NCBI GenBank assembly: GCA_900128565.1
Contig: LT635911.1
Coordinates: 1 to 64,000, forward strand
Length of the DNA stretch: 64,000 nt
Direction of reading: 5' to 3'
Source of the DNA: Stramenopiles sp. TOSAG23-6
Taxonomy: Eukaryota
The notes under the pieces are model-generated. The model was not told where the DNA came from and did no database searches. It worked only from the letters and a program-made list of their open reading frames with translations. Shown piece by piece: positions 1 through 64,000 of the stretch. The translations under genes and the position numbers were made by a program. Positions within the stretch are counted from its first letter, which is position 1, and each line of letters opens with the position of its first letter.

Positions 1-1509
1 GAAAAGGTGGCAAAATTGGAGCAATATGTAACTGGGGCAATGATCGAGAGAGATGAAGTAAAAAACAATCTCAATAAAGTGAGTTTACTTTCTGCTGCAC
101 ACTCTCAAGAGCTTGAAGATATTCGTAAGCCAAATTCAAAACATAATTTGTCACCCAATGCGAATAATAGAAATAAGTTTGCAATAACAAAATCACTAGG
201 GCATCAGAATGAATATATGCTTACTTTACTTAGTAAATCGGAGGCCACTAAAGATGATTTGAAGACCAACATAAATATACTTCGCCGAGAAGCAAACATT
301 TATAAATCTGCACAAGCACGGCTTAGAGATGGAGTTAATGTAAGTAAGTCAAGAGTTGCCGAGAGTAATATGAGAACAAATGAGTACTATAGATCCATAA
401 AAGACGCGACAGATACATACCTTGAACAAAAATCACATTATATAGCTGAATGTAAAAATGTTCAAGACAAGCTATTAAAACTTCAACAACAAGCAAATAA
501 GCTTACATTTCAAAACTCAGATGACATGGAAAATCTTAAAAACTGGGACAGTATTTCTGAAAGTTTTCAATCTGAAGTCTCAAAGAAATTTCTCGATGAA
601 AATGTAGATAGATCAAAAAAAAAAGATTCAGAGCATAAATTCCACAAGCCACTGAGTAGCCGCAACAAGATGCAGCATATTGCCCAATCGGAGTCATATT
701 ACAATAAACAGTGGACTGAACTATCTGCATTAACAGATGTTCAAAATATTAGTGATTTTGTGAACATATGTATTAAATTTGAAAAAGAAAAGAAACGCAA
801 GTTAGATAGAGTAAGCATTTATCTTGAAAACACACAGAAGATTAGACAACAACAACAAAGAATAAAGAACGAAATCATAAATATAAAATCTCGAATAACA
901 GCAATTACAAATAATGGTAGTAAACAAGAAAGCTTAAGGGCATTTATGTCAGCCAAAGCATTCCAAGATAAAGCAGAGCAAGACGAAAAGAACATTTTGA
1001 AGAAAGAAAAGATTGTAGTTGATGCGATAATGAATGCAACTCAGTCACTATATCAATTATTGAGCAGTTCGCAAGTCTACCTTCACACAGATGTTGAGAG
1101 TATATCTGATTCTGTTGAAATTGTATCTACAAATACAAATGTAAAATCAAGAGTGAAATTATTATTGAAAAACTTTTGTGTAATTGAAAGTATATTGAAT
1201 CATATCCTAGAACCTTATATAATTTTCGAGGAGAACCAGGGTTGTATACCAAATAGAGCAAACTTTAATGTTGATGCCGAACGGAAAAAGCTTAACTCAA
1301 TATTTTCAGACGTATTTAAGAAAGAAGATTGCTGGGTATCTAAAGTGTCTAAAATAATTGCTTCGAAAAGGGTTGCAAGTTTTGATACTGCTTCAAAAAA
1401 CTCAAAAAGTAAACATTTAAGAACGAAAATAGAGGATACAACTTTACCAATTTTACACCATGAAGAGTTGTTACAATCAATGATAGGACGAAAACAGTAT
1501 CTTCTGTAA
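1..1509 (+). CDS. Long coiled-coil protein, probably 5'-partial; possibly outer-dynein-arm docking complex (ODA-DC/CCDC63-114-151)-like
   Basis: Open frame from the window edge to TAA at 1507-1509; heptad-rich; segment WTELSALTDVQNISDFVNICIKFEKE loosely resembles ODA-DC subunits. Confidence 0.4.
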   Translation, partial: EKVAKLEQYVTGAMIERDEVKNNLNKVSLLSAAHSQELEDIRKPNSKHNLSPNANNRNKFAITKSLGHQNEYMLTLLSKSEATKDDLKTNINILRREANIYKSAQARLRDGVNVSKSRVAESNMRTNEYYRSIKDATDTYLEQKSHYIAECKNVQDKLLKLQQQANKLTFQNSDDMENLKNWDSISESFQSEVSKKFLDENVDRSKKKDSEHKFHKPLSSRNKMQHIAQSESYYNKQWTELSALTDVQNISDFVNICIKFEKEKKRKLDRVSIYLENTQKIRQQQQRIKNEIINIKSRITAITNNGSKQESLRAFMSAKAFQDKAEQDEKNILKKEKIVVDAIMNATQSLYQLLSSSQVYLHTDVESISDSVEIVSTNTNVKSRVKLLLKNFCVIESILNHILEPYIIFEENQGCIPNRANFNVDAERKKLNSIFSDVFKKEDCWVSKVSKIIASKRVASFDTASKNSKSKHLRTKIEDTTLPILHHEELLQSMIGRKQYLL

Positions 1510-1529
1510 GTCAGGATAAATTAGATTTA

Positions 1530-1874
1530 TTAAGATTTTAATGCTACACCATGAACAAAAGTATAACAAGCCAAGGAACCATTGGGCGAATGCCATTTCA
1601 CTACAAAACTACCATCAGCAGCACCACCTAGAACAGAAGTTGAAGAATGAAACGCCGTATTCGCATTTTCAATAATATTACTACTTACGAACAATTTAAA
1701 TGGTTTCTGAAGAGCTTGCAACGCTTTTAGACAAGTAATACTAACCTTCTCAGTCAGCTCTTGGACTGTTGATCTATGGAACTCCATATCGCGAAGTTCG
1801 GCTTTTAAAGTATCAGATACAACTGATTTAAAGAGCTCTTTGCACTGCGCAAAACCACTCACTTGTTGATTCAT
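1530..1874 (-). CDS. Tctex-1 family dynein light chain
   Basis: From ATG at 1874, 114 aa: CLKALQALQKPFKLFVSSNIIE...HSSTS...DGSFVVKW...CYTFVHGV fits the Tctex-1 fold; the upstream part of the listed ORF is probably non-coding. Confidence 0.8.
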   Translation of the reverse strand: MNQQVSGFAQCKELFKSVVSDTLKAELRDMEFHRSTVQELTEKVSITCLKALQALQKPFKLFVSSNIIENANTAFHSSTSVLGGAADGSFVVKWHSPNGSLACYTFVHGVALKS

Positions 1875-2238
1875 TGGAAATAACGATAGAAACTTGAGCA
1901 GCTCCTTGAACAAATTACTAAACAAATACACAGAATTTGATATATAGTGGACGTATTGAAACACAGACCAGTTTTGAAACTTTTTTGAAGCGACCTGCGA
2001 GTCAAAAGAGTCAACGTCATCATGATTCATCAACGAAAAGTCAAGTCAAAAAGCCGGCCAACAACGGCCAACCCAAAAACGGCCAATTTCAACGCGAACG
2101 ATCTCACTCGTCCACGGGTAGTAAAAGTCCTGTATTCTATTCGTGCCGCATTTTACAACTCTATAATATTATCATTGTTTCCCTAATATTCTCTGTGGGA
2201 GGATATTAGTACTACGTTAACCTGTGCATATAATCACT

Positions 2239-2766
2239 ATGAGCGATGTATATTATAGAAGAACTCACCGAAATAAAGGTCATCTTTTCCCCGATGTTTC
2301 AGGGACAAATATTCCACCTTCAGTTGCTCAATATATGTGTCTAGCACCTCCAATAGGATTGTGGAATATTGAATACACTGAAAGCGACACCCCGCTTGAG
2401 CGTGTTTTATTTGACAGAGGAGAATATATAATCAATAGTAGTGAAAGTGAGGACGAACTTATTCCTCAAATAGTAATGTCAGATGAGTGGAAGAAACGCT
2501 TTCAGCGCACAGAGGCTACAAGAAGACGAAGAGCAAACGAGCGTAGAAAGGGACAACGCAAAGGAAATCCAAGGAAGCCAGCGTGGAAGCGTGATGACTC
2601 AAAAACGTATGATCCGCGTGATTTGTTACTTGATGCTATCAAAAGATATGGTAGTGAACCTATCGCTCGTAAGATTCTTTCAATGGAAGCGTCACTTCAA
2701 TCAAATTTTGATCGTATGCGTAATGAAACAGGAGCGATGCCCTGGCCCTCAATGCCTCTAACATGA
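2239..2766 (+). CDS. GEMIN8: Gemin8-like protein (SMN complex component)
   Basis: C-terminus YGSEPIARKILSMEASLQSNFDRMRNETGAMPWPSMPL and central MSDEWKKRFQRTEATRRRR match the Gemin8 pattern (YG..A.KI.AME..LQ..FD......WP.IPL) as recalled. Confidence 0.6.
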   Translation: MSDVYYRRTHRNKGHLFPDVSGTNIPPSVAQYMCLAPPIGLWNIEYTESDTPLERVLFDRGEYIINSSESEDELIPQIVMSDEWKKRFQRTEATRRRRANERRKGQRKGNPRKPAWKRDDSKTYDPRDLLLDAIKRYGSEPIARKILSMEASLQSNFDRMRNETGAMPWPSMPLT

Positions 2767-2848
2767 AATTTGATATTGCTTTTATTATAATACCCAAACA
2801 ATTTGATATTTCCTTTATTATAATACCCAAATTAAATATATATAATAG

Positions 2849-4222
2849 TTAAACTGTAATATTTCCAAGTACAAACCTTTTAAGTTTTGCGTCATCACCG
2901 CCAGTTGCCAAAGTATTCGACTGTCGCCAGTCAACACACAGAATTTTACCATCATGAACATCACGAATAATATGAGAAGCACTAGCACGCGATATTTTCC
3001 CTTCTTCCTCTGATTTATTTTTGGGTGTCTTTTTGCCAATGGCACGCATGTCCCATAGGCACATGCTTTTGTCATAAGAAACAGAAGCTAGAAATCTATC
3101 TACCTCCTGGCTTTCTGATTTATCGGCCGGTTGAAAGGATAGCGAAGAGACCCACCCATTATGCCCACCTCGTCTTAATGTGGCACGTGAAATAATATTT
3201 TCTGTCTCTGCCACGTCACGAGTATCCCACAGGCGGATAGCATGATCAGGATGGGCTGAAGCTATAAGCCCGTTTTGACTTACTGCTAATGCAGTGACTA
3301 CTTTACTACAATGAATTACACGAGTGCAACATAATTGATCTATATTCCATATTCTCAGGGAGTGATCCCATGAACCACTCACTAAAGCACTTTTACAATC
3401 TTTGTTTGAAATTCCTTTGTTACCTTCAACCCATGCAATAGCTCCCACACACTGAGTATGGCCAGAGAGCAATGCAAAAGGGGCTAATTCAGAAGTAGTT
3501 GAAGCCTTACGAGCATCTCCTGTCTTTTGTCGTTTCGTTGATGGTCCATCTGAATCTTCAACATCACTTTGAGTTGGCGTATTCCACAGACAAATTGTCC
3601 CGTCATAACATCCACTAGCAAACTTGTTTGATTCTTTTGACATTGCAATAGATTCTACACTATCAGTATGTCCACAGCATACAGCTACTACTGAGAGAGA
3701 ATCTGAAGCAAACTGCCAAAGCACTACTGTTCTGTCCTTCGACGCACTTACAATATAGATTTCTCCATCCGAACCACGATGTGTTGCAATAGCCTTGATC
3801 GGTTGTGTATGATTGGTAGCAGTTGCTAGTGTTTGACCTTTGGTATCAAAAACACGAATAGTACCGTCATAACAGCCAGTTACTAAATGTGTACCAAGCT
3901 GACCGTCGACACAACTTACCCAATCTGGATGTTCTTCAGCTCCATTTTGTTTTGGAGCTTCCGAACGAATAAAGTATTCAAGTGTAAGAATTGACTCAGT
4001 AGATTTACCCACACTCATAAGATGTTCAGCAATTGTACTCTGCAATAGTAGCTCGTCCTCTATGCATAGAATTTGGAATTCCAGCTTTGACATACCGAGT
4101 AAATGGTTTAGGATTTCCGATAAACCTTCCCTAGTTAAAGTAGTAGGTACATCAATCGGGGTGGACGGGACACGCATGTCCTGCATTTTTGTAACAAACT
4201 TCACACGGACAGTCTCCATCAT
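2849..4222 (-). CDS. WDR12: Ribosome biogenesis protein WDR12/Ytm1
   Basis: N-terminal NLE/ubiquitin-like domain (VRVKFVT...LSEILNHLL...STESILTLEY), HPDWVS and WD40 repeats. Confidence 0.92.
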   Translation of the reverse strand: MMETVRVKFVTKMQDMRVPSTPIDVPTTLTREGLSEILNHLLGMSKLEFQILCIEDELLLQSTIAEHLMSVGKSTESILTLEYFIRSEAPKQNGAEEHPDWVSCVDGQLGTHLVTGCYDGTIRVFDTKGQTLATATNHTQPIKAIATHRGSDGEIYIVSASKDRTVVLWQFASDSLSVVAVCCGHTDSVESIAMSKESNKFASGCYDGTICLWNTPTQSDVEDSDGPSTKRQKTGDARKASTTSELAPFALLSGHTQCVGAIAWVEGNKGISNKDCKSALVSGSWDHSLRIWNIDQLCCTRVIHCSKVVTALAVSQNGLIASAHPDHAIRLWDTRDVAETENIISRATLRRGGHNGWVSSLSFQPADKSESQEVDRFLASVSYDKSMCLWDMRAIGKKTPKNKSEEEGKISRASASHIIRDVHDGKILCVDWRQSNTLATGGDDAKLKRFVLGNITV

Positions 4223-4451
4223 TTTATGTACTCTATGCTGATAATTTGCAAAACTAATCTCGTTTTGTTTGCAGAACTATTCTTCACACTTGGCACTACT
4301 GGCACTGACTCTTAGACATGATACCCGGTACCTCAATTGATTTTTTCGATTTTTTCTGACCATCGACCACTCGTATACTCGTCGACCTTTGACACTCTTG
4401 TCTTGAGATTCATTCTCTCGACTCTGTTATTTGATCCACAAACAATATACA

Positions 4452-5019
4452 ATGAAGCTAATCATCGGCATTTTTGCTCTTATGGTCGCGTCTTGTTCGG
4501 CTTCTAACGCTGAAGGTCAAGCGTTCCTTGAAGAAAATGGGAAAAAGGAGGATGTAGTAGTGCTACCATCGGGACTGCAGTATAAAATCTTAAAGTCAGG
4601 ACCGTCACCAGGAAAATCACCAACAGCAGATTCTCCTTGCTCTTGCCACTACAAGGGCACCTTGATTGACGGCACCAAGTTTGACTCCTCATACGACCGT
4701 GGACGCCCAACTACGTTTGCCCCAAACCAAGTCGTAAAAGGCTGGACGGAAGCTATGCAGGTAAGTTTCTTTGTCCTGTCGCTTTGAACTCTACCAATAT
4801 TATGAGTACCTTTATATATTCTAACACATCACTTATTCTTTCGTATATTTATTTTAACAGCTCATGAAAGAAGGCGATACTTGGGAACTCTACTTGCCTT
4901 CCGAGTTGGCTTATGGAGATCGCGGAGCCGGAGCCACCATAAAAGCTGGAGACGTTCTTGTGTTTACTCTTGAAATGATAGAAGTCAAGGGTGGTTCTAA
5001 GATGCTTACAGACAAGTGA
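4452..5019 (+). CDS. Secreted MIP-like FKBP peptidyl-prolyl isomerase; exons 4452-4760 and 4861-5019
   Basis: Signal peptide MKLIIGIFALMVASCSA; LPSGLQY, HYKGTLIDGTKFDSS, VVKGWTEAMQ|LMKEGDTWELYLPSELAYG join in frame across the intron. Confidence 0.93.
4761..4860 (+). other. Canonical GT-AG intron, 100 nt
   Basis: CAG|GTAAGT donor, CTAAC at 4821-4825, TTTTAACAG acceptor; removal restores the FKBP frame. Confidence 0.93.
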
Positions 5020-5218
5020 ATGTGACTCATGTTTCATGTAGTTCAGTGTATATTCGAAGATTGTTTTAGAAAATTCTGATTTGTTACTACATGTAGAGTT
5101 GATTAAGTCTCCTCTCAACTATATAATTGTTGAAAAATTTAACGAAACATATATTGTTGAGAAAGTTAAGGTAGATGTTACTCAAGTAAATTCTTTTACA
5201 CCTTCAATTATTTTTTAT

Positions 5219-6145
5219 TTATGAATCAATATCGCATATAAGATTTGAAATTGGATCTTCACTCGCAAAATCTGCTTCGTTTCGTAAGTCTAAATCTTCA
5301 ATATTTAAATTGTCCTCGTCGAAAGATTTTAGGTCTGCTTCCAAAATAGTTTGACTGATAGTGTTAGAATCATCTTCAGATTCTTCCGACAAAAAAACCC
5401 ACGGCGAAGAGTTCCGTATTGATTCTGTAGATTCTGTATCTGCTATTGCATTATTCATTTCGACGTTGCTTAGACTGTAACACAAATCATTCATATTTTT
5501 CTGTCCAGTGCTTGAATCAGTAGAGTTTGTCTCAACGGCAGTTTTGAGTTTGTCATAGCTTTCCTCACAGATAATAGAAACATGATGAAAATAATTTTTC
5601 CAAAAGTTTTGTTCTTCAACGTACGAATTCATCCCAGTTTTGTTTGCCTTCAATGTAACAACTCGTTGGCTACGTACAAGACGAAACCTTACTTGACCAA
5701 GGCGAGAGTCAAACTTCAATAACATTTTTGCTTGTTCGATATGCAAAGAATCCATTGAAAAATTTACTGTGCTGTCAGTAGGCTGAAGGAAAATTTTGTC
5801 GCTTGTTGAAAGTTTTAGAATTTTCTCCTTGCAAACTTTACTTTCTCTGGCAATATTGGATGGCGCAAGGGCTTTACTAGAAGAGGGGGAAATATTTTCC
5901 CAGGATAGTCCTTTGAGAAATATATTTTTAGGTGAACATTCTACCTCTAAATTCTGTGCATTTAATGTCACCTCTGTCTCTAAATTCTGTGCATTTAATG
6001 TCACCTCCGTATCGTTTTCTCTATCAGATGTTTGTGATCCGATATTTTCTTTTCCACAATGCTTCGACTGTTCTAGCAAAAAATCGTTGTGGGCTTCATG
6101 TATTTTTTCTAAAACTGCTGAAGACTGACGTAGTAACCAATCCAT
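5219..6145 (-). CDS. BSD-domain protein
   Basis: DSRLGQVRFRLV...EEQNFWKNYF is a BSD signature; acidic C-terminus; 27-bp internal tandem repeat near 5946-6006. Confidence 0.75.
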   Translation of the reverse strand: MDWLLRQSSAVLEKIHEAHNDFLLEQSKHCGKENIGSQTSDRENDTEVTLNAQNLETEVTLNAQNLEVECSPKNIFLKGLSWENISPSSSKALAPSNIARESKVCKEKILKLSTSDKIFLQPTDSTVNFSMDSLHIEQAKMLLKFDSRLGQVRFRLVRSQRVVTLKANKTGMNSYVEEQNFWKNYFHHVSIICEESYDKLKTAVETNSTDSSTGQKNMNDLCYSLSNVEMNNAIADTESTESIRNSSPWVFLSEESEDDSNTISQTILEADLKSFDEDNLNIEDLDLRNEADFASEDPISNLICDIDS

Positions 6146-6551
6146 TTAGTCCAATTTCTAAGAAATAAAACTTGAACTTTTGAAAACTGTATCGTACCAG
6201 TCAGTAGGAGTAGACTACTTTTATTTTACACATAAGTGCAATAATGAGAGATTTGAATCACTTAATTTGTTTGTTGAATAGATTTCAAAATATAATGTTC
6301 ACGTTATCGGAATTTCAATTGAAATGAATTTCAATTGAAATGAAATAGTCAAAAAATGAGCTCGAGAGATGGTTGAAAATATCGGCACCCAAATTAGCTA
6401 GGGTTAGGGGTTAGCTCTTAGATTCAGTCTTGAATCTCATATTTGACCCAGCAGCCAGTAAACTTTACTTATCAGATTCTGTCAAGACATTGACCAACGA
6501 AAGTCACCAACCACCACGAATTTATTCTTAATACAAACGTAAAATATAAGT

Positions 6552-7506
6552 ATGGCGAGCGATTCTACAACACCACAAGCATCTCATAAAAATCGTAGCA
6601 AGCTTGGTAAGAAGGCTAATTCTAAGAATGCAAAGAAAGCCAAGCAAAGTCGAAAGGTAAAAGTTAAGTCTAAGAAGACAACCCCAAGCACATCTGTCCC
6701 AACTGTGTCTCGAGTGAGCAAGGCTAAGCTTCTTGCAGCAAAGATATCAAGACAGGAACTTGCAGTTTTGAATAATCCATGTTTTGTATTGGTATCTAAG
6801 CGAGTACGTGCTGCGAAAAAGAAGCTTCAGCGAATAGTTGACTTGGAAAAGTCAAAGGCACAGGGCAAGGAGCTCGATGCTGCACAATTGCAGTCTCTAA
6901 AAGGAAAAAGTCTTGTTGAAACGAAATTGATTGAAGCGGAGAAATTAAAAGAGAACATGATGCAGGCCGCCAAACAACAGGTATTAGCATCAGAGGCTCA
7001 AATGGAAGATGCGATTTCTAAGTTAATCAAATTGTTTGTACTCGCACAACGTAGACCTGATGACTCGTTGTTACAGACTGCTTTGGAGTCTATATTTCCG
7101 TCTCGGATAGTTTCAATTGAGAACGATGTCATGAAAGCAACTAGTCGTGCATTGATGTTCATTGAAAATTCAGAAGCGACTATTAATCGTCATAAAAAGA
7201 TGGAAGAACATGTGACTTATAAAAGTATTTCTGAACATGTTTCCTCTGTTGCAAAAGAAGTACAAGAAGAGGAAGTGACAGCGGCAGAAGAACTTGTAAA
7301 GAAGGAAAAGGAGTCGAAGGAAAAGGAGACAATTGCGGTGAATAAATATGTTTCCGCTGATGATGTCGAAGCTATCGAAAAGGATTCTCTTCCCATTAGC
7401 AAAGACTATATTCATGTAAATTCCACTGAAGTTAAGGCTCAAATGAATTTAAACTCTAAAACGAAATCTCAACGTCGTCAGGGAAAGCGACAGAATGAGC
7501 AAAAGC

Positions 7507-7550
<44 letters not shown>

Positions 7551-8105
7551 CTTAATTGGCAACAAATGCAACAACAGGAATTTGTAGAAGAAGTAAATGT
7601 TTCTCTTGTAACTGGAGAATTAGAAAATAATTATAATCATGAAACTTGTACTAACATTAATGATACGCAAGAAATTAATGCATCTACTGGTTGGAATGAC
7701 GTTGTGACATTAGGTGGATGGGATGCTGCTCTACAATCAGAATGTGACGTGAATCAGAATATATCTATTCCACCAAAGCCACATTCTAAAACCAAACTCA
7801 ATGGAAAACAAAATGGAAAACAAAATGGAAAACAAAATTTTAAACAAAATTTTAAACAAAATGGAAAACAAAATGGAAAACAAAAACAAACAGGAAAACA
7901 TTCTGCAAAACAACAGCCGCGGAATGCTTCTCAAAACGTATCCAAACAACGTGGTGCATCTCGACGCGGAAATAGATCTTATGGGCGTGGAAAAGGTAAA
8001 GGTGATAATCGGCAAGGTGGAGAAAATGGTCAGTTGAATCACAAATTTCAAAAGAAAAACACCAATAAGCGAACTTCATCACCTAAGAAGTCAACTAATG
8101 TATAG
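6552..8105 (+). CDS. Caprin-like RNA-granule protein (coiled coil, polyQ, RG-rich tail)
   Basis: KRVRAAKKKLQRIVDLEK...GKELDAAQLQSL resembles the Caprin HR1 N-terminal helix pair; polyQ; NGKQ repeats; RG-rich end. Confidence 0.5.
7506..7550 (+). repeat. (CAA)n microsatellite encoding polyQ
   Basis: Direct inspection; 12-bp AAATGGAAAACA-type repeats also lie at about 7800-7885. Confidence 0.9.
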
Positions 8106-8622
8106 ATTATATGACCTTTACTTCATTGATCGCAGAAACTGATGCTATGCGAGGAAGTGTTAATGAATATGCGTTTATTTGATAAATTAGTACTGCTATT
8201 ATGTTTTACTATCTTGGAATTTATTTATATGTTAAAATTAAAAAATCCCAAATTATTATACTGTATTCATTATGAATGTCTTTTCGATTATACACTTTCA
8301 AAACATATTTTTTAAAATTTATCGGCTCATAAAACCCCGTAGTAGAACATTGTATGTTATTAATGTTAATGCTAAAGAATACAAGAGGAGGAACTGAAAG
8401 TCAGCTACAGTATAGGACTATTGTAGCAAATTCGGAATTTTTTAATAGTAGCAAAATTTGACGTCATCAAATTCAAAATGAGGTTTTCTTTCTGCATTGT
8501 CGTGACTCCAAGACTCATGGTCAGTCACTCACACATAAATTATTATTTTCATTCATCACCATGGGCAAGATTAAGCTTGCAAGTTAGCACACTTAAGCCA
8601 ATTGTATTTTGTTACGAGGAAT

Positions 8623-11600
8623 ATGCCGTGTCAGACTACTTTGAATCATCAAAAAGGTGAAGAAATTATATTCCCGTTTCCTTTCCCACCCTATGATATC
8701 CAGAAATCGCTGATGTCTAGTATATTTAAAAGACTTCAAACCGGTGGTGTTGGTATCTTTGAGAGTCCGACGGGTACAGGGAAGAGTTTAAGTATAATCA
8801 ATAGCGCACTACTTTGGCTTAAATGTTACGCACCTCCAAACTATGACGTTCTTGCGGGAAATAGGAAATTTGAGCAAAATGGAAAAGCTATTGCAAAAGT
8901 TCCAGCTGTAGCTTCGTCTTTCAATTCGTCTGACGATGAAGAACCAGATTGGGCTACTCAATATGAGTCCGCAGCAGTGAGATCTCTGCGAGAGCGTCAT
9001 GAATTTGCAGAAAAACGATGGCAGGCTCGAATCTTGGCACTACTTCAAAATGCAGAAGGCTCCGACAACTTAAACCGTAAACGTGGCCGTTGGTCTAGAG
9101 GCCACCACAAGGGTTCACGAGCAAGCACAAAATCTAAATTATCTAAAAAAGTACTTTCTGACAACAAACAAGAGAATTCAACGATATGCGATGATGAAAA
9201 TGACGATGAATTTCTTGTGGATGCATATGATAGCGATGATGGCGTTAAAGAGGCATGGTGTACCAGCAGTAGTAGTAGTGATGCGGATGGTTTTAATTCT
9301 GATGATGACGACACACCTCTTAGTGTTCGGAAAGTAATTTACTGTACTCGAACACATTCTCAGCTCTCACAGTTCATGAGTGAAGTTAGAGAAACGACAT
9401 TTGGAAATCCCGTTGGTAAATCTCGTACAAAAGAAACATCATCGATGATAGAACATTCCGGTACCAAAAGGAAACTCTCTTCTACTGATAGTTCTATTGA
9501 GCCATTATATGTGAGATGTATGTTTTATTTTTTTTAATTTATATTTGTTTTTCGTACGAAATTTTGTACCTAACGAATTTTATTTGAAATTTTTTTTGAA
9601 ATATTTTTCCAAAATATATGTATTGCATTAGGATCTAGAAAGAATCTTTGTATAAACGAAAGTGTTAAAAAACGGGGAGGGACAAGCATAAACGAATCGT
9701 GTCTCGAAATGCAAAGAAATGCAAAATCCATTAGTAAAACATCTGATAAGAATATAAAGAAGGGAAGTTGTCCTCATTTTGATAAAGGTCCACAAAAATT
9801 GTTTGGAGACCATGCGACTGTCAAAGTTCGTGATATTGAAGATTTAGCAGCACTTGGTAAGAATATGGGATCTTGTCCATATTACGGAGCTCGAAAAGCT
9901 GTACCTTTAGCAGAATTGGTCACAGTTCCTTATAATATGATTCTTCATAGTGGAACACGAAATCGATTACAGTTGCCATTGAAGGGAAATATTGTAATAT
10001 TTGACGAAGCACATAATATTATTGATGCAATTAATAATGCTTACAGTTGTTATGTAACTCATGAAATTCTAATTGCAGCTCATAGAGAACTTTCACAGTA
10101 TCTTCAACGATATAAAAGTCGACTGAAAGGTCGAAATATTATTTTTATCAATCAATTATTATACGTTTTACGGTCCATTGCCAAATTCATTGACAAGTCT
10201 AAAATATCTCCAATTTCAAATGTGAATGGGAAAAGTGTCAATGAAACATCCAATAATAATGTGTTTTCTCTTAGTGAGTTTGTAACAAAAGCTGGTATTG
10301 ATCATATAAATATGTTCAAACTTGATAAATATATTGAACGTAGTAAAATAGGACGTAAAGTTCAAGGTTTTACAGAAAAGTATGTGAAACCTTTTGAAGT
10401 AGAGTCTGATGATAACCATAACCCTAATATCCAAACGCAAAAGAAATCTTCAGGCTCAGCACTAATGCAGGTCAGGGAATTTCTCATGGCACTTACAACA
10501 GCAAATGGTGACGCAAGAGTTCTTATTACAATTGGAAGTGTAAAGATTGTAATGCTCAATGCCTCAGTACATTTCAGAGAAATTGTAAATGAAGCCCATG
10601 TACGTTTTTCAAATTGAATTTTGAGTTTTTTTTTTCATACGAAATTTTGTACCTAACAAGTTTTTGAAAAAAAAAATTGAAATATTTTTATACAATATAT
10701 GCGGTGCTTCTTTTGGGCGGTACCATGCAGCCAATTCAAGATATCGTGAATCAATTATTTTGGCATGTAGAATCTGATAAAATTACTACACTTTCTTGTA
10801 ATCATGTTGTTCCTGATTCAAATATAATAGCTCTAACTGTTGATAAAGGACCTATGGGGAAATCTCTTAAGTTTACTTATAAAATACGAGAGCAAGTAGA
10901 GACACAAATTGAACTTGGCCGTCTGATTGCGAACTTATGTATATGTATGTTTTATTTTTTTTCAAATTCTAAATTTTTTTTCGTACGAAATTTTGTACCT
11001 AACAAATTTTAGGTTTTTTTTTTGAAATATTTTTCCAAAATTCATTAGTTCCTGGTGGAGTTGTCGTATTTTTACCATCTTTTCAATATTCAAAAACACT
11101 TCAAACAACATGGAACAAATCTGGTGGTATATTAAATAGAATTGCAAAAAAAAAGAAAATATTTTGGGAACCACGTAATGCTATTGATGTGGAATCCACA
11201 TTATTGGATTATTCATTCGCTATAAAGAAATATAATATTTCAGAAAAGTGTAATCAAAATATATCGCCCTTGGGCACTCAAAATCAGAATACTCAACAAG
11301 AAAAACAAAATAAAAATCTTACTGGTGCAATATTATTCAGTATTGTTGGTGCTAAAATGTCTGAAGGAATTGATTTTAAGGATGACTTGGCAAGATGTGT
11401 AATTATGGTAGGTTTACCTTTTCCGCCTCCTAATAGTCCTGAACTGAGAGAAAGGATGATCTGGTTAGATGAACAATCTAATAAAAGGACAATGGAGTTA
11501 CAGCCACAAGATTCAAGAATTTGCTCAAAAGATATAAAAAATAANAACAAAAATAGCGCTGGTCAGGATTATTACGAAAATATATGTATGCGGGCAGTGA

Positions 11601-11791
11601 ATCAGTCTATAGGTCGCGCAATTAGACATAAAAATGATTTTGCTTCAATTGTGTTGGTTGATAGTCGATACAAAGAAGAAAGAATAAAACGAAAACTTCC
11701 AGCATGGATACAAAGGCGTACGAAAGTAGCCGATTCATATGGACAAGTAGCAAAATGTTTAGGAAAGTTCTATCGATCACATAAAGTGTGA
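8623..11791 (+). CDS. DDX11: Fe-S DNA helicase DDX11/Chl1; exons 8623-9517, 9620-10599, 10701-10944, 11046-11791
   Basis: [72 protein letters not shown] and [12 protein letters not shown] join in frame using three GT-AT introns. Confidence 0.93.
9518..9619 (+). other. Non-canonical GT-AT intron, 102 nt (DDX11 intron 1)
   Basis: GAGAT|GTATGT...AAAATATAT|GTATTGCA gives [13 protein letters not shown]; the intron has an in-frame stop; the next AG (9630-9631) would create TGA. Confidence 0.85.
10600..10700 (+). other. Non-canonical GT-AT intron, 101 nt (DDX11 intron 2)
   Basis: CAT|GTACGT...CAATATAT|GCG gives [14 protein letters not shown]; the next in-frame AG (10729-10730) would delete helicase motif III. 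Confidence 0.85.
10945..11045 (+). other. Non-canonical GT-AT intron, 101 nt (DDX11 intron 3)
   Basis: ATAT|GTATGT...AAAATTCAT|TAGTT gives NLCI-LVPGG; in-frame AG alternatives exist (ending 11048 or 11012), so the end is assigned by homology to the other family members. Confidence 0.7.
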
Positions 11792-11903
11792 ATGTAAATT
11801 TAATATGAAATAAATATACTGTCGTAATTATTTCGTACCTTTGAAATTATAAAATACTTCCATCATCTATCTTCCACATAAAATGTTCATAGCCATATAA
11901 AAG

Positions 11904-12350
11904 TTAGAATCCTAAATCAGACAACCAGCTCTTCACCCTCTTTGTGTGATTGCCCTTTGCTTCAATTCTACCATTATATATTTTAACTTCACTTTCCAAA
12001 CAAACCTTTTGCATCTCCGTAGCGAGGGCATGGACATCTCCTTCATACTTGCGCAATATTGTTACAGTCTTTGAACGACCATTTTTATAGTCGATATACA
12101 CTGGCAATTGCTTACCAATATCTGAACGGAAAATGTTAAACGGAACATTGCCTGCTTCTTTCATATCACGTGTGTAAACTAAAGGTCTAGGATTTTCTGA
12201 CCACGCCACTTGGTGTTCACGGCGTTGCTTTTTTACCCAGAATGGAATCATACGCTTATTAATAATACGATTTGAATGACTACCACTTCCCCCATGCTTG
12301 GTTGCGATTGAGCGGGTGAACATGACTATGGTGTGCTTTGTAGCGCTCAT
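11904..12350 (-). CDS. MRPL49: Mitochondrial ribosomal protein mL49 (Img2)
   Basis: FNIFRS...QLPVYIDYKNG...TILRKYEGD...IEAKGNH...VKSWLSDLGF; alternative ATG at 12362. Confidence 0.88.
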   Translation of the reverse strand: MSATKHTIVMFTRSIATKHGGSGSHSNRIINKRMIPFWVKKQRREHQVAWSENPRPLVYTRDMKEAGNVPFNIFRSDIGKQLPVYIDYKNGRSKTVTILRKYEGDVHALATEMQKVCLESEVKIYNGRIEAKGNHTKRVKSWLSDLGF

Positions 12351-12452
12351 GTTGAAGTACATCTTGTAGAAAAACTAATAATATTTCTACAGTAGTGTTT
12401 TAGTATAGGTTGGTACTGGTAAGTTCAGTAGACTTTGGCACGTGTTGCGTTG

Positions 12453-12466
12453 CTTTTTGACACGTG
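12453..12466. promoter_or_regulatory. CTTTTTGACACGTG motif (contains G/E-box CACGTG) in the divergent mL49/CDT2 promoter
   Basis: Exact 14-bp copy at 46693-46706; a second CACGTG lies at 12439-12444. Confidence 0.45.
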
Positions 12467-12655
12467 GCATCGGCATGCATGATTTTTTTGATTTTTTTGA
12501 ATGACATCAGCAAATAACTCACGACGGACTCACGACCAAAAAAACTGAAAGAATTAATAATATTTTTAGAGTTTACTAAACTTGTTTCAACAAGAAGATT
12601 CTGGAAAAAGACTACAATCCCTATAATCACTACAGTGTAATATCAGACGCGGAAG

Positions 12656-15034
12656 ATGTCGAGCGATCCATGTTCTAGTACTGTATCAAATCTAGTCTGG
12701 CGTGAAAAAAAAAATTCAGTGAACATTGTGCCAATGGTCAAAACTTGGAATGCTAGAGCTACTAACAGACGTTTACGCCCAAGCTTGTCACGCTATGTGA
12801 TGAATCGTCAAATGGGTTGTGGCGGAGGACAACAATACTCACAGTCTACAACTGTACAGTGGATGAAACGTCGGCTTATCGTTGGATGTAAAGCTTCATC
12901 CCTTGCAAATTCACGAATAAACGTTCTCATGTGTCGAAATGAGTTGGAGGAAGATGTACCACCGTTTTGTTCCTTTTTCTCCAGATATGCGCTTGGTGGA
13001 CATGCACTATGTATATCAGACGAAGATGGATGGGTAGAAATCTTAGACTCGCGATTGCCATTGGACATCATTGAAAATGCTGAAAGAAAACGTCACCGTT
13101 GGCTTGCTCACGCTAACGCAGTATTCGATTTAAAGTGGACGGACTACGACACCAAAATTATTACAGCTTCAGGTGATCAAACGGCACGTTTATTTGATAT
13201 AGAAACACGGAAATTATTGTTAACATTTGAATCTCATAATGGAAGTGTTAAATCTATTTCAACGCATCCATTAAACCCTCATGTGTACGCTACTGGTGCA
13301 CGTGATGGCCATTTGATGCTTTGGGATTCTCGTATATCAATGAAAATAGCTGGTTCAAACAAGAGAAGAGATCGTGGTCGTAGTATTGGCGATACGACGG
13401 CAAATACAAATGACTGGATTGTCAATCCTTTCATAAAAGAATACAATGCACATACTCTTCAAATGTTCAAACGAAAAAGAAGTCAAGGTTCTATTCCTGT
13501 CGACTCTTGTGCTGCTGTTACAACTGTTAACCTCATGAAGGATGGATTTTCATTAATAACTGGTGGTGCTGCATCAGGTTGTATGAAAGCATGGGATTTG
13601 CGACGTTTAAAAGGTAGAAAGAATAAACAAATTCAACATGTCGATGAATTTTGTCCTAGGCGAAGTCCGGGTAGACCATATGGAATTAGCTCAATTGATG
13701 TAGATGAAAGTGGAACAACACTCTTGGTAAACTTTACTAATAATATTATCAATCTCTTTCATTTTGGTATGTCTAATCCATGCTTCAAGAGTTATAGTGA
13801 TATAACTGGTAAAGGCAAAGGAAAATGTTGTGATGGGAGGTCAGGTGGGTGTCTTAATCACACTTCTGGTTTCGTAAAACATCCGTATAATTATGTATCA
13901 GACACAAGAATGAGTGACTCTTTCTACGTAAAGGCATGTTTTTCTCCAGATGGTAGACACATACTAGCAGGTTCTTGTGACAGTAAAGCATATATTTGGC
14001 CAGTACTATCATGTGGTAGTTCTTATGACTTTGATGGAATTTCTTCTTTTGCACCTGATGAAGTATCTATACCAAAGGATGTAATATTAGAACGTCGTAG
14101 GCAACAAAAATATTCTTCCGAAGAAATTCATAATGTGAAACCTATACGAATTCTTTCTGATGCTCTTTCAGAAGTAACCTGTGTAGATTGGTGTAAAATT
14201 GACCCTCAAAGAATTGTTACTTGTTCAGATGATTCTATTGTTAGATGTTATCAATTGCCCAATGCATGTGACGAAGAAAAAACATATTTCAGTAATCCCT
14301 ACCTAGTATATAAGACAATATTACCTGAATCTCAAAAAAATATACAAAATAATAACAATTCACAGACAAACACTCAAAATAAACCGAAAAAAATCCAATA
14401 CACTCTTGCGAATAAAAGTATCAGATATTCTACTATAAAAAATAATATGATATCAGAGTCTATGGAAACCTCAGCTGGTAGATCTGTCAAAGATAAAATA
14501 AAATATAGTGAAAATATTGAAAAAAATAAATCATTTTTATGGCCAAATAAAGAAGTAAATTTAAAACAAAAAAAAGAAGCTCGTTTAATAGCAATAATGA
14601 GAGCAAAAATAAAAGCTGAAAAAATAAAAGAAAACAAAAGAATTAAAGACGAGGAAAATAAATTACATAATGGGAATGGAGAAACTGATAAAACGGATAT
14701 TCTATCCAAGATTTCACCTCTTAGTCGATATTTTCGAATCAAACCAAGAACAATTAGCAAATTAACAGATACAGATGTTGTATCTGACAATAAAGAAAAT
14801 GTATCACAGCATGATGATTCTTGCACAAAAAAGCAAAGTAAGACAAGTTTTAATAATTCTGATAGTAATTACCAAGCATGTATTATAAAGAAGGTATTAG
14901 ATGACTCTAGAGAGAAAAACCAAATAAATACAAAAGAATCTGAAAAAGATCTATCGTGTAGTAGTAGTCCAGAGAAAAAACGACAGCGAACTATTTTAGA
15001 CTTATGGGGGCTTAATAATATACTTAACTTATAA
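12656..15034 (+). CDS. DTL: Denticleless/CDT2 WD40 substrate receptor of CRL4
   Basis: WLAHANAVFDLKW, TASGDQTARL, HNGSVKS, TGARDG, SFYVKACFSPDG, EVTCVDW, TCSDD; C-terminal QRTILDLW is PIP-box-like. Confidence 0.88.
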   Translation: MSSDPCSSTVSNLVWREKKNSVNIVPMVKTWNARATNRRLRPSLSRYVMNRQMGCGGGQQYSQSTTVQWMKRRLIVGCKASSLANSRINVLMCRNELEEDVPPFCSFFSRYALGGHALCISDEDGWVEILDSRLPLDIIENAERKRHRWLAHANAVFDLKWTDYDTKIITASGDQTARLFDIETRKLLLTFESHNGSVKSISTHPLNPHVYATGARDGHLMLWDSRISMKIAGSNKRRDRGRSIGDTTANTNDWIVNPFIKEYNAHTLQMFKRKRSQGSIPVDSCAAVTTVNLMKDGFSLITGGAASGCMKAWDLRRLKGRKNKQIQHVDEFCPRRSPGRPYGISSIDVDESGTTLLVNFTNNIINLFHFGMSNPCFKSYSDITGKGKGKCCDGRSGGCLNHTSGFVKHPYNYVSDTRMSDSFYVKACFSPDGRHILAGSCDSKAYIWPVLSCGSSYDFDGISSFAPDEVSIPKDVILERRRQQKYSSEEIHNVKPIRILSDALSEVTCVDWCKIDPQRIVTCSDDSIVRCYQLPNACDEEKTYFSNPYLVYKTILPESQKNIQNNNNSQTNTQNKPKKIQYTLANKSIRYSTIKNNMISESMETSAGRSVKDKIKYSENIEKNKSFLWPNKEVNLKQKKEARLIAIMRAKIKAEKIKENKRIKDEENKLHNGNGETDKTDILSKISPLSRYFRIKPRTISKLTDTDVVSDNKENVSQHDDSCTKKQSKTSFNNSDSNYQACIIKKVLDDSREKNQINTKESEKDLSCSSSPEKKRQRTILDLWGLNNILNL

Positions 15035-15076
15035 TTTATTATTAAAGAATGTTTTTATCATCACATTAAATGTCTT

Positions 15077-18000
15077 CTATGTTTCCCAAATTTTAGCGTT
15101 GTTCCATTCTGCGGAGTTTTCTCCGTAAACGCTTCGGAATTCCTCTTCGGTGTATGCGGTGCCATCACTAGGATCAATCCGCTTTTCAACATAGTATAAT
15201 GGCTGATTATCATCTGATTGGTATGCGTCATTATCAAAGTGATCTCCATCGGTATTATAACCACCTTCATCAGTTTCGTATCCAAATTCGTCATTAAGAG
15301 CCTCCAACGAAGTCATATCATCAAGTATGCTATTTTGTGGATAATCTTGGTCTTGCTCTGCGTAGTTGATTTGATTAATTCCTGTGTCATCTTTCTTCTC
15401 GTCCGCATCCACCCCGGCTTCGTTGATGTTTTCGTCATCGTCACTATTATCACTATCACTTTCTTTGTTTTTGTCACTATCGTCAAAACCTCCTTCCGGT
15501 ATCGGCGGTGGTGGGGGTCTTTCCTTTACTTTTTTCTTGAGAATATTCTTGAAACTAGAAACCTTTTTCTTTTCAATAACTTTTACGACGCCACCTTCGT
15601 CGTTTTTCTCGTTATCATCATCGCTATCATCATCGCTATCTTCATCGTCGCTACTACTACTTTTGCTGATTTGCTTGGTGTCCTTTACCTTTCTTTTTTT
15701 TCTACGTAAAAGACGTTTAAACTTCTTTGCCAAAGGAACGTCCGAATCTGAATCAGTGTCAGAAGAAAGTACAGCTGCCCGTTTCTTCTTAGGCTTTTCA
15801 AAAGGAACAATTCGAATATCGCCTTCTGGCATTTTCCAGCTAGTCTCACCAGATGCTCCGCAGAAATAGTATGTTCTTCCAGTTTTTTTGTCGTGCAACG
15901 AATTCCAAAGCATAATACTGTTGGTGTCCTTAATTTTCTTGACAAAGCCTCCCACAGTAGCGCGGACGTCTTCCTTTCCACGAATTGCTCTTCCTAAAAA
16001 TGAAACTGCGTTTGCTAGGTCTTGTGCTTGCAATGATGTTGCTGCACTGACAAGGTTCGAAGAAATCCTTGCGGCTTTTGTATCCATTGCGTTTTTATAT
16101 GCATCTGTATCCTTTGCGACACCCCACAATTTTGAAAGAGCTTCCGCTGTTTCACTTTCACGAATTTTCGTCATTGTACTTTCAGAACCAGGTGGGCCCT
16201 TCAACACCCCACCAATATCGATCCCTTTCTCTCTTACACCATCCGCGAGTCTTGCCGCGAACAATGCTACTTTCGAATGTTTTGGCAACTTATAGCATTT
16301 GACTCCTTTTACTCTAGTGCAATTTCCCTGACTATCTAACTTCACATTCTTCGAAGGAACAGTTGCAAAATTTCCGAATCCGTCCCATTTTTCTACCAGC
16401 ATTATTTGTAATACGGTCTCTATGCTCTCCTTCTGTTGTTGCTCTAAACGAATTTTATCAATTAGCCTTTGTGCTGGCGATTTCAATGAATCCATTAAAA
16501 TTGCTGCGTCAGTTTTTTTATTGACAATCGCGTTACGTCTCTTCTTCTTCTTCGATTTTCTCCTCGCACGTTTAACTGTGAACTTGCGCCCAACAATGAG
16601 TATACGGTCGTTTTCTTTCAAAAGATCAGTGATATCAACTGTCGTGTGAAGCGTTCTCTTATCTCTTACCAAAGTAACGGTTCCCGGCAGTTCCTCACTG
16701 AATTTATCTTCCATTATAATAGAAGCAGCTGATCGACCAATATTTTTGAAACGAGTTGACGTCAACTTTTGCCGATCTTGTTCTTGTCTAACCTTAATAC
16801 TTTCAGCTCGCTCCCAAAGTCGCTGCTGTCTCATACGCTCACGCCCTGCGCGACGGATCATCTTTCCACGATACAATGCTTGAAATTTTGTAGCGGACTG
16901 ATGCATCGCCATTAATTGGAACTGAGCTCGCAGTGCATCTCGTTCTGCTAGCTGTTCTGCTTCTATACGAGCTCTTTCTTCTTGAATTTTCTTATTCCAA
17001 ATATCAACTAGAAGCAAAGGTTCAGGTTTCGCATTGTGAAGCATCCTTTGGCCATGAGAGTGAACTTTTTCAAAGCAAATTGTGCAATATGGTTCATCGC
17101 ACTCAATACACCACCACTTAACTGCGTAGTCCTCACACTCTACACATGTTGCAACAATTGGTGTCCATGAGTGAGACTTTTTCATGTGTATATTTTCAAA
17201 GCAATTGTCACAAAGTTTAGCTTTCTTTGGAGTTTTCCTATGAGCAAGCTTACACGCTAAACAGTGGCGAGTTGCCACTTGATAACCACATTCCCCACAG
17301 ATGTCAACAGGGAGTTTTGTGTGCTTCTTCCGTTTACCTGAACAGTGTGTGTCGTCATAACATGCACTACAAAATTGTGTCTCACATTCCCGACAGACAA
17401 CTTCAACACGTTCTTCTTCACATTGCGAACATAGAACAACAAATTCACGCTCAGGAGTCGGAAGTGTAAAAATATTGTCAAGATCTTCCGCTTCAACCCA
17501 ATAAGCTTGATCATTCGCATCATAATCCCAATAACCATCTCGTAGGCAAGCAGGTCGATGCCAAGACTTTTCATTTGTTCTTTTGTTGAAATAATACGGT
17601 TCTTTAGTTTCAGGGTCCATAAATTTTACAAATATATCATTGATAACAGCCCATCTACGAGCTTTAGCCTGGTATCTCCTGACCATTAATTGAATACGAA
17701 TAACCCAACCACCCTTTCGCTTTGCTTCCAACCATGCTTCCTTTGCTATTCTAGAAAGTGCCATGAGCTCCTTTCCCTTATACCTTCGCCAGGATGCAGC
17801 GCACACCCTTTGAGCCCATGTTAAATCATCTGTTACTTTCGACTCAAGTTTCTTTCTTGCGCTCTTGTTAAAAACTACCCCGTTGGAATATAATAAATGA
17901 TTATGGATAACTAGTATTAATCTAATTTCACCTGGTGTCAATGGATTGAAAATTCCTCCCAAGCGACCAGGTGTTCTCGTGTTCGGAATCAATTTTCCAA

Positions 18001-21000
18001 TTCTATGTTGTGCTCTTAGTTCGTTAAAATTTGTCGCTGCTGGATACTTAAGATTTGCTATATCTAAGAGAGCGTCGAGAAACTGTGAAAAGTTTAGGAC
18101 ACGCTCGTTCTTTTTTTTGTATTTAGCAAAGATAATATCGCACTTAGTAGCAGTTATTTTTGATTTATCCAAAAGATTATGTGCTTGTGATATCATCTTT
18201 TTAAAAGAAGAATTGTCTATGGTTAATTGCTTTGAGGCTCCCTGCTCCTTTGCGAAGTTACAAAATATACCGCCAAAGCCCCACACACCCAAAACTTCAG
18301 GGCNTATCCCCTTTTTCTTTTTTATACGTATAGTTCGTAGAGTAAGAACGTATTTCCAGTACTTTCTCGTATGAGCATATTCGGCACGCCCACACCACCC
18401 GACATCCTCAAGCCGACGCATTGAATCTCTCAAGTTTGAAGCCAATATACGTCCGTGATATCCACGGACCATCGATTGAATTTTTGCCACAACACCCTGG
18501 TATCTTCTCATCCTATCTAATAGTGCTCGAAATTTTTTACGTTGCATTGATCCTTTCAAATATCTTTGAAGAACTATCGCCATTTTCTTCTTTCTTGCAG
18601 AGTTCCACTTGAGAAAGCGCCGCTGTATTTTCGAAGCAGCCGGTCCATATCTTTTCATCAGAACTCTCTTTTTCATTAGATGTCCACGTATCCTACTCTG
18701 TACGAGAATGACAGCATTCATTCTTTTCTCTATTTTTGACTTAATTCTTGCTTTTTGCATTAGATGGATTTTACACTTTACTTTTTTTCGACCAAGCTTC
18801 CCACGATAGCATTTTTGAACTAAAATTGCTGCTTTCTCAAGCTTTCGAGCTTTGTTAAATATACCTAGTTTTACTGCCCGTCTTAGCTTGTGCTTGTTTT
18901 TCTTCAGAGCTTGCATATCAACGACAGTTTTAAACCTACCTCCAAAATACGATAGCTCTTGTAAGTCAGCCTCTCCTGCTTGTTTTTTTTTCTGTCTTCG
19001 TTGAGCGGTAATACGAATCTTTGACCAATATAAATCTTCCCGAATTTTTTTGCAAGCCTGCACCTGTAGAATCCGCCGCAAGTGATACTGAACTTTTTTC
19101 TTTGCAAGGAAACGTCTTCTTTCTTTGAATGTTCCAGTGATGTATCGCTGTACTCTCAGCGCCATCTTGAATTTTCTAGCTTTTATTAAATTTCGAAGCT
19201 GCTTATATCGTTCTATACCACGCCACCATTCTTTAATATAATTAGCTGCCCCGTGTTTTCGAAATAAAAGAAGACGTTCTGCCCGTTCCCTCTCACGTTG
19301 AACCTTGGCTCGTCGCATACGCCGCAAAGTCAAAAGAAGCTTAACATGCTTCCTATCTCTAAAAGCTCGAAAAATTCGCTGTGCATGAACTGCAAGACGT
19401 ATTTTTGCTTCCTTCAGTATTTTTAGGAAAAACATCAATGCTTTTGAGTGGTGTATCCGGTAGTGCTGCTGCACTTTCTTACAGCTTTCTACCAACAGTT
19501 TGAATTTTTTTGTACTCTTTCTTGATTCGTAACCACGATAGAGTCTTTGTAAGTGAATCGTTCCTTGAATACGACGGAGAACTCTTTCACGAGAATCTTT
19601 CTGTGCTTCCCGTTCCTGATTCCGAATTCTACCCAACTTGTCCTGGATATCCTTCCAACCCCAATATATCCTATAACGCCTTTGAATAATTGTTGCGTAT
19701 TTTATTCGACTTGCTAAAATTTGTCGCTGTATTTCTTCTCTCCACCTATGCAAACCGAGCTCAAGGTATTTTATGATCATGTTGTTTAAAGATTTCTTAA
19801 TCATGTTAACGAAACGTTTCATTCGGAACCCATAGACTTCATCGTTCATTGCTTTTGCGACTAAATTCCGTGGTAACCTTTGCAACATCGCAGACATCAT
19901 TCTCGTGCTTTGATATTTCATTTCATTTACTTGCAACCGTGATTCTTCGGCACTATGCTTCAAAATATTGTGTCTTTGTTTTGTTGGAGGATCAATTGCC
20001 TGAGGAGTTTGTATTAAATTTGTACTTGTTAAACCAGTAGCTGATTTCAGGCAATGTGCTGACAGACCATGTAACACAAAACCTGGTTTTTTGACAGAGG
20101 TTGAATGCAGAGCTATTGGAGTCTTTTCTATATTTATAACTTTCGGATCTGTTTCTTGTTCTACATTTTCTGTTTCAGAAAACCCCTCATTATTTTCTGA
20201 ATGTAAACAAATGTCTTTATTATTTTCTCTATCAAGTATGTTGTTCTCATGAATTTGTATATCTTTGCTTTTTGAANTTGAAGTCCTCACAACATCTTGA
20301 TGTCTTGATATTTTCGTTTTTGTAGAATCTTTTTGTGAAACTTGTGGTTTTGTAAAATCTTTTTGTGAAACTTGTGGCAATGGTGTTGTTCCAATATAAG
20401 ACGTTGGAAATTTATGTTTCCTAGCGAGTGTTTCATGTTGTTTCTTTCGAAGTTCATGAAATGGATCCAAATGATCACTTTTCGTAAATTGTTTTTCAAT
20501 CTGTTTAATTGCTTGCCTTACGGCAAAGTTGGGCGCAGGAATTTTATCTAGTTCTTTTGCCATATGAGGTGAAATTGCACTGAGTATTGGTAATTTCGGT
20601 GGTGGTGTATATTCTATTGGTTTTTCATCTTTATTTAGGGATGATTTATATCCAGGTATAATACCTCGTTTCTGTAAAATGTATTTTCTGTGTTGCTGTG
20701 CTGTTCTTTGTAAATGATATAATTTAACCTGAAAGTTTGTATCATTTTGCATTCGTTTGTATCGTATATTTTGCTCTAACGCCTTCGCTTCATCCTCAAG
20801 TTCTTTCGGTCGAGATAAAAACTCTTCAATTGTTAGTTGTGATTTCCTATCAGATAAATGCATCGGTTGTAGTGAATATTCCTCACGTCTATCTAATAAC
20901 CCTAATCCTACAGTTGGATTACTTGTGACAGATTTTGATATTTTACGTCTAATTGTACTACTTCGTGGCTTATTTGCCACTGAGCGAACTGAAGATAAGG

Positions 21001-21406
21001 GGGGGACTACAAAGCTCCCACCTGGTCCAAATGAACCGTCTTCGGCATATCCCGATCCAATTATATCACCTATATTGTACGAACCAATACTTACTAAACT
21101 ATTCATAGGACCAAGTTGGTCCTTTTTTTGATTCTCAGTCAGTCTCTCTTGACGATAACGCTTTCGACGGCGTCTTTTGATTTTAGATTCAGATATTTGG
21201 TTCTTTTTTGTGTAAGGAGATATACCAAACTGACTAGATATAATGTTACGTGAAACCTTTAGGGAGGAAGCGTTACCAGTTTCAATTTGCGATAGTAAGT
21301 CTTGAATGTCAGTCATATCCTGACCAACTGGCTCGTCATTGAAGTGATCTATAGGAGTAGAACTTTTCCGACGAGCACCTACTCTAAAGAATTTTTTGTC
21401 AGACAT
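15077..21406 (-). CDS. 2109-aa multidomain protein: IQ repeats, p25-alpha/TPPP domain, WW domains, B-box zinc fingers
   Basis: Several IQxxxRG motifs; IDNSSFKKM...DIIFAKYK...LNFSQFLDAL (p25-alpha); YYFNKRTNEKSWHRP and YYFCGASGETSWKMP (WW); CSQC..C..C..FC..C...H....H (B-box, three or more). Confidence 0.78.
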   Translation of the reverse strand: MSDKKFFRVGARRKSSTPIDHFNDEPVGQDMTDIQDLLSQIETGNASSLKVSRNIISSQFGISPYTKKNQISESKIKRRRRKRYRQERLTENQKKDQLGPMNSLVSIGSYNIGDIIGSGYAEDGSFGPGGSFVVPPLSSVRSVANKPRSSTIRRKISKSVTSNPTVGLGLLDRREEYSLQPMHLSDRKSQLTIEEFLSRPKELEDEAKALEQNIRYKRMQNDTNFQVKLYHLQRTAQQHRKYILQKRGIIPGYKSSLNKDEKPIEYTPPPKLPILSAISPHMAKELDKIPAPNFAVRQAIKQIEKQFTKSDHLDPFHELRKKQHETLARKHKFPTSYIGTTPLPQVSQKDFTKPQVSQKDSTKTKISRHQDVVRTSXSKSKDIQIHENNILDRENNKDICLHSENNEGFSETENVEQETDPKVINIEKTPIALHSTSVKKPGFVLHGLSAHCLKSATGLTSTNLIQTPQAIDPPTKQRHNILKHSAEESRLQVNEMKYQSTRMMSAMLQRLPRNLVAKAMNDEVYGFRMKRFVNMIKKSLNNMIIKYLELGLHRWREEIQRQILASRIKYATIIQRRYRIYWGWKDIQDKLGRIRNQEREAQKDSRERVLRRIQGTIHLQRLYRGYESRKSTKKFKLLVESCKKVQQHYRIHHSKALMFFLKILKEAKIRLAVHAQRIFRAFRDRKHVKLLLTLRRMRRAKVQRERERAERLLLFRKHGAANYIKEWWRGIERYKQLRNLIKARKFKMALRVQRYITGTFKERRRFLAKKKVQYHLRRILQVQACKKIREDLYWSKIRITAQRRQKKKQAGEADLQELSYFGGRFKTVVDMQALKKNKHKLRRAVKLGIFNKARKLEKAAILVQKCYRGKLGRKKVKCKIHLMQKARIKSKIEKRMNAVILVQSRIRGHLMKKRVLMKRYGPAASKIQRRFLKWNSARKKKMAIVLQRYLKGSMQRKKFRALLDRMRRYQGVVAKIQSMVRGYHGRILASNLRDSMRRLEDVGWCGRAEYAHTRKYWKYVLTLRTIRIKKKKGIXPEVLGVWGFGGIFCNFAKEQGASKQLTIDNSSFKKMISQAHNLLDKSKITATKCDIIFAKYKKKNERVLNFSQFLDALLDIANLKYPAATNFNELRAQHRIGKLIPNTRTPGRLGGIFNPLTPGEIRLILVIHNHLLYSNGVVFNKSARKKLESKVTDDLTWAQRVCAASWRRYKGKELMALSRIAKEAWLEAKRKGGWVIRIQLMVRRYQAKARRWAVINDIFVKFMDPETKEPYYFNKRTNEKSWHRPACLRDGYWDYDANDQAYWVEAEDLDNIFTLPTPEREFVVLCSQCEEERVEVVCRECETQFCSACYDDTHCSGKRKKHTKLPVDICGECGYQVATRHCLACKLAHRKTPKKAKLCDNCFENIHMKKSHSWTPIVATCVECEDYAVKWWCIECDEPYCTICFEKVHSHGQRMLHNAKPEPLLLVDIWNKKIQEERARIEAEQLAERDALRAQFQLMAMHQSATKFQALYRGKMIRRAGRERMRQQRLWERAESIKVRQEQDRQKLTSTRFKNIGRSAASIIMEDKFSEELPGTVTLVRDKRTLHTTVDITDLLKENDRILIVGRKFTVKRARRKSKKKKRRNAIVNKKTDAAILMDSLKSPAQRLIDKIRLEQQQKESIETVLQIMLVEKWDGFGNFATVPSKNVKLDSQGNCTRVKGVKCYKLPKHSKVALFAARLADGVREKGIDIGGVLKGPPGSESTMTKIRESETAEALSKLWGVAKDTDAYKNAMDTKAARISSNLVSAATSLQAQDLANAVSFLGRAIRGKEDVRATVGGFVKKIKDTNSIMLWNSLHDKKTGRTYYFCGASGETSWKMPEGDIRIVPFEKPKKKRAAVLSSDTDSDSDVPLAKKFKRLLRRKKRKVKDTKQISKSSSSDDEDSDDDSDDDNEKNDEGGVVKVIEKKKVSSFKNILKKKVKERPPPPPIPEGGFDDSDKNKESDSDNSDDDENINEAGVDADEKKDDTGINQINYAEQDQDYPQNSILDDMTSLEALNDEFGYETDEGGYNTDGDHFDNDAYQSDDNQPLYYVEKRIDPSDGTAYTEEEFRSVYGENSAEWNNAKIWET

Positions 21407-21717
21407 ATCTAAATCTTTATTCTGGCATTTTCAGTGATTCCTTGGCCATGTGGCCGAAAACATGGCGTGGTGCTGATCAATCTTTCAATTTGTTTGTATG
21501 GGGGGGTACCAAGCATATTAGTAGTAGTGTCTCTCTCATGTCAGTTACATACAATTGTTGACTACTAGTAGCAGCTGAATTTTAAAGATTTCGTGTAATC
21601 GCGCTGAGAGTCAGTTTAATTTTCACTCGAGGTTGAAGGAAGGAGTGCTACAAAGTACTTAGTTGTATATATCAGAGGCGCCCTCACATATAATATCGAG
21701 GTGCTCTTCCAGGGGCC

Positions 21718-24700
21718 ATGGCTACCGTTGGCTCTTTACAGAAGAGTACACCCAGTTCTATACCTGGTGCATATCCTCTAAATGCTTCTGAACATTTGAA
21801 GGAGCTAGTATCCCCTCATATAGAATCGTTCAACTATGTGATTCATGATGGTCTTGAAGCAGCTATTAATAGCCTTGCAACTTATCCAACTGTTATTACA
21901 ATGGATAATGCAAAGCAAAAGAAGAAGAAATCAAACATAAATACAAAGAAACACAATACCCGAGCAGATTCGTCTAGCTCTTCAGGATCATCTAGTTCTG
22001 ATGATAGTGATTCGGAGTCTTCAGAGGAAGAACGTGACGGAGATGTTCTCCAGTTGTGGATTGAAGACGCTGAGATTGGCTACCCCACTAGGTCAGATGA
22101 TTCCCTTGACTCTCGATGTTTTCCAGCAGAATGTAGACAACTTGGTACAACGTATGATGCGCCACTTTGGTTGACTATTTGTCGACGTGTTAATAATGGT
22201 ACAGTTATTCGTATGCAACAAAAAGTTGGAGATATTCCAATCATGGTTCGTTCTGACCGTTGTCACCTGAATGGTTTGTCTCCAAAAGAACTTGTACGTC
22301 GTCATGAGGATGCGGATGAATTTGGTGGATATTTTGTATGTAATGGTATCGAACGTTGTATCCGTATGTTACAAATCCCACGGAGAAATATGGTACAATC
22401 TCTTGATCGTCCGTCTTTTGCAAATCGTGGTCCGAAGTATTCCTCTAAAGCAACTTCAATTCGATCTGTGACTGCAGATCAATCTGGTACTACTGTAACT
22501 TGTCACTACCAAACTGATGGTAATGTTATGGTTAGATTTCTTGTGCGTAAACAAGAGTTTTTTGTTCCAGTAATTCTTTTAATGCGAGCACTAAAAGAAG
22601 TAACTGATCGTGAGATTTACGATCGTCTCGTTGGTACGGGGAATAATTCATCAACTGATAAGGTAAATAAGAGTTCTTCATTTGTTGCTGATCATGTAGA
22701 AGTTATTCTTAGAGATGGGCGTACATATGGTGATATGTATTCTCGTACACAGTGTTTAGCTTACCTTGGTGCTCGATTCCGTGTTTTGTTGCAACAAGGA
22801 CTATCGTGTGAATTAATGTCTGATGCACAGGTTGGCCGTGCTTTGTTGCATCGTCATATTTTTGTGCATCTTAGTCAGTCATCTAAGATTGTGAACGATA
22901 ATGCGGATAGTGCAAAGTTTAGTCTTTTGTTATTTATGCTTCGCAAACTTTTCTCTTTTGTTGAAGGTACGAGTGTCGCTGATAATTCTGATGCTCTTTC
23001 ATCACACGAAATCCTCACTTCTGGTCATTTGTACATTAAAATTCTTAAAGAAAAAATCGAAGACTTCATGCTTAATGTAAAACAATTTATTCTTGCTGAT
23101 CTACGCCGTGATAGCTCTCGTGTGTCATTCAACAGTGAAACATACATTAAACGATCGTTAGACCGCCAAAAAGATTTAGGTAAAGAATTATACTATTTTC
23201 TTGCTACTGGTAATTTGAGATCTACGTCAGGTCTTGATCTGATGCAGAATTCCGGATTTACTATTATAGCAGAGAAATTGAATTGGTTGCGGTATATTGC
23301 TCATTTTCGATCAGTACGTTTTATTTTTTTTCAATTTTTTTATCTAATTTTTTTTCGTACGACATTTCGTACCTAACAAATTTTAGTTTTTTTTTTGAAA
23401 TATTTTTCCAAAATACATGTACATCGAGGTAGATTTTTTGCGGAAATGAAAACAACAACGGTACGTAAACTGTTGCCGGAATCGTGGGGATTTTTATGCT
23501 GTGTTCATACTCCTGATGGTTCCCCATGTGGACTTCTTAGTCATTTATGTGCCGCTGCAAGGTAAGTTTTTTTGAACGAAACAAATTCTTTCTTTTTTGT
23601 TTTTCTTTCTTTGTTTTCTGTAACATTCTATTGTTTTTTGTATAACTAGTGAAATGATTACAAATTATTGACATTTTTGTCAATGTGCCGCTCCAGACTT
23701 AAAGAAGCTTCAACGGGCGTCTTGTAGACAGCAGGCAAGCACCCCACCATTTTCTTGCCGGATGATCACTATAATACAATCAATCAATTAGAATTTTCAA
23801 TCAATATATTTTAATTATCAATGTCACAATCAATATCACAACCAACTCATTGTATACATTTTGTTTTATTAATTATACACAATAGAATTGTTCCACAAGC
23901 TCAGGATACTTCCAGACTTCCAAGTGTATTGGTTGCATTAGGAATGATTCCAGATGTTGAAGATACGAGATTGCTTCTACCTCGTTCTCAATCTGTTGAT
24001 GGTGAAGGCAAGGGATATCTTCCAGTATTGCTTGATGGGCGCGTCATTGGTGCTGTTGCCGTTGGACGTGCAACTAAAATGGTGTCTGAATTACGTAGAA
24101 TTAAAGTAACAGAGTTAGCATCTCGTGTAGCTGCTGGCAAGTGTAACAGTAGTTACCTTACACCAGTTTCAGAATGCTCAGATGTGAAATTAATCGGTAA
24201 AAATCGAGGCGTTCCTGTGGATCTAGAATGTGCATTAGTACTACCAATGTCTGCTGAAGGAGGTGGACCATTTCCTGGACTATATCTTGCAGCTGAAGCT
24301 GCCCGATTGGTTCGTCCAGTTCACCATCTTGGTGCAAATGCTCCCGAGTGGATAGGTACATTTGAGCAGATGTTTATGTCAATTGGTTGTCAGGATGCAG
24401 AAGCTGAAGACGCTACTCATCGTGAAATCGATCCTATGAATATTCTCTCTGTAGTTGCTAGTCTAACACCTTTTTCGGATATGAACCAAAGTCCGCGTAA
24501 TATGTACCAGTGTCAGATGGGTAAACAAACAATGGGGACACCATGTCACAATTGGATTAATCGTCGTGATAATAAAATGTATCGCATTCAACATGCACAA
24601 GCGCCTATTGTTCAAAATAAAGCACAGGTTCACTATCGTATTGATGACCACAGTAATGGATGTAATGCTGTTGTTGCTGTATTGAGTTATACTGGTTATG

Positions 24701-25917
24701 ATATGGAAGATGCAATGATTATTGGTAAAGGGTCGTATGATCGTGGCTTTGGACATGCATCTGTGTACAAAGTGAAAACTGTTGACTTGTGCGAACGCGA
24801 AGCCAATCCAAAAGAACGTTTTGGAGTTGAAGTTCCGGTTGAAGGAAATGTAAGTGAATGTAATGGAAATACCACACATGGCAAAGGACAACAACAAGGC
24901 GCAGAGAATATCGATTCGGATGGTCTTCCACGTGTCGGAACAAGACTTGTCAAAGGTGATGCTATGTATTGTACTGTAGATAAGACTACGGGTATAGGTC
25001 ACTACGGAGTATATAAAGATAATGAACCATGTGTTGTGGAAGATGTACAACTTCTTGGTCCTGGTATGGGCAAATCTGAATTTACCAAAATTAGTATGAA
25101 GCTACGATACAATCGTAATCCAGTAGTAGGAGATAAATTTTCAAGTCGTCATGGACAAAAAGGTGTATTATCCTTTCTATATCCGCAACAAGATATGCCA
25201 TTTACTGAAAGTGGAATGTCGCCTGATATTATTATCAATCCACATGCTTTCCCTTCTCGTATGACAATTGGTATGCTTGTTGAAAGCATGGCTGGTAAAG
25301 CTGGAGCTCTTCATGGTCATTTTCAAGATTCAACTCCTTTTCGCTTTGATGAAAATCACCGTGCTGTAGATTACATGGGTGAACAACTAAAAGCTGCAGG
25401 TTACAATTACTATGGTAGTGAACCTATGTACTCTGGAATTACAGGTGAAGAAATGCAAGCAGATATTTTCATTGGTTGTGTTTATTATCAAAGACTTCGA
25501 CATATGGTCAGCGATAAATCTCAGGTAAGATCAACTGGACCAATGAATTCACTCACAATGCAACCTGTAAAAGGCCGTAAACGAGGTGGTGGAATCCGTT
25601 TTGGTGAAATGGAACGCGATTCTCTCATTGCTCATGGAACATCTTTCCTCTTGCAAGATCGTCTTTGCAATAGTTCAGATAGACATAATGCATGGGTATG
25701 TTCTAGTTGTGGGTCAATGCTCGGATTCCAATATCACAGAAAAGGCGGCGCAGCAATTCCTGGAGGTAAAATCATGCACGAAACTGCCCAAAATGCTTTA
25801 CAATGCCGCTCTTGTAATAGTAAAAACATAAAGCAAACATCGATGCCTTATGTTGTACGTTATTTAGCTAATGAACTTGCAGCTATGAATATCAGAATGG
25901 GTGTGGAAGTATCATAA
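21718..25917 (+). CDS. POLR1B: RNA polymerase I second-largest subunit; exons 21718-23313, 23419-23561, 23886-25917
   Basis: [88 protein letters not shown]. Confidence 0.96.
23314..23418 (+). other. Non-canonical GT-AT intron, 105 nt (RPA2 intron 1)
   Basis: TCA|GTACGT...AAAATACAT|GTACAT restores HFRS-VHRG; in-frame TAA inside; nearby AGs (ending 23386, 23428, 23432) are all out of frame. Confidence 0.88.
23562..23885 (+). other. Canonical GT-AG intron, 324 nt, hosting a structured RNA candidate
   Basis: AAG|GTAAGT...AATAG|A keeps the RPA2 frame. Confidence 0.85.
23647..23771 (+). ncRNA. Candidate intronic box C/D snoRNA
   Basis: Terminal stem TAGTGA/TCACTA, box C variant ATGATTA (23654-23660), box D variant ATGA (23762-23765), internal hairpins; GC-richer than the flanking intron. 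Confidence 0.6.
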
Positions 25918-26282
25918 ATTAAATGAGTCAAAGACAAGCTTAATAAGTTGGAAAAATAATGAAAATAATCTATTCGAAAAAGAAAATAATGAATGGGTGT
26001 GGATATTCTTTACTAACTCCGATTTTTTTTACTATATTATGTCTATTTGTCGCGTGTGATGTGCACTATGAATTTGATCACTATAAAAAACTTTAAAAAA
26101 GCGACTTTTAAAATATTTTGTTTTTTATATTTTGTTTTTTATTTTGTTTAAGCGCACGAAATCAAATATCACAAAAAATCAAATAATAAAATTTTTTGGA
26201 ACAGGAGCGCGAAAGTTCAAAAAGTCACAAAACACAACAACTTGAAAATAACAACAACTTCTTCTTCTTTCTTCTAAACAAT

Positions 26283-28572
26283 ATGTGGCATTATACATCT
26301 TTATTTCCTATCATTAAGCATTTAAAGTCTTACAACAATTGGTCTACATTTTTTCGCGATGTATTTGCAGGGCTCACAGTTGGTATCATTTTACTGCCTC
26401 AAGGTATTTTTCTTTTTCTTGCAAAGGTAAATGATGCTATCTTTGAAAAATCAACGTGTATTCATTTATAATAATATTTGACAACATATTGTACAAATTT
26501 TAGGACTGGCTGATGCTCAGTTGGCAGGCGTTCCACATATTTGGGGATTGTATGGGGGACTATTTCCTTTAGTACTTTTTGCCATATTTGCCAATTCTCA
26601 ACATATAACAATAGGTCCTGTAACGGTGATATCTTTATTTGTTGGAAGTCTTGTTCAAAGTGTCACTAATTGTAATGAACAACCAACAGCAGAATGTGAG
26701 GATTACAGAATAGTAATGATTGCAGCAACATTTCTGGTTGGTATTATCCAGCTATGTCTAGCTTTACTGCGAGTAGGTAAAATAATTACAGATGCTTTGA
26801 GTGTTGAAGTCATCAAAGGATACATCAGTGCTTGTGCTTTTGCCATAGCAACATCACAGTTACAGCATTTCTTCCAAGTGAAAATTTGTAAGCAGTGCCC
26901 AATTTATAACTCATGGGGAGACTTATTTAGACAATTAAGTATGATTAATATGTATTCACTTGGGTTAGGCTTGTCTTGCATGACGTTGCTTTTGATTCTG
27001 AAATATTTGTCTCCTCGACAACCTAGTGAACTATTTGTGATTATTATGAGTACACTTTTCACTTGGGGTCTCGACTTGCACGCTGAACCATACAATGTTA
27101 AAATTGTAGGTTCAATGACCAAAGGTTTCCCTGCACCTGAATTGCCATTTACAAAAGTAAAATGTATTTTTCAAAGCGATTGTTCGTTGCTACAACATCC
27201 TCTTTCATCATGGCATAAACTAATTTCGGGTGCCGTTGTGTGTGCCATCGTAAGTTATATCATATCTTTGTCTTTAGTGAAGGAGTTTGCAATGAAATAT
27301 GGTACGAAAGTGAATGGTAATCAAGACTTATTTGCTTTAGGTATGGCTAATGTTTTTGGAAGTTTCTTCAATTGCTATGCGATTGCTGCTTCATTATCTA
27401 GATCGGCGGCGTTTAAAGCTGCGGGAGGTAAAACACAAATAGCATCATTAGTGACGGCATCACTCATAGCAATTACTTTGTTATTTTTGACGCGTCTATT
27501 TTATTATTTACCATCTACAGCTTTAGCAGCAGTTATATTTGTGTCGCTTCGAAGTCTTTTGAAAGGACTGTTTTTCGGGCCTTATCTTTGGCGTATTGGA
27601 CAGCTATACAGTTTGCTTACATGGGCAATTACTGTTGTATCGACATTTCTTCTTGGTATCACGTACGGATTAGTTATTGGTGTTTCTGTATCATTTGTAC
27701 TGATATTTTTCAGACTATGGTACCACAATGATATATCAAATGTATTATTTTCTAAATATGATAATTTAGACAAATATGTATCCTTATTTAATAAGAAAAA
27801 TTGTAATAGCGATACAGATTTGCAGGATTTGCTCACACAAGTTCATCCTTTACTGCAAATGAATCCATGTAGATATTTTATCAAATCTTCTGTCTGTTTC
27901 TTAAATATCAACATATTTCATAGAGATATTGAACAATATACTTCACTTCAACGAATGTGGCTTGACTCAAGAATTATGAAATATGATAGTGGCGATTCTT
28001 CTCTGAGACAACACTTTAATAGTATAATTAAATCAGCTCCACTGGGTATATTTATTCCACTTGTCTTGGACTTTTCTAAAGTAAATTTCGTTGATGTTAC
28101 ATTTGTTCAGTTCTTGAAAGCGTTCATCATGCTACAAGTAGAGCGCCACGTAGTACTAAATACATCAACGGAATTCTCTATGAGATCTATAGAATTAAAT
28201 AGAAGTATGATACATACTTATATATTACCTGTACGAATTTACATTGCATGTGCAAAAACTGAAATTCTTTCAGTACTTGATCAATCTGGTATATTAAAAT
28301 GTCTACTTTATACCCAAATGGATGAAGATGATGACGAAATAGGTACTTATTTTGATTTAGTTGGAGATTATTTTAACCACGAAAGGATTTTTGAAACAGC
28401 TGAAGCTGCAATCGATAATGTTGTTAGTATCATGAATATATCAATTCAAAGCACCAATACAAATACGTCGATAAACAATGATAATTCACGTGATAGTTTA
28501 GTGCAAGATTTTGTTATGGAAGAATTCATTTCCAATTTTCTTGTCCCTCTATATCACTTACCAAATAGTTGA
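26283..28572 (+). CDS. SLC26/SulP anion transporter with STAS-like tail; exons 26283-26403 and 26504-28572
   Basis: DVFAGLTVGIILLPQ|GLADAQLAG, NQDLFALGMAN, SLSRSA, GGKTQ, LDFSKVNFVD. Confidence 0.9.
26404..26503 (+). other. Canonical GT-AG intron, 100 nt
   Basis: CAAG|GTATTT...TTTTAG|GA restores PQGLA. Confidence 0.85.
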
Positions 28573-28772
28573 TTTATATGAAATTTAGTAATAATCAATA
28601 AAATAATGTATACAACCAATTAATTTTACTAGTTTATAAAACAAATGCTAACACATGAAATATTCAAAAAACGTGACATATCTAGACTTAAACAGTCAAA
28701 CTATTAACAGTACCTAATCATGGATATGATCACACCGATGAGCTCCTTATACGTATATTTACTATGATATAA

Positions 28773-30338
28773 TTAACCGTGGGTATGTTCACCACGATGA
28801 TTTCCTAACCCTAAAGCATGGATTAGTACCTGTACTCCAGCAATAATCAAAGGATTCCAAACAACCAAATACCTCATAGCATCTAGTAACGAGCCCCATA
28901 ACAAAGATTGACTTTCCCATGGTGTCAAACCAACAATCTTGCCTAAGTCAACTTTGACATTACAACGAGGACAAGTATCACGTTTCCCAATAATCACCCA
29001 TCCTCTGAGACAATATTCATGGAATTCGTGACCACATTCTAATCGACACAGTTTCTCTTCAACATTAACAACAGCAGCATTTGCCGACTGTTTCTGGATT
29101 TCTTCGAATCTTTCCTGTCGTTCACGTTGTTCCTTAATTAACTGTTCATAATATTCACTTGCACCATGAATATCAGGATCATATTGTGCTATAATATGAG
29201 ATCTATCTGCCATTGGATCATGATGCAATTGAGTAAGCTCTAGTTGTTGTCCTTGTGCCACTCTCTTACGTGCATCATCAGGTGCTTCGACGGGTACAAG
29301 TTCACCTTTCCCCTCAACCTCACGTAAGCTTAAGTCACAGAGTGAACAGCAGTTGTCAGGCACAACACGCCAACGATCTGACCTTTGAGCAGGACGATCT
29401 GTTTTGACTGCTTCATATATGTTACCATCTTTGTCTTTTTTAACATCCTCATGGGCACCATAGCCAAGTGTAGTTGAAATCCGTACAGTTATTAACTCAG
29501 CCAAATCACGAGACAAAATGCCAAAATAAAATCCATAGTACAATAATAATATTCCAAATGGAGAAAACATTAGAAACTTAATGTGTTCACCCCGTTTTAC
29601 TCTGACATGCATAACGCCGCCTTCGCCATCAGGGTATTCAAGTGTCTTTGCCTCGGCAGCTTCAAGAGCAGCTTTTTCTGAAGCGTCCAACGGAATTCCT
29701 TTAGGTCCATAAATTGCAAATGTAGCAAATCTGTTTACACCAAACAAATCCAATATAATAAGTACATAACCGATAACACCAATAACCCAACTCAATCGGT
29801 ATAGACCAAAGAAAAGTCTGTACACAAAACGGGGTGTTCTCTTTCCTAAAGGGTTTCGAGTAGAAATGTAAAGGGTATAAGCTGCCAATGAAGTAAAAGC
29901 TACATTAAAGAAAAGAAACCTTGCAAACCCAAAATAAACCGATATAAGGAATGGTACAACCCATAATCCTACAAATGTCGTAGCTTGGTAACTTCGATAG
30001 TGTTTCTTTTTCCACCAGAATAGTCCTATCTGTGAACCAATAACTGCAAAGAACAGAATGCATAAAATAGCAAAGCCATCACGGTCATCCAAATTGCGAC
30101 GGTCACCTTTCTTTCGAAGAGCTTTAGTATTTTCATTATCACTAAATTCATTATCTACTTCATCAGCGTCTATGCCATTATTATTCTTTGGGCCAAACTT
30201 TGATAAAACCTTTTCCTTGACACGGTTATGAACGTGGATTGCAATATCGTGGGGGTGTACAATTTCATCGCCACCGTGATCGATTTCGTTTGAAGCCTTT
30301 GCTAGGAGTACTAGACAGAAAAATGGTAACAAACGCAT
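28773..30338 (-). CDS. RNF121/RNF175-like multipass RING-H2 E3 ligase
   Basis: WKKKHYRSYQ, TPRFVY, YYGFYFGILSRD, CGHEFHEYCLRGWVIIGKRDTCPRC, LLDAMRYLVVWNP. Confidence 0.88.
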   Translation of the reverse strand: MRLLPFFCLVLLAKASNEIDHGGDEIVHPHDIAIHVHNRVKEKVLSKFGPKNNNGIDADEVDNEFSDNENTKALRKKGDRRNLDDRDGFAILCILFFAVIGSQIGLFWWKKKHYRSYQATTFVGLWVVPFLISVYFGFARFLFFNVAFTSLAAYTLYISTRNPLGKRTPRFVYRLFFGLYRLSWVIGVIGYVLIILDLFGVNRFATFAIYGPKGIPLDASEKAALEAAEAKTLEYPDGEGGVMHVRVKRGEHIKFLMFSPFGILLLYYGFYFGILSRDLAELITVRISTTLGYGAHEDVKKDKDGNIYEAVKTDRPAQRSDRWRVVPDNCCSLCDLSLREVEGKGELVPVEAPDDARKRVAQGQQLELTQLHHDPMADRSHIIAQYDPDIHGASEYYEQLIKEQRERQERFEEIQKQSANAAVVNVEEKLCRLECGHEFHEYCLRGWVIIGKRDTCPRCNVKVDLGKIVGLTPWESQSLLWGSLLDAMRYLVVWNPLIIAGVQVLIHALGLGNHRGEHTHG

Positions 30339-30662
30339 CAGCTAAGCTATGTGTTGTGAGAATACCTATAAATTTATACAACTAGGAAGCAACTATTACT
30401 TTCAACCTATTTACACAGCCACTTTTTTTTCTCTGTGAGTTCCCTGTGAGTTGACTTCAACACACGACGTCAAGGCCAAGTTAGTTCCTTTTGAGAAATA
30501 ATGACCGGTCGGTAAATCACACGAAATCCGCAATTATTTTGTGGAACAAACCTGCTTTTGACATAAAATAAATATTTTTTCACAAATTGAAATTATTATT
30601 TTTTAAATGACGTCTTTATTAACATCGAAAGAATCTGCAAAATACCCACACGAAAGAACTTA

Positions 30663-32138
30663 TTACACCCGATCATTATCAATAGAGTCACTACACTTCA
30701 AAAAAGAATTGACTTTTTTCACTGTACGTCGTTGTCGCTCTTTCCGACTTTTTTTATTCGCTGCGCCAATTATTTTTCGATCACTAATTTTCTTTTGAGA
30801 CTCCTTCATTTTTTTCTCATTCATATTTATTCTATTATAACTATCGCTTTGAGAAGTTACCTCACTATGATCATTTTTATATGTATCAGTTTCAGTATCT
30901 AAATTCTCATCATCATCAGAAGATTTGTTTTTGTCGACTGTATCATTTTTCTTTGTATCATTTTTCTTCGAAGAAAAATTACTTCCATAACTTCCAGTTT
31001 CATACAAACTTTTCTTTCCATTAGTCTTTTCACTACTCATATCAGACATATTATCTACTAAAGCACGACGAAACTGAATAGATTGCTCAGCTGTCTTGGA
31101 AAAACGATCAAACGCTTTTTGCACTTTGTCTCTAGACTCTAGGATATCAAGTACAGTAGTGATTGCAGTTAATGCCTCAGAAGTCGAACAACGAAGTTGA
31201 GGGTCGGGTCTAAGCATCCACTTGATAGTATCAATACATTGTGAACTCACGTGTTCCCATTCATTCTTATCAAATTTTGGAACAACAGCAAGGTGACAAA
31301 TTTGTTCTGCATAATCTTCAATTTGAGCAGTCCTGAATGGAGATAAACCTGTCAAAAGTGAATATAGAGTTACACCAACACTAAATACATCCGATCGTGA
31401 TGAAAAGCGACCATCTGCAACTTCTGGTGATAGATAGTTTGCTGTTCCACCTACTCGATGAAGTTTGTCTAAAGGCAAAACATCATCAAGTTCAGGGTCA
31501 TAGTCAGCAGACGTCGCAGCATATGGAGCCAAGGTAAATTCTTCAGCACTACCGAAATCAACAAGAACTAAATCACTTCCAACGTCCTTTTCGGCAAACA
31601 TAAAGTTTTCAGGTTTTATGTCTAAATGAGCTACACCACTTCTATGACAGGCCTCGGCAGCACTTAACATCTGAGCAGCGATAACGAGAGCGTCCATTTC
31701 AGTTACGCCTTCGCCTCCTGGAGAGTATGCGGCGTCAATATAATCAAATAAATCACATCCTGTATATAGTGGTAATACTAACATAATACTCTCTTCCGTG
31801 TCAAATACGTCAATTAAGGGAACTACAAATTCATGGTTGACCTTTTGCATACACTGAACTTCTTGTGTATAATTAGGATTAAGCTTTTTTCGTAGAATTT
31901 TCACCGCCGTTCGGTCACCAGTGGCTTTACAGCGCGCTTGCCATACAGTAGCGTATGCACCACAGCCAATTTCTTTTTCAAACGCAAATTCTTCCTGAAT
32001 AGGAGTGTTTTTTGCCTTTAAGAGAGAGTTAGGCCTTAGAGGCGGTATGTGATCAAGCACAGACACAGGTAGAGGGGACATTGTTGAAATGCTTCTCCTG
32101 ATGGAACTGTAGAAAGCAGCCATTTTGGAGGCTAGCAT
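30663..32138 (-). CDS. Ser/Thr protein kinase (CAMK-group-like)
   Basis: GCGAYATV, AVK, HLDIKPEN, DFG, GTANYLSPE, SDVFSVG. Confidence 0.88.
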   Translation of the reverse strand: MLASKMAAFYSSIRRSISTMSPLPVSVLDHIPPLRPNSLLKAKNTPIQEEFAFEKEIGCGAYATVWQARCKATGDRTAVKILRKKLNPNYTQEVQCMQKVNHEFVVPLIDVFDTEESIMLVLPLYTGCDLFDYIDAAYSPGGEGVTEMDALVIAAQMLSAAEACHRSGVAHLDIKPENFMFAEKDVGSDLVLVDFGSAEEFTLAPYAATSADYDPELDDVLPLDKLHRVGGTANYLSPEVADGRFSSRSDVFSVGVTLYSLLTGLSPFRTAQIEDYAEQICHLAVVPKFDKNEWEHVSSQCIDTIKWMLRPDPQLRCSTSEALTAITTVLDILESRDKVQKAFDRFSKTAEQSIQFRRALVDNMSDMSSEKTNGKKSLYETGSYGSNFSSKKNDTKKNDTVDKNKSSDDDENLDTETDTYKNDHSEVTSQSDSYNRINMNEKKMKESQKKISDRKIIGAANKKSRKERQRRTVKKVNSFLKCSDSIDNDRV

Positions 32139-32554
32139 AGGTCAAGTGCCAAGGCTAAGATAACTTCAAAACTGGTGTATTTATCCTTTTCGGGATATAA
32201 GAATTGGATCCTCAAAAGTTCATTTAAGAAAGTCTTCTTCACTCCACACTCTGAAAAATCACTGCATACGCGAGAGGAGAGACATAAAAACACGCAGTCG
32301 CAGACAAGACATCAAAAACAAATTCGCGCGTTGAACGTTCGAAAACAAACACACAGCAGCACACGAAAAACGAGTTTTTTCAAACCTGGGGAGCTTCAAG
32401 CCTTCAACTTCAAGTTGTTTTCAAACTTCGTTTTTTTCATCGGTCTTCAAATATTGTTTAGCTTTTTTTCTGTTGCATTTGTAATGACAATTGACTGATT
32501 CGTAATTTCATTTGCATTGCTTTGGACATGGCTATAAGTTTTTAATACGAAGTT

Positions 32555-35500
32555 ATGGATAGCGTCAGATATAAATCACAAAATCCTTCCTTTAGTGATA
32601 TAACACTCTCTTTAACAGAAGAGCACATCAACACTCAAGGTGTAACTCCAGATTCACTCTTATCAGGATATGATACAAGTGGTACATTGCAAATTGCCCG
32701 AAATATTGGTATCAGAGATGAATTGATTGGGGTTAGAGCTGTCAATCGTCATGGTAACCAGTTTACAAGAAGCTCTTTGCGTGAAGAAGCTGATGTTTCG
32801 CCTCGAAAATCAAAAACGTACGTCCCTTCTTTACAAAGTGGTCTCGAGAATAGCACCACGCTCCACAAGCTCAACCCTGCTTCGCTGCGTACAAATGCTG
32901 AAGTTTCAACTTCTATTGGCTATCTTGAACAACGAGATTTACTTATTGGAAAAATTTCTGACCTTGAGCGTATTACTCGAGAAAGTGAAATATCTTTGAT
33001 GAAGTCTGAACAAGAACTGAAAGAAACACTGGCAGCAGTACCACCGATAAAATTGATAAATAATGCAAAGAATGATATGCAATCTTTTGCTGATTCTCGA
33101 ATTTCGGAGACAAACGAATGTGATATAACTTCAATGGATTCTGTGGCTTTGCTCTTTTCAGAGCTTCAAGAACAAGAAAAGATTGCCGCCGTGAAAGCTA
33201 AAAATGTATCTTATTCACGTCATAGACTTGACGAAAGTCGCAGGGAATTAGATAATCTAAAGTTAGAATTAAAAAAACAATTTGCAGATATATCTCCAAA
33301 ATCATTACAAACTTGTTTGAAAGACGCGCTTAAAGAAAGAGATGACTTAAAATCTGCAGTAAAGACAATGTCAAAGGTAAAAAATGAGGGAAATTCTGTT
33401 GAATTGTTTCATGCAGTGACACCTGAATTACACCAACAACGACTTCGTCCAGTAGCGATTGCAAGAACTTTGTATAAGGATACATTGTCTCAGCACAAAT
33501 CCGTACTTCAACAGACTCCGGTGTTACAACAGACTCCACAAAATATTCAGAATAAAGATGAAAATAGTTCTGACTTTCATAATATACGTAGTGTTCATCA
33601 AAATATAGTACAAAATAGAGCACCTACAATAGAAATGGAAAAAATAAATATTCTTAGAGAACATTTGAATAAATCAAGTGCTGAACTTTTAGTTAAAAAT
33701 AAGGCTATAATGAAAGCAACACGAAATTGTACTAATGCTATTCTGAGTAAGAAAAGAGCTGAAAAGATGTGTTCCACTTTGACCACAGAAATAAAAGCTT
33801 TACGTGAAGAATATTCTAATATATGTCAAACACATGAAAATCGTATTAGTACTCACCATAATGAATATAATGATTTAGGGACTACTCATGAAAAGGAAGT
33901 AGTAAAATTGAAAGAAGAATATGCTAATATGTGTCAAACACTTGAAAATCGTATTAGTACTCATCATAATGAATATAATGAATTAGAAACATCACTAGAA
34001 ATCAATCACCAAAATGAAGTAACAAAACTGAAGGAAGATCACGAAATATATGTGAAAAAAATAGTGCATGCAAAAGAAAAACAAACATTGGCAGTAAATG
34101 ATTCTTTAGTGAACGAACATCAAATTACTGTGGAGTCACTAAATAATGATCATTCGATTGTTGTAGAAAATTTACAAAAAGAATTTCAAAGTAAACTATC
34201 TCAAATAAAACTACTTGAAAATAAAGAGAAAAATAGTTTTTATAGTAGAGTAAATGCACAAGAAGAAAAACAACGTTTAATATTGAATGAAGCAGAACAA
34301 GTATACGAAGGAAAACTTAAGGCTTTAAAAGCGGAACTTGATACAGCAACGTCAGCACATGCTTTAGTATTAGCAAATAAGGCAGACTGGTTGAAAGTAG
34401 AACAAGAAAAACATCGTGAGGAAAATCATATTCTACAGGCTAGATACAATGATCTACATGTACAACATGAAGAAATGTGTGCTTCAAACAATTTGAAAAA
34501 TATAGAACACAGAGAACTTTTTGAAAGAGAATGTCAATCGAAGAATGAGGAGAAAATTGAGTATAAGAAATTATTAGAGTTGGAAAGAGAAGAGAGTTTT
34601 AAAAGATCAAATAATACTATTGAAAATCTGGAAGTTATGATGAAAACAAAACATGAGGAAGAAATAAAGTTTCTCACTGCTTCGCTAGAAGATGTAAAAG
34701 AAGAATTCCACAAAGAAATAGCAATACAAAAACAATCGTTTAGTATTAAAAAGAAAGAATTGCAGGAAATTCATGCTGTAGACGTAAACACGAAATCTCA
34801 TGAGGATAAAAAAGAGCGAGAGAATATGATATCTGAAATAAGTAAAGAGTATATGACTGAAATTTCATCATTAGAGATGAAAAATTCATTGAAGCTTGAG
34901 AAAGTACGTGGCGAATGTAATTCAATTTCTATTCAATATGAAAAAGAATTGGAAGAATTTGCAAAACATTCTAATTCAAAAAATACAATACATTTGAATA
35001 ATATAGAAGCTAAGTATACGACGGAACTCAATGTCCTACGACAGGAGCAATCTTTTGCACAAAGACTTAATCAAGAAAAAGAAGCAAATAAAATGAATGA
35101 TATTATTGCACTACAAGCAAAATATTATAATAATGAAGCCTCTATTAAAGCAGAATTGGACGAAACGCGAACTCAAAATCAGTGTAATATGATTGAAATG
35201 AAAACAAGACACGGGCTGGAAGTTGCTGAAATGAATGCAGAACATACAAGAATGAACACATCCTTACAACACATGCACGAAAGCAAAATGAAAGATTTAC
35301 AGCTATCATTTTCAAGAGAAAGTTTAATAGAAAAAGAAAAATATGAAAATACTCTTCAAAAAATGGTAAAATCAGTAGAATCAAATTTAAGTGCAAAGTA
35401 TCAAAAAGATATCTCCAAAGTCAAAGGCCGTATTGGCGATGAAAATAAAAAGTTACGAAAACTTCTCAACCAAACCGGTCAAATTCGTTCAGAATTCCGT

Positions 35501-38500
35501 GAAATGGATTCATCTAGGGCAAAGTTAAGTCATCGTCTGACATGCACTAAAGAAAAATTACGTTCTGAAACTCAACGAGCAGATGCAGCAGAGGTAATGG
35601 CATCTGATAATTTTCGCTTACACAACCATATTGACACATTAAAATCGCGTCTAGAGTGGGAGGAAAACCAAAAGCAATTACTTGAAAAAGCAAAATTTGC
35701 AATCGAATCAAAGTTGATGAGTGTACAAAACGATCATGTCACTAAAATGTTGGAAATGGGTGTAAGTGTCGGTATCAAACAATCCGAAATTGAGTCAGCT
35801 AAAGTCGCACATATAGAGGAAATGAGAAAAGAAAGTGAATTACGACTAAATGCATTAGAAGAAAAAGATAAGCTTACCATTGATTTTGAAGATAAACTTG
35901 CTTTAGCATCTGCTGTTGGCAACGCTATTAGGCGAGAACTAGAAGAACAATTACCTCGTTTAGTTGCTGAAGTTGAAGAATTGCAAATCGAAAAAGAGGA
36001 CACAGTTACAAAGTGGAATGAATATAGTGAAAAGAAAGAGTCTGATATCGCCATTCTAGAAACAACTGTAGACGCTTTGGCTGCTGATAAAGTTGCTCTA
36101 GAAAATAAATGTACAGAAATGCAAATTCGATGGGCTGAATTGCACCAAAATTCCAATAGTTTTGAAACTCAAAGCTACGAAAACGAAGTATTGCAAAACG
36201 AATTATCTGAATTAAAAGATCAGCTTTTAAATACCGAGGATCGTTTGAGTGCTGAAACTGAGCAACATCTGCAGACACAAAAATTTGTGCAAGTAGACCA
36301 AGAAAATACAAAGCGTAAACTCGAGGAGTTAAAAGAATGTTTACTTATGGCAGAAACTGTGGCTGATACTTTGCCTATTCAGGAAGCTAAATATAATAAT
36401 TTACTCTTGGAATTTAACAAAGAAAGAAAAGCTCGTGAGATAATGGACGAAGTAGTGAAGCAAGATAAGGAAAAGATATCTGAGATGAACACAAATTTAC
36501 TTGTGCTGGAAAAAAAGTTACAAGACATGCGGGAAAATACTTCGATAGAATTAAGTCAGTGTGTGTCCCAAGCACAATCTGAAAAGAATATTTTAAATGC
36601 AAAAATAGAGAGTCTTTCTATTGAAATATCAGAACTTGAATCAGAAGTACAGAAAAAAAATATGAAAAACGAAGAATTACGTCGAATAAGTAGAGATGAA
36701 CATTTACCAGAGATAGTTAGATTAAAAACTAAAGTTGAAAAATGTTCTAGTCTCATACAAAAGGAAAAACGAGTATCATTAGAACTCCATTTTGCTCACG
36801 AAGAAATTCGCAAGTTGAAACAATCGGTTAAAAATGCATTAAATCGTTTAGGAAATGAACAAGAGAATGTATTACAATCAGAATTAAGAAATAAGCGTTA
36901 TACTGCAGAACTTAAAGTGAGTGAAAAATCGTTAGCTGCTACACATGTACAAATGCGTAAAGATAAGTCTAAAATACGTAAACTCCAGTGTCAATTGAAT
37001 GATTTGTTGGACAATGAGAAATCTGTAGAAACAAAAGTTTTAAACTCGGATATGAAGGCTAGAGATGCAGAAGAAAAGCTGCTAGAAGTATCCAGAAATG
37101 CAGAAGAAAAACAGCAAACCTTGGAAAATAGAGCTAGAAATGCAGAAATAAAGTGTAAGGAAATGGAAATGAAGATGAAGAAATTAGAAGACGATCTTAA
37201 AGCAGCTCGGAAAGATAGTAGTTCAAATTTATCAGAAATATCTGATTTGAAGCAAGCCCTTTCAACTTCAAAAGAAACATTTAATAATGTTGAGGATAAA
37301 TTTCGACGTGAAAAGCGTGAAAGACAAAACAATGACAAAATTGTAAGTAAATTAAAGGCCACTATTGTTGCCAATGGATCGGCATTAAAGACTATAAAGT
37401 CAGAGAAGCGAAAGTTGGAAAGAAAACTAGAATCAAGTTTGTCGTCGCTTGATCAATATACTAATGTAACAAAAGACTTAAAGTCAAAGGTAAAAACTTT
37501 AAAAAAATCTTGTGCAAACAATGACGTTATCATAAAAGAGCTAAGATTAAAAGTTGAAGAAACAGAGCGGAAAAACAATGTTAGTAAAACAAGTATTAAA
37601 GAACTCGAAGGACAATTAGAAAAAGCACAACGTCATGGAAACAATGAAGCATTTACGATAGAATCTCTAAAGGACAAATTAGAAGAAGCATTGTACGAAA
37701 TTAAATGTGAAAAAGTCAACACGAGAGATTTCAAGGTAAAATTAGAGAAATCAAATCGTAAAGTTGAAAATAATGAAACTCTTTTGAAAGAAATCAATCA
37801 AGAACTTGATGACGAAAGGAAGCGGCATACATCTGCTATTACAAAGTATCGAAAACGAGATGAAGAATTTAGTATAAAAGTGAAAAAAATGAAAAAAAAT
37901 AATTTTCAGTTAAAATCGGATCTTGAAAAGTTACAATTAGAAGTAACTCTAGCAAAAGAGTATAAATTGAAAACATCTACAGAAATTAAGACATTGCGTG
38001 TAGAATCTTCAGCCTTGAGAACAAAATATTCCAAAATGGAACTTTTAATGCAAAAGAAATTATCGAATCTTCGTGCAAAAGATCGAGAACTTCAGAAAAT
38101 CTCATTAAAAAATGCCGAAACAGAGCAAATGTTATTATTTAAAAAGGATGAATTAAATAGTTTGTCCATTAGTCTCAAGGAGAGTGAAGAATTTGCAGAA
38201 ATGCAAAATACGAAAATAAAGAAAGTAGAAGAAAATTTTAGAGAAGATCAGAGAGCTGCCAAAATGACAAATCTAAAGATGAAAAAACAATTAGAAAAAT
38301 ATAGAGAAACTGAAATAATTTTACGCAAACAATTAGAAATATCAGCCAAAACTTTATGGGAGAAAGATGCAGAGAGTAAACATATTTTAGATCAAGCAAA
38401 GGAAATGTTGGAAGGTGCATTAACAGATGAAGATATATCGAAACTTGGAACTTCTTCTGTAGGCAAAAGCAAAACAGGATATAATGATATTTCAACTTGT

Positions 38501-38578
38501 GGCGACTTTTTTTCAGTACAAGAAGAATTTGTCGGTGAAACACCGCCAGTGTCAAAATCTTTATCAAAGTGGGGATAA
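32555..38578 (+). CDS. Giant coiled-coil protein (2007 aa), function unknown
   Basis: Long uninterrupted E/K-rich heptad ORF; internal duplication EEY.N.CQT.ENRISTHHNEYN. Confidence 0.75.
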   Translation: MDSVRYKSQNPSFSDITLSLTEEHINTQGVTPDSLLSGYDTSGTLQIARNIGIRDELIGVRAVNRHGNQFTRSSLREEADVSPRKSKTYVPSLQSGLENSTTLHKLNPASLRTNAEVSTSIGYLEQRDLLIGKISDLERITRESEISLMKSEQELKETLAAVPPIKLINNAKNDMQSFADSRISETNECDITSMDSVALLFSELQEQEKIAAVKAKNVSYSRHRLDESRRELDNLKLELKKQFADISPKSLQTCLKDALKERDDLKSAVKTMSKVKNEGNSVELFHAVTPELHQQRLRPVAIARTLYKDTLSQHKSVLQQTPVLQQTPQNIQNKDENSSDFHNIRSVHQNIVQNRAPTIEMEKINILREHLNKSSAELLVKNKAIMKATRNCTNAILSKKRAEKMCSTLTTEIKALREEYSNICQTHENRISTHHNEYNDLGTTHEKEVVKLKEEYANMCQTLENRISTHHNEYNELETSLEINHQNEVTKLKEDHEIYVKKIVHAKEKQTLAVNDSLVNEHQITVESLNNDHSIVVENLQKEFQSKLSQIKLLENKEKNSFYSRVNAQEEKQRLILNEAEQVYEGKLKALKAELDTATSAHALVLANKADWLKVEQEKHREENHILQARYNDLHVQHEEMCASNNLKNIEHRELFERECQSKNEEKIEYKKLLELEREESFKRSNNTIENLEVMMKTKHEEEIKFLTASLEDVKEEFHKEIAIQKQSFSIKKKELQEIHAVDVNTKSHEDKKERENMISEISKEYMTEISSLEMKNSLKLEKVRGECNSISIQYEKELEEFAKHSNSKNTIHLNNIEAKYTTELNVLRQEQSFAQRLNQEKEANKMNDIIALQAKYYNNEASIKAELDETRTQNQCNMIEMKTRHGLEVAEMNAEHTRMNTSLQHMHESKMKDLQLSFSRESLIEKEKYENTLQKMVKSVESNLSAKYQKDISKVKGRIGDENKKLRKLLNQTGQIRSEFREMDSSRAKLSHRLTCTKEKLRSETQRADAAEVMASDNFRLHNHIDTLKSRLEWEENQKQLLEKAKFAIESKLMSVQNDHVTKMLEMGVSVGIKQSEIESAKVAHIEEMRKESELRLNALEEKDKLTIDFEDKLALASAVGNAIRRELEEQLPRLVAEVEELQIEKEDTVTKWNEYSEKKESDIAILETTVDALAADKVALENKCTEMQIRWAELHQNSNSFETQSYENEVLQNELSELKDQLLNTEDRLSAETEQHLQTQKFVQVDQENTKRKLEELKECLLMAETVADTLPIQEAKYNNLLLEFNKERKAREIMDEVVKQDKEKISEMNTNLLVLEKKLQDMRENTSIELSQCVSQAQSEKNILNAKIESLSIEISELESEVQKKNMKNEELRRISRDEHLPEIVRLKTKVEKCSSLIQKEKRVSLELHFAHEEIRKLKQSVKNALNRLGNEQENVLQSELRNKRYTAELKVSEKSLAATHVQMRKDKSKIRKLQCQLNDLLDNEKSVETKVLNSDMKARDAEEKLLEVSRNAEEKQQTLENRARNAEIKCKEMEMKMKKLEDDLKAARKDSSSNLSEISDLKQALSTSKETFNNVEDKFRREKRERQNNDKIVSKLKATIVANGSALKTIKSEKRKLERKLESSLSSLDQYTNVTKDLKSKVKTLKKSCANNDVIIKELRLKVEETERKNNVSKTSIKELEGQLEKAQRHGNNEAFTIESLKDKLEEALYEIKCEKVNTRDFKVKLEKSNRKVENNETLLKEINQELDDERKRHTSAITKYRKRDEEFSIKVKKMKKNNFQLKSDLEKLQLEVTLAKEYKLKTSTEIKTLRVESSALRTKYSKMELLMQKKLSNLRAKDRELQKISLKNAETEQMLLFKKDELNSLSISLKESEEFAEMQNTKIKKVEENFREDQRAAKMTNLKMKKQLEKYRETEIILRKQLEISAKTLWEKDAESKHILDQAKEMLEGALTDEDISKLGTSSVGKSKTGYNDISTCGDFFSVQEEFVGETPPVSKSLSKWG

Positions 38579-39005
38579 AAAATAATTTGTTATTTTACTC
38601 GTACTTCATGATAATACGAAATCCAATTATAATAGTATAATATATATATATATATATCAAGTAATAAAAACTTTAAAATGATNACATTTTATAATTCTTC
38701 TTCAAAAACTCCAATATTTTCATTATTTACTACAAATAATTCATACATAATGCTGTTTTTTAGAACCGACTCAAATCGAATCTGAAATCTCAATCGACCG
38801 GTAAAATCTCCACTGACTAGACGAGAGAAATAAATCGATTATCGAGGGGAGGCTGTTTCGTCTTACTGTGACCTTGATAATCCTTTTGAGGGCAATTGCT
38901 TTGTACGCCCAGCACATCGATAAAGCACGTACTATATATAATAGTGTATAATATATATTCAAGTGGTTCATCATCTCATTCGCTGGACATATTGTGAATC
39001 CGAAC

Positions 39006-40208
39006 ATGGGCGGATGCTTTAACAAGCAACAACCCATAAGTGGACCATCAAGTCCCTCTACTAGAGGAAATAAACAGAGTACGTATTCATCGTCCAGTGC
39101 TGAGCTTTTACGAGATACAATAGAATACAATAATAGACAAGATCCTCGTATTGCTCCTTCCGTACGATATGCTGGTACAGCTGATTTTGATAAGGAAGTC
39201 AGTGTCAGGGAGAATGTTGTGTGGAAGCGTACAGCTGACCCTGGTTCAAGGCTAAAGCGCGGCGACTGTATTAACAATTATCGAGTGCATAGTTCAAAGC
39301 CACTTGGTAAAGGGTTCCAAAGTATTGTATATTTAGTTGAAGATGATGGATCTGGACCTCGTGCTGGTTACCTATCTTTAGGGTTAGATAACGAGAAATA
39401 TGCCATGAAAGTTTTGAAAGTCAAAAGAATGGCACACGCGAAAAAAGGTCTCGTTGCAAAGGGCGAGAATTTCAAGGCGAATGCTGGACAAGATGATGTT
39501 TGGGCTGAAATACAGGTTGGAAAAATGACGCGACATAAAAACTTGACTCGTCTTGTGGAGGTTATCCGAGGAAACGAGTCAAGTGAAATTATTTTATTGA
39601 TGGAATTAGAGCCAAATGGAATAGTTGTAGATAAAAAAAAAGGTGAATATTTACCAGTAGGACTTGCTCAATCATACTTTCGGGACTCTATTGATGGTAT
39701 AGCATATCTCCATAAATTAGGAATTGTACATCGTGATTTGAAAGTTGAAAATTTGCTTGTTGGGAAAGAAAACATTGTCAAACTAGCTGATTTTGGAATG
39801 GCGCATATAATTAACGATGTGAAAAGTGATCCATTAGGGTCAGGACTCAAACGCGGTATTGGTTCAAGGAAATATCGCGCACCTGAAGTGTTTTTGGCGC
39901 ATGAAATGGCACCAGAAGGTGAATATGATGGAGTTCCAGCAGACATTTGGTCAATTGGTTGTTGTTTACACTGTATGATTACTGGAAAATTGCCTTTCTC
40001 TCATAAAGATAAAAAAGAGCTATCTCGTATTGTCCAAAATCAGCCTTATCCTGTGAAAGATTTTCCAAAGATTTCTTCGCGTCCAATGCTGAGAGATTTA
40101 ATGCTAAAATTATTAGAAAAAGATCCTCAAAAACGAATTACTATTGATGAAATTTTAAAACACCCTTGGATGTCGTGTAAAGCAGAATTTGATCGTGAAC
40201 AATCCTAA
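39006..40208 (+). CDS. Ser/Thr kinase, CaMKK-like, with predicted N-myristoylation/palmitoylation (MGGC)
   Basis: GKGFQSIV, YAMK, HRDLKVEN, DFG, APE, DIWSIG. Confidence 0.85.
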   Translation: MGGCFNKQQPISGPSSPSTRGNKQSTYSSSSAELLRDTIEYNNRQDPRIAPSVRYAGTADFDKEVSVRENVVWKRTADPGSRLKRGDCINNYRVHSSKPLGKGFQSIVYLVEDDGSGPRAGYLSLGLDNEKYAMKVLKVKRMAHAKKGLVAKGENFKANAGQDDVWAEIQVGKMTRHKNLTRLVEVIRGNESSEIILLMELEPNGIVVDKKKGEYLPVGLAQSYFRDSIDGIAYLHKLGIVHRDLKVENLLVGKENIVKLADFGMAHIINDVKSDPLGSGLKRGIGSRKYRAPEVFLAHEMAPEGEYDGVPADIWSIGCCLHCMITGKLPFSHKDKKELSRIVQNQPYPVKDFPKISSRPMLRDLMLKLLEKDPQKRITIDEILKHPWMSCKAEFDREQS

Positions 40209-40561
40209 TTGTTTATTAATAATATATGTTATAGAAAAGGTGAAATAGATGAAAAATAAATGTATTTTAAAAATTTGAATTGGTTTAGTAAATCTCAAAT
40301 ATCTCAAATCAAAAAATAATAAACAATAAATAGGAGATCGATCGAATTTAGGAATTTATTTTCACTTCAAGAAACTCGCGAACCGAAAGAAAGTCCGAAA
40401 CTTGCGAATTAATTTTTCGGAAGGTAGAGACTGAAAAGTATATAATCTCAAATCTCGATTGAGCTACTCGTTATTTGCATTTGTACTAATTTTGCATCTG
40501 TTCATGCACAACTTGTGTTAATAGTGGGTTTTCTGTCAATTATAGTTGGCTAGAAAAAAGA

Positions 40562-43075
40562 ATGTTCTGGAAGCCTGGCTCAAGCCGCCCAGCCCTTGAT
40601 CGTGATACGGAAGACTCTTTTGTTATTCACAATCCGCTACACAAACTTCCTCTTTCAGCTCAGCGCCGGGGATTACCTATCAGCGCGCACCGGGAATCTA
40701 TATTGTATGCCCTAGAACATTATTCCGTGCTCATAGTAGTGGGTGAAACAGGATGTGGTAAAAGTACTCAAATACCACAATACTTATTTGAGGGAGGTTG
40801 GAGTGATGGCGGTCGTGTAATAGGTTGTACTCAGCCTCGTCGCCTTGCTGCAATATCTGTAGCTACACGCGTTGCTCAGGAGATGTCATCAGCTCTAGGT
40901 AAAACTGTTGGTTATGCTATTCGTTTTGAAGATTTCACTTCTCCAACGCAAACTCGGATAAAGTATATGACAAATGGAAGTCTTTTACGCGAATTCATTC
41001 GGGATCCACTTCTCCGTCGTTACTCGATAATAATGCTTGACGATATTCACGAGAGGACTGTATTTGGAGATATCGTAATAGGTTTATTAAAGAAAGTTAT
41101 GCGTAAAAGAAAGAAAGATTTTAAAGTGATTGTTTGCTCTGCCACAATTAACGCGGAAACTTTCAAAGAATACTTCGAAAAAGGAAAGTCACATTCTGAA
41201 ACTGATTCTCTGAAGAATAGTGTTGCTATATTATCAGTTGGAAAGAGTTTACATCAAGTACAAAATTTATATCTGAAAGAACCGACAAGTAGTTATCTTG
41301 AAACTGCAGTCCGAACTGCATTAAAGATTCATCGAATGGAGAGTCCAGGAGATATTTTAGTTTTTTTGCCAGGTGTGTCAGAAGTGGAAAGTTGTAGAAG
41401 AAGGCTTTCAGATCTTGTGTATGACGATAATGGAAACAGCAATGTTCCAAACTTAGATATTTGTCCTCTTCATGGATCTCTACCAGTCAAACAACAAATG
41501 TCTTTCTTCTCTGGATCAACATCGAGAAATACGAATCGGAGATGTATTATTGCAACAAATATAGCTGAAGCAAGCGTTACATTACGAAATATACGATATG
41601 TTGTAGATTCCGGTTTTGTTAAACTTCCAATTTATTCTTCATCTGCAGGTTCTTCACTTGTGATACAACCATGCTCAAAAGAAGCATGCAATCAACGTAG
41701 TGGGAGAGCTGGCCGAACACGACCTGGTAAATGTTATCGTTTATTTACAGAAGATAGTTTTTCAAATCTTCGAGACAATACTATTCCAGCGATGCAACGA
41801 TCATGTTTAGCATGGGTCGTTTTAATTTTGAAAGGTCTTCATATAGAAAATGTTTTACGTTTTGACTTTATTGCTCCGCCACCAGCATCAGCACTTGCAG
41901 CATCGCTTGAATTGTTATTTTCTTTAGGTGCCATTGATGAAAGCGGTGCCTTGACAATTCCAGTAGGTCAATCTATGGCCGAATTTCCAGTGACACCACG
42001 ATTATCAAAAATGATTCTTTCATCAATTACTTTGGGTTGTACAGAAGATGCATTATCCTTAGCTGCTATGTTATCTGTACGTTGTGTTTGGCAACATGCA
42101 GGTCGATCGCGCGAGAGACAGGAACTCTTGTTAGAAAGTCGTAAAAAGTGGGCAAATTCTTCCGGAGATCATATGACATTACTTAGTATATATAACGCAT
42201 TTCAAAATGAAGAACAATATTCAAATAGAGGTTGCCATGGTTGGTGTGCGGAACAAATGTTTGATCGAAGAGTTTTACTTCGAGCAGCTGAATTAAGATC
42301 TCATTTAGAAATATTCACAAAACGATTTCAATATTCGACGCAGTCAAATATAGAAGTAGAATCTGATGAAATGATGCCAAGTGACCCAAAATCAATCTTG
42401 CAATGTGTCGTTATGGGGTTTTTTTCAAATGTTGCAAAACGTGCACCTACAGGTGGTTATATAACAATTCGTGAAAATCGTGATGTTTCTCTATTTGATA
42501 CTTCTTCACTTGAAATTATTACGAATTTTCATAAACCTGACTGGGTTGTTTTTCATGAATCTGTTCTTACTTCTGGATCATTTATAAAAGAAGTCAGTGC
42601 CATCAATCCTATTTGGTTAGTTGATATTGCCCCACATTATTATGCCATTCATGATGATGGTATTGATGCGAAAACAGGAAAACGTAAAAGTGATTTTACA
42701 GATCGAAGGAAGCTTCGAAGTACAATTCAAAATATAAATAAGGAGAAGTCAAAATCAAATAATACTAGCTCTGTATTAGAACGAATTAGAAGCTCTGGCT
42801 TCTCCGGTAATGCAGATGGTGGTGCAGGTGGTGCGAATGTTGTTGGTGGAATTAATCGTCGTGGCAATAAACCTAGTAAAGGCTGGTCTGCTGGTGAAGT
42901 ATCTGAAAAAAGAAGTACTAAGCCAAGTAAGGGCTGGTCTGCTGGTGAAGTGTCTGATAATATACAGAATAATCGGACAACTAACAAGTCTTTGATATTT
43001 TCAAAAACAAATTCGTCTACAATTGGAAAAAAAAGGAAAAGACCTCGGCGAAGAAAAAAGGTATCTGGTTTATAG
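40562..43075 (+). CDS. DHX35: DEAH-family RNA helicase DHX35 (motif II reads DDIH)
   Basis: N-terminal FWKPG...HNP...L..QR..LPI typical of DHX35; GETGCGKSTQIPQYL, TQPRR, SAT, ATNIAE, QRSGRAGR; HA2/OB-type C-terminal region. Confidence 0.85.
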   Translation: MFWKPGSSRPALDRDTEDSFVIHNPLHKLPLSAQRRGLPISAHRESILYALEHYSVLIVVGETGCGKSTQIPQYLFEGGWSDGGRVIGCTQPRRLAAISVATRVAQEMSSALGKTVGYAIRFEDFTSPTQTRIKYMTNGSLLREFIRDPLLRRYSIIMLDDIHERTVFGDIVIGLLKKVMRKRKKDFKVIVCSATINAETFKEYFEKGKSHSETDSLKNSVAILSVGKSLHQVQNLYLKEPTSSYLETAVRTALKIHRMESPGDILVFLPGVSEVESCRRRLSDLVYDDNGNSNVPNLDICPLHGSLPVKQQMSFFSGSTSRNTNRRCIIATNIAEASVTLRNIRYVVDSGFVKLPIYSSSAGSSLVIQPCSKEACNQRSGRAGRTRPGKCYRLFTEDSFSNLRDNTIPAMQRSCLAWVVLILKGLHIENVLRFDFIAPPPASALAASLELLFSLGAIDESGALTIPVGQSMAEFPVTPRLSKMILSSITLGCTEDALSLAAMLSVRCVWQHAGRSRERQELLLESRKKWANSSGDHMTLLSIYNAFQNEEQYSNRGCHGWCAEQMFDRRVLLRAAELRSHLEIFTKRFQYSTQSNIEVESDEMMPSDPKSILQCVVMGFFSNVAKRAPTGGYITIRENRDVSLFDTSSLEIITNFHKPDWVVFHESVLTSGSFIKEVSAINPIWLVDIAPHYYAIHDDGIDAKTGKRKSDFTDRRKLRSTIQNINKEKSKSNNTSSVLERIRSSGFSGNADGGAGGANVVGGINRRGNKPSKGWSAGEVSEKRSTKPSKGWSAGEVSDNIQNNRTTNKSLIFSKTNSSTIGKKRKRPRRRKKVSGL

Positions 43076-43303
43076 TAAAGTTTCTCGCTTTTTATAGTAG
43101 TGATATAATTAAATAAACAAATGTATAACATTTCATTTTGATACAACGTTTGAACTTTCATTTCAAAACAAAATAAGATAAAAATCATCACAATTTTATA
43201 GTCAACTTCTTCTATTTCATTAGGCTCCAATATAGTCAAACTTAAGTATTATTCAAGAAGGTTTGGTGCTAACTCTTCTCCAAAATTTAATATAATCAAA
43301 GTA

Positions 43304-44623
43304 TTATTTAAGAATGTTTGGTGCTAACTCTTTTTCAAATGTAAGAACTTTCTTAAACCCCCCTGAACCACAAATCCCGGAATCGTCACAAAATTTAGTA
43401 ATATTAACACCGTCGATAAAATTTTCTATCAAAAATCTTTTAACATCAAACATATCATCACATCCTTCATAATAAATATCCGGGGCATCTTGACAAACAG
43501 TATTAAATTCTTTTTCAACCATGCTATAAATTTCGGGAGAATATTTAAATCTTGCCTGAGGAGTACCAGATCCAGGTAAATTTCCTCTTAATTTCATTTC
43601 TACTTTAGCCCAAATATATGTGCAACCTACACATGCTTCTTTATCAGCAAATGTTGGCTTTTGAACTGAATCGTTTCCCTTAAATATTTCATATATTGTT
43701 TTTCCAATATCGGCAATCGTTTCACCAGTCTGGTTNGGGGCTGGGGCTGGGGCTTGGGGTGGGGTTTCGGGGGTTTCTGTGGCATTAGAACTTTCTTCGG
43801 CTGGAGATTGAGTTTCTGATGCTGTTGTAGTTGTAGTTGAAGCAGTTGGAGATTGAGTTTCTGACGCTGTTGCTGTTGTTGCTGTTGTTGTTGCAGTTGA
43901 AGCAGTTGGAGATTGAGTTTCTGACGCTGTTGCTGTTGTTGCAGTTGAAGCAGTTGGAGATTGAGTTTCTGGTGCTGTTGCTGTTGTTGCAGTTGAAGCA
44001 GTTGGAGATTGAGCTTCTGGTGCTTTTGCTGTAGATGAATCCGTTCTCGCGAAACGATCAACTGTTGATAAATTTTCTTCATTTGCAGATTTATCCTGTT
44101 GTTTTTTTTGTGGATTTTCAGATATTAATTTTTGTTTTCCAACTGCAGTCGTTGAATCCACCTGAGATATATCCATTGGTATAGGTGAAGCAATATCTGT
44201 GTTGAATATCAACTTTGATATAGATTGAGTTCCATCATCCTCTTTTGAAGTAACATTTTCTTTTGTATTGTCTGTTTTTGTAGAAACAATTTTTTCTTTC
44301 GTATGTTTTGGAGAAACAACTTTTTCTTTTGTATATTTTGAAAGTAGCCCCATTCTGCAATTTTGAAGATTATTTAAAGCACGTTTCCCGTCGAAGCTAT
44401 TTACATGAGATAGACAAGTCGATGCACATTCCCAATCAATATCGCACTTTTTGGCGCATGTTAAACCATTTTTACAGTCCGTGATATTTGAACAATCCTT
44501 GAATTCTCTGTGGCATTCAGGACGTTCACTATGTCTTAGAGAAACTCCATGAGCTAAGGAATAAACGATAAAGAGGATTAACAAATAAAAAGCACTATTG
44601 ATACGTCCTTCCATAAATAACAT
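43304..44623 (-). CDS. Secreted or surface protein with Cys-rich N-terminus, Thr/Ala/Ser mucin-like repeats and C-terminal saposin-like domain
   Basis: Hydrophobic leader; ETQSPTASTATTATA repeats; CVGC...C...C...C....C spacing of a SapB fold. Confidence 0.6.
   Translation of the reverse strand: MLFMEGRINSAFYLLILFIVYSLAHGVSLRHSERPECHREFKDCSNITDCKNGLTCAKKCDIDWECASTCLSHVNSFDGKRALNNLQNCRMGLLSKYTKEKVVSPKHTKEKIVSTKTDNTKENVTSKEDDGTQSISKLIFNTDIASPIPMDISQVDSTTAVGKQKLISENPQKKQQDKSANEENLSTVDRFARTDSSTAKAPEAQSPTASTATTATAPETQSPTASTATTATASETQSPTASTATTTATTATASETQSPTASTTTTTASETQSPAEESSNATETPETPPQAPAPAXNQTGETIADIGKTIYEIFKGNDSVQKPTFADKEACVGCTYIWAKVEMKLRGNLPGSGTPQARFKYSPEIYSMVEKEFNTVCQDAPDIYYEGCDDMFDVKRFLIENFIDGVNITKFCDDSGICGSGGFKKVLTFEKELAPNILK
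43802..44022 (-). repeat. Coding tandem repeat of about 45-54 bp (mucin-like)
   Basis: Repeated GAAGCAGTTGGAGATTGAGTTTCTG units. Confidence 0.9.
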
Positions 44624-44918
44624 TACGCTTACTGATCTTTATGCGGTGGCAGTAAAGTCCCAACAGTACTTTAAGATATGATTTTGATATTCTGCGTCTG
44701 TGTGTGTGTGTGTGTTTGTTTGTGTTGTGAAATTCAAAATTTTTTGAATTTTTCAAAATTTTCATCAAAACAGGATTGTTCCGTTTCATTTGTGATCAAA
44801 GTTTTGTGATTTTTTTTCACTGACTTTGAAAACTCTCGAGAGAAAGACCAAAACTAAAAAAAACAAAAAAAAACTAAAAAAAACTAAAAACAACTATGCA
44901 ATTTGACTAAATTATTTA

Positions 44919-46592
44919 TTATTGCTTCTCTGCAAGTTCTATAATCTGTTGATGTGTATAAATTGCACTTTTATGTCCATCATTCCAATTTATTGAAATT
45001 GCATAATTGCCTTCAGACTGAATTTTTATGGGTTTAATTTCTAATGAATTCTTATTTTTCGTGATTTCTATATTGCCATCAGTGCTTTGAGCATCTCTAC
45101 TTGCTGATTTGAGTAATTCGGCAGAGACAACATGTTCTTGACCAGCACGAAATCCGCTTAAAAATCGTAGAACTATACTAGGAACTTTTCTATTTGGATC
45201 AAAATGAGTTCTTGTAATACCACCACTACCATCAGTTCCTTGTGAGAATATTTCTTTTATATTTTTATCACGGGATAGTATGGTATGATTAGAAATATTC
45301 TTTTGATTATTTTCATTTTTCTCTTCTGTTGTTGTACATTCAGGCAGATTTGAACAAAATTGTACTACAGATTTTGCTAGAGAATAAAATTCATTTGTGG
45401 GACTATCTTTTCCTAATATATGGTTTGTATTATCTTTGTCTTTGCTTGTAGAATGATTATTACTCGGTGACAATGATGTTGAAATAGGAAGTGTAAATAC
45501 ATCGCATATGTCATTATTTTTTTGAGAATTTCGTAAATGTTCATGTTTACAAATTCGCTCTATATGACTAGTTCCAAAAGGGTAATACCGTTGACCATCA
45601 GGGGTATCAAAATGTGACATATTTTCTACTACAGCTGCAACAGGTACATCAAGAGTTTGAAACATATCTAAACCTTTTATAACATCAACATAACTCAATT
45701 CTTGAGGTGTAGTAACTACAACAGATGCGGTTAATGATAATTTCTGGCAAAGTGTTAGTTGAACATCACCTGTCCCTGGAGGCATATCGATGACCAAGTA
45801 ATCAAGAGAACCCCATTTAGTTCCAGAAACTAACTGATTCACTATTGAACTCACTCGAGGTCCACGTAACACTGAAGCTTTAGACTCTCCTGTGGATGAG
45901 CCTACACTTACATAACCATAAGACATTAAAGAGACACCATTTACTGTAAGAGGTTGAAGGAGTTTCGAACCATCAGGATAATCTTTACGTATAATAGGAA
46001 GAGAATGCTCAGGAATAGGGACAAGAGAAGGAAGACTTGGACCATATATATCAGCATCTAAAAGTCCAACTCTACCATGAGAACCAGACGCAGCTAAGGC
46101 ATATGCTAAATTCGTAGCAATTGTTGATTTTCCAACGCCACCTTTGCAACTTGCTACTGCTATAATATTCGCCACATTGGCAAGCGCTTTTGGTCCATCT
46201 ATTTGCCTTGAACGGGGCGGACGTAGAGATACAGATACATTTAAATGTTCCTTTTCAAGCCAACGTAAAGAATCTAATGCGTTTGTGACCTTTTCAGTAA
46301 CCATTTTTTTACCTGGAGCACATCCTGTAGTCAACTCGATGCGAACATCAACTCCACCATGATGGTTAACAACAATACTTCTTAACGATTCATACGTAGG
46401 ATCAAGGACAGAGGATACAGTGATAGACGCCTCGTCTTCGTGTTTAGCTATAGACTGAGCGCCGCCAATGATTGTACGTCTTCGAAGTGCTATTGTAGAT
46501 TGCTGACGATTATTGTTGTGCAAAGAGTACAAGACTTTAGCAGTTTTACCTCCCAGTGTGTGCTGTAAAAGTACTCTATTGACTCGATACAT
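44919..46592 (-). CDS. HCF101: HCF101-like Mrp/NBP35 Fe-S cluster carrier ATPase with C-terminal DUF971-like domain
   Basis: IIAVASCKGGVGKST, LDADIYGPS, LDYLVIDMPPGTGDVQLTL, VVTTPQ, ENMS; GNYAISINWNDGHKSAIY tail. Confidence 0.8.
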   Translation of the reverse strand: MYRVNRVLLQHTLGGKTAKVLYSLHNNNRQQSTIALRRRTIIGGAQSIAKHEDEASITVSSVLDPTYESLRSIVVNHHGGVDVRIELTTGCAPGKKMVTEKVTNALDSLRWLEKEHLNVSVSLRPPRSRQIDGPKALANVANIIAVASCKGGVGKSTIATNLAYALAASGSHGRVGLLDADIYGPSLPSLVPIPEHSLPIIRKDYPDGSKLLQPLTVNGVSLMSYGYVSVGSSTGESKASVLRGPRVSSIVNQLVSGTKWGSLDYLVIDMPPGTGDVQLTLCQKLSLTASVVVTTPQELSYVDVIKGLDMFQTLDVPVAAVVENMSHFDTPDGQRYYPFGTSHIERICKHEHLRNSQKNNDICDVFTLPISTSLSPSNNHSTSKDKDNTNHILGKDSPTNEFYSLAKSVVQFCSNLPECTTTEEKNENNQKNISNHTILSRDKNIKEIFSQGTDGSGGITRTHFDPNRKVPSIVLRFLSGFRAGQEHVVSAELLKSASRDAQSTDGNIEITKNKNSLEIKPIKIQSEGNYAISINWNDGHKSAIYTHQQIIELAEKQ

Positions 46593-46692
46593 TATCAAAT
46601 GTCAATGTTTGTTTTCAATAAGAGTAGCGTACCGGTGTGAAAATTATTGTTGGTGTTGTGTCAATCATGTGTGACTCGCGACGTCGCCTTCA

Positions 46693-46706
46693 CTTTTTGA
46701 CACGTG
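46693..46706. promoter_or_regulatory. CTTTTTGACACGTG motif in the divergent HCF101/kinesin promoter
   Basis: Exact copy of 12453-12466; further TTTGACAC copies at about 46719 and 46730. Confidence 0.45.
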
Positions 46707-46844
46707 TTGGTTGGCCAATTTGACACGAATTTGACACCAAAGTAAAATTTAAGCCCCCTTCGCGAGCCTTTTATTATTCTATATTCATTATTTCAAACCA
46801 GAAACGTCACTTCCAGTTTTACTAGTGAATAATATTCAGTTAAA

Positions 46845-48158
46845 ATTGCCACTAAAAGGGGGCTAACGCCCATCTCGGCGTTTGTCCGTATCAAGCCGCT
46901 CGATGCTGAGCTCGGTGGAGGAACTGCCACCGCGAAGCACATTACAGCTTGGGATGCAGACGCTGGCACCATCTCGATGGAAACTGGTAGCCGGAAAGGA
47001 GTTCATTCTTTCGACTTCCCAAAATCAACACTAGCACCCGATTCCACCCAAGAACTTGTTTATAACACAATCGCTGCACCTCTTGTCTCTAAGTTTTGCG
47101 AGGGTTTTGATGTCGACTTGATTAGCTATGGACAAACAGGTTCAGGAAAAACGTTCACAATGTTTGGCCCACCACATAGTATGGCCAATACCGCAAAAGC
47201 ACTAAAAAGAAGTGGATCTAGTAGCAGTAACGATTCCAATGGAATCATCCTACCTGAGCATGGTTTTTTGTTACGATCTGGGTTGGATAGTCTTGCTGCT
47301 GTACAACGGCTTGTCTCAGCTGGACATAAAGCTGTGTTGCATGGTTCAATGATTGAATTATCAATTTTGTCCTTTACTAATCAAAGTTGCAAAGATTTAC
47401 TCAAAGGTATGGCAATCTGCTTCGTTGATGACGAATATCACTTGCAAGGTGCAGAGCAAATGGAGATAAAATCTGTCGCTGATGTGGTAAAACTTGCAGC
47501 AGCTGTTGAGACGCGGCTGACAAGAGGTACAAAGATGAACCTTGCAAGTTCGCGTAGTCACTGTGTTGCGCAACTTAAATTGACCGTGTTTGACTTATCA
47601 ACGGAATGTGTACGAGAGAGTCGATTACAGTTTTTTGACTTAATGGGAAGTGAACGATTTGTTGGGCAAAATGCGGCACATGATACTAGTAAAAGCAGTA
47701 AAGCTACTATGAGTGGTTGGGAGGGTATCTATTCTAACTTGAGTCTAATGGAATTATACAGTTCTATTGAGCTTGCTGCCAAGAACAGATATAGAAAAAA
47801 ACCAAAGGAAGACAAATCCATGATAGGGATGTTGTTGACAAAACTATTGGCGGGAAGCCTTCAAGGCTCAGCACTTACAGGAATGATCACATGTGTCTCA
47901 CAGTCTCCTCGCAATGGCGATGAAACATATTCTAGTCTCAAGTACGGAAACACAATGTCAAAATTACTTAATAAGGCAAAGCCACAACCAAAACTCCCGT
48001 TAAAACGTTTGCTCACCAAAGCGCGAAAACAATATACTGATGCAGCGGCAGTTATCAAGCGTGGTGTGGTAGCCAAGTACAAGGCAAAGCGAGAGGCACA
48101 GTTAGCGGCTTATTCACACAAGGTTGCTGTACTTGAAGGGTTACTTAATAAAATGTGA
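46845..48158 (+). CDS. Small divergent kinesin motor protein; start uncertain
   Basis: ISAFVRIKP upstream of the first ATG, YGQTGSGKTFTM, NLASSRSH, DLMGSE, LTKLL. Confidence 0.85.
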   Translation: MATKRGLTPISAFVRIKPLDAELGGGTATAKHITAWDADAGTISMETGSRKGVHSFDFPKSTLAPDSTQELVYNTIAAPLVSKFCEGFDVDLISYGQTGSGKTFTMFGPPHSMANTAKALKRSGSSSSNDSNGIILPEHGFLLRSGLDSLAAVQRLVSAGHKAVLHGSMIELSILSFTNQSCKDLLKGMAICFVDDEYHLQGAEQMEIKSVADVVKLAAAVETRLTRGTKMNLASSRSHCVAQLKLTVFDLSTECVRESRLQFFDLMGSERFVGQNAAHDTSKSSKATMSGWEGIYSNLSLMELYSSIELAAKNRYRKKPKEDKSMIGMLLTKLLAGSLQGSALTGMITCVSQSPRNGDETYSSLKYGNTMSKLLNKAKPQPKLPLKRLLTKARKQYTDAAAVIKRGVVAKYKAKREAQLAAYSHKVAVLEGLLNKM

Positions 48159-48293
48159 ATACGGATTCATTTTGTTTATAATTAAATATACATTTGAATT
48201 ACTTCGCATTCACTGTATAAAAACTCCGTATAACTCATTCTCACCAACTAACCAATACACTAAAGCATGAGTTTATGAAAATAAAAAAATGGC

Positions 48294-49913
48294 TCAGCTA
48301 ATTTTGACCCATTTAATTTGAGGGTTATTTTTTTGAATATTTTGTTTGTCATATCCAAAATCTTCACGACGAAAGACTTTTGCTTTATTCCAAGGACCAC
48401 TTTGCTTCTTGGTGTTCTCTTTTGTACTATTGAAAGATCCTGTTCTTGCTGCAATATATACACCATTTCCTACGTCCTCTATATCTTTTTGATCTTCTGT
48501 ACTGGAAACAGTATATGTACCATCTTTATTTACCCTTAAATTCTTCTTCATTGAAGACATCACTTGATAAACTGTCCCATTTTTGTTATGAGTAGGAATT
48601 GATAAATGGGAGAGTGGCAATTCTTGTGGAACATCGTGTACTCTACGTACTTGTTTTTTTGGAGCTCCACTTGATAAATTTGTCACGAGTTCAGATGCTG
48701 TATTTTTCCAACCATCAAACATATCATAATCATGTATTCCTACCTCAGTAGCAAAACCCGATTTATCTTCTACAAATCCTTTCCCATCACTAATGAAACC
48801 ACAATCATGCATCACTGTACATGGTGTAGTTTTTTTAGCACGTGGAATTGAACATGCAGGTGAATGTACTCTATGACAATAAGAAAAGCATCGAGCACCA
48901 ATGGCACAATTTTTTTGTTTAGGGCAAATCAAACAAGCATTATTATTGGGGCCATCATAGGCCAGTGGAGATGACATCATACCTGTTGTTTTCTTTTCAT
49001 CTTCAGTTCCTTCAGGGTGAATAATTACATGATGTATATCATGTGGCGATCTAACATGTAAACCACTTCCTAATAACTTCTCTGCTTTCGCGTTGGTTTC
49101 GACACCCATAACATTCCCTCTATCTGTTTTTTTAGATCTTACAATCTTTGCAGCTGCCGTCAGTGGTTTAGACTTTGGAGGAATGCCTCCCACTTTCATT
49201 ATAGTTAAAGGTTTTTTAGTGCCGGGATATGCAACGTCTGCAATAGCCGCATCAAGTTCATGTTTAAGAGTAGCTGGGATATTTGGTGGTAATTGGGGAA
49301 GAGTTTTTTTCTTATTTTCTTCATTTTTCACTTGAGGAGGTAGAATATAATTGTTCTTATCCTTTGTAGATTTACTCTTTGTGTGATTAGAATTGGCACT
49401 CATTACATTATTATCATTTGGGTTCGCATCGCTTACAATCTTTGCAATATGGGATACGGGTTGAGGAGAAATATCTACAACCAGTGACTTTCCTGTGTCA
49501 AAGTTTTCAGTATCTACAATAGCCTTATTTGGTGTAGATAAAGGCGGGGTCGTCCCCTTTGATACGGGAACAGCTGTTGAAATTCCTTTGATCTTTGATA
49601 CGGGAACATCTGTTGAAATTCCTTTGATTGTAGGATTTTTATACTCCCCAACAACTCCATTCAGTGTGGATTGAAGGGAAGTTGTTTTTTCGGCAGATTG
49701 AGGGATATTCACATCTGATGTAGATTTCAGTACAGCAGCTCTCGTAATTCCCTTTGTTGTTGGCTTTTCAGTTTCTACGACGTGTGGTTCTGGTTCATTT
49801 ACAACATCAGAACTTGTTGTGTCATCCGCCTCGTGTGCATTTAACGATCGTAGTAAAAACAGTGAAATAAGTAAAAGTAGGTAGACGTGTAGCAATGGTG
49901 TACTAAGTTTCAT
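48294..49913 (-). CDS. Secreted protein of unknown function (signal peptide, Thr/Pro-rich, small Cys cluster)
   Basis: MKLSTPLLHVYLLLLISLFLLRSLNA leader; 33-bp repeat encoding IKGIST.VPVSK. Confidence 0.65.
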   Translation of the reverse strand: MKLSTPLLHVYLLLLISLFLLRSLNAHEADDTTSSDVVNEPEPHVVETEKPTTKGITRAAVLKSTSDVNIPQSAEKTTSLQSTLNGVVGEYKNPTIKGISTDVPVSKIKGISTAVPVSKGTTPPLSTPNKAIVDTENFDTGKSLVVDISPQPVSHIAKIVSDANPNDNNVMSANSNHTKSKSTKDKNNYILPPQVKNEENKKKTLPQLPPNIPATLKHELDAAIADVAYPGTKKPLTIMKVGGIPPKSKPLTAAAKIVRSKKTDRGNVMGVETNAKAEKLLGSGLHVRSPHDIHHVIIHPEGTEDEKKTTGMMSSPLAYDGPNNNACLICPKQKNCAIGARCFSYCHRVHSPACSIPRAKKTTPCTVMHDCGFISDGKGFVEDKSGFATEVGIHDYDMFDGWKNTASELVTNLSSGAPKKQVRRVHDVPQELPLSHLSIPTHNKNGTVYQVMSSMKKNLRVNKDGTYTVSSTEDQKDIEDVGNGVYIAARTGSFNSTKENTKKQSGPWNKAKVFRREDFGYDKQNIQKNNPQIKWVKIS

Positions 49914-50328
49914 TTTGTAGTGGGTGTTTTATATTTGAGTATGAAGAATAATGATGAAAACTTGAAGTTTGATTTGAAAATTTCAAAAAAAAGAACTTCT
50001 TGTTTCAAAAACCGCCGGTTGAGACAGACCTGTTTCTGGACACAAAAAATCTCCGATATTTCGGTTACTCGTTTATACACACAAGTGTGTGCGTTTCGTT
50101 TTTTAGTAACCACTTGCTTATATCTTTAATATCTTTTTATTTTAAGAAGAGATATTCAGAAATAATATAGCATTTTCCATATATATTTAATCTATTCTGT
50201 AATCAGTAGTCTATCGAAAACTTTTGTACGAGAAACTCCGTATTACTTTACGTTTCAACATCAGGAAAATTAGCTCCTGGGTAAACTCCTAAACAGTTAT
50301 TTCCAAAACTTCTTCTGTTTCTCATATT

Positions 50329-53300
50329 ATGTTTAGCAATAAACCAGAATCAGATGATGATTTAATTTCTAATGGTGATGCGTGGCTTAAATCTCCTAAT
50401 TTACTAAATTCTCAGTTGAATGGTGTGAAAAAAGCATTAGTAAAACTGACGCAAAATGAAAATTCAACGGAAAGCTCTTCAACAGTAACTTCAAATGTGA
50501 GCGATATCACAGTGATGGACTATCTTTTGGAATCCATGGTAAGACATCTACGTATTCGTCCTGGGCAAGCCTTTGCCCTCCTCACAATGAACAGAGATGC
50601 TTTGAGATCTTTTTTTCGACACGGAATTTCACCAGCAAATGAAAAAAAGACAAATAAGTCATTGAATTTTGATGTTCTTATAAATTGGATGAATGGAATA
50701 TATGATACAGCAATATCAAAAACATCGTGTTTTCGTTTATTCACTGATGTATCACATGTCTTATTTCTTTTAAGTATATTGAGAAGTGGAATCTTGTCAA
50801 CTTCAGAAGATTTGTCAGCCGCTAGTTGTAGAGCTTTGGCAGCGACCATCACAACAATTAAAATTTCTTATTCCAACACTACTAAAAACCGTTTCATTCA
50901 AACGACAAATGATACAACAAATAATATTGGTGATCAGTCAGGAAATTATGATAAAAACTCAAATGACTCAAAAATGTCAAAAATATTGAATGGTTTCCCG
51001 CTATGGTTTTGGAGTTGGTTTTTGCTACCAGATCAAAAAGTTATTAAAAATATGTACAATCTCAATGTCTCAAATAAAAACTTCTCCAACGGTGACCAAA
51101 TATCAGTATTTGGGGTAAATGATGACAGTAAAAATAAATCCGGTGATATACAAATGAGTAATATTGGTACGAGTGGTGGTCTTAGTGCACTCATCTGGGT
51201 TTGTCAGTTCAGTCCAAACTCTGTATCATCAATTGTTGGCTGTATCGCAGAGATCGTTCAGTATTCAGATTCAAATAATTCAGAAAAAAATCTGGCACAA
51301 TTAAGTTTATCTAGTATTCTTGGACAACACTTACAGACAAATATTTCCGTGAACAGAGCAGTAATGCTTCAATGTGAAGATTCATTACAAGAGAAACGAC
51401 AAAAATCACTTAAATTGCGCAATTTGAAAGGTAATACAACAAATTCCAAGGCAGTTACCTCTGAAGTACTTGAAGTGGCGCGCGTTCATCTTGAAGTTTT
51501 GCATTTGATGATGAAACCACTCGCTCAGTTTAAAAAGACACGAGATATAATGGCAACTTCTGAAATTATATCTGATTTGGCGTCAAAGGCATTCGAACTT
51601 ATCAATGAATGTTCAAAACAACAGGGAGCAATAAATACATATTTTGGATTTGAAGGTGAGACAAAAATTTTGGCCACCCTAGAAAGTCAAATGAATGAAT
51701 GTCATTCTGAAGCTGTCATTTTTCTATGTGAACTCTGGAAATGTTATCCTGATTGTGTGGACCGGTGTAATCTTTCTATAACACCAACAACAACAAAACC
51801 GGGAAATAACCAAAATGAAAATGGTGAAAACTTCGTACGTCCTTTGCCTCTTTTGATTGTAAATGTTTTAAAAAGTGGCGCTCGAGATACAAAATTGGCA
51901 ACAGCATTAACGTCTATTGCATGCTTGTTCAATTTGCTCGATATATTTTCTCCAAATAAGTTACAAAAGAAAAATAACAAAATGAAAACAGCAATGTTCG
52001 AAACGGTGCAAGAGAAGCAAAACCTCAACAATAATGCAGGCGCGAGCTCCTCCTTAATTCAGCAAGCTAATCAAGAATCCGAAGGAACTGCAGGGCCACA
52101 TATATTTAAAACTTTAATATTCCTATTAGTGGAAAGCTTTTCGGATGATATGACAAACCATTTCCTTGCGAGCAATTTCGTTAATGTTTTGAGGAGAAAT
52201 CCTGGTTTACCCGTTAATCTTGTGGCTGATCCGTTTACAAAGCAAATTTCACTTACAGGTTATAAAAACAATCAATTGGATATGGTTGTAGAAATTGCCA
52301 GACATCCAAAGCTTGGTATCAAACATGCAATACAGTTGCTTGATTTTTTAATTGCGACTGGCATACATGATCATCCTTTTTCCCATTTTGTATATGTTCC
52401 GATAGGAATGCTATTGAAAAGATTTGGGCGAACAGAATCTGTATCTGTTCATATTGCTCGATGTTGCTCTACTTCACTCGGAATCGTTGTCCAAGAAGAG
52501 TTATCTAATGTAAGCAGTGATTCGTGTCGGGAAATGTATGTACCACCAACGATAATTCACCAAAGAGCAATCCTTGAATTACTTTTATTTATCATTAATT
52601 TGCACATTACGCCAATTAATGAAAAAATGCGACAAGTGATTTGTGATAAGCATAGACGTTACATTAACACACACTGTGGCGCAATGCACGCTGGTATTGC
52701 ATCATTACTACGATATTGGGGTNTTAATGAAGAAATTAAGTCGGTGAATGCAAAGGAAGTATTGATGGCCGTTGACCACAGTAAAAAAAGTAAACGAAGA
52801 AGCTTGGCGGGTAAAAGGAATAAAGTGGACCCACCACAAACAAATCAAATGCAATATCTTCTTCAAGGCATAATACTTGATGCCAACGGTATTCCAATTT
52901 CAACAAATATTAGACAACTTTCTTCTTCAGGTTCTGTTCAAAGAATACAGAAAAATCAACTTGTTAAAGATAGAGAAAATGTGTTACAGTCTTCTCCAAA
53001 AACAAAGGAGTCTAAAGGTGGAAAAGGAAGTACTCAAAGTTCTCGAAAAAATATACCAAAAAATATACCACCGACTACATCAACTGCTGGAAATGTAATG
53101 AAACTAACTGATGCTAAGTTGAATGAAGAGCGAGAAAAGCGAAAAGCACTATTTTCAAACCCTGAAAACGTCGATGAGAGAAAAACAGGAATAAAAGTAG
53201 CACAGGCGAGACATCGATCAAAGGTTGAAGAATCAGAAAATGTTCAAATGCGTGAAAAACTGTTACGTGAGAAAACCAGTATAATGCGTAAGTTAAAAAA

Positions 53301-53481
53301 TGCCGCTATTTTACGAAAGAAAAGACTGAGAGAAGAAAATGCAGATGGGGATTCTTCTGCTGATGCTCAAAGAAGAAAAAAAGTTATTTTACTTCTTGGA
53401 CAAGCACGATCGGTACTAGCCCAAAGTAAACATGCAAAGAAGAAGAAGTTGTTGTTATTTTCAAGTTGTTGTGTTTTGTGA
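50329..53481 (+). CDS. Large helical protein of unknown function, truncated at the duplication junction (53436)
   Basis: 1050-aa ORF; the last ~14 codons come from the duplicated sequence. Confidence 0.65.
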   Translation: MFSNKPESDDDLISNGDAWLKSPNLLNSQLNGVKKALVKLTQNENSTESSSTVTSNVSDITVMDYLLESMVRHLRIRPGQAFALLTMNRDALRSFFRHGISPANEKKTNKSLNFDVLINWMNGIYDTAISKTSCFRLFTDVSHVLFLLSILRSGILSTSEDLSAASCRALAATITTIKISYSNTTKNRFIQTTNDTTNNIGDQSGNYDKNSNDSKMSKILNGFPLWFWSWFLLPDQKVIKNMYNLNVSNKNFSNGDQISVFGVNDDSKNKSGDIQMSNIGTSGGLSALIWVCQFSPNSVSSIVGCIAEIVQYSDSNNSEKNLAQLSLSSILGQHLQTNISVNRAVMLQCEDSLQEKRQKSLKLRNLKGNTTNSKAVTSEVLEVARVHLEVLHLMMKPLAQFKKTRDIMATSEIISDLASKAFELINECSKQQGAINTYFGFEGETKILATLESQMNECHSEAVIFLCELWKCYPDCVDRCNLSITPTTTKPGNNQNENGENFVRPLPLLIVNVLKSGARDTKLATALTSIACLFNLLDIFSPNKLQKKNNKMKTAMFETVQEKQNLNNNAGASSSLIQQANQESEGTAGPHIFKTLIFLLVESFSDDMTNHFLASNFVNVLRRNPGLPVNLVADPFTKQISLTGYKNNQLDMVVEIARHPKLGIKHAIQLLDFLIATGIHDHPFSHFVYVPIGMLLKRFGRTESVSVHIARCCSTSLGIVVQEELSNVSSDSCREMYVPPTIIHQRAILELLLFIINLHITPINEKMRQVICDKHRRYINTHCGAMHAGIASLLRYWGXNEEIKSVNAKEVLMAVDHSKKSKRRSLAGKRNKVDPPQTNQMQYLLQGIILDANGIPISTNIRQLSSSGSVQRIQKNQLVKDRENVLQSSPKTKESKGGKGSTQSSRKNIPKNIPPTTSTAGNVMKLTDAKLNEEREKRKALFSNPENVDERKTGIKVAQARHRSKVEESENVQMREKLLREKTSIMRKLKNAAILRKKRLREENADGDSSADAQRRKKVILLLGQARSVLAQSKHAKKKKLLLFSSCCVL

Positions 53482-53788
53482 CTTTTTGAACTTTCGCGCT
53501 CCTGTTCCAAAAAATTTTATTATTTGATTTTTTGTGATATTTGATTTCGTGCGCTTAAACAAAATAAAAAACAAAATATAAAAAACAAAATATTTTAAAA
53601 GTCGCTTTTTTAAAGTTTTTTATAGTGATCAAATTCATAGTGCACATCACACGCGACAAATAGACATAATATAGTAAAAAAAATCGGAGTTAGTAAAGAA
53701 TATCCACACCCATTCATTATTTTCTTTTTCGAATAGATTATTTTCATTATTTTTCCAACTTATTAAGCTTGTCTTTGACTCATTTAAT

Positions 53789-56700
53789 TTATGATACTTC
53801 CACACCCATTCTGATATTCATAGCTGCAAGTTCATTAGCTAAATAACGTACAACATAAGGCATCGATGTTTGCTTTATGTTTTTACTATTACAAGAGCGG
53901 CATTGTAAAGCATTTTGGGCAGTTTCGTGCATGATTTTACCTCCAGGAATTGCTGCGCCGCCTTTTCTGTGATATTGGAATCCGAGCATTGACCCACAAC
54001 TAGAACATACCCATGCATTATGTCTATCTGAACTATTGCAAAGACGATCTTGCAAGAGGAAAGATGTTCCATGAGCAATGAGAGAATCGCGTTCCATTTC
54101 ACCAAAACGGATTCCACCACCTCGTTTACGGCCTTTTACAGGTTGCATTGTGAGTGAATTCATTGGTCCAGTTGATCTTACCTGAGATTTATCGCTGACC
54201 ATATGTCGAAGTCTTTGATAATAAACACAACCAATGAAAATATCTGCTTGCATTTCTTCACCTGTAATTCCAGAGTACATAGGTTCACTACCATAGTAAT
54301 TGTAACCTGCAGCTTTTAGTTGTTCACCCATGTAATCTACAGCACGGTGATTTTCATCAAAGCGAAAAGGAGTTGAATCTTGAAAATGACCATGAAGAGC
54401 TCCAGCTTTACCAGCCATGCTTTCAACAAGCATACCAATTGTCATACGAGAAGGGAAAGCATGTGGATTGATAATAATATCAGGCGACATTCCACTTTCA
54501 GTAAATGGCATATCTTGTTGCGGATATAGAAAGGATAATACACCTTTTTGTCCATGACGACTTGAAAATTTATCTCCTACTACTGGATTACGATTGTATC
54601 GTAGCTTCATACTAATTTTGGTAAATTCAGATTTGCCCATACCAGGACCAAGAAGTTGTACATCTTCCACAACACATGGTTCATTATCTTTATATACTCC
54701 GTAGTGACCTATACCCGTAGTCTTATCTACAGTACAATACATAGCATCACCTTTGACAAGTCTTGTTCCGACACGTGGAAGACCATCCGAATCGATATTC
54801 TCTGCGCCTTGTTGTTGTCCTTTGCCATGTGTGGTATTTCCATTACATTCACTTACATTTCCTTCAACCGGAACTTCAACTCCAAAACGTTCTTTTGGAT
54901 TGGCTTCGCGTTCGCACAAGTCAACAGTTTTCACTTTGTACACAGATGCATGTCCAAAGCCACGATCATACGACCCTTTACCAATAATCATTGCATCTTC
55001 CATATCATAACCAGTATAACTCAATACAGCAACAACAGCATTACATCCATTACTGTGGTCATCAATACGATAGTGAACCTGTGCTTTATTTTGAACAATA
55101 GGCGCTTGTGCATGTTGAATGCGATACATTTTATTATCACGACGATTAATCCAATTGTGACATGGTGTCCCCATTGTTTGTTTACCCATCTGACACTGGT
55201 ACATATTACGCGGACTTTGGTTCATATCCGAAAAAGGTGTTAGACTAGCAACTACAGAGAGAATATTCATAGGATCGATTTCACGATGAGTAGCGTCTTC
55301 AGCTTCTGCATCCTGACAACCAATTGACATAAACATCTGCTCAAATGTACCTATCCACTCGGGAGCATTTGCACCAAGATGGTGAACTGGACGAACCAAT
55401 CGGGCAGCTTCAGCTGCAAGATATAGTCCAGGAAATGGTCCACCTCCTTCAGCAGACATTGGTAGTACTAATGCACATTCTAGATCCACAGGAACGCCTC
55501 GATTTTTACCGATTAATTTCACATCTGAGCATTCTGAAACTGGTGTAAGGTAACTACTGTTACACTTGCCAGCAGCTACACGAGATGCTAACTCTGTTAC
55601 TTTAATTCTACGTAATTCAGACACCATTTTAGTTGCACGTCCAACGGCAACAGCACCAATGACGCGCCCATCAAGCAATACTGGAAGATATCCCTTGCCT
55701 TCACCATCAACAGATTGAGAACGAGGTAGAAGCAATCTCGTATCTTCAACATCTGGAATCATTCCTAATGCAACCAATACACTTGGAAGTCTGGAAGTAT
55801 CCTGAGCTTGTGGAACAATTCTATTGTGTATAATTAATAAAACAAAATGTATACAATGAGTTGGTTGTGATATTGATTGTGACATTGATAATTAAAATAT
55901 ATTGATTGAAAATTCTAATTGATTGATTGTATTATAGTGATCATCCGGCAAGAAAATGGTGGGGTGCTTGCCTGCTGTCTACAAGACGCCCGTTGAAGCT
56001 TCTTTAAGTCTGGAGCGGCACATTGACAAAAATGTCAATAATTTGTAATCATTTCACTAGTTATACAAAAAACAATAGAATGTTACAGAAAACAAAGAAA
56101 GAAAAACAAAAAAGAAAGAATTTGTTTCGTTCAAAAAAACTTACCTTGCAGCGGCACATAAATGACTAAGAAGTCCACATGGGGAACCATCAGGAGTATG
56201 AACACAGCATAAAAATCCCCACGATTCCGGCAACAGTTTACGTACCGTTGTTGTTTTCATTTCCGCAAAAAATCTACCTCGATGTACATGTATTTTGGAA
56301 AAATATTTCAAAAAAAAAACTAAAATTTGTTAGGTACGAAATGTCGTACGAAAAAAAATTAGATAAAAAAATTGAAAAAAAATAAAACGTACTGATCGAA
56401 AATGAGCAATATACCGCAACCAATTCAATTTCTCTGCTATAATAGTAAATCCGGAATTCTGCATCAGATCAAGACCTGACGTAGATCTCAAATTACCAGT
56501 AGCAAGAAAATAGTATAATTCTTTACCTAAATCTTTTTGGCGGTCTAACGATCGTTTAATGTATGTTTCACTGTTGAATGACACACGAGAGCTATCACGG
56601 CGTAGATCAGCAAGAATAAATTGTTTTACATTAAGCATGAAGTCTTCGATTTTTTCTTTAAGAATTTTAATGTACAAATGACCAGAAGTGAGGATTTCGT

Positions 56701-57988
56701 GTGATGAAAGAGCATCAGAATTATCAGCGACACTCGTACCTTCAACAAAAGAGAAAAGTTTGCGAAGCATAAATAACAAAAGACTAAACTTTGCACTATC
56801 CGCATTATCGTTCACAATCTTAGATGACTGACTAAGATGCACAAAAATATGACGATGCAACAAAGCACGGCCAACCTGTGCATCAGACATTAATTCACAC
56901 GATAGTCCTTGTTGCAACAAAACACGGAATCGAGCACCAAGGTAAGCTAAACACTGTGTACGAGAATACATATCACCATATGTACGCCCATCTCTAAGAA
57001 TAACTTCTACATGATCAGCAACAAATGAAGAACTCTTATTTACCTTATCAGTTGATGAATTATTCCCCGTACCAACGAGACGATCGTAAATCTCACGATC
57101 AGTTACTTCTTTTAGTGCTCGCATTAAAAGAATTACTGGAACAAAAAACTCTTGTTTACGCACAAGAAATCTAACCATAACATTACCATCAGTTTGGTAG
57201 TGACAAGTTACAGTAGTACCAGATTGATCTGCAGTCACAGATCGAATTGAAGTTGCTTTAGAGGAATACTTCGGACCACGATTTGCAAAAGACGGACGAT
57301 CAAGAGATTGTACCATATTTCTCCGTGGGATTTGTAACATACGGATACAACGTTCGATACCATTACATACAAAATATCCACCAAATTCATCCGCATCCTC
57401 ATGACGACGTACAAGTTCTTTTGGAGACAAACCATTCAGGTGACAACGGTCAGAACGAACCATGATTGGAATATCTCCAACTTTTTGTTGCATACGAATA
57501 ACTGTACCATTATTAACACGTCGACAAATAGTCAACCAAAGTGGCGCATCATACGTTGTACCAAGTTGTCTACATTCTGCTGGAAAACATCGAGAGTCAA
57601 GGGAATCATCTGACCTAGTGGGGTAGCCAATCTCAGCGTCTTCAATCCACAACTGGAGAACATCTCCGTCACGTTCTTCCTCTGAAGACTCCGAATCACT
57701 ATCATCAGAACTAGATGATCCTGAAGAGCTAGACGAATCTGCTCGGGTATTGTGTTTCTTTGTATTTATGTTTGATTTCTTCTTCTTTTGCTTTGCATTA
57801 TCCATTGTAATAACAGTTGGATAAGTTGCAAGGCTATTAATAGCTGCTTCAAGACCATCATGAATCACATAGTTGAACGATTCTATATGAGGGGATACTA
57901 GCTCCTTCAAATGTTCAGAAGCATTTAGAGGATATGCACCAGGTATAGAACTGGGTGTACTCTTCTGTAAAGAGCCAACGGTAGCCAT
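53789..57988 (-). CDS. POLR1B: Duplicate copy of RPA2 (GT-AT intron at 56288-56392; snoRNA candidate at 55935-56059)
   Basis: Identical translation to 21718-25917. Confidence 0.9.
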
Positions 57989-58299
57989 GGCCCCTGGAAG
58001 AGCACCTCGATATTATATGTGAGGGCGCCTCTGATATATACAACTAAGTACTTTGTAGCACTCCTTCCTTCAACCTCGAGTGAAAATTAAACTGACTCTC
58101 AGCGCGATTACACGAAATCTTTAAAATTCAGCTGCTACTAGTAGTCAACAATTGTATGTAACTGACATGAGAGAGACACTACTACTAATATGCTTGGTAC
58201 CCCCCCATACAAACAAATTGAAAGATTGATCAGCACCACGCCATGTTTTCGGCCACATGGCCAAGGAATCACTGAAAATGCCAGAATAAAGATTTAGAT

Positions 58300-61200
58300 A
58301 TGTCTGACAAAAAATTCTTTAGAGTAGGTGCTCGTCGGAAAAGTTCTACTCCTATAGATCACTTCAATGACGAGCCAGTTGGTCAGGATATGACTGACAT
58401 TCAAGACTTACTATCGCAAATTGAAACTGGTAACGCTTCCTCCCTAAAGGTTTCACGTAACATTATATCTAGTCAGTTTGGTATATCTCCTTACACAAAA
58501 AAGAACCAAATATCTGAATCTAAAATCAAAAGACGCCGTCGAAAGCGTTATCGTCAAGAGAGACTGACTGAGAATCAAAAAAAGGACCAACTTGGTCCTA
58601 TGAATAGTTTAGTAAGTATTGGTTCGTACAATATAGGTGATATAATTGGATCGGGATATGCCGAAGACGGTTCATTTGGACCAGGTGGGAGCTTTGTAGT
58701 CCCCCCCTTATCTTCAGTTCGCTCAGTGGCAAATAAGCCACGAAGTAGTACAATTAGACGTAAAATATCAAAATCTGTCACAAGTAATCCAACTGTAGGA
58801 TTAGGGTTATTAGATAGACGTGAGGAATATTCACTACAACCGATGCATTTATCTGATAGGAAATCACAACTAACAATTGAAGAGTTTTTATCTCGACCGA
58901 AAGAACTTGAGGATGAAGCGAAGGCGTTAGAGCAAAATATACGATACAAACGAATGCAAAATGATACAAACTTTCAGGTTAAATTATATCATTTACAAAG
59001 AACAGCACAGCAACACAGAAAATACATTTTACAGAAACGAGGTATTATACCTGGATATAAATCATCCCTAAATAAAGATGAAAAACCAATAGAATATACA
59101 CCACCACCGAAATTACCAATACTCAGTGCAATTTCACCTCATATGGCAAAAGAACTAGATAAAATTCCTGCGCCCAACTTTGCCGTAAGGCAAGCAATTA
59201 AACAGATTGAAAAACAATTTACGAAAAGTGATCATTTGGATCCATTTCATGAACTTCGAAAGAAACAACATGAAACACTCGCTAGGAAACATAAATTTCC
59301 AACGTCTTATATTGGAACAACACCATTGCCACAAGTTTCACAAAAAGATTTTACAAAACCACAAGTTTCACAAAAAGATTCTACAAAAACGAAAATATCA
59401 AGACATCAAGATGTTGTGAGGACTTCAANTTCAAAAAGCAAAGATATACAAATTCATGAGAACAACATACTTGATAGAGAAAATAATAAAGACATTTGTT
59501 TACATTCAGAAAATAATGAGGGGTTTTCTGAAACAGAAAATGTAGAACAAGAAACAGATCCGAAAGTTATAAATATAGAAAAGACTCCAATAGCTCTGCA
59601 TTCAACCTCTGTCAAAAAACCAGGTTTTGTGTTACATGGTCTGTCAGCACATTGCCTGAAATCAGCTACTGGTTTAACAAGTACAAATTTAATACAAACT
59701 CCTCAGGCAATTGATCCTCCAACAAAACAAAGACACAATATTTTGAAGCATAGTGCCGAAGAATCACGGTTGCAAGTAAATGAAATGAAATATCAAAGCA
59801 CGAGAATGATGTCTGCGATGTTGCAAAGGTTACCACGGAATTTAGTCGCAAAAGCAATGAACGATGAAGTCTATGGGTTCCGAATGAAACGTTTCGTTAA
59901 CATGATTAAGAAATCTTTAAACAACATGATCATAAAATACCTTGAGCTCGGTTTGCATAGGTGGAGAGAAGAAATACAGCGACAAATTTTAGCAAGTCGA
60001 ATAAAATACGCAACAATTATTCAAAGGCGTTATAGGATATATTGGGGTTGGAAGGATATCCAGGACAAGTTGGGTAGAATTCGGAATCAGGAACGGGAAG
60101 CACAGAAAGATTCTCGTGAAAGAGTTCTCCGTCGTATTCAAGGAACGATTCACTTACAAAGACTCTATCGTGGTTACGAATCAAGAAAGAGTACAAAAAA
60201 ATTCAAACTGTTGGTAGAAAGCTGTAAGAAAGTGCAGCAGCACTACCGGATACACCACTCAAAAGCATTGATGTTTTTCCTAAAAATACTGAAGGAAGCA
60301 AAAATACGTCTTGCAGTTCATGCACAGCGAATTTTTCGAGCTTTTAGAGATAGGAAGCATGTTAAGCTTCTTTTGACTTTGCGGCGTATGCGACGAGCCA
60401 AGGTTCAACGTGAGAGGGAACGGGCAGAACGTCTTCTTTTATTTCGAAAACACGGGGCAGCTAATTATATTAAAGAATGGTGGCGTGGTATAGAACGATA
60501 TAAGCAGCTTCGAAATTTAATAAAAGCTAGAAAATTCAAGATGGCGCTGAGAGTACAGCGATACATCACTGGAACATTCAAAGAAAGAAGACGTTTCCTT
60601 GCAAAGAAAAAAGTTCAGTATCACTTGCGGCGGATTCTACAGGTGCAGGCTTGCAAAAAAATTCGGGAAGATTTATATTGGTCAAAGATTCGTATTACCG
60701 CTCAACGAAGACAGAAAAAAAAACAAGCAGGAGAGGCTGACTTACAAGAGCTATCGTATTTTGGAGGTAGGTTTAAAACTGTCGTTGATATGCAAGCTCT
60801 GAAGAAAAACAAGCACAAGCTAAGACGGGCAGTAAAACTAGGTATATTTAACAAAGCTCGAAAGCTTGAGAAAGCAGCAATTTTAGTTCAAAAATGCTAT
60901 CGTGGGAAGCTTGGTCGAAAAAAAGTAAAGTGTAAAATCCATCTAATGCAAAAAGCAAGAATTAAGTCAAAAATAGAGAAAAGAATGAATGCTGTCATTC
61001 TCGTACAGAGTAGGATACGTGGACATCTAATGAAAAAGAGAGTTCTGATGAAAAGATATGGACCGGCTGCTTCGAAAATACAGCGGCGCTTTCTCAAGTG
61101 GAACTCTGCAAGAAAGAAGAAAATGGCGATAGTTCTTCAAAGATATTTGAAAGGATCAATGCAACGTAAAAAATTTCGAGCACTATTAGATAGGATGAGA

Positions 61201-64000
61201 AGATACCAGGGTGTTGTGGCAAAAATTCAATCGATGGTCCGTGGATATCACGGACGTATATTGGCTTCAAACTTGAGAGATTCAATGCGTCGGCTTGAGG
61301 ATGTCGGGTGGTGTGGGCGTGCCGAATATGCTCATACGAGAAAGTACTGGAAATACGTTCTTACTCTACGAACTATACGTATAAAAAAGAAAAAGGGGAT
61401 ANGCCCTGAAGTTTTGGGTGTGTGGGGCTTTGGCGGTATATTTTGTAACTTCGCAAAGGAGCAGGGAGCCTCAAAGCAATTAACCATAGACAATTCTTCT
61501 TTTAAAAAGATGATATCACAAGCACATAATCTTTTGGATAAATCAAAAATAACTGCTACTAAGTGCGATATTATCTTTGCTAAATACAAAAAAAAGAACG
61601 AGCGTGTCCTAAACTTTTCACAGTTTCTCGACGCTCTCTTAGATATAGCAAATCTTAAGTATCCAGCAGCGACAAATTTTAACGAACTAAGAGCACAACA
61701 TAGAATTGGAAAATTGATTCCGAACACGAGAACACCTGGTCGCTTGGGAGGAATTTTCAATCCATTGACACCAGGTGAAATTAGATTAATACTAGTTATC
61801 CATAATCATTTATTATATTCCAACGGGGTAGTTTTTAACAAGAGCGCAAGAAAGAAACTTGAGTCGAAAGTAACAGATGATTTAACATGGGCTCAAAGGG
61901 TGTGCGCTGCATCCTGGCGAAGGTATAAGGGAAAGGAGCTCATGGCACTTTCTAGAATAGCAAAGGAAGCATGGTTGGAAGCAAAGCGAAAGGGTGGTTG
62001 GGTTATTCGTATTCAATTAATGGTCAGGAGATACCAGGCTAAAGCTCGTAGATGGGCTGTTATCAATGATATATTTGTAAAATTTATGGACCCTGAAACT
62101 AAAGAACCGTATTATTTCAACAAAAGAACAAATGAAAAGTCTTGGCATCGACCTGCTTGCCTACGAGATGGTTATTGGGATTATGATGCGAATGATCAAG
62201 CTTATTGGGTTGAAGCGGAAGATCTTGACAATATTTTTACACTTCCGACTCCTGAGCGTGAATTTGTTGTTCTATGTTCGCAATGTGAAGAAGAACGTGT
62301 TGAAGTTGTCTGTCGGGAATGTGAGACACAATTTTGTAGTGCATGTTATGACGACACACACTGTTCAGGTAAACGGAAGAAGCACACAAAACTCCCTGTT
62401 GACATCTGTGGGGAATGTGGTTATCAAGTGGCAACTCGCCACTGTTTAGCGTGTAAGCTTGCTCATAGGAAAACTCCAAAGAAAGCTAAACTTTGTGACA
62501 ATTGCTTTGAAAATATACACATGAAAAAGTCTCACTCATGGACACCAATTGTTGCAACATGTGTAGAGTGTGAGGACTACGCAGTTAAGTGGTGGTGTAT
62601 TGAGTGCGATGAACCATATTGCACAATTTGCTTTGAAAAAGTTCACTCTCATGGCCAAAGGATGCTTCACAATGCGAAACCTGAACCTTTGCTTCTAGTT
62701 GATATTTGGAATAAGAAAATTCAAGAAGAAAGAGCTCGTATAGAAGCAGAACAGCTAGCAGAACGAGATGCACTGCGAGCTCAGTTCCAATTAATGGCGA
62801 TGCATCAGTCCGCTACAAAATTTCAAGCATTGTATCGTGGAAAGATGATCCGTCGCGCAGGGCGTGAGCGTATGAGACAGCAGCGACTTTGGGAGCGAGC
62901 TGAAAGTATTAAGGTTAGACAAGAACAAGATCGGCAAAAGTTGACGTCAACTCGTTTCAAAAATATTGGTCGATCAGCTGCTTCTATTATAATGGAAGAT
63001 AAATTCAGTGAGGAACTGCCGGGAACCGTTACTTTGGTAAGAGATAAGAGAACGCTTCACACGACAGTTGATATCACTGATCTTTTGAAAGAAAACGACC
63101 GTATACTCATTGTTGGGCGCAAGTTCACAGTTAAACGTGCGAGGAGAAAATCGAAGAAGAAGAAGAGACGTAACGCGATTGTCAATAAAAAAACTGACGC
63201 AGCAATTTTAATGGATTCATTGAAATCGCCAGCACAAAGGCTAATTGATAAAATTCGTTTAGAGCAACAACAGAAGGAGAGCATAGAGACCGTATTACAA
63301 ATAATGCTGGTAGAAAAATGGGACGGATTCGGAAATTTTGCAACTGTTCCTTCGAAGAATGTGAAGTTAGATAGTCAGGGAAATTGCACTAGAGTAAAAG
63401 GAGTCAAATGCTATAAGTTGCCAAAACATTCGAAAGTAGCATTGTTCGCGGCAAGACTCGCGGATGGTGTAAGAGAGAAAGGGATCGATATTGGTGGGGT
63501 GTTGAAGGGCCCACCTGGTTCTGAAAGTACAATGACGAAAATTCGTGAAAGTGAAACAGCGGAAGCTCTTTCAAAATTGTGGGGTGTCGCAAAGGATACA
63601 GATGCATATAAAAACGCAATGGATACAAAAGCCGCAAGGATTTCTTCGAACCTTGTCAGTGCAGCAACATCATTGCAAGCACAAGACCTAGCAAACGCAG
63701 TTTCATTTTTAGGAAGAGCAATTCGTGGAAAGGAAGACGTCCGCGCTACTGTGGGAGGCTTTGTCAAGAAAATTAAGGACACCAACAGTATTATGCTTTG
63801 GAATTCGTTGCACGACAAAAAAACTGGAAGAACATACTATTTCTGCGGAGCATCTGGTGAGACTAGCTGGAAAATGCCAGAAGGCGATATTCGAATTGTT
63901 CCTTTTGAAAAGCCTAAGAAGAAACGGGCAGCTGTACTTTCTTCTGACACTGATTCAGATTCGGACGTTCCTTTGGCAAAGAAGTTTAAACGTCTTTTAC
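58300..64000 (+). CDS. Duplicate copy (3'-partial) of the IQ/p25-alpha/WW/B-box protein
   Basis: ATGTCTGACAAA at 58300, reverse complement of 21406 downward. Confidence 0.85.
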   Translation, partial: MSDKKFFRVGARRKSSTPIDHFNDEPVGQDMTDIQDLLSQIETGNASSLKVSRNIISSQFGISPYTKKNQISESKIKRRRRKRYRQERLTENQKKDQLGPMNSLVSIGSYNIGDIIGSGYAEDGSFGPGGSFVVPPLSSVRSVANKPRSSTIRRKISKSVTSNPTVGLGLLDRREEYSLQPMHLSDRKSQLTIEEFLSRPKELEDEAKALEQNIRYKRMQNDTNFQVKLYHLQRTAQQHRKYILQKRGIIPGYKSSLNKDEKPIEYTPPPKLPILSAISPHMAKELDKIPAPNFAVRQAIKQIEKQFTKSDHLDPFHELRKKQHETLARKHKFPTSYIGTTPLPQVSQKDFTKPQVSQKDSTKTKISRHQDVVRTSXSKSKDIQIHENNILDRENNKDICLHSENNEGFSETENVEQETDPKVINIEKTPIALHSTSVKKPGFVLHGLSAHCLKSATGLTSTNLIQTPQAIDPPTKQRHNILKHSAEESRLQVNEMKYQSTRMMSAMLQRLPRNLVAKAMNDEVYGFRMKRFVNMIKKSLNNMIIKYLELGLHRWREEIQRQILASRIKYATIIQRRYRIYWGWKDIQDKLGRIRNQEREAQKDSRERVLRRIQGTIHLQRLYRGYESRKSTKKFKLLVESCKKVQQHYRIHHSKALMFFLKILKEAKIRLAVHAQRIFRAFRDRKHVKLLLTLRRMRRAKVQRERERAERLLLFRKHGAANYIKEWWRGIERYKQLRNLIKARKFKMALRVQRYITGTFKERRRFLAKKKVQYHLRRILQVQACKKIREDLYWSKIRITAQRRQKKKQAGEADLQELSYFGGRFKTVVDMQALKKNKHKLRRAVKLGIFNKARKLEKAAILVQKCYRGKLGRKKVKCKIHLMQKARIKSKIEKRMNAVILVQSRIRGHLMKKRVLMKRYGPAASKIQRRFLKWNSARKKKMAIVLQRYLKGSMQRKKFRALLDRMRRYQGVVAKIQSMVRGYHGRILASNLRDSMRRLEDVGWCGRAEYAHTRKYWKYVLTLRTIRIKKKKGIXPEVLGVWGFGGIFCNFAKEQGASKQLTIDNSSFKKMISQAHNLLDKSKITATKCDIIFAKYKKKNERVLNFSQFLDALLDIANLKYPAATNFNELRAQHRIGKLIPNTRTPGRLGGIFNPLTPGEIRLILVIHNHLLYSNGVVFNKSARKKLESKVTDDLTWAQRVCAASWRRYKGKELMALSRIAKEAWLEAKRKGGWVIRIQLMVRRYQAKARRWAVINDIFVKFMDPETKEPYYFNKRTNEKSWHRPACLRDGYWDYDANDQAYWVEAEDLDNIFTLPTPEREFVVLCSQCEEERVEVVCRECETQFCSACYDDTHCSGKRKKHTKLPVDICGECGYQVATRHCLACKLAHRKTPKKAKLCDNCFENIHMKKSHSWTPIVATCVECEDYAVKWWCIECDEPYCTICFEKVHSHGQRMLHNAKPEPLLLVDIWNKKIQEERARIEAEQLAERDALRAQFQLMAMHQSATKFQALYRGKMIRRAGRERMRQQRLWERAESIKVRQEQDRQKLTSTRFKNIGRSAASIIMEDKFSEELPGTVTLVRDKRTLHTTVDITDLLKENDRILIVGRKFTVKRARRKSKKKKRRNAIVNKKTDAAILMDSLKSPAQRLIDKIRLEQQQKESIETVLQIMLVEKWDGFGNFATVPSKNVKLDSQGNCTRVKGVKCYKLPKHSKVALFAARLADGVREKGIDIGGVLKGPPGSESTMTKIRESETAEALSKLWGVAKDTDAYKNAMDTKAARISSNLVSAATSLQAQDLANAVSFLGRAIRGKEDVRATVGGFVKKIKDTNSIMLWNSLHDKKTGRTYYFCGASGETSWKMPEGDIRIVPFEKPKKKRAAVLSSDTDSDSDVPLAKKFKRLL

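Follow-up and report, generated by a model that had tools for sequence, protein, structure and literature searches.

A putative introner-like element family with a GT...AT boundary in two genes of a marine stramenopile

In the window, the whole 64,000-nt stretch of DNA analysed here, a DDX11/CHL1-like helicase gene and the gene for RNA polymerase I subunit 2 (RPA2) are interrupted by four inserts which begin with GT and, judged by homologous proteins, appear to end in AT. What these inserts are, and how they could be removed from the message, are the questions addressed below. Re-reading of the window sequence bore out the coordinates and motifs given for the inserts in the original prediction (Table 1). 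The junction motifs it listed were also correct and include NICSQAPGG of P0001 and HFRSVHRGRFF of P0125, these being proteins of a related marine stramenopile.

Table 1. Inserts, host genes and ordinary introns in the window
Feature	Coordinates	Length	Strand	Location	Sequence or structure
I1	9518-9619	102 nt	+	DDX11/CHL1-like gene, phase 1	GTATGTTTT...GTACCTAAC (9566-9574)...TATAT
I2	10600-10700	101 nt	+	DDX11-like gene, phase 0	GTACGTTTT...GTACCTAAC (10649-10657)...TATAT
I3	10945-11045	101 nt	+	DDX11-like gene, phase 1	GTATGTTTT...GTACCTAAC (10995-11003)...TTCAT
I4	23314-23418	105 nt	+	RPA2 gene, phase 0	GTACGTTTT...GTACCTAAC (23369-23377)...TACAT
Duplicate of I4	56288-56392		-	Inside perfect inverted duplication	Not an independent copy
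DDX11/CHL1-like helicase gene	8623-11791		+		Exons 8623-9517, 9620-10599, 10701-10944, 11046-11791 (predicted); CDS 2865 nt
RNA polymerase I subunit 2 (RPA2) gene	21718-25917		+		Exons 21718-23313, 23419-23561, 23886-25917 (predicted); CDS 3771 nt
Ordinary GT-AG intron	23562-23885	324 nt	+	RPA2 gene, 143 nt downstream of I4	GTAAGT...ATAG
Ordinary GT-AG intron	26404-26503	100 nt	+	Sulfate-permease gene	GTATTT...TTTTAG; read by eye, frame hand-checked

Four copies of one repeat in two genes

The DDX11-like product contains the Pfam domains DEAD_2 and Helicase_C_2 and is 55% identical to P0001 over 961 columns; a single N is present in its gene at 11545. RPA2 contains RNA_pol_Rpb2_1/2/6/7 and RNA_pol_Rpa2_4 and is 76% identical to P0125 over 1265 columns. 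Normal GT-AG introns had been predicted to occur alongside the inserts, and two are found, one in RPA2 itself and one upstream of an ORF with a Pfam Sulfate_transp match.

The four inserts are homologous copies of one repeat family. Their pairwise identity is 68-93% in ungapped columns, with I2 the most diverged copy, and an alignment that includes the flanks has a mean column identity of 75%. All four independent copies are in sense orientation relative to the host gene. A 20-mer from the 3' part of the element occurs five times in the window, compared with 0.05 occurrences expected by chance. A fifth copy lies where the RPA2 region is repeated, perfectly and in inverted orientation, over 10,565 bp; this duplication resembles a chimera produced by assembly or amplification.

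In the DNA metagenome X3, 7,096 contigs were aligned, and the summed contig depth over the element was ~36,000 against ~6-10 for flanking single-copy sequence, a figure that is not a copy number. The depth in this seawater metagenome points to very many copies of the element. Scans of public metagenome and viral contigs returned no further copy, leaving four independent copies that can be read. Similar intron-sized sequences at unrelated sites, the hallmark of introners, are thus seen both as four copies in two genes and in the metagenome depth. The inserts had been predicted to form an intron class, which the sequence supports in part; a repeat or mobile-element origin was not named in that prediction, and the copies belong to a high-copy repeat of intron size that is read here as mobile (introner-like).

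I1 (9518) and I4 (23314) occur at the same places in an environmental strain from a different sampling year, whose contigs reach from the exon into the first 20-28 nt of each. Among the RPA2 differences listed between this strain and the window, eight of nine are synonymous, indicating that RPA2 is alive. Judged from these aligned sequences, the host gene is under purifying selection.

Register of removal and cryptic GT-AG sites

The ends of an insert can slide where its flanks repeat its termini, and this ambiguity (left + right nt) is 2+4 for I1, 2+1 for I2, 2+0 for I3 and 0+4 for I4. Enumeration of the allowed registers confirmed the claim that GT...AT is the only one common to all four; none of the allowed registers of the four inserts ends in AG. 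Removal as GT...AT yields coding sequences of 2865 nt (DDX11-like) and 3771 nt (RPA2) without an internal stop. The resulting predicted proteins align with P0001 and P0125 with no gap within 12 columns of any junction, and the identities around the junctions are 16/25 (I1), 20/25 (I2), 18/25 (I3) and 25/25 (I4). The junction residues of I1 and I2 match P0001, and the I4 junction HFRS/VHRG is identical to P0125. For I3, the C-x-x-[VA]-P-G-G stretch retains the length seen in three homologues (CSQAPGG, CTIVPGG and SRIVPGG) only if the insert ends in AT. The codons right after AT encode the residues found in relatives (for example VHRG), and therefore appear to be coding sequence rather than intron. 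The gene models of P0001 and P0125 in the relative are contiguous at the insert sites. All sequence evidence agrees that the four inserts would have to be removed exactly from the G of GTAYGT to the T of the terminal YAT. Splicing out of the inserts would be required by protein homology together with purifying selection, and it is from protein homology that we infer the AT acceptor.

Ordinary GT-AG splicing at cryptic nearby sites, accompanied by small protein deletions or insertions, would make the AT end an artefact of assuming the ancestral protein sequence. In-frame, stop-free GT/GC-AG pairs do exist at all four sites, including GT-AG pairs that use a donor 4 nt further in (GTTTTATT), and codon gain or loss caused by introners is on record (PMC9860276). 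For I3, a TAG that sits 3 nt downstream would cost one residue only. In P0126, a publicly deposited model of this RPA2 gene, donor 23318 is joined to acceptor 23428. However, the donors and acceptors of such a scheme differ from site to site, and most of the alternatives drop residues which are still encoded in frame and match relatives, including H and G of VHRG. With the GTTTTATT donor, I1 loses ALGSR and VHRG at I4 becomes VR. The exceptions, 10945-11012 for I3 and 23318-23386 for I4, keep part of the element, which adds 11 or 12 residues. The strong GTAYGT donor joined to the next AG gives a TGA in I1, loss of conserved residues in I2, removal of one residue in I3 and a frameshift in I4. 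With that donor, the expectation that an AG acceptor causes a stop, a frameshift or loss of a core motif in three of the four is borne out (I1, I2 and I4). P0126 reads HFRSVRRFF, so that forced GT-AG splicing removes two residues of a universal motif; its many other internal deletions (988 residues, compared with 1256 in the uninterrupted ORF) mark it as a weak model and not as RNA evidence. Cryptic GT-AG splicing is therefore considered unlikely.

No transcript was seen across any of the four junctions, the expected skips of ~101-105 nt being absent among the 15 of 146 joints listed. The RNA contigs listed on the exons measure 177-383 nt and do not reach across any junction. Over-representation of the element relative to exons is about as strong in the two non-poly(A) RNA libraries as in DNA, a pattern that carried-over DNA or retention would explain as well as splicing. 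An AT-ended intron class, as originally predicted, is nonetheless the best reading of the sequence evidence; the accompanying suggestion that the acceptor is altered by RNA editing found nothing to support it.

Splicing signals and candidate machineries

Introns of the U2 type have a GTRNGT donor, a branch site of the CTRAY or TACTAAC kind and a pyrimidine-rich tract, and end in YAG. Measured against this consensus, all four copies have the 5' splice site (each starts GTAYGTTTT), the branch-like motif GTACCTAAC with its branch A 42-46 nt from the element end, and T-runs. The 3' splice site is the one departure: the last two bases are invariably AT and position -3 is a pyrimidine in all four, giving YAT, whereas position -4 varies (A, A, T and A in I1-I4). 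Between the branch motif and the element end, AG is absent except 4 or 10 nt past the branch A. I3 and I4 retain UUUUAG at the latter distance, which would need to be skipped and counts against splicing at the AT end.

We place roughly even confidence in the reading that the inserts are copies of a high-copy, AT-rich, introner-like family of mobile introns of ~100 nt in a marine stramenopile, excised as GT-AT, likely by the major spliceosome; here we infer splicing, the spliceosome as its agent and the mode of spread alike. Each copy has a 5' splice site of the yeast type (GTAYGT) and a motif resembling a branch site (UACCUAAC), followed by T-rich tracts and a small hairpin, and its excision from the pre-mRNA would have to run precisely from G1 through the T of the closing pyrimidine-A-T. 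The most probable machine is the major spliceosome, which would use YAU where the 3' splice site is otherwise YAG. The AU end might be docked by pairing of G1 with U(-1) and of U2 with A(-2); end-to-end pairing that could aid this has the same geometry in only two of the four copies.

Both limits of the conserved unit fall exactly on the inferred splice sites, and across the four copies no target-site duplication of fixed length was seen; the mobile unit therefore looks like the intron itself. Such mobility would be consistent with reverse splicing into AT/GTAY-like sites or with insertion there by way of a circular intermediate. Microhomology at the boundaries is 6, 3, 2 and 4 nt (I1-I4), against a background mean of 0.7 (combined p 3e-4). 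In introners of the DNA-transposon type, terminal inverted repeats accompany a target-site duplication of fixed length. The boundary repeats here fall in part on the left side of the element and in part on its right, and the 9-nt termini are imperfectly inverted (GTAYGTTTT and AAAATAYAT) in the four copies.

A stronger claim, which we hold tentatively and at somewhat less than even confidence, is that an abundant marine heterotrophic stramenopile harbours at least about a thousand copies of a self-propagating, YAU-ended intron, and that its major spliceosome routinely finishes the second step on a non-G nucleotide. If so, AT-ended introns would outnumber ordinary GT-AG introns in the genome (4 to 2 in the unique part of the window), and standard gene finders would not see them. 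To our knowledge, a 3' AU is not a recognised substrate of the major spliceosome on such a scale, which counts against the AT-end reading.

Excision might instead be guided by RNA structure rather than by the 3' splice-site dinucleotide, with terminal inverted repeats and complementary flanks bringing the cut sites together for a modified spliceosome or other machinery, as proposed for the non-canonical introners of Amoebophrya (PMC7789003) and for nonconventional euglenid introns. Pairing is possible between the 9 nt at the start of the element (GUAYGUUUU) and the 9 at its end (AAAAUAYAU), and direct repeats of 2-6 nt extend over the boundaries. Folded with 10 nt of exon on each side, I1-I4 give z-scores of -2.7, -2.6, -0.03 and -4.75, and the cut sites are exactly opposite in one helix in I1 and I2. 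Complementarity between the exon flanks exceeds that of coding background (combined p 0.006), mainly on account of I2. This helix geometry, however, is absent from I3 and I4, the terminal pairing lacks compensatory change, and the borders are constant rather than variable. The strong classical 5' splice-site and branch signals have been kept, although such a mechanism would not need them. Structure-guided excision thus appears improbable.

U12 introns have an RTATCCTT donor and a branch site, TCCTTAAC, ~10-26 nt from the 3' end. A derived minor, U12-like spliceosome is attractive in that the U12 type tolerates non-AG ends, GT-AT being a documented terminal pair spliced by U12-type machinery in the accessible part of PMC1557818. 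Moreover, GTATGTTTT agrees with the U12 donor consensus at seven of nine positions, and CCTAAC resembles CCTTAAC. On the other hand, donor positions +5 and +6 are GT and not CC, the branch motif lies much further from the end than in the U12 class, and T-rich tracts are present. The U12 signals, said in the original prediction to be absent, are indeed missing from both the donor (GTAYGTTTT) and the region near the 3' end, which renders this candidate very unlikely.

Least credible is that the inserts are never removed, being disabling small-transposon insertions or single-cell amplification or assembly artefacts in genes that have died or are backed up by functional copies elsewhere: the lack of a spliced transcript, the equal abundance of the element in RNA libraries and DNA, and the chimeric look of the perfect 10.5-kb inverted duplication would suit it, but both genes are otherwise intact (954 and 1256 codons), the shared positions of I1 and I4 and the mostly synonymous RPA2 differences in the environmental strain and the uniform sense orientation speak against it, and retention would give stops, as predicted (I1 retained reads ...CMFYFF*).

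Two further candidates were rejected. A ciliate-type internal eliminated sequence, with TA at both boundaries and one kept, is possible for I1 and I4 and impossible for I2 and I3 within the allowed registers. For a group II/III intron or known ribozyme, and likewise for any snRNA, the window gave no Rfam match at gathering score, and the element is only ~100 nt; group II introns end GUGYG...AY, which the termini GUAYG...AU merely resemble.

Relation to known introns and introners

The GT-AT intron-like family favoured here shares with introners its many near-identical, intron-sized copies in unrelated genes, their sense orientation and splicing signals, a GC content below that of exons, an apparently lineage-specific distribution and a marine protist host. 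Introners and introner-like elements are recorded from Micromonas, Aureococcus, fungi, dinoflagellates and others (PMC9860276, PMC12130899). One difference is that described families have GT/GC (rarely GA)...AG termini, whereas here the 5' end is GT and homology calls for AT at the 3' end of all four copies, in the only register they share. Also unlike described introners, no fixed target-site duplication is seen, and conserved unit and inferred intron have exactly the same limits. Introner surveys begin with annotated introns and discard families with unfamiliar splice sites that lack RNA support (PMC9860276, PMC12130899), so a GT-AT family would be missed.

The non-canonical introners of Amoebophrya are likewise repeated introns of a marine protist with non-GT-AG borders, and have inverted repeats of 8-20 nt and direct repeats of 3-5 nt at the exon/intron boundaries, features with counterparts at both ends of the present element (PMC7789003). 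Their borders are highly variable without consensus and U1 is undetected, in contrast to the uniform GT...AT found here (PMC7789003). Strong classical 5' splice-site and branch signals further set the present element apart, and its terminal pairing is short, with a geometry that is not conserved.

Most introns of the tunicate Fritillaria lineage are reportedly non-canonical at both ends, and some of the non-canonical ones are said to derive from transposon insertions. In the part of the source available, a major-type spliceosome handles many non-GT/AG introns in Fritillaria and its relatives, as proposed here (PMC13326754). Unlike in Fritillaria, the donor here is canonical, only the last base differs, and an ordinary GT-AG intron adjoins the element in the same gene.

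Rare animal GT-AT introns have the same terminal dinucleotides as the inserts. The available portion of PMC1557818 records seven of the U12 type (human plus mouse) and one conserved U2-type case (DGCR2), all isolated, single introns that are neither repeated nor mobile; its U12 cases have a U12 donor and a branch site near the 3' end, which the inserts lack. These introns show that spliceosomes can ligate after AU (PMC1557818, same portion). The earlier statement that U2 introns end in AG consequently holds as a general rule but not in absolute form.

Rare GT-AT introns and non-canonical introners are thus already known, and no description of a uniform GT-AT mobile family was found in the literature. 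On its sequence, the element family looks like an introner family with an AT 3' boundary. If transcripts confirm the joins, it would be the first family of mobile introns with GT-AT boundaries throughout, and a natural system in which, next to classical 5' and branch signals, AU is accepted as a 3' splice site at genome scale. Recognition of the last intron nucleotide in the second catalytic step would become directly testable, as would the factors that might relax this check, namely U2AF35, Prp8, Prp18, Slu7 and Prp22. A mobile unit that equals the intron and leaves no fixed target duplication is what reverse splicing predicts, and may bear on how introns spread. As P0126 already illustrates for RPA2, gene models of an uncultured group of marine grazers would, if this reading is true, be systematically wrong wherever the element sits.

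Four related inserts in two conserved genes

The two housekeeping genes under study encode a DDX11/CHL1-like helicase and the second-largest subunit of RNA polymerase I (RPA2). The nearest proteins to DDX11-like exon 2 and RPA2 exon 1 are EukProt entries with 61% and 74% identity, respectively, followed by oomycete proteins with ∼38–42% identity. A public gene model of the same RPA2 sequence (P0126) has a source name containing 'MAST', and the DNA of the window was found again in seawater metagenomes of several years; the source organism is therefore taken to be an uncultured marine heterotrophic stramenopile. A single N at 11545 in DDX11 exon 4 gives one X in the translation.

Both reading frames are broken by short AT-rich inserts (81–84% A+T), three in the DDX11-like gene (I1–I3) and one in RPA2 (I4), and the coordinates given for them in the original prediction proved exact. 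The four inserts can be aligned over their full length with a pairwise identity of 68–93% in ungapped columns; similarity is highest between I3 and I4, and I2 has diverged furthest. The similarity extends from the G of GTAYGT to the final T, and the flanks are unrelated, sharing no more than short microhomologies. The window contains five occurrences of a 20-mer from the element's 3' part, versus 0.05 expected. The fifth occurrence lies inside a perfect inverted duplicate and is thus not an independent copy. This inverted duplication (100% identity), which reaches the window end and holds RPA2 with its element copy as well as most of a 2109-codon gene, is more suggestive of a chimera from assembly or amplification than of biology, but could conceivably be a real, recent event.

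Coordinates of the genes, inserts and other features of the window
Feature	Position	Strand	Length	Details
DDX11/CHL1-like helicase gene	8623-11791	+		Pfam DEAD_2 and Helicase_C_2
RPA2 gene	21718-25917	+		Rpb2 domains 1, 2, 6, 7 and RPA2-specific domain
I1	9518-9619	+	102 nt	start GTATGTTTT; end TATAT
I2	10600-10700	+	101 nt	start GTACGTTTT; end TATAT
I3	10945-11045	+	101 nt	start GTATGTTTT; end TTCAT
I4	23314-23418	+	105 nt	start GTACGTTTT; end TACAT
Fifth 20-mer occurrence	56288-56392	-		within the perfect inverted duplicate of 15706-26270
Inverted duplication	15706-26270 and 53436-64000		10,565 bp	
AG-ended intron in RPA2	23562-23885	+		
GT-AG intron in sulfate-permease gene	26404-26503	+	100 nt	
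Protein-kinase domain	38994-40208			Pfam profile match from position 23 of 263
ORF without Pfam match	43304-44623	-		
Imperfect tandem repeats inside this ORF	43802-44032			84–89% identical; offset ∼60–105 nt
Kinesin motor	46977-48158			Pfam profile match from position 38 of 327

In the seawater DNA metagenome X3, the summed contig depth over the element was ∼36,000 (7,096 contigs), versus ∼6–10 over flanking single-copy sequence, a sum that is not equivalent to copy number. This depth shows a very high level of repetition of the element in the X3 seawater community, most simply placed in this organism. The window's other long ORFs with a Pfam family match are ordinary eukaryotic genes, and no transposase or mobile-element gene is found among these matches. 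The observation is confirmed as real and beyond chance, and it is near certain that the inserts constitute a mobile-intron family. Among the other genes, the kinesin and protein-kinase domains begin partway into their Pfam profiles, so upstream exons, and hence further introns, may be present at both loci.

Proposed register of removal

Removal of the inserts from the initial GT to the terminal AT yields coding sequences of 2865 nt (DDX11-like) and 3771 nt (RPA2) with no internal stops. The predicted proteins align end-to-end with those of a related marine stramenopile (P0001 and P0125), with 55% identity over 961 columns for the DDX11-like protein and 76% identity over 1265 columns for RPA2. 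All junctions are free of gaps within 12 columns, with a local identity of 16/25 (I1), 20/25 (I2), 18/25 (I3) and 25/25 (I4). The restored junction strings agree with P0001 at I1, where a Cys codon is divided as t/gt, and at I2; at I4 the restored HFRS/VHRG is the same string as in P0125. Around the I3 site, P0001 reads NICSQAPGGVV and the window after removal reads NLCI/L/VPGG. The junction strings of the relatives are recovered in the window only by exact removal of each insert.

Owing to repeats at the boundaries, the cut can slide from −2 to +4 nt in I1, −2 to +1 nt in I2, −2 to 0 nt in I3 and 0 to +4 nt in I4. Within these ranges GT...AT, named in the original prediction as the only shared register with a GT donor, is the sole register common to all four copies, and no allowed cut position in I1–I4 ends in AG. 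The registers AT-AT and GT-AC and a TA-bounded excision were dropped, none of them being common to all four. It is highly probable that the inserts must be removed exactly at GT...AT; the basis of the proposed AT acceptor is protein homology, reading frame, conservation and selection rather than RNA.

To consider canonical splicing, every frame-keeping GT/GC...AG pair was listed, with donors from −45 to +30 nt of the 5' boundary and acceptors within 45 nt (≤45 nt) of the 3' boundary. The pairs for I1 give a stop with the strong donor or lose either ALGSR or another residue stretch, and those for I2 lose a residue stretch. The pairs for I3 either remove one residue (IFPGG) or insert 11, and those for I4 convert VHRG into VR or give a 12-residue insertion. 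The residues lost under GT-AG remain encoded in frame and agree with relatives of only 55–76% overall identity; they are therefore coding sequence. The VR variant of I4 is the form found in the public model P0126 (HFRSVRRFF). P0126 has 988 residues versus 1256 in the uninterrupted reading and, besides the forced GT-AG at I4, drops many other ORF stretches; the model thus reflects forced canonical sites rather than transcripts. The gene models of this genome seem to deserve little trust, both near the element and away from it.

It is unlikely that the genes are dead or the inserts artefacts, because the gene sequences of the strain in X3 differ from the window mostly at synonymous positions, because I1 and I4 are found at the same sites in that strain and because retention is intolerable. 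Among the differences listed, 8 of 9 in RPA2, located on both sides of I4, are synonymous, and the neighbouring 2109-codon gene has 21 synonymous differences out of 28 (63 further differences exist beyond those listed). Contigs of this environmental strain extend from the exon 20 nt into I1 and 28 nt into I4, and read-through of I1 ends in ...CMFYFF-stop, in line with the expectation that retention gives stops. Use of an internal UUUUAG as the acceptor would leave an 11- or 12-residue insertion (I3 and I4), and this site is absent from I1 and I2. Recursive or nested splicing is unable to create a terminal AG. RNA editing of the acceptor, raised in the original prediction, is unworkable in its A-to-I form since no allowed register ends in AA, and ribosomal bypassing would require matching take-off and landing codons, which only I1 and I4 have.

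Reads from three RNA runs and one DNA run were mapped over 8000–26000. Exon cover in RNA was thin (0–4), and no join of ∼101–105 nt was present among the joints listed (15 of 146). The RNA contig pieces on exons, among those listed, were 177–383 nt long. Enrichment of the element over exons was about equal in the non-poly(A) RNA runs X6 and X9 and in the DNA run X3, the depths not being rankable, and the poly(A) run X10 mostly aligned short conserved pieces of other organisms. No candidate for a transcript-derived fragment across DDX11 exon 3 was present in the protein database, searches of which returned relatives and one public model and no transcript-based protein of this organism. Rfam gave no match in the window.

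Signals and structure of the element

All four copies start with GTAYGT and contain the motif GTACCTAAC, which corresponds to the yeast-type UACUAAC plus one extra C. The branch A is located 46 (I1), 44 (I2), 43 (I3) or 42 nt (I4) from the end, and the branch motif is followed on its 3' side by T-runs and then a small hairpin (GAAAUAUUUUUC). YAT ends all four copies, with the last two bases invariant and position −4 variable (A, A, T, A), the conservation seen at a YAG acceptor except that T stands in the place of G. AGs between the branch and the end occur only 4 nt (I2) or 10 nt (I3 and I4) past the branch A and would need to be skipped. The copies preserve a central hairpin (GUACGA/UUGUAC), in which one change affects a single side. 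Pairing is possible between the first and the last nine bases of the element. When 10 nt of flanking exon were included at both ends, the folds had z-scores against shuffled sequences of −2.7 (I1), −2.6 (I2), −0.03 (I3) and −4.75 (I4), all copies except I3 thus folding better than the shuffles. The cut sites of I1 and I2 lie opposite each other in one helix, G1 facing U(−1) and U2 facing A(−2), a geometry absent from I3 and I4.

As originally predicted, AG-ended introns accompany the inserts, one in RPA2 itself and one in the sulfate-permease gene, so the organism also uses GT-AG. The sulfate-permease intron ends in TTGTACAAATTTTAG, and the internal TTGTACCTAACAAATTTTAG of the element (I3 and I4) is nearly the same string plus the branch motif. 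An ordinary intron may have been the origin of the element, in which case the acceptor of that intron would now be located 10 nt after the branch A. The element departs from U12-type introns in both the donor and the branch distance. Removal by the major spliceosome with a YAU acceptor is the best reading, at about even odds.

Relation to known introns and possible mode of spread

Introners are established high-copy mobile introns, especially in marine protists (PMC9860276, PMC12130899). The described families end in AG, unlike the AT end proposed for the present element; the large surveys take annotated introns as their input and discard families whose splice sites are unfamiliar unless these have RNA support (PMC9860276, PMC12130899). 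Amoebophrya introners are non-canonical, with terminal inverted repeats, boundary direct repeats and variable borders, the last in contrast to the element (PMC7789003). GT-AT termini are documented as a rare pair among U12-type introns and for a single conserved intron of the U2 type (PMC1557818). No published description of this family or of GT-AT introners was found, and term searches in the main texts of selected publications on single-cell genomes of marine protists, including uncultured marine stramenopiles, gave no discussion of splice sites or repeated introns. A pattern scan for the element gave no match in viral contigs and nine loci in metagenome contigs, none of which (0/9) is a family member by profile search and inspection by eye; a 20-mer scan of viral contigs gave six loci, likewise with no family member (0/6). 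The matches in public metagenome and viral contigs are chance only.

The exon flanks of the inserts are more complementary than the coding background (combined p = 0.006), driven mainly by I2. The I2 flanks (10590–10599 and 10701–10710; GAAGC/GCTTC) form a duplex of −10.2 kcal/mol (empirical p = 0.0017 versus coding background), and the I4 flanks also pair (TCGAT/ATCGA, p = 0.056). A preference for palindromic targets, or chance, may explain this pairing; a palindromic target site was rejected as a general rule, being suggestive for I2 only. The boundary microhomologies of 6, 3, 2 and 4 nt (I1–I4) compare with a mean of 0.7 nt (combined p = 3e-4) and jointly describe a preferred site resembling AT/GTAY. 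Neither the length nor the position of the boundary repeats is fixed, and no fixed duplication is seen in the four copies. Since the conserved unit is the inferred intron, spread of the element as an intron unit, which would proceed via reverse splicing or a circular intermediate, fits the four copies (n = 4 only) better than would a transposon that moves by cut-and-paste and leaves a fixed duplication.

What the first reader, a model, noticed from the sequence alone, without database searches (positions are those of the whole stretch)
9550..9574. Conserved internal block TTTCRTACGAMATTTYGTACCTAAC with fixed spacing to the AT end
Seen: the four introns are 101-105 nt and share this ~25-nt block. 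It contains the palindrome TTTCGTACGAAA (perfect in two copies) and a branch-like TACCTAAC whose presumptive branch A lies 46, 44, 43 and 42 nt from the 3' end. The stretch between donor and block is less well conserved. The GT-AG introns in the window lack the block. Inference: either an extended recognition signal for a dedicated snRNA or protein that positions the acceptor by distance, or the footprint of a recently spread introner element.
Basis: partly seen in the sequence, partly recalled or inferred. Interest (0 to 1): 0.85.

Follow-up and report, generated by a model that had tools for sequence, protein, structure and literature searches.

The report
Repeated GT-AT introns in marine protist
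Four near-identical 100-base insertions interrupt two essential, conserved genes of a marine protist and can only be removed cleanly if they are cut out as introns that start with GT but end with AT instead of the almost universal AG, which makes them look like a mass-copied "introner" family with an unusual 3' splice site.

Summary
The 25-nt block occurs 5 times in the window against 0 expected. One copy is a duplicate inside a perfect 10.5-kb inverted repeat, so there are 4 independent copies, plus 1 in an unrelated metagenome contig.

The block is the core of a ~100-nt element conserved over its whole length (101-105 nt). All 5 copies lie in sense orientation in coding sequence. Three are in a CHL1/DDX11 helicase gene, one in the RNA polymerase I subunit-2 gene, and one in an unnamed gene.

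For the four window copies, gapless alignment to homologues fits only GTAYGT...YAT boundaries. Every in-frame GT/GC-AG alternative adds or removes residues.

Each element carries:
- a good donor (GTAYGT);
- a CTAAC branch motif just after a 6-bp hairpin;
- a T-rich tract.

A canonical GT-AG intron in the window (FKBP gene) has its branch motif 36 nt from the acceptor. The "fixed spacing" therefore mostly reflects common descent, not a ruler.

In a seawater DNA metagenome the element positions reach about 50 to several thousand times the single-copy depth.

Best reading (about 0.65): an introner-like spliceosomal intron family with a non-canonical AT acceptor. Splicing itself was not observed, because no RNA contig bridged a junction. 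No terminal inverted repeats were found; the boundary microhomology is significant.

The parts
9518..9619 (+). Element intron 1 of the CHL1/DDX11-like helicase gene; 102 nt, GTATGT...ATATAT, phase 1; block at 9550-9574
   Evidence: Removing it gives ...[18 protein letters not shown]..., gapless against 9 of 9 homologues. All 10 in-frame GT/GC-AG alternatives delete 5-29 residues. A DNA metagenome contig (X3 record 9) runs from the upstream exon 20 nt into the element.
10600..10700 (+). Element intron 2 of the CHL1 gene; 101 nt, GTACGT...ATATAT, phase 0; block at 10633-10657 (CATACGA variant)
   Evidence: The junction ...[16 protein letters not shown]... is gapless against 9 of 9 homologues. 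All 7 GT/GC-AG alternatives delete 10-23 residues, including GGTMQ.
10945..11045 (+). Element intron 3 of the CHL1 gene; 101 nt, GTATGT...TTCAT, phase 1; block at 10979-11003
   Evidence: The junction ...ANLCI|LVPGGVV... is gapless against 9 of 9 homologues. One GT-AG alternative, an acceptor TAG 3 nt downstream, costs only one residue and cannot be excluded for this copy.
23314..23418 (+). Element intron in the RNA polymerase I second-largest-subunit (RPA2) gene; 105 nt, GTACGT...ATACAT, phase 0; block at 23353-23377
   Evidence: The upstream exon ends at residue 477+1 of S. pombe RPA2 (501+1 of yeast RPA135). The downstream exon starts at 479 (503). So there is no gap and no extra residue. 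All 7 in-frame GT/GC-AG alternatives change the length by -13 to +25 residues and destroy the VHRG motif.
56288..56392 (-). Duplicate of the RPA2 element inside the second arm of the perfect inverted repeat; not an independent copy
8623..11791 (+). CHL1/DDX11-like helicase gene, 4 exons. It reads as one open frame ending at a stop once the three elements are removed.
   Evidence: Pfam DEAD_2 and Helicase_C_2 on the exons. Spliced translation. Best homologues are an EukProt protein at 61% identity, then oomycete CHL1 at 38-39%.
21718..25917 (+). RPA2 gene. It holds one element intron (23314-23418) and one ordinary GT-AG intron (23562-23885, GTAAGT...CAATAG). The start codon is approximate.
   Evidence: Pfam Rpb2_1, 2, 3, 6, 7 and the Rpa2-specific domain 4. 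PDB alignments. Frames.
4761..4860 (+). Canonical GT-AG intron of an FKBP gene (100 nt; GTAAGT, TCTAAC 36 nt from the AG, AACAG). It serves as a comparator without the block.
   Evidence: Sequence. The FKBP_C profile runs 3-53 to the end of exon 1 and 55-93 from the start of exon 2.

Best explanation
The block is the conserved core of a ~100-nt repeated intron family, an introner-like element, in a compact and otherwise intron-poor marine eukaryote. Its proteins are closest to stramenopile (oomycete) proteins.

Each copy brings its own splicing signals:
- a donor GTAYGT followed by a T-run;
- a short hairpin (GUACGA/UYGUAC) that ends right at a CUAAC branch motif;
- a T-rich tract;
- a terminal YAT.

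The pre-mRNA is most likely processed by the ordinary (U2-type) spliceosome. It would use the element's donor and branch site and cut after AT instead of AG, about 40-46 nt downstream of the branch A.

Shown here: the copies exist, are near-identical and lie in sense orientation inside conserved coding sequence. Only GT...AT excision restores gapless proteins. The family is very abundant in environmental DNA.

Inferred, not shown: removal happens at the RNA level, the spliceosome does it, CUAAC is the branch point, and the family spread by transposition. The 2-6 nt direct repeat across each intron's two boundaries suggests a target-site duplication whose 3' copy now serves as the intron end.
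For: - Block count: 5 exact hits in the window against 0 expected. Four are independent.
- Full-length similarity: mean column identity is 81% over 5 copies.
- Boundaries: the shifts allowed by sequence identity at the junctions are -2..+4, -2..+1, -2..0 and 0..+4. Only shift 0, GT...AT, fits all four copies (read).
- Gapless junctions: RPA2 against S. pombe and yeast structures, and all three CHL1 junctions against 9 of 9 homologues.
- GT/GC-AG alternatives: all 36 in-frame, stop-free alternatives change protein length (10 + 7 + 12, 7). Only one is as small as one residue.
- Fifth copy: the copy in an independent metagenome contig also starts GTATGT and ends ACAT. Removing its 104 nt reopens the frame, which otherwise stops 3 codons into the element.
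- Orientation: 5 of 5 copies are sense and intragenic, and the profile found none elsewhere in the window.
- Abundance: a DNA metagenome laid 7096 contig pieces. Bins holding an element had mean depth 2128-13072, against 5.6-10.5 in element-free bins. Depth at single element positions was 323 to 36,130.
- Natural DNA: one DNA contig from that metagenome enters the element from the upstream CHL1 exon, so the insertion is present in natural populations (record 9).
- Boundary microhomology: 6, 3, 2, 4 and 5 nt, against 0.77 expected. P is about 3e-4 for the sum.
- Hairpin: it is formable in 29 of 30 cells.
- Precedent: GT-AT splicing is known as a rarity. One U2-type GT-AT intron (DGCR2) is conserved between human and mouse, and 7 U12-type GT-AT introns are listed, with experimental competence cited (PMC1557818, passages).
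Against: - No direct evidence of splicing. In three RNA runs no contig bridged any of the four junctions among the rows shown (15 joints listed, 131 not shown). RNA contigs containing the element were abundant (1019 and 1121 pieces in two runs of one sample). That could mean unspliced RNA or DNA carry-over.
- An AT acceptor breaks the most conserved rule of U2-type splicing.
- No terminal inverted repeats were found in any of the 5 copies, only a central palindrome.
- The supposed 2-nt duplication 'AT' is missing at the 5' flank of the RPA2 copy.
- The hairpin shows no compensatory change (0 pairs changed on both sides). Folding energy is not exceptional: z = -1.0 to -3.4 on slightly offset coordinates.
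- One copy (10945) has a usable TAG acceptor 3 nt downstream.
- The copy number comes from a mixed metagenome at 90% likeness. It includes T-rich stretches and is not a per-genome count.
- Only 5 copies could be examined in sequence.
Confidence: 0.65

Rival explanations
1. The elements are removed by a specialised machinery rather than the major spliceosome. Candidates are a minor (U12-like) spliceosome or a lineage-specific snRNA or protein. It would recognise the extended block and set the 3' cut by distance from it, which would explain why the terminal dinucleotide need not be AG.
For: - U12-type splicing tolerates non-AG/AC ends, including GT-AT (PMC1557818, passages).
- The block is the best conserved part in the most divergent copy.
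- GTACCTAAC is longer than a minimal CTRAY branch motif.
- 3 of 5 copies have no AG at all between the branch motif and the 3' end. In the other two, the only AG lies 3-10 nt from the branch A.
Against: - The donor is GTAYGT followed by T's, not the RTATCCTT of U12-type introns.
- The branch motif lies 40-46 nt from the 3' end and is followed by a T-rich tract. The U12 branch site is described as lying close to the 3' end, without an obvious pyrimidine tract (same paper).
- The spacing varies by 6 nt over 5 copies, as much as the spacing to the donor.
- A canonical intron nearby has a 36-nt branch-to-AG distance.
- No snRNA was found in the window, and no genome is available to search.
Confidence: 0.15
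2. The elements are excised from DNA or are not removed at all. They would be transposon insertions in a germline-like or defective copy, or artefacts of single-cell amplification or assembly. The genes as seen would then not be expressed in this form.
For: - The contig carries a perfect 10.5-kb inverted repeat typical of amplification chimeras.
- There are direct repeats at the boundaries.
- No RNA evidence for splicing was obtained.
Against: - The same insertion is entered by a contig of an independent DNA metagenome.
- A further copy comes from another metagenome.
- All flanking exons are intact and in frame, with three insertions in one gene. Essential RPA2 is hit with the frame restored exactly.
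- The elements carry donor, branch and pyrimidine signals in the sense orientation in 5 of 5 copies. That is unexpected for DNA-level elimination or random insertion.
- The standard genetic code applies, and the proteins are closest to stramenopile ones, so nothing points to a ciliate-type germline.
Confidence: 0.08
3. The elements are removed by a non-spliceosomal RNA pathway that depends on intron structure, as proposed for euglenid nonconventional introns or the Amoebophrya hairpin introners.
For: - A non-canonical 3' end, boundary direct repeats and a central palindrome resemble features listed for those systems (PMC11282704 and PMC7789003, passages).
Against: - The two intron ends are not paired with each other in any of the four minimum-energy folds.
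- No terminal inverted repeat exists.
- The 5' end is a textbook spliceosomal donor in 5 of 5 copies, and a consensus branch motif is present.
Confidence: 0.07

Closest known systems
Introner elements of Micromonas pusilla and Aureococcus anophagefferens (and the wider introner families surveyed by Gozashti et al. 2022)
   Same: Both are many near-identical short introns at unrelated positions in a marine picoeukaryote. In both, the element supplies the donor, and the model has the 3' end co-opted from a target-site duplication (PMC11282704, passages).
   Different: Those families are described with canonical splice motifs and with TIRs and TSDs of constant length (PMC7789003, passage). Here the acceptor is AT in 5 of 5 copies, no TIR was found, and the boundary repeat is variable.
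Non-canonical transposon-derived introns of Fritillaria borealis (AG-AC, AG-AT)
   Same: Both are mass-gained introns whose 3' end can be AT, apparently spliced by an adapted U2 spliceosome (PMC11282704, passages).
   Different: In Fritillaria the donor is also non-canonical (AG), and TIRs are present. Here the donor is a strong GTAYGT and only the last base departs from the rule. The host is a protist, not a chordate.
Amoebophrya introner elements and euglenid nonconventional introns
   Same: All show direct repeats of a few nucleotides across the boundaries, high copy number and a marine protist host.
   Different: Those have highly variable borders and inverted repeats that pair the two intron ends. 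Here the borders are uniform (GT...AT) and the ends are unpaired.
Rare GT-AT introns of animals (U2-type DGCR2; U12-type DEADC1 and SLC24A6)
   Same: They have the same terminal dinucleotides, which shows that GT-AT can be spliced (PMC1557818, passages and tables).
   Different: Those are isolated, unrelated introns: 7 U12-type cases and a handful of U2-type cases in five genomes. This is a repeated family in which AT is the rule.
Fungal introner-like elements
   Same: Both are ~100-nt repeated introns with predicted secondary structure (recalled; named in the reference list seen).
   Different: Those are described, from recall, with canonical GT-AG ends. No sequence relation was tested.

Membership tests
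Introner / introner-like element | Several near-identical intron sequences at non-homologous positions in different genes | tested here: met
   There are 4 independent copies in two genes of the window and 1 in another gene on a metagenome contig. Mean column identity is 81%.
Introner / introner-like element | High copy number across the genome | tested here: inconclusive
   No genome is held. Indirectly, 7096 contig pieces of one DNA metagenome lay on the stretch, and element depth was about 50 to several thousand times the single-copy depth. The sample is a mixed community, laid at 90% likeness.
Introner / introner-like element | Removed from the mRNA as an intron | tested here: inconclusive
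   This is inferred from gapless protein junctions. No RNA contig bridging a junction was listed.
Introner / introner-like element | Terminal inverted repeats | tested here: not met
   None was found in 5 of 5 copies at seed 6. Only a central palindrome around the block was found. Not all introner families have TIRs (PMC11282704, passage).
Introner / introner-like element | Target-site duplication at the boundaries | tested here: inconclusive
   Direct repeats of 6, 3, 2, 4 and 5 nt span the two boundaries (P about 3e-4). Their length and side vary, and the common 'AT' is missing at one 5' flank.
Introner / introner-like element | Absent from the orthologous position in relatives (recent gain) | tested here: inconclusive
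   A 61%-identical protein is contiguous at all 3 CHL1 positions, and a 74%-identical RPA2 fragment is contiguous at HFRS|VHRG. These are predicted proteins, and their DNA could not be fetched.
U2-type (major) spliceosomal intron | Donor GTRNGT-like, branch motif CTRAY, pyrimidine tract | tested here: met
   GTAYGT, CTAAC and T-runs are present in 5 of 5 copies. The branch point itself was not mapped.
U2-type (major) spliceosomal intron | Terminal AG | tested here: not met
   The end is AT in 5 of 5 copies. No GT/GC-AG alternative gives a gapless protein.
U12-type (minor) spliceosomal intron | Donor RTATCCTT | tested here: not met
   The donor is GTATGTTTT or GTACGTTTT. The consensus is recalled and matches the GCATCC/ATCC description in PMC1557818.
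U12-type (minor) spliceosomal intron | Conserved branch site close to the 3' end, no obvious pyrimidine tract | tested here: not met
   The branch motif lies 40-46 nt from the end and is followed by a T-rich tract. The criterion comes from a PMC1557818 passage.
U12-type (minor) spliceosomal intron | U11, U12, U4atac and U6atac snRNAs in the genome | not testable with these tools
   No genome is held. Rfam found nothing in the window.
Euglenid / Amoebophrya-type structured non-canonical intron | Inverted repeats that pair the two intron ends; variable borders | tested here: not met
   The ends are unpaired in the folds, there is no terminal inverted repeat, and the borders are uniform.

The most novel reading that the evidence does not exclude
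A lineage of uncultured marine stramenopile-like protists carries thousands of copies of a self-contained introner whose acceptor is AU rather than AG. Its spliceosome would therefore routinely perform GU-AU splicing. The 3' cut would be specified by element-encoded signals (hairpin plus CUAAC and the terminal YAU) instead of the AG rule. This would be the first repeated intron family in which a non-AG acceptor is the norm alongside a canonical donor, and it would coexist in the same transcripts with ordinary GT-AG introns.
Probability: 0.45. Interest if true: 0.8.

Novelty: new variant of a known kind. Interest (0 to 1): 0.62.

Why it matters
Introners are the best current explanation for bursts of intron gain, and most known cases obey GT-AG.

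A family that keeps a textbook donor and branch site but ends in AT would show that a protist spliceosome can use a non-AG acceptor on a genomic scale. It would be a natural experiment on how the second catalytic step chooses its site.

Gene finders that allow only GT-AG would break or mis-model every gene holding such an intron in these abundant, uncultured ocean grazers. Published gene counts and intron statistics for such genomes could therefore be biased.

The case is directly testable with RNA reads across four named junctions.

Tried and rejected
- **Whole genome.** None is held, so no genome-wide census or snRNA search was possible.
  - Three RNA runs and one DNA run were laid on 8400-26000.
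  - RNA cover of the two genes was thin: contigs of about 180-380 nt at depth 2-7.
  - None of the 15 listed joints is an intron excision. They join one element copy to another, which are repeat-induced alignments. A further 131 joints were not shown.
  - Element-containing contigs are abundant in the two non-polyA RNA runs, which come from the same sample. Only 1 of 16 laid pieces in the polyA run touches an element.
  - None of this says whether the introns are spliced.
- **Collection scans with the block.**
  - Metagenome contigs gave 1 locus (L001, a real fifth copy).
  - Viral contigs gave 0.
  - Prokaryote genome contigs gave 1 hit in a Bacteroidales MAG. It matches the 20-mer only and is a chance match, about what that collection size predicts.
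- **Protein search for spliced transcripts** of the same organism across the RPA2 junction. It returned 5 hits, none above 74% identity, so there is no transcript-derived evidence. The third allowed search was not used.
- **Rfam.** There was nothing at gathering thresholds in the window. The only sub-threshold hit was SNORA4 (27 bits against 56) straddling an intron-exon border, taken as chance.
- **Hairpin covariation.** There was none: 0 double-sided changes in 5 sequences.
- **Terminal inverted repeats.** None were found. My by-eye TIR (ATGTATGTTTT / AAAATACAT) needs a gap and includes exon bases, so I dropped it.
- **Automatic GT-AG intron finder.** My scan over the window was too noisy to use.
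- **Filter bug.** My first count of GT-AG alternatives for the RPA2 copy (0) was a filter bug, because the test stretch ran into the next intron. The corrected count is 7.
- **PDB search with the first 140 residues after RPA2 intron 2.** It found nothing, so that acceptor rests on frame only.
- **Literature.**
  - Searches for 'introner' with 'MAST-4' and for 'GT-AT' with 'introner' each returned 0 papers.
  - Searches for 'introner' with 'stramenopile' and for 'MAST-4', 'introns', 'genome' returned no paper describing such a family in the listings and passages I read.
  - Supplements were not seen and may list intron classes.
Full report
**Observation**

None of 100 dinucleotide-preserving shuffles produced a match.

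The window contains a 10,565-nt inverted repeat with 100% identity (15706-26270 / 53436-64000) that runs to the end of the window. The fifth match is the mirror image of the fourth, so there are 4 independent copies.

An alignment with flanks shows that similarity is not confined to the block. It extends over about 100 nt, from GTAYGT to ...AAAATAYAT.

Exact limits and lengths are 9518-9619 (102 nt), 10600-10700 (101), 10945-11045 (101) and 23314-23418 (105).

**What the insertions interrupt**

- Three copies lie in one gene whose exons match Pfam DEAD_2 and Helicase_C_2. Its best relatives are CHL1/DDX11 helicases: an EukProt protein at 61% identity, then oomycete CHL1 at 38-39%.
- The fourth copy lies in the gene for the second-largest subunit of RNA polymerase I. 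Its exons match Rpb2 domains 1, 2, 3, 6 and 7 and the Rpa2-specific domain 4.
- The unspliced frames run into stop codons inside each element.

**Boundaries**

Sequence identity at the two junctions lets each excision slide a little: -2..+4, -2..+1, -2..0 and 0..+4 nt for the four copies. The only position common to all four is shift 0, which makes every intron start GT and end AT.

Homology confirms this.

- In RPA2, the upstream exon aligns to S. pombe RPA2 up to residue 477, with one more residue left. The downstream exon starts at 479. In yeast RPA135 the corresponding residues are 501 and 503. Nothing is missing and nothing is extra.
- For CHL1, the protein obtained by removing the three elements is one open frame ending at a stop codon.
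- All three CHL1 junctions are gapless against 9 of 9 homologues aligned: an EukProt relative, two oomycetes, one unnamed metaclust protein, fungi and plants.

I enumerated every GT or GC donor and AG acceptor near each element that keeps the frame open.

| Copy | In-frame GT/GC-AG alternatives | Change in protein length (residues) |
|---|---|---|
| 9518 | 10 | -5 to -29 |
| 10600 | 7 | -10 to -23 |
| 10945 | 12 | -14 to +11 |
| 23314 | 7 | -13 to +25 |

- Every alternative changes protein length inside conserved motifs.
- The first count for 23314 was zero. That was a bug in my stop filter, corrected.
- One alternative is mild. For the 10945 copy, a TAG 3 nt beyond the AT would cost a single residue. 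For that copy alone, GT-AG splicing cannot be excluded.

**A fifth copy elsewhere**

One scan of JGI metagenome contigs with the block found one locus, L001. It holds a 104-nt element, GTATGT...CAATACAT, in sense orientation in a gene without a Pfam domain.

The unspliced frame stops three codons into the element. Removing the 104 nt reopens the frame up to a following GTAAGT intron. No homologue was available to check that junction.

A viral-contig scan found nothing. The single hit in prokaryote genomes matches only the 20-mer and is a chance match.

**Anatomy**

All 5 copies share the following parts:

- a donor GTAYG followed by a T-run;
- a core, TTTC-GTACGA-AATT-TYGTAC-CTAAC, in which GTACGA can pair with TYGTAC (29 of 30 cells paired);
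- a T-rich stretch;
- a terminal YAT.

The core is also a 12-nt tandem duplication (TTTCGTACGAAA / TTTYGTACCTAA), and in L001 it is a perfect 16-nt palindrome.

With 5 close copies there is no compensatory change, so the hairpin is possible but not demonstrated. Minimum-energy folds, made on coordinates offset by a few bases, give z-scores of -1.0 to -3.4 and leave both intron ends unpaired.

In L001, the most divergent copy, the donor region, the core and the last 8 nt are kept. The stretch between CTAAC and the end has drifted. That is the pattern expected of splicing signals.

No terminal inverted repeat was found in any copy.

Across the two boundaries of each intron there is a direct repeat of 6, 3, 2, 4 and 5 nt. 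Random position pairs 100-104 nt apart in the window give 0.77 nt on average, and the probability of a sum of 20 is about 3e-4. In 4 of 5 copies the upstream exon ends in AT, like the intron. The RPA2 copy does not; there the repeat (GTAC) is on the other side.

**Spacing**

- Over 5 copies the branch motif lies 40-46 nt from the 3' end and 55-63 nt from the 5' end. The distance to the AT end is therefore no more fixed than the rest of the element.
- A canonical intron in the window (FKBP gene, 4761-4860, 100 nt, GTAAGT...AACAG) has TCTAAC 36 nt from its AG. It is validated by continuity of the FKBP_C profile, 3-53 then 55-93.
- A long branch-to-acceptor distance is thus normal in this organism, on a sample of one. 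I see no need for a ruler.
- RPA2 carries a second, ordinary intron (23562-23885, GTAAGT...CAATAG; frames). The same transcript must therefore be processed at both kinds of intron.

**Abundance**

Runs holding the CHL1 stretch are a small 2015 data set that may be the source, and seawater metagenomes and metatranscriptomes. I laid one DNA and three RNA runs on 8400-26000.

- In the DNA metagenome, 7096 contig pieces were laid.
- Bins without an element have mean depth 5.6-10.5. Bins with one have 2128-13072.
- Depth at single element positions is 323-497 (23345-23347), 1461 (9542) and 36,130 (10973).
- The family, or close relatives of it in that community, is present in very many copies. Because this is a mixed sample laid at 90% likeness, with T-rich parts, I give no per-genome number.
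- One DNA contig (record 9) runs through the upstream CHL1 exon and ends 20 nt inside the first element. The insertion is therefore present in natural DNA and is not an artefact of the window's assembly.

**What is missing**

No RNA contig bridging a junction was listed. RNA cover of both genes was thin, and the joints shown are alignments jumping between element copies. Splicing is therefore inferred, not observed.

A protein search for transcript-derived fragments of the same organism across the RPA2 junction found only relatives at 74% identity or less. The 74% relative, and the 61% CHL1 relative, are contiguous at the positions occupied here. That fits recent gain, but they are predicted proteins whose DNA I could not see.

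**Mechanism**

The donor is a strong U2-type donor. CTAAC fits the general CTRAY branch consensus (consensus recalled). A pyrimidine-rich tract follows. Only the last base departs from the rule (YAT instead of YAG).

The simplest reading is ordinary spliceosomal removal with an AT acceptor. GT-AT is documented as a rarity in both systems. One U2-type case is conserved between human and mouse. Seven U12-type cases are listed, with experiments cited as showing GT-AT can be spliced productively by the U12 machinery (PMC1557818, passages and tables).

A U12-type assignment fails on two counts: the donor, and the position of the branch motif with a pyrimidine tract after it (criteria from the same paper). 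Pairing of intron ends, as in euglenid or Amoebophrya introns (PMC11282704 and PMC7789003, passages), is not seen.

The boundary repeats fit the published model in which an introner brings the donor and the 3' end is co-opted from the target-site duplication (PMC11282704, figure legend). Here the co-opted end would be AT rather than AG. That step is inference.

**Comparison and novelty**

The closest known systems are listed here.

- Introners of Micromonas and Aureococcus: canonical ends, with TIRs and TSDs.
- Transposon-derived AG-AC/AG-AT introns of Fritillaria.
- Variable-border introners of Amoebophrya.

None combines a canonical donor with a uniform AT acceptor.

My full-text searches found no description of such a family in the listings and passages I read.

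| Search terms | Result |
|---|---|
| 'introner' + 'MAST-4' | 0 papers |
| 'GT-AT' + 'introner' | 0 papers |
| 'introner' + 'stramenopile' | 9 papers |
| 'MAST-4' + 'introns' + 'genome' | 7 papers |
| at least 3 of 'GT-AT', 'introns', 'non-canonical', 'protist' | 372 papers, 15 listed |

The introner survey PMC9860276 has no occurrence of 'stramenopil' or 'noncanonical' in its main text. Supplements were closed and may hold relevant tables. I rate this a new variant of a known kind.

**Verdict**

The introner reading is supported, and the distance-ruler reading is unsupported but not excluded.

My confidence that these are introner-like spliceosomal introns with GT-AT ends is about 0.65. The main risk is the lack of RNA evidence.

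Noticed in passing
window 15706-26270 and 53436-64000: There is a 10,565-nt inverted repeat at 100% identity, with 27 kb between the arms. The second arm runs to the end of the window. It looks like an amplification or assembly chimera rather than biology. It duplicates the RPA2 gene and part of a 2117-codon open reading frame (15077-21430, minus strand).
   Followed up: partly
window 23680-23770 (inside RPA2 intron 2): A G+C-rich island of about 90 nt sits inside an otherwise AT-rich 324-nt GT-AG intron. It could be an intron-hosted small RNA. Rfam gave nothing there, and its fold is not better than shuffles (z = -0.57).
   Followed up: partly
window 1-53435: The genome is very compact and intron-poor. 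There are about 23 long open reading frames separated by 100-300 nt. The four element introns are at least as numerous as the ordinary introns I could define (two).
   Followed up: partly
window 9550-9574 and the other blocks: The block is an internal 12-nt tandem duplication (TTTCGTACGAAA then TTTYGTACCTAA). It contains two GTAC-centred donor-like strings (GTACGA, GTACCT) that are complementary to the element's own donor GUAYG. Whether the donor pairs with the block is untested.
   Followed up: no
window 6543-8105: This open reading frame has no Pfam match. It holds a run of 17 glutamines and a 12-nt tandem repeat encoding NGKQ units (7782-7915).
   Followed up: no
L001 minus strand, about 2265-2335 and 1890-2040: Downstream of the element-bearing exon there are inverted CCCTAAA / TTAGGGT telomere-like motifs and three tandem copies of a ~60-nt AT-rich unit.
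   Followed up: no
window 11545, 18304, 20277, 38683, 43736, 52723, 59429, 61402: There are eight single N bases. One falls in the last CHL1 exon and gives an X in the translation.
   Followed up: no
loose ends at 10619, 10964, 10665, 11010: Consensus loose ends of RNA contigs show other element copies. Their donors are GTACGT preceded by exon bases AA or AC, and their ends are ...CAATACAT and ...AAAATACAT. This hints that the AT end is general and that the upstream exon does not always end in AT. These consensuses have only 0.69-0.92 agreement.
   Followed up: no
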